Below, in pieces: positions 1 through 24,000 of a DNA stretch of 24,000 nt; the stretch's first letter is position 1; the number at the start of each line of letters is the position of its first letter. The stretch is from Caldovatus sediminis (GTDB lineage Bacteria; Pseudomonadota; Alphaproteobacteria; Acetobacterales; Acetobacteraceae). The notes under the pieces are model-generated. The model worked only from the letters and a program-made list of their open reading frames with translations. It was not told the DNA's origin and searched no databases. The stretch is from positions 425,032 through 449,031 of the forward strand of contig NZ_BMKS01000004.1 of NCBI RefSeq assembly GCF_014644455.1, written 5' to 3'. The translations under genes and the position numbers were made by a program.

Positions 1-1343
1 GCACCCTCGCCACCGCGCTGCAGATCGCCCGCCGCGGCGCCGGCGACGAGGCGACGGCGGCCAACAACCTGCGCAACCTGCTGCAGAAGTTCACCGCGCC
101 GGAGACGGTGCGGCACTTCCGCGAGTTCGGCGTCGACCTGCCCGGGCTGCTCGCCGACGCGGCGCGGCGCGGCATCAACCCGTTCGAGGCGCTGATCCAG
201 GAAATCCGCAAGATCGCCGGCAACGACCCCTTCCGGATGAGCGAGCTGTTCGGCGACATGCAGGCGATCGAGGCCCTGCGCCCCCTGATCCAGTTCGTGC
301 AGGACTACCTGCGGATCCGGGAGAGCGTCGCCGGCGCCACGCCGCAGATCATCGAGGACAGCCTCGCCCTGCGGATGGCCGGCGTCGCGGCCAACATGGT
401 CCGCTTCGAGGAGGCGCTGACCCAGCTCGGCAACCGCCTCGGCGCCGGGCTCGCCGCGCAGCTCGGGCCGCTGGTGGCGCTGCTGTTCCGGCTGCGCGAC
501 CTGCTGCGCTGGCTCGACGACACCTATCCCGGGCTGGTCGACGGCGCGCTCGGCTGGGCCGGCGCCCTCGCCGTGACGGCCGGCGCGCTCGGCCTGCTGG
601 TGCCGGTGCTCGGCGCGATCGCGAGCGGCCTCGGCCTGCTGGTCTCGCCGGGCGGGCTGCTGCTCGCCGCCGCCGCCGCCGCCGCCCTGCTCTGGCGCCA
701 CTGGGAGCGCGTCGGCGCGTTCTTCCGCGGCCTGTGGGAGCGGGTCGTCGGCGCCTTCCAGGGCTGGGTGGCCTGGCTGCGCGGCTGGATCGCCGGCGCG
801 GTCGCCGACGCGGTGTGGCTCCTCCGCGGCACCTGGTGGGTGCTGACGACCTGGTTCAACACCCTCTGGGGCGTGGTGCGGAGCGCCTTCACCGCCTTCA
901 CCGCCTGGGTGGACGGCTGGACCGGCGGGGCGATGACGGCGGCGATCGAGGGCATCCTCCGCGCCTGGGAGCGCGTGGGCGCGTTCTTCCGCGGCCTGTG
1001 GGACGACGTCGTTGCCGCCTTCAGCGCCGTGTGGGAGCGCATCCGCCCCGCCATCGAGCAGATCGAGCGGGCGGCGCGGAGCCTGCAGGGCAGCGGCGCC
1101 GGCCCGGCGTTCCAGCCGGAGGCGCAGGCCGCGCGCCGCCAGAACTTCCGCGAGCGCGGCCGCGCCGGCGGATACTACCCGCCCGAGGCCGCCCTGCCGG
1201 CCCCGGCGGGCGGCGGGCGGGCCGCGGTCGGCGGCGAGATCGTCGTGCGCGCCGCGCCCGGCACCGAGGTGGTGGAGACGCGCAGCACCAACCCGGCGGT
1301 GCCGATCACGGTGGACCGCGGCCGCATCCTCGGCAGGCCCTGA
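1..1343 (+). CDS. Phage tail tape measure protein, C-terminal part (5' end upstream of window)
   Basis: The reading frame is open from nt 3 (TLATALQIARRGAGDEATAANNLRNLLQKFTAPETVRHF...), so the GTG at 108 in the ORF track is internal. It has a hydrophobic Ala/Gly/Leu core with W/F-periodic repeats, as in tape measure proteins. It lies directly 5' of the Mu gp43-47 homologues. Stop is TGA at 1341-1343. Confidence 0.8.
   Translation, partial: TLATALQIARRGAGDEATAANNLRNLLQKFTAPETVRHFREFGVDLPGLLADAARRGINPFEALIQEIRKIAGNDPFRMSELFGDMQAIEALRPLIQFVQDYLRIRESVAGATPQIIEDSLALRMAGVAANMVRFEEALTQLGNRLGAGLAAQLGPLVALLFRLRDLLRWLDDTYPGLVDGALGWAGALAVTAGALGLLVPVLGAIASGLGLLVSPGGLLLAAAAAAALLWRHWERVGAFFRGLWERVVGAFQGWVAWLRGWIAGAVADAVWLLRGTWWVLTTWFNTLWGVVRSAFTAFTAWVDGWTGGAMTAAIEGILRAWERVGAFFRGLWDDVVAAFSAVWERIRPAIEQIERAARSLQGSGAGPAFQPEAQAARRQNFRERGRAGGYYPPEAALPAPAGGGRAAVGGEIVVRAAPGTEVVETRSTNPAVPITVDRGRILGRP
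702..1003 (+). repeat. Two copies of a 38-nt segment (702-739 and 966-1003, 37/38 identical) inside the tape measure gene, 264 nt (88 codons) apart
   Basis: tgggagcgcgtcggcgcgttcttccgcggcctgtggga versus tgggagcgcgtgggcgcgttcttccgcggcctgtggga. Both encode WERVGAFFRGLW. Confidence 0.9.
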
Positions 1344-1345
1344 CC

Positions 1346-2704
1346 ATGTCCGGCAGCCTCCTCGCCGCCTCCGGCCTGCTCGCCAACACCCCTCTCGGCG
1401 CCCTGCTCGACGGCCTCTTCCCCGCCTCCTTCCGCGGCGTCGCCTTCCACATGCCCGATGTCCGCCACGAGGTCGGGCGCCGCGTCGTGCGCTTCTTCTT
1501 CCCCGGCCTCGATGCGACGGTCCACGAGGACCTCGGCGCCCTCGACGGCGGCATCGCCGTCACCGGCCTCCTCCTCGGCGACGACTACGTCCGCCGCGCC
1601 GAGGCGCTGGCCGAGGCGTTCCGCACGCCGGGGCCGGGCACCCTGGTGCACCCCTGGCTCGGCGAGCTGCAGGTCGTGCTCGCCCGCCCGGCCCAGATCC
1701 TGTTCTCCGAGCGCGAGCTCCGCCTCGCCCGCTTCGACGCCCTGTTCGAGCCCTGGATCGAGCGCGTCCCGGCCCGGCTCGACACGCTGGGCGGGCTGCT
1801 CGCCGCGGTGGACGGGCTGCGCGCCGAGGCGCGCGCCCTGCTGCGCGCCGCCCTCGCGCCGGCCCTGCTGCCGCTCGCCGCCCTCGCCGCGGTGCAGGAC
1901 TTCGCGACCGCGACCGGCGCCCTCTGGGCGCGCCTCGCCGCCGCCGGCCGCGGCTCGGGCGCGCTGCGCGCCGCGCTCGCCGCGCCGCTCGGCGGGCTCG
2001 GCGCGATCGGCGCGCTGGCGCTGGACGACGGCTACCCCGATGCGGTGGCGGCGCGGCTGTTCGCCGCCCCGGCGGCGCTTTCCGCCGCCGCCGCCCCGCC
2101 GCCCGCGCCCGCCATCGGCCCCGCCGCCGAGGCGCTCGCCGCGCCGCCCGCGCCGCGCGCCCGCGTGGCCGCCGCGGACGCCGCCCGCGTGCTGCTCGAG
2201 GCCGCCGCCGCGCTCGCGCCCGCCGCGGCGGACCAGGAGCCGGCCGCCAGCCTCGCCCTCGCCCTCGCCGCCGCCTCCCGCACCGAGGCCGCCGCCTGCG
2301 TCGCCGACCTCGCCTTCGAGAGCCGGCAGGAGGCGCTGGCCTGGCGCGCCCGCCTCGACGCGGCGCTCGCCGCCACCGCGACCGAGGCCGCACGCCAGGC
2401 CGCGACCGGACGGGTGGCCGCGCCCGGCGCGCTGTGGCGCGCCGCCACCGCCCTGCGCACCGCCCTCGCCGCCGACCTGAACGAGCGCATCGGCCGCCTG
2501 CCCGGCGTGGCGACGCTGCGCCTGCCCGCCGGCGCCGCGGCCATGCCGGCCTGGCTCGCCGCCCACCACCTGGCCGGCGACGATCCGGGCCGCGTCGTGG
2601 CCGTGCTCGAGGACCTGGTGCGCCGCAATCGCCTGCGCCTGCCCGGCGCGGTGGCGGGCGGCACGCGCCTCGAATACCTCGCGCCCGCAGGGCGGCCGGC
2701 ATGA
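1346..2704 (+). CDS. Mu gp43/N-like DNA circulation protein (DNA_circ_N-type N-terminus, Ala-rich C-terminal half)
   Basis: ATG at 1346, 2 nt after the tape measure stop. The N-terminus LFPASFRGVAFHMPDVRHEVGRRVVRFFFPGLDATVHEDLG...LVHPWLGELQV matches my recollection of the DNA circulation N-terminal domain. The longer ORF-track start at 734 overlaps the tape measure gene and is not credible. Confidence 0.75.
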   Translation: MSGSLLAASGLLANTPLGALLDGLFPASFRGVAFHMPDVRHEVGRRVVRFFFPGLDATVHEDLGALDGGIAVTGLLLGDDYVRRAEALAEAFRTPGPGTLVHPWLGELQVVLARPAQILFSERELRLARFDALFEPWIERVPARLDTLGGLLAAVDGLRAEARALLRAALAPALLPLAALAAVQDFATATGALWARLAAAGRGSGALRAALAAPLGGLGAIGALALDDGYPDAVAARLFAAPAALSAAAAPPPAPAIGPAAEALAAPPAPRARVAAADAARVLLEAAAALAPAAADQEPAASLALALAAASRTEAAACVADLAFESRQEALAWRARLDAALAATATEAARQAATGRVAAPGALWRAATALRTALAADLNERIGRLPGVATLRLPAGAAAMPAWLAAHHLAGDDPGRVVAVLEDLVRRNRLRLPGAVAGGTRLEYLAPAGRPA

Positions 2705-3990
2705 GCGGCGCGCGCGGCGATCACAGCGCCGGCGCGGGAGAGCGCCGGGAGTTCGCCCCCACCCGCCGCGTCGCGCTGAAGGTCGCAGGCCAGCAGTTCG
2801 ACGCCTGGACCGAGGTCGAGATCGTCCGCGACCTCGCCGAGATCGCCGGCTCCTTCCTGCTCGAATACCACGACGCCGCGCGCAGCCGCGCCACGCTCCC
2901 GGCCGCGGCCGGCCCGGCGCCGGTCCCGGCGGCCCTCAAGCCCGGCCAGGCCGTGGTGCTGGCGATCGACGGCGAGCCGGTGCTCACCGGCTACCTCGAC
3001 GAGGTCAAGCTCAGCATCAGCGGCGCCGAGCTGCGGGCGAGCGTGGCGGGGCGCGACCGCACCGGGGACCTGGTGGACTGCGCCGCCGCCCCCGACGGCC
3101 CGGCGGAGTACCGCGGCCTGACGGTGAGCGAGATCGCCCAGCGCCTCTGCGCCCCCTTCGGCATCGCGGTGCGCGCCGAGGTGGACGTCGGCCCGCCGCT
3201 GCCGCGCTTCGCGATCGACCCGGCGGAGACGGCGATGGCCGCGCTCGAGAAGGCGGCGCGGCAGCGGGCGCTGCTGGTCGTCTCCGACGGCACCGGCGGC
3301 CTGGTGCTGACCCGCTCCGGCGCGCGCCGCGGCCCGGCGCCGCTCGCGCTGCCCGGCACCGTGATGGAGGCGACGGCGCTGCTCTCCTGGAAGGGACGGT
3401 TCAGCGAGACCATCGTCAAGGGCCAGACCGAACGCGCCGCCGGCGGCCGCGGCGACGCCCCCGCCCTCAGCGCCACGGCGAGCCCGCTGACGCCGGAGAT
3501 GCCGGCGCCGGCGCGCCTGCCCGGCGCCGGCGAGCGCGCGGGGGTGGTGATGACCGGCCGGGCGCGCGACGCCGCAGTGGACCGCCACCGGCCGCGCGTC
3601 GTCGTCGCCAAGACCCAGTCGGGCGGCGTCTCGGTGCAGCAGCAGGCCGAGTGGCTGATGCGCACCGCGCGCGCCGAGGCCGAGCGGCTGACCTACACCG
3701 TGGCCGACTGGCGCGCCGGCGAGGAGGATCGGCTCTGGCGCCCCAACGAGCTGGTGCTGGTGGACGACCCCTACGCCGGGATCCACGGCGACCGGCTGGT
3801 CGCCGCGGTCCGCTACGCCTACGGCGCGGAGGGCCACCGCACCACGCTGACGCTGGTGGGGCCGGAGGCCTTCGAGATCCTGCCGGAGGGCGCCGACCAG
3901 CGCCGCGCCCGCGCCCGGCCGGCGGCCGGCGGCGCGAGCACGGCGAGCGAGCTCACCGCCGCCCCGCCGCCCGCGGCGGGAGGCCGCTGA
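2701..3990 (+). CDS. Mu gp44/P-like tail protein (phage late control D / GPD family, baseplate hub)
   Basis: ATGA overlap with the upstream stop (2701-2704). RVALKVAGQQFDAWTEVEIVRDL...LTGYLDEVKLSISG...VAGRDRTGDLVD is typical of gpD/Mu P proteins, and the gene sits in the expected position. Confidence 0.75.
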   Translation: MSGARGDHSAGAGERREFAPTRRVALKVAGQQFDAWTEVEIVRDLAEIAGSFLLEYHDAARSRATLPAAAGPAPVPAALKPGQAVVLAIDGEPVLTGYLDEVKLSISGAELRASVAGRDRTGDLVDCAAAPDGPAEYRGLTVSEIAQRLCAPFGIAVRAEVDVGPPLPRFAIDPAETAMAALEKAARQRALLVVSDGTGGLVLTRSGARRGPAPLALPGTVMEATALLSWKGRFSETIVKGQTERAAGGRGDAPALSATASPLTPEMPAPARLPGAGERAGVVMTGRARDAAVDRHRPRVVVAKTQSGGVSVQQQAEWLMRTARAEAERLTYTVADWRAGEEDRLWRPNELVLVDDPYAGIHGDRLVAAVRYAYGAEGHRTTLTLVGPEAFEILPEGADQRRARARPAAGGASTASELTAAPPPAAGGR

Positions 3991-3991
3991 G

Positions 3992-4555
3992 ATGGACGCG
4001 CTGACCGAGCTGGCGATGGCGCTGCGCGGCCTCGCCGTGCGCGGCCTGGTGGTGCGCGTGGCCGATGGCGGCCAGACGCAGACCGTGGATGTCGAGACCC
4101 ACCAGGGCGTGGTGCGCTCGAGCGTCGAGGTGCTGCAGCCCTTCGGCCTCGGCTCGGTGCCCCAGGGCGAGGGGGCGCTCGCCGTGCTGCTCGCCCTCGG
4201 CGGCGATCCGGCCGACATGGTGGCGCTGCCCCTCGCCCACCCGAGCGTGCGCTTCGGCGCCCTCGCCCCGGGCGAGACGGTGCTCTACGACGCTGCCGGC
4301 AACCGCCTGCACTTCCGCAACGGCTCCCTCTGCGAGCTGAAGGTCGGCGCCAGGGTGCTGGTCTCGACCAGGCGGGTCGAGATCGAGGCGAGCGCCGAGG
4401 GGCTGCGGATCACCGGCGACGTCGAGATCGTCGGCAACCTGCGGGTGAGCGGCGAGGTCGAGGACCACGCCGGTTCCATGCAGGAGATGCGCGAGCGCTA
4501 CAACGCGCACGGCCACCCGGGCGCCGGCCCGCCGCCGACGCCGCCGATGGACTGA
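3992..4555 (+). CDS. Baseplate assembly protein V / Mu gp45-like central spike
   Basis: ATG 1 nt after the upstream stop. The protein is 187 aa, with an OB-fold-like N-terminus (GLVVRVADGGQTQTVDVETHQGVVRSSVEVLQPFG) and a C-terminal spike part (VEIVGNLRVSGEV...NAHGHPG). Confidence 0.8.
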   Translation: MDALTELAMALRGLAVRGLVVRVADGGQTQTVDVETHQGVVRSSVEVLQPFGLGSVPQGEGALAVLLALGGDPADMVALPLAHPSVRFGALAPGETVLYDAAGNRLHFRNGSLCELKVGARVLVSTRRVEIEASAEGLRITGDVEIVGNLRVSGEVEDHAGSMQEMRERYNAHGHPGAGPPPTPPMD

Positions 4556-4610
4556 CGCCCGCGCCCGCGCGCGTCGCGCCGGATCCGCGCGCGCGCGAGG
4601 CTGCCGCGCC

Positions 4611-5141
4611 ATGCCCGGCCCCGCCGTCCCCATCGCCGACCTGATGCTGCGCCACGATCCCGCCGCGCGCCGCTGCGACCTGGTGGTGCAGGACGGCGAC
4701 CTGGCGCTGGACCGGACCGCGGCGACCGCCATGCTGGTCTCGCTCGGCAGCGACGGCCGCGCCCGCGCCGACGACGCGCTGCCCGACGAGCCCTCGGCCA
4801 CGCCCGCCGCGGACGCGGCCGAGCCCGCCGCGCTCGCGCCGCGCCGCGGCTGGTGCGGCGACGCGCTCGACCGGCGCGGCCGGCGCATCGGCTGCCGCCT
4901 CTGGCTGCTCGAGCGCGCCAAGGGCGGCGAGCAGACGCGCCGCCGCGCCGAAGCCTACGCGGCCGAGGGGCTCGACTGGCTGCGCGCCGAGCGCGGCCTG
5001 GCGCTTGCGCTCGCCGTGGACTGGGCGCGCCCCGGCCTGCTCGCCATCACCGCCCGCGCCGGCACCGGCCCCGGCGCGGCGCGGATCACGATCCGCCGCC
5101 CCGTCGCCGCCCCCGCCACGGCCGCGGAGGCCGGCGCGTGA
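4611..5141 (+). CDS. Mu gp46/V-like baseplate protein (GP46 family)
   Basis: 176 aa. The signature DLALDRTAATAMLVSLGSD...RRGWCGDAL...GCRLWLLERAK...AEAYAAEGLDWL is typical of GP46-type proteins, and the gene is in the expected position. Confidence 0.75.
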   Translation: MPGPAVPIADLMLRHDPAARRCDLVVQDGDLALDRTAATAMLVSLGSDGRARADDALPDEPSATPAADAAEPAALAPRRGWCGDALDRRGRRIGCRLWLLERAKGGEQTRRRAEAYAAEGLDWLRAERGLALALAVDWARPGLLAITARAGTGPGAARITIRRPVAAPATAAEAGA

Positions 5142-6211
5142 CCTGGCCGATCCCCGAGCCGGCGGCCATCGCCGAGCGCGTCGGCGCCGCGATCGAGCAG
5201 GCCTTCGAGGCCGGCGAGACGCGGGTGGACGCGCGCTCGCCGAACACCGTGCTCGGCGTGCTGGCGCGCGTCTTCGCCATGGCGGTGTTCGACCTCTGGC
5301 TCCACCAGCGGGCGCTGGCCGAGGACCTGATGCCCGACACGGCGACCGGCGAGGCGCTGCAGCGCCACGCCGACGTCTGGGGGATCGCGCGCCTGCCCGC
5401 CGCCGCGGCGGTGGGCCAGGCCGTGTTCACCGGCGCCGACGGCACCGCCCTGCCGGTGGGGATCGCGCTGCGCGCCCCCTCCGGCGCGCTTTACCTGACG
5501 ACAGAGGCGGCGACGATCGGGGGCGGCACCGCCACCGTCGCGGTCCGGGCGGCGGCGGCCGGGGCCGCCGGCAACCTCGCCGAGGGCACGGCGCTGAGCC
5601 TCGTCTCGCCCGTCGCCGGGCTCGCCCCGCAGACCGCGGTGGTGGCCGCGGGCGGCCTCAGCGGCGGCGCCGACGCCGAGGACGACGAGGCGCTGCGCGC
5701 CCGGCTGCTGGCGCGGATCCGCCAGCCGCCGCACGGCGGCGCGGCCTTCGACTACGAGGCCTGGGCCCGCGCCGCCTCGCCCGAGGTGGCGCACGTCGCC
5801 GTCCACCCGTCCTGGGCGGGCCCGGGCGGCGTCGGCGTGGTGGTGGGCATGCGCGGCCCGCGCGCGCCGACCGCGGCCGAGCTGGACATGGTGGCGGCGG
5901 CGCTCGCGCCGCTGCGCCCGGTGACGGCGCAGGTGACGGTGCTGGCGGCGGTGCCGCTGCCCGTGGACGTCACCCTGGTGCTCGATCCCGACACGGTGCA
6001 GACCCGCGCCGCGGTGCAGGCCGCGCTCGAGACCCACTTCGCGCGCGACGCCCGCATCGGGGCGCGGCTCGCCCGCTCCCGCCTCTCCGAGGCGATCAGC
6101 GCCGCCGCCGGCGAGTACAGCCACCAGCTGATCGCCCCCGCCGCCGACGTCGAGCCGGGCCCGACCGAGCTGCCCGTGCTCGGCACGCTGACCTTCCAGA
6201 GCCCGGCCTAG
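5138..6211 (+). CDS. Baseplate J-like protein (Mu gp47/W-like)
   Basis: GTGA start/stop overlap at 5138-5141. DLMPDTATGEALQRHADVWGI...GGADAEDDEALRARLLARIRQPPHGGAAFDYEAWA is the classic Baseplate_J pattern. The ORF-track start at 4853 overlaps the gp46-like gene. Confidence 0.85.
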   Translation: MTWPIPEPAAIAERVGAAIEQAFEAGETRVDARSPNTVLGVLARVFAMAVFDLWLHQRALAEDLMPDTATGEALQRHADVWGIARLPAAAAVGQAVFTGADGTALPVGIALRAPSGALYLTTEAATIGGGTATVAVRAAAAGAAGNLAEGTALSLVSPVAGLAPQTAVVAAGGLSGGADAEDDEALRARLLARIRQPPHGGAAFDYEAWARAASPEVAHVAVHPSWAGPGGVGVVVGMRGPRAPTAAELDMVAAALAPLRPVTAQVTVLAAVPLPVDVTLVLDPDTVQTRAAVQAALETHFARDARIGARLARSRLSEAISAAAGEYSHQLIAPAADVEPGPTELPVLGTLTFQSPA

Positions 6212-6224
6212 GAGGGAGCGAGCC

Positions 6225-6992
6225 TTGGCCCACGTCTACGCCGACCGCGTCAAGGAGGTGACCGCCAGCACCGGCCCGGGCGCCCTCACGCTCGGCGGCG
6301 CCGCGCCGGGCGGGTTCGCCACCTTCGCCGCCGTCATGGCGATCGGCGACACCACCGACGTCTGCATCGAGGACCCGGCGAGCGGGGAGTGGGAGGTCTG
6401 CCAGGCGACGCTGGTCGGGCCGACGACGCTGCAGCGCGGGGCGATCCACAGCAGCAGCAGCGGCGGGGGGCGCGTTTCCTTCAGCGGCGGGACGAAGCAC
6501 GTCTTCATCACCCTGCCCGCGGCCGCGGCGATGCGGCGGAGCGAGATCCAGGCGGCGCTCGACGGCAAGGCCGCCGCCGGCGTGGCCGACGAGGCCACCG
6601 CCGCGGCCCGGGTGTTCCGGGTGACGGTCGGGATCGCGGGCAAGCCGGCGGACGGCGAGCTGATCCCGCTGTTCGTCGCGCCTGTCGACCTCACCCTGCC
6701 GGCGGGCCTCTCCGGCAGCGTCACGGTCGGCAGTGCCACCGCCCCGGCGGTGTGTTCGGCCACTGCGGCGACGGCGGCGACCGCCAACAGCGTGTTCCAG
6801 CTCCGCGCCGGGGCGACGCCGATCGCGAATGCGACCCTGACCTTTGCCGCCGCCGCCACCACCGCGACCCGCGGCGGCAACGCGCAGACCGCGATCCCGG
6901 CCGGCACGACGGTCTACCTGGCGTGCCCGGCCACCGCTGATGCGACGCTCGCCGACCTCGCCGTCACCCTGGCCTTCCTCCGTGGGAGCTGA
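6225..6992 (+). CDS. Putative tail fibre / host-specificity protein (no family recognised)
   Basis: TTG start preceded by GGAGGGAG (6211-6218). The N-terminus YADRVKEVTASTGPGALTLGGAAPGGFATFAAV...GEWEVCQATL...LQRGAIHSSSSGG resembles N-termini I have seen in alphaproteobacterial phage fibre proteins. The C-terminal half is Ala/Thr-rich and beta-like. Function is inferred from position. Confidence 0.5.
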   Translation: MAHVYADRVKEVTASTGPGALTLGGAAPGGFATFAAVMAIGDTTDVCIEDPASGEWEVCQATLVGPTTLQRGAIHSSSSGGGRVSFSGGTKHVFITLPAAAAMRRSEIQAALDGKAAAGVADEATAAARVFRVTVGIAGKPADGELIPLFVAPVDLTLPAGLSGSVTVGSATAPAVCSATAATAATANSVFQLRAGATPIANATLTFAAAATTATRGGNAQTAIPAGTTVYLACPATADATLADLAVTLAFLRGS

Positions 6993-6995
6993 CCT

Positions 6996-8492
6996 ATGGC
7001 CTACCTGTTCGGCGACGGCTTCGACGTCTACAGCACCACCAGCGACCTGCTGACGGCTTGGGACAGCATCTTCCAGGACGGCCACACCGGCAACATCGTC
7101 CTGCCGGCCTCCGCCACCGCCTTTGGCCTCGGCGGTGCGGTGGCGACCATCGCAAACCTCGGCGGCTTCAGGCTGACTCGAGCACTGGGGCAGAATGTTG
7201 GTACCCTCTATGTCAATCTCCGCCTCAAGCGGACCACCTCCTCCTCCCACTACTTCTACCTCCAGCTGCTGGACGGCGCTGCGGCGCAGGCAACGGTGCG
7301 TTGGAACGATGACGGCTCGCTCACCGTCCACACCGGCGGTGCGACTGGCACGCAGCGGGGCCAGGCCACCGGCGCCACCGCCCAGAACGTCTGGGACTCT
7401 TGGCAGATCAAGGCGGTGGTCCACGACACCGCCGGCAGCGTCGAGGTGCGCAAGAACGGCAGCGCTACCCCGACCCTGCTGGTCGGTGGTGTCAATACCC
7501 GTGGCGGCAGCACCAACGCCTACGCCAACGGGCTCGTGCTCGGCACCAACAACGGCGGGGCGGTGTCGCATTGCGACGACCTGCTGGTGTGGTCCGGCAG
7601 CGGCGCAGCGCCCAACGACTGGCTCGGCGACGTGCGGGCGGTGACGCTCGCCCCAGCCAGCACCGTGCAGGCGCAGTTCACGCCCGGCCCGGCCGCGATC
7701 GGCAACATCACCCAGACCACGACGCGCAGCGAGAACGCCAACACCATCGCTGCCTTCCTCTACCAGTCGCCGGCGCAGGGGCATGCGAGCAGCATCGGCG
7801 TAACGCTGACCTCCACCATCACCGGCAGTCTCAACGCCGCGCTCTACGCCGACAACAACGGCGCCCCCGGCGCCCTGATCGCCCAGGGATCGGGCGTCAC
7901 CAACCCCACTGCCGGGCTGGTGACGATCCCGTTGCAGGGCGCACCGGTGACGGTGCCGCAGGGGCCGGTGTGGGTAGCGCTGTGGGCCAGCGCCAACTGC
8001 ACCTTCGCGGCCGGCGCCAGCGGCACACGCGCCGGCCAGTCGCTGACCTACGGCGCGAGCTTCCCCAACCCGATGGTGCCGGGAACGCCAGGATCGGCGG
8101 CGCAGCCTGTGCTGGCGCTGGCGCTCGCCAACCCGGTCCAGCATTCGCTGCTGCGCCATCCGACGGACGGCGATGCCGGCTACGTCTACGCGGCGACGGT
8201 TGGCGCCCAGGACCTCTACGGGGTGGAGACGCTGGCCAGCAAGGGGGTCGCGCCGGCCTCGATCGTCGGGGTGGCGCCGTTCGTGGTCGCCAAGCGTTCC
8301 GACAGCGGTACACGCACGCTGCAGGTGATCGCCAAGTCCGGTGGTGTCGAGGCGGCGGCGGCGGGCAGCGACGCGGTGTCGCTCTCCTACCAGCGCCTGG
8401 TGGGGTTCCTGGGCACAGACCCGGCGACTTCGGCGGCGTGGACGCCGAGTGCTGTGGACGCGCTGCAGCTCGGCCCCAAGATCAGCGCCTAG
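6996..8492 (+). CDS. Putative receptor-binding / host-recognition structural protein (jelly-roll, ConA/LamG-like appearance)
   Basis: ATG 3 nt after the upstream stop, with GGGAG at 6984-6988. The protein is 498 aa, beta-rich and Gly/Thr/Ser/Asn-rich (FGDGFDVYSTTSDLLTAWD..., LNAALYADNNGAPGALIAQGSGVTNPTAGLVTIPL). GC is visibly lower locally (for example 7140-7260). Confidence 0.45.
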   Translation: MAYLFGDGFDVYSTTSDLLTAWDSIFQDGHTGNIVLPASATAFGLGGAVATIANLGGFRLTRALGQNVGTLYVNLRLKRTTSSSHYFYLQLLDGAAAQATVRWNDDGSLTVHTGGATGTQRGQATGATAQNVWDSWQIKAVVHDTAGSVEVRKNGSATPTLLVGGVNTRGGSTNAYANGLVLGTNNGGAVSHCDDLLVWSGSGAAPNDWLGDVRAVTLAPASTVQAQFTPGPAAIGNITQTTTRSENANTIAAFLYQSPAQGHASSIGVTLTSTITGSLNAALYADNNGAPGALIAQGSGVTNPTAGLVTIPLQGAPVTVPQGPVWVALWASANCTFAAGASGTRAGQSLTYGASFPNPMVPGTPGSAAQPVLALALANPVQHSLLRHPTDGDAGYVYAATVGAQDLYGVETLASKGVAPASIVGVAPFVVAKRSDSGTRTLQVIAKSGGVEAAAAGSDAVSLSYQRLVGFLGTDPATSAAWTPSAVDALQLGPKISA

Positions 8493-8495
8493 CCG

Positions 8496-9284
8496 ATGCC
8501 GTTCGCCACCTGGGACCCGGGCCAGCTCAGCGCCGTCACGCTGAGCAACGGCAACCTGACGGCGACCGCGAGCGGCGCCGGCGGCGTGCGCGGCCAGGGC
8601 ACCAACCGCAGCGGCAAGTGGTACTGGGAGATCACGCTGCCGACCTGGGCCAACGCCAACACCAGGGTCGGCGCCTGCACGGCGGCGGCGACGGTCGGCA
8701 GTTTCGGCGCCAGCACGCCGCCCGCCTTCGCCGTGACGGTGCGTCGCGACGGCGGCATCTATCTGGGGAGCGCGAGCACCGGCCTCTCGCTGGGGGCGCG
8801 GGCCAATGGCGACGTGATCGGCATCGCCCTCGACCTCGACGCCGGCAAGGTGTGGTTCCGCGCCGGGGCGAGCGGCAACTGGAACGGCTCGACCGCGCAC
8901 AACCCGGCCACCGGCCAGGGCGGGGTGTCGCTGGCGAGCCTCGGCTATGGCGGCGGGGCCAACTGGTATCCGATGGCGGGCTTCGGCGCCGCCAACGACC
9001 AGGCCGTGGCCAACTTCGGCGCCAGCGCATTGGTCGGCGCCGTGCCGGGCGGCTTCACCGCCGGCTGGACCACCGATACTGCCATCACCCACGCAGTGGC
9101 CAGCACCGCCGGCGCCGAGGTGTGGGCGCGCGATCCCGGCACGCTGCGGATGGATGCCGCCGGCGCCGAGGTGTGGTTCTTCAACCGCACCGAGATGCTG
9201 GTCACGGCGGCCGGCGCCGAGGTGTGGTTCGTCGGCTCCGCCGTCGCCCTCCGTCGTCGCCGTGTGGTCGCGCTCCTGCAGTAG
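8496..9284 (+). CDS. SPRY (B30.2-like) domain-containing phage tail protein with a C-terminal AGAEVW triple repeat
   Basis: GKWYWEITL...GDVIGIALDLDAGKVWFRAGASGNWNG...NWYPMAGFGAANDQAVANFGAS matches the SPRY hallmarks (G-x-YWEV, GDVIG-x-x-LD-x-x-x-G-x-x-x-F, terminal NFG). ATG is 3 nt after the upstream stop. Confidence 0.65.
   Translation: MPFATWDPGQLSAVTLSNGNLTATASGAGGVRGQGTNRSGKWYWEITLPTWANANTRVGACTAAATVGSFGASTPPAFAVTVRRDGGIYLGSASTGLSLGARANGDVIGIALDLDAGKVWFRAGASGNWNGSTAHNPATGQGGVSLASLGYGGGANWYPMAGFGAANDQAVANFGASALVGAVPGGFTAGWTTDTAITHAVASTAGAEVWARDPGTLRMDAAGAEVWFFNRTEMLVTAAGAEVWFVGSAVALRRRRVVALLQ
9108..9227 (+). repeat. Three perfect copies of gccggcgccgaggtgtgg at exactly 51-nt spacing (9108-9125, 9159-9176, 9210-9227)
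   Basis: Read directly from the sequence. The repeat is in frame and encodes AGAEVW every 17 residues at the C-terminus of the SPRY protein. Confidence 0.95.
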
Positions 9285-9293
9285 GGGCCCGCC

Positions 9294-9998
9294 ATGACGC
9301 CCGCCACCTGGCCCGTCGCCACCGCCCCCTTCGCCACCGCACCGGCCGGCGCGGCGGCCGCCCCCGGCCCCGAGCCGGGCGCCGGGCCAGAGACGCGCCT
9401 GCGCAGCGCCGAGGACGTCCTCGCCGAGCTGCTGGCGCTGCTGCCCTCGGGCTGGGCCTGGCCGCGCGAGGCCGACAGCGCGCTCGCCCGCCTGCTGCGG
9501 GGGGCGGCGGCGGAGATCGCCCGCATCGAGGCCGCCGCCGCGGCGCTGCTGGCGCAGGTGGACCTGCGGGCGGCGGACGCGCTGCTGCCGGACTACGAGC
9601 GGGTGCTCGGCCCCGACCCGTGCGGCCGCGACCTGCTCCTGACCGGCCTCGACGAACGCCGCCGCGCCGCGCACCAGCGCTGGACCGCCGGCGGGCTGCA
9701 GACGCCCGCCTACTTCGAGGCGATCGCGGCGCAGCTCGGCGTGCCGGAGGCCCGGGTCGAGGAGAGCCGCCCGTTCGTCTGCGGCGGCGCCGAGGCCGGC
9801 ATGGAGCTCGTCCCGCCCGCGGAGGTCTTCGTCTGGCGGATGCACCTGCCGCCGACGCGGGTGATCGAGTTCGAGGCCGGCGGCGCCGAAGCCGGCGCGC
9901 CGCTCGGCGAGATCGTGCCCGCGCTGGTGGAGTGCGTGATCCGCCGCCTCGCCCCCGCCCACACCACGCCCGTCTTCTCCTACCCGGAGGCTGCCTGA
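9294..9998 (+). CDS. Mu gp48/R-like tail protein (DUF2313 / YmfQ family)
   Basis: LLALLPSGWAWPREADSALARLL...LPDYERVLG...RRAAHQRWTAGGLQTPAYFEAIAAQLG...VFVWRMHLP is the typical DUF2313 pattern. There is a Pro/Ala-rich N-terminal leader of about 35 aa. Confidence 0.75.
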   Translation: MTPATWPVATAPFATAPAGAAAAPGPEPGAGPETRLRSAEDVLAELLALLPSGWAWPREADSALARLLRGAAAEIARIEAAAAALLAQVDLRAADALLPDYERVLGPDPCGRDLLLTGLDERRRAAHQRWTAGGLQTPAYFEAIAAQLGVPEARVEESRPFVCGGAEAGMELVPPAEVFVWRMHLPPTRVIEFEAGGAEAGAPLGEIVPALVECVIRRLAPAHTTPVFSYPEAA

Positions 9999-10561
9999 TG
10001 GACCGGATCAACGGCGCCAACACCGTGGACATCGGCGGGGGCCGCAGGGGCTTCCGCGACCGCAACCTCCTCGCCGGCCTCAGCGGGACGCAGGTCACCG
10101 CCGCGTTCCTGAACGGGCTGCAGGAGGAGGTGCTCGGCGTCATCGAGGGAGCGGGGCTGACGCCGAACGAGGCCAATTGGGGCCAGCTGCTGGCCGCGAT
10201 CCAGGGCCTGGTCGCGGCCGGTGCGGCGAGCGCGGTGGCCGCCGCCCTGAACACGCCGCAATTGCTCACCGCCGCCGGGTACAAGGTGTTCCCGGGCGGG
10301 CTGATCCTGCAGTGGGCGAGCACGGCGGTGCCGGACTGGGGCGCCGGCACCGGCGAGGCGGCGGGGACGCTCGCCTGGCCCATCGTCTTCCCCGCCGCCT
10401 GCCTGGCGGCCTTCGTCTCGCTGCAGGACGATGCTGCGAGTGAGGGGAAGTCCGTGGCGCGCGTGACGACCAAGACCGCGTCCGGGATCACGTGGCGGCT
10501 GCAAGAGTGGGCCGATAGCATCAATCCCACGACCCTATGGGCACTCGGGATCGGGGTTTAG
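9998..10561 (+). CDS. Short tail fibre protein (conserved fibre N-terminus plus gp53-like C-terminal domain)
   Basis: The ATG shares one base with the upstream TGA (ctgATGg). GTQVTAAFLNGLQEEVLGVIEGAGLTPNEANWGQLLAAI is a common fibre N-terminal motif. GYKVFPGGLILQWAS...WPIVFPAACLAAFVS resembles gp53-like C-terminal domains. The ORF-track start at 7400 is spurious. Confidence 0.6.
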   Translation: MDRINGANTVDIGGGRRGFRDRNLLAGLSGTQVTAAFLNGLQEEVLGVIEGAGLTPNEANWGQLLAAIQGLVAAGAASAVAAALNTPQLLTAAGYKVFPGGLILQWASTAVPDWGAGTGEAAGTLAWPIVFPAACLAAFVSLQDDAASEGKSVARVTTKTASGITWRLQEWADSINPTTLWALGIGV

Positions 10562-10572
10562 GGGGCAAGACG

Positions 10573-11055
10573 ATGGCTGTGCTCTTCTCTGCCGCGACCC
10601 GCGGCTTCTACGACCCGCAGCTGCATGCCCCGGCCAGCGTGCCGGAGGATGCGGTGCCGATCTCGCGCGAGGAGCATGCCGCCCTGCTCGCGGGGCAGGC
10701 CGCCGGCAAGCGCATCATCCCCGGGGCGGACGGGCGGCCGGAGCTCGCCGACCCGCCCGCGCCGCCGCCCCCGCCGCCGGTGCGCCGCCTCGCGCCGCTT
10801 GCCTTCCGCCGGCGCTTCCCGCCGGCTACGCGCGCCGCGATCACCCTCGCCGCCGCGCAGGCGCTGGCCGCCGGCGACCCGACGCTGCAGGTGTTCCTCG
10901 ACGACCTGGCCGCGAGCCGCTTCGTGGACCTCGACGCCCCGGAGACCCGGGCCGGGGTGGCGGCCATGGTCGCCGCCGGGCTCCTGACCGAGAGCGAGGC
11001 CGCGGCGGTGCTCGCCGACGGCACCCCGGACGAGGCCGCCGGCAGCCCGGCATGA
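10573..11055 (+). CDS. Tail fibre assembly / chaperone-like protein
   Basis: ATG at 10573 after GGGGG. The N-terminus FSAATRGFYDPQLHAPASVPEDAVPISREEHAALLAGQAAGKRIIPGADGRPEL is typical of phage fibre-assembly proteins. A poly-Pro linker is present, and the gene sits 3' of the fibre gene. Confidence 0.5.
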   Translation: MAVLFSAATRGFYDPQLHAPASVPEDAVPISREEHAALLAGQAAGKRIIPGADGRPELADPPAPPPPPPVRRLAPLAFRRRFPPATRAAITLAAAQALAAGDPTLQVFLDDLAASRFVDLDAPETRAGVAAMVAAGLLTESEAAAVLADGTPDEAAGSPA

Positions 11056-11082
11056 GCGCCTGGGACCTGGCGCGGCGCGGCG

Positions 11083-11172
11083 ATGGACCTCGCGCTCCGC
11101 TGGAAGGAGCGCGACCACGGTCGGCGGGCCTGGGAATGGCACGCCGCCCGCGGCCTGCTGCCGGGGGACTGA
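11083..11172 (+). CDS. Possible 29-aa small ORF (MDLALRWKERDHGRRAWEWHAARGLLPGD)
   Basis: It is below the ORF-track size cutoff. Third-position G/C is 26 of 28 codons with much lower second-position GC, which is a coding-like pattern. It is in the same frame as the chaperone-like gene, 9 codons after its TGA. Confidence 0.2.
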   Translation: MDLALRWKERDHGRRAWEWHAARGLLPGD

Positions 11173-11218
11173 TCGGCGGGCGCGTGCCGCCGGCCGGCCG
11201 TGTCAGCCGGTGGCAGGA

Positions 11219-11309
11219 CATTTGTCCTAACTAGGACTGGGAGAAATGTCCTAAATACCGCTTAGGAACACCCCCGCCAATTCCAAATCTGATGGCACGG
11301 CGTCCAAAT
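11219..11309. promoter_or_regulatory. Low-GC island with arrayed KTCCWAA / TTAGGA half-sites: candidate protein-binding array (prophage end or operator of the 11366 gene)
   Basis: GTCCTAA at 11224 and 11248, TTCCAAA at 11281, GTCCAAA at 11302. Inverted partners are TAGGAC at 11232-11237 (GTCCTA-ac-TAGGAC) and TTAGGAA at 11262-11268 (TCCTAA-N7-TTAGGA). Confidence 0.35.
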
Positions 11310-11365
11310 TCGCCTGTCACGCTACACCCTCCCCGGCGGCCCGGCGGGGCTGCTAGGGTGCCGCA

Positions 11366-12343
11366 ATGTCCTCCCCGCTCGGCACCCCCCGGGTGCGCCC
11401 GCCGCGCCTCGTCCCGCAGACCGGTCCGGCGCTCTGGCAGGCCGGCGAGCTGTCGCCTTCGGACTGGATGATCCCGCTCGGCCAGGAGGCGGAGGCGGAG
11501 CTGGACGCGGCGATCACCGCGCTCGGCGGCCGGCGTCCGGAGCGCGCGGCCGAGGTGCCGCTGCCGACCCTCTCCCCGGTGATCGCCGACCTCCGCGCGC
11601 GGCTCGAGCACGGGCGCGGCTTCGCCCTGCTGCGCGGCCTGCCCTTCGACCGCCACGGCACGGCCGGGGCGGAGGCGCTGCTGCTCGCGCTCGGCCTGCA
11701 CCTCGGCATCCCCCTGCCGCAGGATGCGGCGGAGCCCGGCGGCCCGGTGACGCATCTGGCGAGCGCGCCGATCGGGGGCGCGACGGCCGCGCCGTTCCAC
11801 GCCGATCCCTGCGACGCGGTGCTGCTGCTCTGCCTGCGCCAGCCTCCCGCCTCCGGCGCTTCGGCCCTGATCTCGGCCATGGCGGTGCACAACGCGCTGC
11901 TTAAGCGCGACCGCGCGGCGCTGGAAGCGCTGTACCAGCCGCTGCCGCATCGCGAGGCCGATGGCTCAGTGGCGGCGCGGCCGGTGTTCAGCGTGACGGG
12001 CGGGGCGTTCAGCGCACGCTACAACCGCGCCGCGATCGAGGACGCGGCAGCGACGCCGGGCGTTGCTCCGCTGGAGCCGGCGCAGCGCGCCGCGCTCGAC
12101 GCACTGGACGCGGCGTGCACCGATCCGGCGCTGGCGCTGCGCATGGAGACGCGGCCCGGCGACCTGCTCTGCTTCAATCCCCAGCTCGTCTGGAAGCGCC
12201 GTTCGCCGCCGGCGGCGGGCCCGGCGGAGGCGCCCGACCGCACCCGGGAGTTCCTCCGGCTGCGCCTGCTGACGGCCAACTCGCGCACCGCAGCCGCCGC
12301 GGCGGCCCCGTCGGTGCCGCCGCCTGCCCCTTGGCAGGGCTAG
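11366..12343 (+). CDS. TauD/TfdA-family (clavaminate-synthase-like) protein, apparently lacking the distal iron-binding His
   Basis: GRGFALLRGLPF..., FHADPCDAVLLLCLRQPPASGASALIS (HxD at 11798-11806) and RPGDLLCFNPQLVWKRRS...REFLRLRLL align with the family pattern PGD-x-x-x-x-NN-x-x-x-x-H-x-R...R-x-W. There is no His anywhere after PLPHREADG. Confidence 0.7.
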   Translation: MSSPLGTPRVRPPRLVPQTGPALWQAGELSPSDWMIPLGQEAEAELDAAITALGGRRPERAAEVPLPTLSPVIADLRARLEHGRGFALLRGLPFDRHGTAGAEALLLALGLHLGIPLPQDAAEPGGPVTHLASAPIGGATAAPFHADPCDAVLLLCLRQPPASGASALISAMAVHNALLKRDRAALEALYQPLPHREADGSVAARPVFSVTGGAFSARYNRAAIEDAAATPGVAPLEPAQRAALDALDAACTDPALALRMETRPGDLLCFNPQLVWKRRSPPAAGPAEAPDRTREFLRLRLLTANSRTAAAAAAPSVPPPAPWQG

Positions 12344-12523
12344 CGCGCCAGCCTACCCGCGATCGTCCCGGCCGCGGACCGCCAGCCGGACGCCAGGGTG
12401 TGGATCGTCGGCGTGAACGGGACCGGCTCCGAGGCGCCTGGGCGAGGACCGCCGGCAGGACGGGCGGGCATCAGCCGCTGCCCGCGGCGCGAGCGGCCGC
12501 GCCGCCCCTCCGGCACGGGAGCG

Positions 12524-12928
12524 TCAGGCGCGGGCGGCGGCCCGATCGGGCTGCGCGAGCGCCGCGAACAGCGCGGCGCGCACGGCGGACACGGCGCGGC
12601 TCGGGGCGCTGGCCTCGGCGGCCTGCGGCGGCTCGGCCGCGGCCACCGTCGCTTCGGTCTGTGGGGAGGGGCTCTCGACCGCAACGGACACCGTCGGCGG
12701 CGCGTCCGCGGACCCGGTCGGCGGGTCCATGGCGGCCGCCACCGGCAGGGCGGTTTCGGGCGACGCGGTGATCTCGTGCGACGGCGACCGCGGACTGGAC
12801 GGCTCGTCGCGGTAGAGCTCCAGCACCCGCCCCACCGCCGCAAGCCGGCGGAAGGTCGTGGTGGCGCGCAACTCGGCGCAGAGTCGCATCTCCTCGGCCC
12901 GGAGGGTGGCCAGGAGGTCGCTGCCCAT
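12524..12928 (-). CDS. Hypothetical small protein (N-terminal helix, Pro/Ala/Ser/Thr-rich disordered remainder)
   Basis: AAGGAG lies 6 nt upstream of the ATG at 12928. Third-position GC is near-uniformly high across all 134 codons. No family was recognised. Confidence 0.6.
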   Translation of the reverse strand: MGSDLLATLRAEEMRLCAELRATTTFRRLAAVGRVLELYRDEPSSPRSPSHEITASPETALPVAAAMDPPTGSADAPPTVSVAVESPSPQTEATVAAAEPPQAAEASAPSRAVSAVRAALFAALAQPDRAAARA

Positions 12929-12954
12929 AGCCGGCTCCTTCTAAACCAAGGGTG

Positions 12955-13005
12955 GAAACCTAACGAGAGATATATACCATTAGGAAGGTGATCCGACAAT
13001 CGGAT
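12955..13005. promoter_or_regulatory. Second low-GC island: CCTAA-N16-TTAGG dyad, TATATA, and perfect palindrome ATCCGA-caa-TCGGAT (12991-13005). Likely promoter/operator of the 12928 gene and/or the 3' end of the upstream operon
   Basis: Read directly from the sequence. ATACC-(2-3 nt)-TTAGGAA occurs here (12974-12986) and at 11255-11268. Confidence 0.25.
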
Positions 13006-13073
13006 TCCAGCGCTCCGGCCGCCGCCGCGCCCCTGCATCCCTTCCCGGACGCCGCGCGGCCGCCCGCTCCGGC

Positions 13074-14528
13074 TCAGAACGATCCGCCGGTCCTGAAGCC
13101 GCCGCCGCGGATGGTGCCGCCGGTGCGGAAGCCGCCCCGTCCGCCGAAGCTTCCGCCGCCCGTGCCGCCCGGCGAGGCGCCGCCGCCTTGCGGGATGCGG
13201 TGCTGGTCCATGCGGTCCCAGAAGCCGTCGCGGCTCAGCGCGCCGCGCAGCAGCTCGCTCAGCAGCATGCCGACCAGGGCGCCGTCGCCGAAGCTCCAGC
13301 GATCCTGGGCGTAGCCGCGCCGGCGCATCTCCTGGCGGATGGCGAGCAGCTCCTCGACCCGCCGCCGCGCGGCCTCGGCCTCGGTCCGCCGTTCGCCGAG
13401 GCGGCGTTCGACCTCCGCCCGCTCCGCCGCGGCGCGCTCCATGCGGGCGACCACCGCGTCGTCCTGCGGCGTCGGCGTGCGCGCGGCGGCCTCGCGCAGC
13501 TCGCGCACGCTGGCGTGGGCGAGGGCGGCCTCGAGCGCCGCGACGGCCCCGCGCGTGGCGGCGTCCTCGCCGGCGGTCAGCGCGGCGCGGCGGCGCTCGG
13601 TCTCCTCGAGCGCGGCGTGCGCGGCCTCCACCGCGTCCTCCGCGCGCTCGAGCGCCTGGCGCAGCGCCTCCGGCACCGTCGCGGCGCCCGCCGCCGCCGC
13701 GCGTTCGTATTCGGCGAGGTCGGCCGCCGCCGCCTCGGCGGCGTCGCGCATCCGCGCGGCGTGCTCGGCGAGGCGTTCGGGCAGCTCGGTCAGGAGCGCG
13801 TAGCTGCGCCGCGCGGACTCGTAGCGCGCGACGCGCGCGACCCAGCCGTCGAGCAGCCGCGCGATCGGGCCGGCGCGGTAGGCGGGCGTGCCGTAGCCGC
13901 GTCGCCAGAGGTAGAGGAAGAGCGGATCGGCCTCGTAGGGCCTGCCCTTCTCCTCGCGGTCGCGGCGCGCGAAGGCGGCCTTCCGGTCGGCGTGCCGGGC
14001 GACCTGCGCGGCCTCGATGGCCGCGTCGCGGCGGCGGCGCCATTCAGGGTCGGCGGCGGCAAGCCGCGCGCGCGTCTCCTCGAGCGCCCGCTCGGCCGCC
14101 GCCTCCGCCTCGTCCAGCCGCGCCGCCGCCCGGTCGCGCGCCGCGTTCGCCGCCAGCAGCGCGGCCTGGCGCTCGGCGAGCTCGGCCTCGAACGCGGTCC
14201 GGGCCTGCGTGCCCCGTTCGATCAGCGCGCGCGCCCTCCGCCCGGCCTCGTCGAGCCGTTCGAGCACCACGCCGCCGTCCGCGCCCCGCCGCAGGGCGTC
14301 GAGCCGCATCCGCGCGAGTTCGCGCAGCGCCTCGGCCTCCTCGCCGCGCAGCGCGTCGCGCCGGGCGGCGAGGCTGTCGGCTTCCTCCTGCACGGCCCGC
14401 GCCTCGCGCTCGGCGCGGGCGAGGCGCTCGTCCACGCCCTGCATGAGGTCGCCGCCGGTGAACGCGCCGTCGCCGCGGTCGGCGCCCCGTCGGCCGCCGC
14501 CACGGATCGCGCTGCCCCGCCAGTCCAT
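13074..14528 (-). CDS. Long coiled-coil protein with Gly/Arg/Phe-rich termini (gene C of the three-gene operon), function unknown
   Basis: ATG at 14528 lies 2 nt after the upstream stop (14531-14533). The protein is 484 aa: about 350 aa of Ala/Arg/Glu heptad-like sequence, an aromatic island KGRPYEADPLFLYLWRRGYGTPAYR, and a C-terminal GGGSFGGRGGFRTGGTIRGGGFRTGGSF. The ORF-track start at 15116 overlaps the upstream gene. Confidence 0.7.
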   Translation of the reverse strand: MDWRGSAIRGGGRRGADRGDGAFTGGDLMQGVDERLARAEREARAVQEEADSLAARRDALRGEEAEALRELARMRLDALRRGADGGVVLERLDEAGRRARALIERGTQARTAFEAELAERQAALLAANAARDRAAARLDEAEAAAERALEETRARLAAADPEWRRRRDAAIEAAQVARHADRKAAFARRDREEKGRPYEADPLFLYLWRRGYGTPAYRAGPIARLLDGWVARVARYESARRSYALLTELPERLAEHAARMRDAAEAAAADLAEYERAAAAGAATVPEALRQALERAEDAVEAAHAALEETERRRAALTAGEDAATRGAVAALEAALAHASVRELREAAARTPTPQDDAVVARMERAAAERAEVERRLGERRTEAEAARRRVEELLAIRQEMRRRGYAQDRWSFGDGALVGMLLSELLRGALSRDGFWDRMDQHRIPQGGGASPGGTGGGSFGGRGGFRTGGTIRGGGFRTGGSF

Positions 14529-14530
14529 CG

Positions 14531-15517
14531 TCACCACCGCAGGATCGCGCCCCCCGTCGTGTCCACGCTCCACTCCGGCCGCAGCGCGCCGGCGCGCTTC
14601 ACGCCGACCACCGGCCGGTCGATCACGCCGTCGGCGAGCTTGTCCTGGCGCACGCGCTCGAACTCCTCGGGCGTCACCCGCAGGCCCCAGCGCGAGACGG
14701 TGGCGCGGTGCCCGTCCTCCTCGCTCGTCACCGGCACCTCCACCGGTCGCCCGTCGCGGTCCACCGCCTCGACGATCAGGTAGAAGTTGCGCGCCCGCGG
14801 GTTGTCCTCCGGCACGCGCCAGACGCCGGAGGGCTCGCCGGGCCGGCTGACGATGCGCACCGTGTAGGCGAGGGAGGCCTGCTGGCGCAGCGCCTGGAGC
14901 TGCGCGAGGCGCGCGCGGGCGTCCGCGGCCGCGCCGGCGCGGGCCGCCGCCTCGCCCTCCGCGACCAGGCGGTCGGCCTCGGCGCGCGCCTCCGGCGCCT
15001 CGGTGGCGGCGAGCACCCGCTCGCGCTCGGCGCGCAGGGCGCCGGGCAGGCCGGTCTCGAGCTCGGCCTGGAGGGCGACGCGGGCGCGCTCGGCCGGCAG
15101 GCGGATGCCGAACCACCAGCCGCCGCCAAGGAGGAGCAGGGCGCCGAGGGCGAACAGCGCCGCGCGCCCCCAGCGCGCGCGCGTCGCCCAGAGGGTCGCG
15201 AGGCTGCGCTGGAAGGAGGGCGGCGTCGGCCGGTAGGCGAAGCGCTGCTGCTCGAGCGCGGCGACGCCTTGGTCGAGGATGCGCTCCGGAACCTCGATGC
15301 CCTGGGTGGCGTAGATCTCGCGCAGGCGCTGCTTGAGGCGCGCGCGGCGCGCGTCGCCCTGCAGCTCGCGCTCGACCAGGGTCTCGGCGTGGCGGAGCGT
15401 GTCCACCACGTCCATCGCGAGCATGGTCTCGTCGAGCGCGGGGGGCGGCGGCTCCCCGGGAGGGCGGGGCGGGGCGGCATCGGGCCGCGCCGGCGCCGCG
15501 GGGGCGTCAGGCGGCAT
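14531..15517 (-). CDS. Single-pass membrane protein (gene B), function unknown
   Basis: ATG at 15517 overlaps the end of gene A by 11 nt. It has a Pro-rich N-terminus, a helical block MLAMDVVDTLRHAETLVEREL, one hydrophobic span AALFALGALLLLGGGWWFGI, and a beta-rich C-terminal domain. An internal start at MLAMD is possible. Confidence 0.65.
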   Translation of the reverse strand: MPPDAPAAPARPDAAPPRPPGEPPPPALDETMLAMDVVDTLRHAETLVERELQGDARRARLKQRLREIYATQGIEVPERILDQGVAALEQQRFAYRPTPPSFQRSLATLWATRARWGRAALFALGALLLLGGGWWFGIRLPAERARVALQAELETGLPGALRAERERVLAATEAPEARAEADRLVAEGEAAARAGAAADARARLAQLQALRQQASLAYTVRIVSRPGEPSGVWRVPEDNPRARNFYLIVEAVDRDGRPVEVPVTSEEDGHRATVSRWGLRVTPEEFERVRQDKLADGVIDRPVVGVKRAGALRPEWSVDTTGGAILRW

Positions 15518-16739
15518 GCGTCGGACCGGGTGCCCCCGCGGCCGCGGCGGGCGCCGGCGGCAGGGCGGCCGCCTCCTGCGCCAGGCGCGCCATGCGCCGC
15601 TTCGCGTCCTCGACGCTGCGGCGGATCTCCTCGCTGTTCTCGGTGGCGAGCCGGCGCATCTCGGCGATGATCTCGCGCGAGCGTTCCTGGTAATTGACGA
15701 CGCTGTCCACGAGCCTCTTCACCGCCTCGGCGCGGATCGTCGGGCCGTAGCCGGCGCGCAGCGCCTCCTCCTGCACCTTGCCGCCGATCTCGGCCAGCGT
15801 CTCCAGGCTCCGCTCCACGCCCGCCTTCATGCCCTCCAGCGTGCGCGTGCTCTCGTGCAGGCCGTGCATGCCGGTGAAGCTCGCGGTCAGCGCGGTCAGC
15901 ACCGCCTCGTTGGTGGAGAAGAAGCTGACCGACTGCTGGTAGACGCGCTCCTTCGCGCTGGTGATCTGCACCAGGCGGGCCATGATGACCTCGGAGGTGT
16001 TGTAGGAGACGGTTAGGTTGTCGGCGAGGTCCTTGACGATCTGGTAGCGCGCCTCCTCCTGCTGGAGCGCGCGCAGCGCCTCGTCGCGCGCGAGCTCGAG
16101 CCGGGCGCGGGCGGCGGGGTCCGCGGGGGTGGCGTTCTCGACCGCGGCGGAGGCCGCTTCCATCGCGCGCCGCCGTTCCTCGAGGTGGCGCTCGGCGGCG
16201 TGCAGCAGCTCGAGCGCCATCACCTCCGCCTCCTTCAGCGCGCCGCGGAAGTCGCGGTAGGCCTCGAGGATGGCGCGCTCGCGCTCGATGTTCTCCTTGG
16301 TGTCGCGGGAAACGTCGAGGTAGGCGGCGCGGATGCGGTCGAAGCGCTGGGCGATGTCGCCGCGCCTGGCCTTCTGCCAGATGTTGGACAGGCGCTCGAG
16401 GGTGGAGATGCGGCCGTCCTCGATCTGGCGCACCATGGTCCGCGCGTCGTCGCGGATCGAGTTGAAGCTCTCGGTGATGGTCTCGTAGCGGCTGCCGATC
16501 TCCATCGCGCGGATCTGCTCGCGCACCACCTCGTTGAAGACGGTGGCCTGGTTGAGCACGCGCGCGATCAGCGCGACACGGTTCGGGTCGAGCTCGCCGA
16601 TGCGCGAGAGCAGGCCGGTGATCGGGCTCTCCCGGGCCGAGGGCTCGGGCAGCGGCAGGCCGAGGTCGCGCAGCGCGCCCATCGCCCTGTCGAGGTAGCG
16701 CATCGGCTGCGCGATGGCCGACTGGTGCTGCTGCCGCAT
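15507..16739 (-). CDS. TelA-like (toxic anion resistance family-like) all-helical protein (gene A)
   Basis: Purine-rich AAGGAGAGGG lies 7-10 nt upstream of the ATG at 16739. The protein is 410 aa and helical throughout. The segment order (RFDRIRAAYLDV...ERERAIL...; LVQITSAKERVYQQSVSFFSTNEAVLTAL) resembles TelA/YaaN as I remember it. The family call is unverified. Confidence 0.55.
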   Translation of the reverse strand: MRQQHQSAIAQPMRYLDRAMGALRDLGLPLPEPSARESPITGLLSRIGELDPNRVALIARVLNQATVFNEVVREQIRAMEIGSRYETITESFNSIRDDARTMVRQIEDGRISTLERLSNIWQKARRGDIAQRFDRIRAAYLDVSRDTKENIERERAILEAYRDFRGALKEAEVMALELLHAAERHLEERRRAMEAASAAVENATPADPAARARLELARDEALRALQQEEARYQIVKDLADNLTVSYNTSEVIMARLVQITSAKERVYQQSVSFFSTNEAVLTALTASFTGMHGLHESTRTLEGMKAGVERSLETLAEIGGKVQEEALRAGYGPTIRAEAVKRLVDSVVNYQERSREIIAEMRRLATENSEEIRRSVEDAKRRMARLAQEAAALPPAPAAAAGAPGPTHAA

Positions 16740-16947
16740 CTCTCGCCCTCTCCTTCGCCGCCGCCGCGGCCTGGCGGGGCGGAAGATGGGGGCGAGGCAC
16801 GGGGGCCCGCCATCGCCCGGGCTGCGGGCGGCCGCGGTCGCGCATCACGACGCGGTGAGGCGCGGGCGGCGGGCGCCGGAGGCCGGCGCCGGCGGGACGG
16901 GTCGAGCGGCACCGCGCCGGCCGACGGGCGCCCGGGAGCGGGCGGAA

Positions 16948-16968
16948 CGGCCGGGCGGCGTCCGGCCG
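16948..16968 (-). terminator. Possible weak intrinsic terminator after the DUF1127 pair
   Basis: CGGCCGG-N7-CCGGCCG hairpin 5 nt downstream of the stop at 16974-16976. Only UUCC follows it on the transcript, so there is no proper U-tract. Confidence 0.2.
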
Positions 16969-16973
16969 CGCCG

Positions 16974-17270
16974 TCACCACGGGCTCCGGAACGGCCTGCC
17001 CAGCGTGCGCGCGACCTCGTAGCGGTTCAGGCCGATGTCCCGCAGTTCGCGGTCGGACAGGGCGGCGAGCTCGTGAGCCTCGGTCATGCGCCGCCGCCAT
17101 CGGAGGAACAGCGTTGCCGGAAGGCGCAGGAGCGATGCGAACCGTCCGCCGAGGGGCCGGCAGCTAGGCCTGCCCGCCGGCGTCGCGGGCACGGCGGAGG
17201 CCGCGCCGGCACCCCGGCTGCATCGTTCGAGGTCGCAGGAGGGCGCGATGTCGCGACGGCCGATGTGCAT
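16974..17270 (-). CDS. DUF1127 domain protein, long form (98 aa if the ATG at 17270 is used)
   Basis: The C-terminus LRWRRRMTEAHELAALSDRELRDIGLNRYEVARTLGRPFRSPW is a DUF1127 signature. GGGGAG lies 4 nt upstream of ATG 17270, 9 nt after the previous stop. Third-position GC is high through most of the N-terminal extension, but the exact start is uncertain. Confidence 0.65.
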   Translation of the reverse strand: MHIGRRDIAPSCDLERCSRGAGAASAVPATPAGRPSCRPLGGRFASLLRLPATLFLRWRRRMTEAHELAALSDRELRDIGLNRYEVARTLGRPFRSPW

Positions 17271-17279
17271 GGCGCTCCC

Positions 17280-17708
17280 CTATGCGCGCCAGAAGGGCTT
17301 GGACGCCTCGCGCGCCGCGTCGTGGCGGCTGATGCCGATGTCCCTGAGCGCGGCGTCGGTCAGCGCGGCGAGGCGGCGGCGCTGCCGCGCGCGCTCCAGC
17401 CACAGCCCGAGGGTCCGCGACGCGCGCTCGATCGCGAGGGCGACGCCGGCGGTTCCCTCCGGGCGGCGCCGGGGCACGCCGGTCGCGATGCCGTTGGCGT
17501 CCGCCGGGGCGGCGAGGCGCGCGGCGACCGGTTCGGCACGCGGGAGGGCGGGGGCCCGGGCCGCAGGCACCCCCATCCGCGGATCGGACGGGCGCGGGTG
17601 TGGGCCCGCCGGCCCGGCGCGGCAAGCGCCCGCGATCGGGAGGTCCGGTTCGGCCTCGCGGGCGAGGGCGCGGCGGCGGGCGGGCCGGAGGTCGGTCTCG
17701 GTCGTCAT
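17280..17708 (-). CDS. DUF1127 domain protein, long form (142 aa)
   Basis: The C-terminus LWLERARQRRRLAALTDAALRDIGISRHDAAREASKPFWRA is a textbook DUF1127 motif. GGAG lies 8 nt upstream of ATG 17708. Only about 9 of 142 codons end in A/T, including across the roughly 100-aa Pro/Ala/Arg-rich extension. Confidence 0.8.
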   Translation of the reverse strand: MTTETDLRPARRRALAREAEPDLPIAGACRAGPAGPHPRPSDPRMGVPAARAPALPRAEPVAARLAAPADANGIATGVPRRRPEGTAGVALAIERASRTLGLWLERARQRRRLAALTDAALRDIGISRHDAAREASKPFWRA

Positions 17709-17919
17709 GGTCGCATCTCCGGTCTGGCAGCGATGCGAGCCTGCACGGCGCGCGCGGCCGTCGCGACCGAGACCTCCTCAAGTGCGATGAGCGTCGTTCA
17801 CCAGCCCGCCGCGACGCCCGCGGTCGCGAGGAGCGCGCCGGGAACAGGTCAGTCATGCTGCCCTTGGCGTGGAGCGGCACCGGCCTTTCTGGTTGCAATG
17901 CAGCAAAGAGGCGACCGGC

Positions 17920-18831
17920 ATGATGCGCAGGCAGTTGCCGCCGCTCGCGGCGCTCCGGGTGTTCGAGGCGGCGGGCCGGCGCGGCGGCTTCACCGCCGCG
18001 GCCGAGGAACTCGGCGTCACGCCGAGCGCCGTCAGCCACGCCGTGCGCACGCTGGAGGACCATCTCGGCCTGCCGCTGTTCCGGCGCGATCCGCGCGGCC
18101 TCGCGCTGACGCCGGCGGGCGAGGCGCTGCTGGCCGAGGCGAGCCGGGCCTTCGACGCGCTCGCGGGCACGGTCGGGCGGCTCGTCGCGGCGCGGCACGA
18201 GGCGGGGCTCCGCATCAGCGTGGCGCCGACCTTCGCCGCGCGCTGGCTGCTGCCGCGCCTGCCGGCGCTGCGGCGGCGGCATCCGGCCCTGGCGATCAGC
18301 ATCACCACCGAGCAGGACTGGGTGGATCTCGGCGACGGGCGCCGCGACCTGGCCATCCGCATGGCGCGGGAGCCGTCGGGGCCGGGCGAGTGGCACCGGC
18401 TGGTGCAGGAGCGCCTGGTCCCGGTCGCGGCGCCCGCGTTCGCCGGGCTGTCGCTCGAGGCGGCGCTGGCGCGGCTGCCGGCGATCCACCTGACCACGGT
18501 GAGCGAGGACTGGGCGGCCTGGGCGTCGCGGACGGGAATGGCGGCGCCGCCCGATCCGAGGAGGGGGCTGCGCTTCGACACGGCGCACATGGGGCTCGAG
18601 GCGGCGGCGCAGGGCCTCGGCGTGGCGCTCGGGCGCCTGCCGGCCTGCGCCGCGGACCTCGGCGCGCGCCGCGTGGTCGCGCTCGGGCCGGCGGTGGCGA
18701 GCGGGACGGCCTACTGGCTGGTCACCCGCCCGGGCCTGCTGCGCCAGCGCGACGGCCGCCTGCTCGCCGCCTGGCTGCGGGAGGAGCTGGCGGACCCGGC
18801 CGAGGCGCCGCAGGCGGAGCCGGCCGCGTGA
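17920..18831 (+). CDS. LysR-family transcriptional regulator (GcvA-like)
   Basis: The N-terminal HTH is LPPLAALRVFEAAGRRGGFTAAAEELGVTPSAVSHAVRTLEDHLGLPLFRR, followed by a LysR substrate-binding region. ATG at 17920 follows AAGAGG. The gene is divergent from the DUF1127 genes. Confidence 0.9.
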   Translation: MMRRQLPPLAALRVFEAAGRRGGFTAAAEELGVTPSAVSHAVRTLEDHLGLPLFRRDPRGLALTPAGEALLAEASRAFDALAGTVGRLVAARHEAGLRISVAPTFAARWLLPRLPALRRRHPALAISITTEQDWVDLGDGRRDLAIRMAREPSGPGEWHRLVQERLVPVAAPAFAGLSLEAALARLPAIHLTTVSEDWAAWASRTGMAAPPDPRRGLRFDTAHMGLEAAAQGLGVALGRLPACAADLGARRVVALGPAVASGTAYWLVTRPGLLRQRDGRLLAAWLREELADPAEAPQAEPAA

Positions 18832-18840
18832 CCGCGCCCC

Positions 18841-20106
18841 TCACCGAACCGCCGGCCGCGACGCCGCCCGCGCCACCGCGGCGAGCGAGGAGCCCTGCAC
18901 CACGATGCTGAACACGACCACGGCGTAGGTCGCGGCGAGCAGCGCCGGCTTGGCCTCCACCTCCGGCAGGGAAAGGGCGAGCGCGACCGAGATCCCGCCG
19001 CGCAGCCCGCCCCAGGTGAGGAGCCGCACCGTGCCCGGGCCGAAGTCGAGCCAGGGGCGCAGCGCGACGACCGGGCCCGACACCGCGGCCAGGCGGCCGA
19101 GCAGGGCGAGCGGGATCGCCGCGGCGGCGAGGCCGGCGAAGCCCGGGTCGAAGCGCAGCACCAGGACCTCCAGCCCGATCAGCAGGAACAGGACCGAGTT
19201 CAGCACCTCGTCGAGCAGCGTCCAGAAGCCGAAGACGTGGCGTTGCGTGTCCTCGCTCATCGCGTCCTGCGGGCCGCGGTGGCCGACCAGCAGGCCTGCG
19301 ACCACCACCGCGATCGGGCCCGACAGGTGCAGCGCCTGCGCGAGTGCGTAGGTGCCGGTGACGAGGCCGAGGGTGATCAGCGCCTCGATCGGGTAGTCGT
19401 CCACCTGCCGCATCATGCGGTAGGCGAGCCAGCCGGCGGCGGCGCCGAGCGCCGCGCCGCCGCCCGCCTCCACCACGAAGAGCCGGGCGATGCCGAGCGG
19501 CGTCGCCGCGTCGTGCTCGGGGCCGGTGCCGATGGCGATGGCGAGGAGGACGGTGAAGAGGACGACGCCGACGCCGTCGTTGAACAGGCTCTCGCCCTTC
19601 ATCTCGGTCTCGAGCGCGGCCGGCACGCGCACGACCTTCAGCGTCGAGAGCACGGCGACCGGATCGGTCGGGCTGATCAGCGCGCCGAAGACGAGCGCCC
19701 AGGGGAGCGGGATCGGGATGCCGAGCGGCGCCGAGAGCAGCCAGATGCCCACCCCGACCACCGCGGTCGAGACGACGACGCCGACCGAGGCCATCAGCGC
19801 CACCGATCCGGCGCGACCGCGCAGCTCCTCCAGGTCCACGTGCAGCGCACCGGCGAACAGGAGGAAGGCGAGCATCCCCTCCATCACCGTCGCCGTGAAG
19901 TCTATCTGACGCAGCGCCCCGGTGAGCGCCTCGTAGAGCTGCTCCTCGGGCACCGCGAGCTCGAACAGCACCAGGACGAGGGAGGATGCGAGGCCGATGA
20001 CCAGCAGGCCGATGGTGTGGGGCAGCCGCACGTAGCGGTAATTCAGCCAGGCGAAGGCGGCCGAGAGGGTCAGCAGCAGGGCGCCCAGCTCGAACAGCGA
20101 GAGCAT
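18841..20106 (-). CDS. Cation:proton antiporter, CPA1 (NhaP-type Na+/H+ exchanger)
   Basis: 421 aa and polytopic. ALISPTDPVAVLSTL, GESLFNDGVGVVLF and LTWGGLRGGISVALALSLP are typical Na_H_Exchanger motifs. Only the last third of the 18841..23235 track ORF is credible. Confidence 0.9.
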   Translation of the reverse strand: MLSLFELGALLLTLSAAFAWLNYRYVRLPHTIGLLVIGLASSLVLVLFELAVPEEQLYEALTGALRQIDFTATVMEGMLAFLLFAGALHVDLEELRGRAGSVALMASVGVVVSTAVVGVGIWLLSAPLGIPIPLPWALVFGALISPTDPVAVLSTLKVVRVPAALETEMKGESLFNDGVGVVLFTVLLAIAIGTGPEHDAATPLGIARLFVVEAGGGAALGAAAGWLAYRMMRQVDDYPIEALITLGLVTGTYALAQALHLSGPIAVVVAGLLVGHRGPQDAMSEDTQRHVFGFWTLLDEVLNSVLFLLIGLEVLVLRFDPGFAGLAAAAIPLALLGRLAAVSGPVVALRPWLDFGPGTVRLLTWGGLRGGISVALALSLPEVEAKPALLAATYAVVVFSIVVQGSSLAAVARAASRPAVR

Positions 20107-20292
20107 CGGTGGTCCCCCGGGGCGGGCGCCGCGCGCGCCTGCGCCTGCGGCGCCGTCGTCGCGGATTTTGCCGCGCCCGTCCAGCGCGCCGCCTGCGGCC
20201 GGTCGGCCCGGCGGGAGGGGCGGTTGTGGCGGCCCGCGGCGATCGGCTAGTTTCCGCCGCCGGGAAGCACACGACGCTGGGGGATCAGCCCG

Positions 20293-21309
20293 ATGACGCT
20301 CCGCCGAACCGTCCTGGCCGCCGTCGCCGCGGCCGCCGTCTGCGCGCCGGCCGCCGCGCTGGCCCAGGCCGCGCCGCAGTTCTTCCGCATCGGCACGGGG
20401 AGCGCGGGCGGGACCTACTACCCGATCGGCGGCATCATCGCGAACGCCATCTCCTGCCCGCCCGGCGCGCCCTGCGGCGAGGCCGGCGGCACCGCCGGCG
20501 TGCCGGGCCTGGTCGCGGTCGCGCAGGCGACCCAGGGCAGCGTGCAGAACGTCAACCTGATCCAGTCCGGCAACGCCGAGAGCGCCTTCAGCCAGTCCGA
20601 CGTCGCCCACTGGGCCTACACCGGCACCGGCCTGTTCGAGGGCCGCCCGAAGCTCGAGCGCCTGCGCTTCATCGCCCACCTGTTCCCCGAGCACATCCAC
20701 GCCGTGGTGCGCCGCGACAGCCCGATCCGCGGCTTCGAGGACCTGCGCGGCAAGCGCATCGCGATCGGGCTGCAGGCCTCCGGCGCGCGCATCGGCAGCG
20801 AACTGATCCTCGAGGCCAACGGCCTGCGCGCCGGCCGCGACTACACCGCGGAGTTCCTCAACCAGGCCCAGGGCACGGAGCGGATGCAGGACCGCGGCCT
20901 CGACGCCACCTTCACCGTGGTCGGCTACCCCGCCGCCGCCTTCTCCGAATTCTGCGCCCGCAGCGGCTGCCGCTTTCTGCCGATCGCCGGTCCCAACGCG
21001 CAGCGCGTGATCGAGCGCGCGCCCTTCTACGGCACCGGCACGATCCCGCGCGGCGCCTACGAGGGGCTGGAGGAGGACGTGCCGACCCTCACCGTCGGCG
21101 CCGTCTGGCTGGTGCGCGACAGCGTGCCGGAGGAGCTGGTCTACGGCATCACCCGCGCCCTGTGGTCGGACGTGACCCGCAATCTGCTCGAGCGCGGCCA
21201 CGCCAAGGGGCGCGAGATCGTGCGGCAGAACGCGCTGCAAGGCCGCGGCGTGGTGCCGTTCCACCCCGGGGCGGAGCGCTACTACCGCGAAGCCGGCATG
21301 CTGAACTGA
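20293..21309 (+). CDS. TAXI-family TRAP transporter solute-binding protein
   Basis: It has a signal peptide (AAVAAAAVCAPAAALAQA), the motif FRIGTGSAGGTYYPIGGIIANAIS, and a C-terminal VPFHPGAERYYREAGML. Confidence 0.9.
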   Translation: MTLRRTVLAAVAAAAVCAPAAALAQAAPQFFRIGTGSAGGTYYPIGGIIANAISCPPGAPCGEAGGTAGVPGLVAVAQATQGSVQNVNLIQSGNAESAFSQSDVAHWAYTGTGLFEGRPKLERLRFIAHLFPEHIHAVVRRDSPIRGFEDLRGKRIAIGLQASGARIGSELILEANGLRAGRDYTAEFLNQAQGTERMQDRGLDATFTVVGYPAAAFSEFCARSGCRFLPIAGPNAQRVIERAPFYGTGTIPRGAYEGLEEDVPTLTVGAVWLVRDSVPEELVYGITRALWSDVTRNLLERGHAKGREIVRQNALQGRGVVPFHPGAERYYREAGMLN

Positions 21310-21315
21310 GCCGGC

Positions 21316-23376
21316 GTGGTGCAGGGCGACGGCGCCGCGGCGGCGGGCGCGGCGCCCGCCGGCCGCCTCGACCTCGCCGGCGCGGCGAGGCTGGAGACGC
21401 GCTACGACGCCGAGCTGCGCTTCCGCGAGCTGCGGGGGCCGGTCGCGGGGCTGGTCTCGGCGGCGCTCGTCGCCCTGTCGGCGTTCCATTACTACACCGC
21501 CGGCTTCGGCATCCTGACCGAGCACTGGCACAAGTCCATCCACCTCGCCGCCGTGCTCGCGCTCACCTTCCTGCTGTTCCCGACGCGGCGCCCGCCGCCG
21601 GGGCCGCGGATCGGCGGGGTGCCGCTGCTCGATTGGGCGTTCGCCGCCGCCGTCGCCGCGGCCGCGATCTACCTGCCGGTCGTCTTCGACGAGCTGACCT
21701 TCCGCATCGGCATGCCCAACGCCACGGACGTGGTGATGGGCACGGCGATGGTCGTGCTGACGCTCGAGGCGGTGCGCCGCGCGATGGGCTGGGTGCTGCC
21801 AGCGATCGTGCTGGTCTTCATCGCCTACGCGCTGCTCGGCCACCGCATAGGCGGCGTCCTGTCGCATCCCGGAGCGGACTGGGAGGGCTTCGTCAACCAC
21901 GTCTACCTGACGCAGGAGGGGATCTTCGGCATCCCGGCGAAGGTCGTCGCGACCTACGTCTTCCATTTTGTGCTGTTCGGCGTCATCGCGACGCGCATGG
22001 GACTCGGCCAGTTCTTCATCGACCTCGCCTCGGTGGCGGCGGGGCGGTACCCGGGCGGGCCGGCCAAAGTGGCGGTGGTGTCCTCGGCGCTGTTCGGGAG
22101 CATCAGCGGCTCCTCGATCGCCAACACCGTCACCACCGGGTCGCTGACCATCCCGGCGATGAAGAAGATCGGCTACCGCGCGCATTTCGCGGGTGCGGTG
22201 GAGGCGGCGGCGAGCGCGGGGGGGCAGATCACGCCGCCCATCATGGGCGCGGCCGCCTTCGTGATGATCGAGTTCCTGGCGATCCCGCTGACGACGCTGC
22301 TGGTGGCCGCCGCGATCCCGGCCCTGATGCACTTCTGGGGCGTGTTCGTGCAGGTCCACCTGGAGGCCAAGCGCCTTGGCCTGCGCGGTATGTCGGAGGA
22401 GGAGCTGCCGCGCCTCTGGCCCACCATCCGCGACGGCTGGCCGACGGTGATCCCGCTCGTGCTGCTGGTCGGGGTGATCGTCGAGGGCTACACGCCCTAC
22501 CTCGCGGCGTTCTGGGGCATCACCGCCTGCATCGTCGTGGGGTTCCTCAACCCGCGCAACCGGCTGACGCCGAAGGACCTCTGGTACGCCTTCGACGTCG
22601 GCGCGCGCTACGCGCTGGCGGTCGGCGCGGCGGCGGCCGCGGTCGGCATCGTGGTGGGCGTGGTCACGCTGACCGGCGCCGGATTCCGCGTCGGCTTCAT
22701 GGTCACCCAGGCGGCCGCCAGCACGGCGGAGATGTTCCGCCCGCTGATCGCGCTGCTGCCCGCGGACGTCGCCTCCGTCCAGGGGCTGACGCTGTTCCTG
22801 ACGCTGGTCTTCGTCGCCCTCGTCTGCGTGGTGATGGGCGCCGGCATCCCGACCACGGCGCTCTACATCGTGCTGGCGGCGATCGCGGCGCCGGCGGTCG
22901 TGCAGCTCGGCGTGCCGCCGCTCGCCGCGCACCTGTTCATCCTCTACTTCGGGATCCTCGCGGACCTGACGCCGCCGGTCTGCGTCTCCGCCTACGCCGC
23001 GGCGGGGATCGCCGGGGCGAATCCGTTCCGCACCGGGCTGACCGCCTTCCGCCTCGGCATGGCCAAGGCGACAGTGCCCTTCGTCTTCGCCTACGCGCCG
23101 GTGATGCTGGTGGTGATCGAGGGCTTCACCTGGGGCGACTTCCTGGTCACCACCCTGACCTGCGCGATCGGGGTCGCCGCGCTCGGCGCCGGGCTCACGG
23201 GGTACGCCTTCACGCACATGGGCCCGTTCAGCCAAGCGCTGCTGGTGCTGGCGGCACTGCTGCTGATCGCGCCGAGCGGGCCGCTCTCGATCACGGGCTT
23301 TGCGCTGCTGGCGCCGGTGGTGGCGGTGAACTGGCTGCGGGCGTCCCGGCGCCGCGCCCCGGCGGCCCCGGCTTGA
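21316..23376 (+). CDS. TRAP transporter fused permease (TAXI-associated, 4TM/12TM fusion)
   Basis: 686 aa and polytopic, with FHYYTAGFGILTEHWHKSIHLA and GSISGSSIANTVTTGSLTIPAMKK. The GTG start 6 nt after the TAXI gene stop is uncertain by a few codons. Confidence 0.85.
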   Translation: MVQGDGAAAAGAAPAGRLDLAGAARLETRYDAELRFRELRGPVAGLVSAALVALSAFHYYTAGFGILTEHWHKSIHLAAVLALTFLLFPTRRPPPGPRIGGVPLLDWAFAAAVAAAAIYLPVVFDELTFRIGMPNATDVVMGTAMVVLTLEAVRRAMGWVLPAIVLVFIAYALLGHRIGGVLSHPGADWEGFVNHVYLTQEGIFGIPAKVVATYVFHFVLFGVIATRMGLGQFFIDLASVAAGRYPGGPAKVAVVSSALFGSISGSSIANTVTTGSLTIPAMKKIGYRAHFAGAVEAAASAGGQITPPIMGAAAFVMIEFLAIPLTTLLVAAAIPALMHFWGVFVQVHLEAKRLGLRGMSEEELPRLWPTIRDGWPTVIPLVLLVGVIVEGYTPYLAAFWGITACIVVGFLNPRNRLTPKDLWYAFDVGARYALAVGAAAAAVGIVVGVVTLTGAGFRVGFMVTQAAASTAEMFRPLIALLPADVASVQGLTLFLTLVFVALVCVVMGAGIPTTALYIVLAAIAAPAVVQLGVPPLAAHLFILYFGILADLTPPVCVSAYAAAGIAGANPFRTGLTAFRLGMAKATVPFVFAYAPVMLVVIEGFTWGDFLVTTLTCAIGVAALGAGLTGYAFTHMGPFSQALLVLAALLLIAPSGPLSITGFALLAPVVAVNWLRASRRRAPAAPA

Positions 23377-23790
23377 GGCCGCGCGGCGGGCGGAGCGTCA
23401 GCCGCGGCGCGGCCCGTCGCGCAGCGCGTCGCCTGGTCGGGGGCGCACCTCGCCGGGCGCGGCCCCTCGCCATGGCCGGGCGCCGGGCTGCGCCCGCCGT
23501 CGCCTGACACCGTCGCGGGATCGCCCAAGAAGGCCCAGGAAGTATGAGAGGGATCAGCAAGCCGCGAGACGTTCGTTCCCGCTCTCCGTGCTGCCTTCCT
23601 CCCGCCGCGCGCCGCCCGCATCCGGGCCGTGGCGCCCGAGGACGCTGGAGCGGCGGTGATGCCGCGCCGGTCCTTGCCGCCCTGCCGGGCCAGTCGCGGC
23701 ACCGTAACCTTCGCCCGGCGGGCGGGACCGGCGAGGCGCGTCGGCGGCGGTCTGCCTGTCGGCGGCGCGGCTGCTCCCACGGTGCGGGCG

Positions 23791-24000
23791 ATGGACGCCG
23801 CGCCCGATCTGCCCGGCACATGCCGGGCCGCGGCGCGCGAGTTCCGGCGCCTCACCGGCTTCGACCGAGTGATGGTCTACCGCTTCCTCGAGGACGGTGC
23901 GGGCTGCGTCCTCCCCGAGGACAGGGCGGCGGAGCTGCCGCCCTTCCTCTACCGCCACTATCCGGCGTCGGACATCCCGGCGCAGGCACGCACGCCCTAG
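23791..24000 (+). CDS. Phytochrome-type GAF domain fragment ending in TAG at 23998-24000 (possible pseudogene or truncated sensor gene)
   Basis: FRRLTGFDRVMVYRFLEDGAGCVLPEDRAAELPPFLYRHYPASDIPAQARTP* matches the phytochrome GAF core (fDRVMvYrF...yPAsDIPxQARxLY). No PAS-like sequence is visible upstream. The start could instead be the GTG at 23629. Confidence 0.45.
   Translation: MDAAPDLPGTCRAAAREFRRLTGFDRVMVYRFLEDGAGCVLPEDRAAELPPFLYRHYPASDIPAQARTP

Follow-up and report, generated by a model that had tools for sequence, protein, structure and literature searches.

What do three closely packed genes on the minus strand of the Caldovatus sediminis genome do for the cells and genetic elements that carry them? 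A preliminary description of the 24,000-nt stretch analysed here (the window) placed at this site a translationally coupled operon for a TelA-like protein (A), a single-pass membrane protein (B) and an RGG-tailed coiled-coil protein (C), and proposed an envelope-associated, possibly abortive-infection-like system. All three ORFs are present on the minus strand where they had been placed, with the following layout:

13074-16739, minus strand: A-B-C cassette, three closely packed genes for a helical, a single-pass membrane and a coiled-coil protein
16740..16973, minus strand: intergenic region upstream of A, presumed promoter region
16746..16755, minus strand: Shine-Dalgarno-like AAGGAGAGGG, read from the sequence, 3' end 6 nt upstream of the A ATG
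15507..16739, minus strand: gene A, ORF of 410 aa, ATG at 16739
15507..15517, minus strand: A/B overlap ATGCCGCCTGA, read from the sequence, 11 nt from the A stop (15507-15509) to the B start
14531..15517, minus strand: gene B, ORF of 328 aa, ATG at 15517
13074..14528, minus strand: gene C, ORF of 484 aa, ATG at 14528

The 11-nt overlap fits translational coupling of A and B, and this junction consists of overlaps or short gaps in other loci too. The B stop (14531-14533) is separated from the C ATG by 2 nt; an alternative C start, GTG at 14534, would overlap the B stop as GTGA, and the NCBI copy (P0271, a 100% identical Caldovatus sediminis 'coiled-coil domain-containing protein') begins at this GTG. 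GC contents at the three codon positions are 0.70/0.47/0.97 for A, 0.82/0.56/0.98 for B and 0.85/0.60/0.95 for C. With the ORFs, the overlap, the 2-nt gap and the third-position GC of 0.95-0.98 confirmed, the coupled three-gene operon stands. No sigma-70-like site and no Rfam family was found in the intergenic region 16740..16973. Domain searches, which covered family members of A and C, found no enzymatic or catalytic domain in A, B or C, in agreement with the lack of enzymatic motifs noticed earlier.

The three families co-occur widely, in several phyla of bacteria and outside them. Among 34 genome loci sampled (Acetobacteraceae, Chthoniobacteraceae and Trueperaceae), the triad is complete wherever the contig permits: A adjoins B in 33 loci, the exception (L027) beginning inside B, and C follows B in all but four, where the contig or locus stops no more than a few hundred bases from the B end. 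Further copies of the triad occur in an archaeon (a Woesearchaeota MAG), at loci L041 and L042 and in five metagenome loci; P. aeruginosa, Bradyrhizobium and Methylorubrum (M. extorquens AM1) carry it on plasmids, and the jumbo Yersinia phage phiR1-37 (262 kb) has it as g190-g192. B and C are invariably adjacent and co-directional, with A either colinear or divergent. A-B-C is a self-contained, apparently horizontally mobile cassette. The Mu-like prophage tail module at 1-11055 of the window was confirmed, but its proximity, first read as meaningful context, loses that meaning across other genomes: no conserved neighbours beyond A, B and C were found across 40 loci, and the flanks in 27 Acetobacteraceae genomes hold ordinary metabolic, transport and regulator genes. 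The adjoining prophage is incidental to the cassette.

A patchy, apparently horizontally transferred spread that includes conjugative plasmids and phage would also suit a membrane-acting system for anti-phage defence or abortive infection, or for counter-defence or superinfection exclusion on phage and plasmids. Only ~2 kb separate the cassette from the prophage end in the window, and AbiEii and a methyltransferase lie near one locus that has A only. We nonetheless consider a role in such conflicts improbable. PADLOC models match none of A, B and C, and the 71 flanking ORFs from the 27 genomes gave only seven sporadic single PADLOC matches, with no defence-island context around the chromosomal copies. 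The cassette has no effector domain (nuclease, NADase, protease or pore-forming), and A, ~60% identical across phyla, shows more conservation than conflict genes usually do. No evidence was found for the abortive-infection-like character suggested at first.

Expression of the phage copy points in a different direction. g190-g192 are among the most abundant phiR1-37 transcripts through the whole infection, with mean gene reads of 33,000-42,000 for g190, 14,000-16,000 for g191 and 16,000-24,000 for g192, the major capsid gene having ~900-2,300, and their levels are steady from early to late infection (PMC4848604 Table S2). Transcript levels this high and steady are not what a toxic abortive-infection effector would show in a lytic phage, and suggest a stoichiometric, structural role.

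What kind of structure might be built can be approached through the individual proteins. B belongs to Pfam DUF6384 (PF19911, E 1.3e-115, 386 bits against a cut-off of 25); its AF2 model has a pLDDT of 84 overall and >90 from about residue 120. Its parts are:

15182..15448, minus strand: B N-terminal helical domain, aa ~24-112 (MDVVDTLRH...RLREIY..QGI), conserved in alignments
15104..15163, minus strand: B transmembrane span AALFALGALLLLGGGWWFGI, aa 119-138, Kyte-Doolittle 19-residue mean 1.82
14873..15103, minus strand: B helical stalk, aa 139-215, predicted extracytoplasmic, AF2 helices up to residue 215
14534..14872, minus strand: B beta-rich C-terminal domain, aa 216-328, AF2 strands at 218-325 with pLDDT >90

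The single-pass membrane component claimed for the operon is borne out, one span being predicted in B and in 11/11 diverse homologues. In these 11 proteins the residues flanking the span carry a net charge of +2 to +4 before it and of -3 to +1 after it; the positive-inside rule thus predicts that the N-terminus is inside, with a cytoplasmic N-terminal domain, and that the C-terminus is outside. Both end domains are conserved while the stalk varies in length, phage, plasmid and archaeal copies having ~150 extra residues (alignment A7). Conserved residues of the beta domain are R234, Y246, K293, G297, K307 and the terminal Trp, which closes B in 117 of 120 homologues and also in the archaeal, phage and plasmid copies. 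A Foldseek search of the PDB returned no structural neighbour of this domain (best match E 0.13). The predicted layout, with the N-terminus inside, one span, a coiled-coil stalk and a small alpha/beta outer domain, is shared with PilN/PilO, GspL/GspM and TolA-type proteins, and PilN is the top PDB sequence match of the B profile, a non-significant one limited to the membrane span and stalk (E 0.042). B differs from these proteins, however, in its conserved ~85-aa cytoplasmic domain and shows no significant sequence or fold match to them, and pilus, secretion and Tol partner genes are absent nearby.

C (52.6 kDa, pI 9.35) is largely an Ala/Arg/Glu coiled coil of a family without a name. Nothing matched it in Pfam, NCBIfam, PADLOC, PHROGs or PDB, and the 31 family members searched showed no consistent Pfam match. 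Three regions stand out:

13770..13955, minus strand: C aromatic island, aa ~192-253, K-x3-Y..D.LF.YL..R......Y......R..D..VA...........Y..L...P
13077..13199, minus strand: C Gly/Ser/Phe-rich flexible tail, ending in F[RK][TS]GG[SG][FVI]
14466..14528, minus strand: C N-terminal Gly/Arg extension, aa 1-21, lineage-specific (alignment A5)

The aromatic island is kept from bacteria to the archaeon and phage, with L207 invariant and ~15 near-invariant positions (alignments A5 and A8). C ends in F, V or I after GG[SG] in 118 of 120 homologues, whose last 40 residues have a median G+S content of 0.59, and the archaeal, phage and plasmid copies retain an F-x-S/T-x-x-x-F/L/I terminus. Gly/Arg/Phe tails had been described at both ends of C; both are present here, but most homologues begin with M[VLI]xG ~21 residues downstream and lack the N-terminal one. 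Nor does the RGG label fit the remaining tail, which across the family is G/S/F-rich and has lost its arginines in the archaeal, phage and plasmid copies; RGG-type nucleic-acid binding is thus not a family feature. The Gly/Phe-rich tail resembles those of YgcG-type proteins, to the point that JGI labels three C homologues 'YgcG'; the likeness is compositional only, C having no TPM domain.

The long coiled coil of C, labelled 'chromosome segregation ATPase' by some pipelines, raises the idea of a cytoskeleton-like or tethering scaffold that would hold, for example, a nucleoid, a plasmid or a phage factory at the membrane. Carriers of the cassette include megaplasmids and a phage of 262 kb, and the phage transcript levels suggest abundant, structural proteins. 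Against this, no NTPase and no recognisable DNA-binding domain was found, the chromosomal copies sit amid unrelated metabolic genes away from par, ori and division genes, and the loss of tail arginines extends to many lineages. We accordingly give such a scaffold little credence.

A (45.8 kDa, pI 6.4) is the most conserved of the triad, with 61-62% identity across phyla vs. 42-48% for B and 32-42% for C. Clustered at 90% identity, its family, which has no name, yields at least 8000 groups; at 50% identity there are 665 representatives. A has no match in Pfam, NCBIfam, PADLOC, PHROGs or PDB. The AF2 model, of moderate confidence only (pLDDT 73), is all alpha-helical (helices 128-202, 208-307 and 337-391) and has no significant structural neighbour by Foldseek. 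The preliminary description of the proteins holds in outline: A is all-helical as modelled, B has a single hydrophobic span, a helical part and a beta-rich C-terminus, and C has an aromatic island. A (maximum hydropathy 0.93, family median 1.06) and C are free of membrane-grade hydrophobic segments and, as read, of N-terminal hydrophobic leaders; both appear cytoplasmic.

Could A share a very remote ancestry with TelA, and might the operon be a diverged version of the TelA/KlaABC or XpaC-TelA modules, which confer tolerance to tellurite and to membrane-acting agents? TelA is alpha-helical. TelA-type proteins (TelA/KlaABC and XpaC-YaaN, PF05816) resemble A in being cytoplasmic, in length (370-410 aa) and in being encoded with a membrane protein in tightly coupled operons, three-gene ones among them, which are frequent on plasmids, lack enzymatic motifs and are of unresolved mechanism. 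Published work (PMC12791056, PMC6811118) links TelA and XpaC to tolerance of nisin and tellurite and to resistance against daptomycin, and this connection to membrane-active agents would fit. There is also a faint sequence signal, confined to one region:

15582..15857, minus strand: C-terminal part of A, aa ~295-386, with weak, colinear, non-significant likeness to the TelA C-terminal helix

Locally, the highest-ranking hhalign alignment matches residues 295-386 of A to YaaN 292-383 (P=0.078), and the top HMMER domains also lie in this colinear stretch, the last ~90 residues. An A HMM scored 6-8 bits on three of eight TelA proteins, with maxima of 0.5 on reversed sequences and 2.6 on 78 shuffles. 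However, a TelA HMM gave 8.1 and 6.4 bits on reversed A vs. 12.3 and 7.1 on forward A. PF05816 matched neither A at E<=1 nor 84-85 diverse relatives at E<=10, and in hhalign the A family scored 21.7 with eight genuine TelA proteins, no better than reversed-sequence controls (16.9-23.4). The partners are also unlike: KlaA is itself a paralogue of TelA, and the KlaC-type sequences examined are membrane proteins with multiple hydrophobic spans and no visible resemblance to the DUF6384 protein and G/F-tailed coiled coil found here, and neither ter genes nor klaA, klaC or xpaC adjoin any triad. The TelA/YaaN-like segment order was an impression that failed testing, and we regard a distant homology to TelA as rather unlikely.

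Foldseek matches of the A model include the ClyA-family proteins SmhB, AhlB, AhlC, MakA and HblL1, with target-length TM-scores up to 0.47 and probabilities up to 0.97. These elongated helical bundles are weakly like A and, as in AhlABC, SmhABC, Nhe and Hbl, belong to three-component systems, so that A could be imagined as an alpha-helical pore former within a secreted or membrane-attacking tripartite toxin. We hold this to be very improbable. Every E-value is 0.006 or worse, below significance, and the query-length TM-score is <0.4; the hydropathy maxima given above leave no hydrophobic head in A; the apparently cytoplasmic A and C have no leader; B and C are unrelated to the toxin components; and the cassette is found in an archaeon and a lytic phage.

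No described system with the composition of A-B-C could be found, nor any published description of it in the literature, and the earlier failure to name one was justified. Psp (PspA-PspB-PspC) and Lia (LiaH-LiaI) modules combine a soluble oligomerising helical effector with small single-pass anchors or sensors, and contain no enzyme. They are the best functional analogy for the triad, although they differ from it in several respects: there is no sequence similarity (PspA_IM30 is not among the matches for A or 85 relatives), PspA is only half the size of A, the outer domain of B is large and nothing corresponds to C. Homology of the triad to Psp, Lia, TelA or ESCRT-III proteins was not detected.

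From the architecture and context of the cassette, we tentatively propose a membrane-anchored structural or envelope-integrity module, Psp/TelA-like by analogy; the interactions, oligomeric states and function that follow are those we infer for it. A, B and C would form a non-enzymatic assembly at the cytoplasmic membrane. B would be the anchor or sensor, with its N-terminal helical domain in the cytoplasm, one membrane helix, the variable stalk and an outer beta domain ending in Trp. A, as the abundant cytoplasmic partner and most constrained member, would be an elongated helical bundle that B recruits to the inner membrane face, where it may self-associate. C, a probably dimeric cytoplasmic linker, may dock onto A or the B N-terminal domain through its aromatic domain and its G/S/F tail with the terminal F-x5-hydrophobic peptide, and thereby cross-link the assembly. 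The module might then steady or remodel the membrane or envelope under stress, as PspA-PspBC, LiaH-LiaI and TelA-type systems do, while standing outside those families.

A stabilising role of this kind would explain carriage by cells, megaplasmids and a jumbo phage alike. The cassette of the archaeon, which has neither peptidoglycan nor an outer membrane, restricts the possible ligands of the B outer domain. It should be noted that A occurs without B or C nearby in several loci (L038, L039, L043 and L062), which shows that it can function, or at any rate be maintained, by itself.

The window has a G+C content of about 77%, and long open reading frames (ORFs) are therefore found in all six frames. 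Three consecutive minus-strand ORFs, called A, B and C here, nonetheless carry the coding signature expected from codon-position GC (positions 1/2/3):

15507-16739, minus strand: A, 410 aa; GC 0.70/0.47/0.97
14531-15517, minus strand: B, 328 aa; GC 0.82/0.56/0.98
13074-14528, minus strand: C, 484 aa; GC 0.85/0.60/0.95

The start of B and the end of A share 11 nt, and the ATG of C follows the B stop after 2 nt. In NCBI, the C protein of Caldovatus sediminis is 100% identical, with an annotated GTG start at 14534 that creates a GTGA overlap with the B stop instead of the 2-nt gap. Since the genes are tightly packed with either start of C, translational coupling of A, B and C is plausible. The sequence AAGGAGAGGG (16746-16755) is found directly upstream of the A ATG; searches of the operon and its surroundings revealed no promoter, terminator, Rfam family or tRNA. 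Coordinates, overlaps and codon-position GC agree that the three coupled minus-strand ORFs proposed in the preliminary description are real.

The three genes form a conserved cassette. A scan with B, using one genome per species, yielded 34 loci, mostly from Acetobacteraceae, with two Chthoniobacteraceae MAGs and one Trueperaceae MAG. A was directly upstream of B in 33 of these, the exception (locus L027) beginning inside B, and C followed B in 30, the contigs or fetched loci of the other four ending within a few hundred bases of the B end. Across phyla, identity was 61-62% for A, 42-48% for B and 32-42% for C. An exhaustive profile search for more distant A relatives gave 665 representatives at 50% identity, through which the trio was also found in a Woesearchaeota MAG (adjoining an archaeal-type rpo and ribosomal-protein gene cluster) and on a low-GC bacterial contig. 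It is further present on megaplasmids of P. aeruginosa (conjugative) and M. extorquens AM1, on a plasmid of Bradyrhizobium, in five metagenome contigs, and in the 262-kb Yersinia phage phiR1-37 as g190-g191-g192; this phage was the only match in scans of the viral collection. Two layouts occur, colinear A-B-C and A divergent from B-C, and B is always directly upstream of C. All-against-all ORF clustering of 40 loci revealed no fourth conserved gene beyond A, B, C and shadow ORFs. Co-occurrence of the three families in other genomes, on which the preliminary description had made its proposal depend, is thus seen in cells, plasmids and a phage.

B is a full-length DUF6384 protein (Pfam PF19911; 386.3 bits, E 1.3e-115, profile positions 4-308 of 308, gathering score 25 bits), and the phage and plasmid B proteins also match this profile, with 92 and 150 bits; it therefore belongs to a named but uncharacterised Pfam family. 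Exactly one membrane-grade span was seen in each of 11 diverse B homologues, with a net charge of +2 to +4 on its N-terminal flank and -3 to +1 on its C-terminal flank. By the positive-inside rule, the positive N-terminal flank predicts an N-in/C-out orientation, in which the conserved N-terminal domain would be cytoplasmic and the stalk and beta domain would be outside. The AlphaFold2 model of B (mean pLDDT 84, >90 from about residue 120) has a long helix containing the hydrophobic span and running to residue 171, then two helices and lastly some 110 residues that form a beta-rich domain. Conservation covers the two end domains; the stalk varies, the alignment showing an insertion of about 150 residues in the stalk of the phage, plasmid and archaeal versions. 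The protein ends in a Trp in 117 of 120 homologues, and in distant copies too. The earlier interpretation is supported in part: its view of the operon as membrane-associated and uncharacterised was right.

A and C have no membrane-grade hydrophobic segment. The model of A (pLDDT 73) is helical throughout and includes helices 75 and 100 residues long. In C, a coiled coil surrounds a conserved aromatic island, and the G/S/F-rich tail bears the C-terminal motif F[RK][TS]GG[SG][FVI] in 118 of 120 homologues. The Gly/Arg tails described previously for C are present here, but homologue alignments show that the arginines and the N-terminal Gly/Arg extension are lineage-specific. Searches of Pfam, NCBIfam, PADLOC, PHROGs and PDB sequences, with single proteins and family profiles, gave no match for A or C; nor did B match anything in NCBIfam, PADLOC, PHROGs or, by the same two types of search, PDB sequences. 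By Foldseek, nothing was found at E<=0.001 for the B model against the PDB or for the A model against the PDB and BFVD. The profile and structure checks proposed earlier thus place B in DUF6384, leaving A and C without a named family and A and B without a fold match. None of the three proteins contains an enzymatic domain.

Published RNA-seq data for phiR1-37 (PMC4848604, Table S2) include the cassette; the phage triad lies at 6977-10808 of the fetched locus (L048). The study places g190, g191 and g192 among the genes without temporal regulation, with mean gene reads of 33,000-42,000, 14,000-16,000 and 16,000-24,000, respectively, vs. about 900-2,300 for the major capsid gene and about 700-1,600 for the tail sheath gene. 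The g190-g192 transcripts are thus about 15-40 times as abundant as that of the major capsid gene at all infection times, and only a handful of phage genes exceed 30,000 reads in the rows examined. The three genes are annotated as hypothetical, and neither the GenBank record nor Table S2 marks them as virion structural genes. Transcript levels that are both high and constant agree more with a stoichiometric, structural role than with catalysis or toxicity. That A, B and C serve as a replicon or cytoskeletal scaffold is improbable in our judgement.

The reading of A as a toxin has as its sole basis sub-threshold Foldseek matches to SmhB and AhlB. The best ClyA-family match of the A model is not significant (E 0.09, TM by query length <=0.38), and A lacks a hydrophobic head: its maximal 19-residue hydropathy is 0.93, a value of 1.6 being exceeded in only 2 of 85 family members. 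We therefore reject membership of the ClyA family, and a ClyA-like toxin is very improbable. Membership of the PspA/IM30/ESCRT-III group was likewise rejected: no PspA_IM30 or Snf7 profile appeared among the Pfam matches of A and 85 relatives, nor did the 50 best Foldseek matches of the A model include a PspA or Vipp1 structure.

The preliminary description had called A TelA-like and had itself made this depend on a match to TelA profiles. The TelA profile (PF05816, toxic anion resistance protein; gathering score 30 bits) gave nothing on A at E<=1, and none of 85 A-family members (24-60% identity) matched at E<=10. As a positive control, the proteins encoded by eight true, plasmid-derived TelA genes, among them B. 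subtilis yaaN and genes of the IncP klaB-type, score 288-412 bits. Alignment of the A family (alignment A2) with that of the eight TelA proteins by hhalign gave a probability of 0.7%, P 0.078 and a score of 21.7, vs. 16.9-23.4 for reversed-sequence controls; in the same way, paralogy among A, B, C and TelA was at background in all comparisons. With HMMER at full sensitivity, the A profile gave 6-8 bits on three TelA proteins (reversed <=0.5, 78 shuffles <=2.6), and the reciprocal comparison of the TelA profile with A gave 12.3 and 7.1 bits forward vs. 8.1 and 6.4 reversed. Colinearity in the last 90 or so residues recurs in all of the best alignments, which are not significant; this C-terminal signal may be a hint of kinship, and is indistinguishable from convergence of helical patterns. 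TelA membership of A, which failed in Pfam, hhalign and two-way HMMER with reversed and shuffled controls, is accordingly rejected at the level of sequence, and the TelA label of the preliminary description is wrong or at least unproven.

No KlaA/KlaC, XpaC or ter partner was found across the 40 loci, where A, B and C alone are conserved. TelA operons differ in that KlaA is a paralogue of TelA and that the KlaC-type proteins inspected have several hydrophobic spans, unlike B and C. On the P. aeruginosa plasmid p1160-VIM (locus L052), a KlaA-type 'tellurite resistance protein' is encoded at 2118-2891, just upstream of TelA, and scores 28.7 bits (E 9e-7) on the TelA Pfam profile, below the cut-off of 30; the products of the kilA-type operon would therefore seem to be a membrane protein and two paralogues of the TelA family. 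TelA and XpaC have been linked to nisin/tellurite tolerance and daptomycin resistance, by a mechanism that is unknown (PMC12791056, PMC6811118). That A is a distant relative of TelA, a reading that overlaps in function with the membrane role proposed below, is unlikely.

The surroundings of the operon are as follows:

1-11055, plus strand: Mu-like prophage tail and baseplate module
within ORF 1012-3990, plus strand: gp44/GpP-like hub
3851-4555, plus strand: Gp45
4556-6211, plus strand: Baseplate_J
6225-6992 and 6996-8492, plus strand: two ORFs without Pfam match
8496-9284, plus strand: SPRY-domain protein
9294-9998, plus strand: Gp48
12524-12928: orphan ORF, 134 aa, without Pfam match and not conserved in related loci
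16974-17270 (98 aa) and 17280-17708 (142 aa), minus strand: tandem DUF1127 ORFs directly upstream of A
17869-18831, plus strand: LysR regulator, divergently transcribed

The operon lies about 2 kb beyond the prophage module, from which it is separated by a TauD-family gene and the orphan ORF, the latter with its own AT-rich upstream region. None of the DUF1127, LysR and 134-aa ORFs is conserved with the triad in the 40 loci. In 27 Acetobacteraceae genomes, the two nearest ORFs on each side (71 ORFs) are ordinary, with metabolic, transport and regulatory Pfams that include lactate/malate dehydrogenases, TRAP and ABC transporter components, AsnC regulators and PhoD; in this small survey, PADLOC gave seven single, sporadic matches. 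As the flanks are ordinary and the neighbours do not travel with the triad, the adjacency to the prophage, earlier offered as context, is incidental, with no prophage or defence-island placement among these 71 ORFs. The lack of a defence-island signal in these flanks also speaks against a defence or counter-defence system; the proteins themselves gave only a chance-level ZorA match in PADLOC-DB v2 (E 0.016, over 55 residues of coiled coil), and we consider such a function improbable as well.

In sum of these tests, A-B-C failed every known-system membership test run, B alone being in a named Pfam family, and appears to be new as a system. We found no published description of the cassette and no functional study of DUF6384 or of phiR1-37 g190-g192, and a full-text search for DUF6384 returned no papers. 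We tentatively propose a membrane-stabilising module, by analogy with Psp, Lia and TelA-type modules and with no claim to membership of any of them. B would anchor the system in the membrane and may sense its outer side; A would be recruited by the cytoplasmic domain of B and self-associate; and C would cross-link the assembly via its coiled coil, its aromatic domain and a flexible tail that carries the terminal F-x5-hydrophobic peptide. Under stress, the likely function of A-B-C would be to keep the cytoplasmic membrane stable or to remodel it, a role that could be useful to cells, conjugative megaplasmids and a slow-growing jumbo phage alike.

Non-enzymatic systems of membrane maintenance known from prokaryotes are few (Psp/Vipp1/ESCRT-III, flotillins, dynamins and TelA/Ter), with mechanisms that are understood only in part. 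A broader claim, that A, DUF6384 and C are a previously unrecognised, ancient three-protein machine organising or protecting the cell membrane, spanning several bacterial phyla, DPANN archaea, megaplasmids and a jumbo phage and unrelated to Psp/ESCRT-III, TelA, flotillin or dynamin, is rather doubtful at this stage. The conservation of A at about 60% identity across phyla, the spread over two domains of life, megaplasmids and a giant phage, and transcription among the highest of the phage genes in the rows of Table S2 examined suggest a basic, portable and so far unexamined cell-biological function. An anonymous DUF and two unnamed families are now joined in a defined unit of three parts, for which topology, binding peptides and phenotypes can be predicted and tested and for which M. 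extorquens AM1, P. aeruginosa plasmids and phiR1-37 with Yersinia are tractable hosts.

Some loci carry A without B and C. On L039 (3560-6811, minus strand), its neighbours of 532 and 491 aa look mutually related and both end in a basic ...RKM; on L043 (8362-9429, plus strand), a contig rich in ankyrin-repeat genes, the start of a 355-aa protein overlaps the A stop by 4 nt. A may thus have alternative partners. The triad of L041, a low-GC contig that carries SecA, adjoins three proteins with a ...PRF or ...GRF terminus (491, 459 and 308 aa) and a fourth, of 452 aa, that ends in ...PRFGR, the four lying at 3046-6837 and 11338-12696 on the minus strand; these could be a family with a common C-terminal signal, e.g. 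secretion substrates. A candidate DUF6384-C fusion (P0362, 587 aa, from an ENA metagenome) was rejected, since it starts inside the B beta domain and leaves the B frame before the B C-terminus; instead of a natural fusion, an artefact of a frameshift or of gene calling is the most likely explanation.

Some features of the window itself deserve mention. ORF 1012-3990 (992 aa, plus strand) has Pfam matches in its last 400 or so residues only, and is probably the hub gene run together with an upstream gene or with non-coding sequence, as is frequent at such GC, gene boundaries within 1343-3851 being provisional; the SPRY domain at 8496-9284 is unusual in the tail-fibre region of a bacterial prophage. 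The DUF1127 domain occupies 37 residues near the C-termini of the 98- and 142-aa ORFs, which are much longer, and the true starts of these ORFs are therefore probably internal to them. The Bradyrhizobium plasmid (L046) likewise has a DUF1127 gene, some 6 kb away from its triad, a pairing that is not generally conserved. Lastly, the AT-richer island between C and the orphan ORF (12929-13073) contains an inverted repeat, CCTAA...TTAGG, around a TATATAT core, followed by GAAGGAG 6 nt before the orphan ORF ATG, and looks like a separate promoter and operator.
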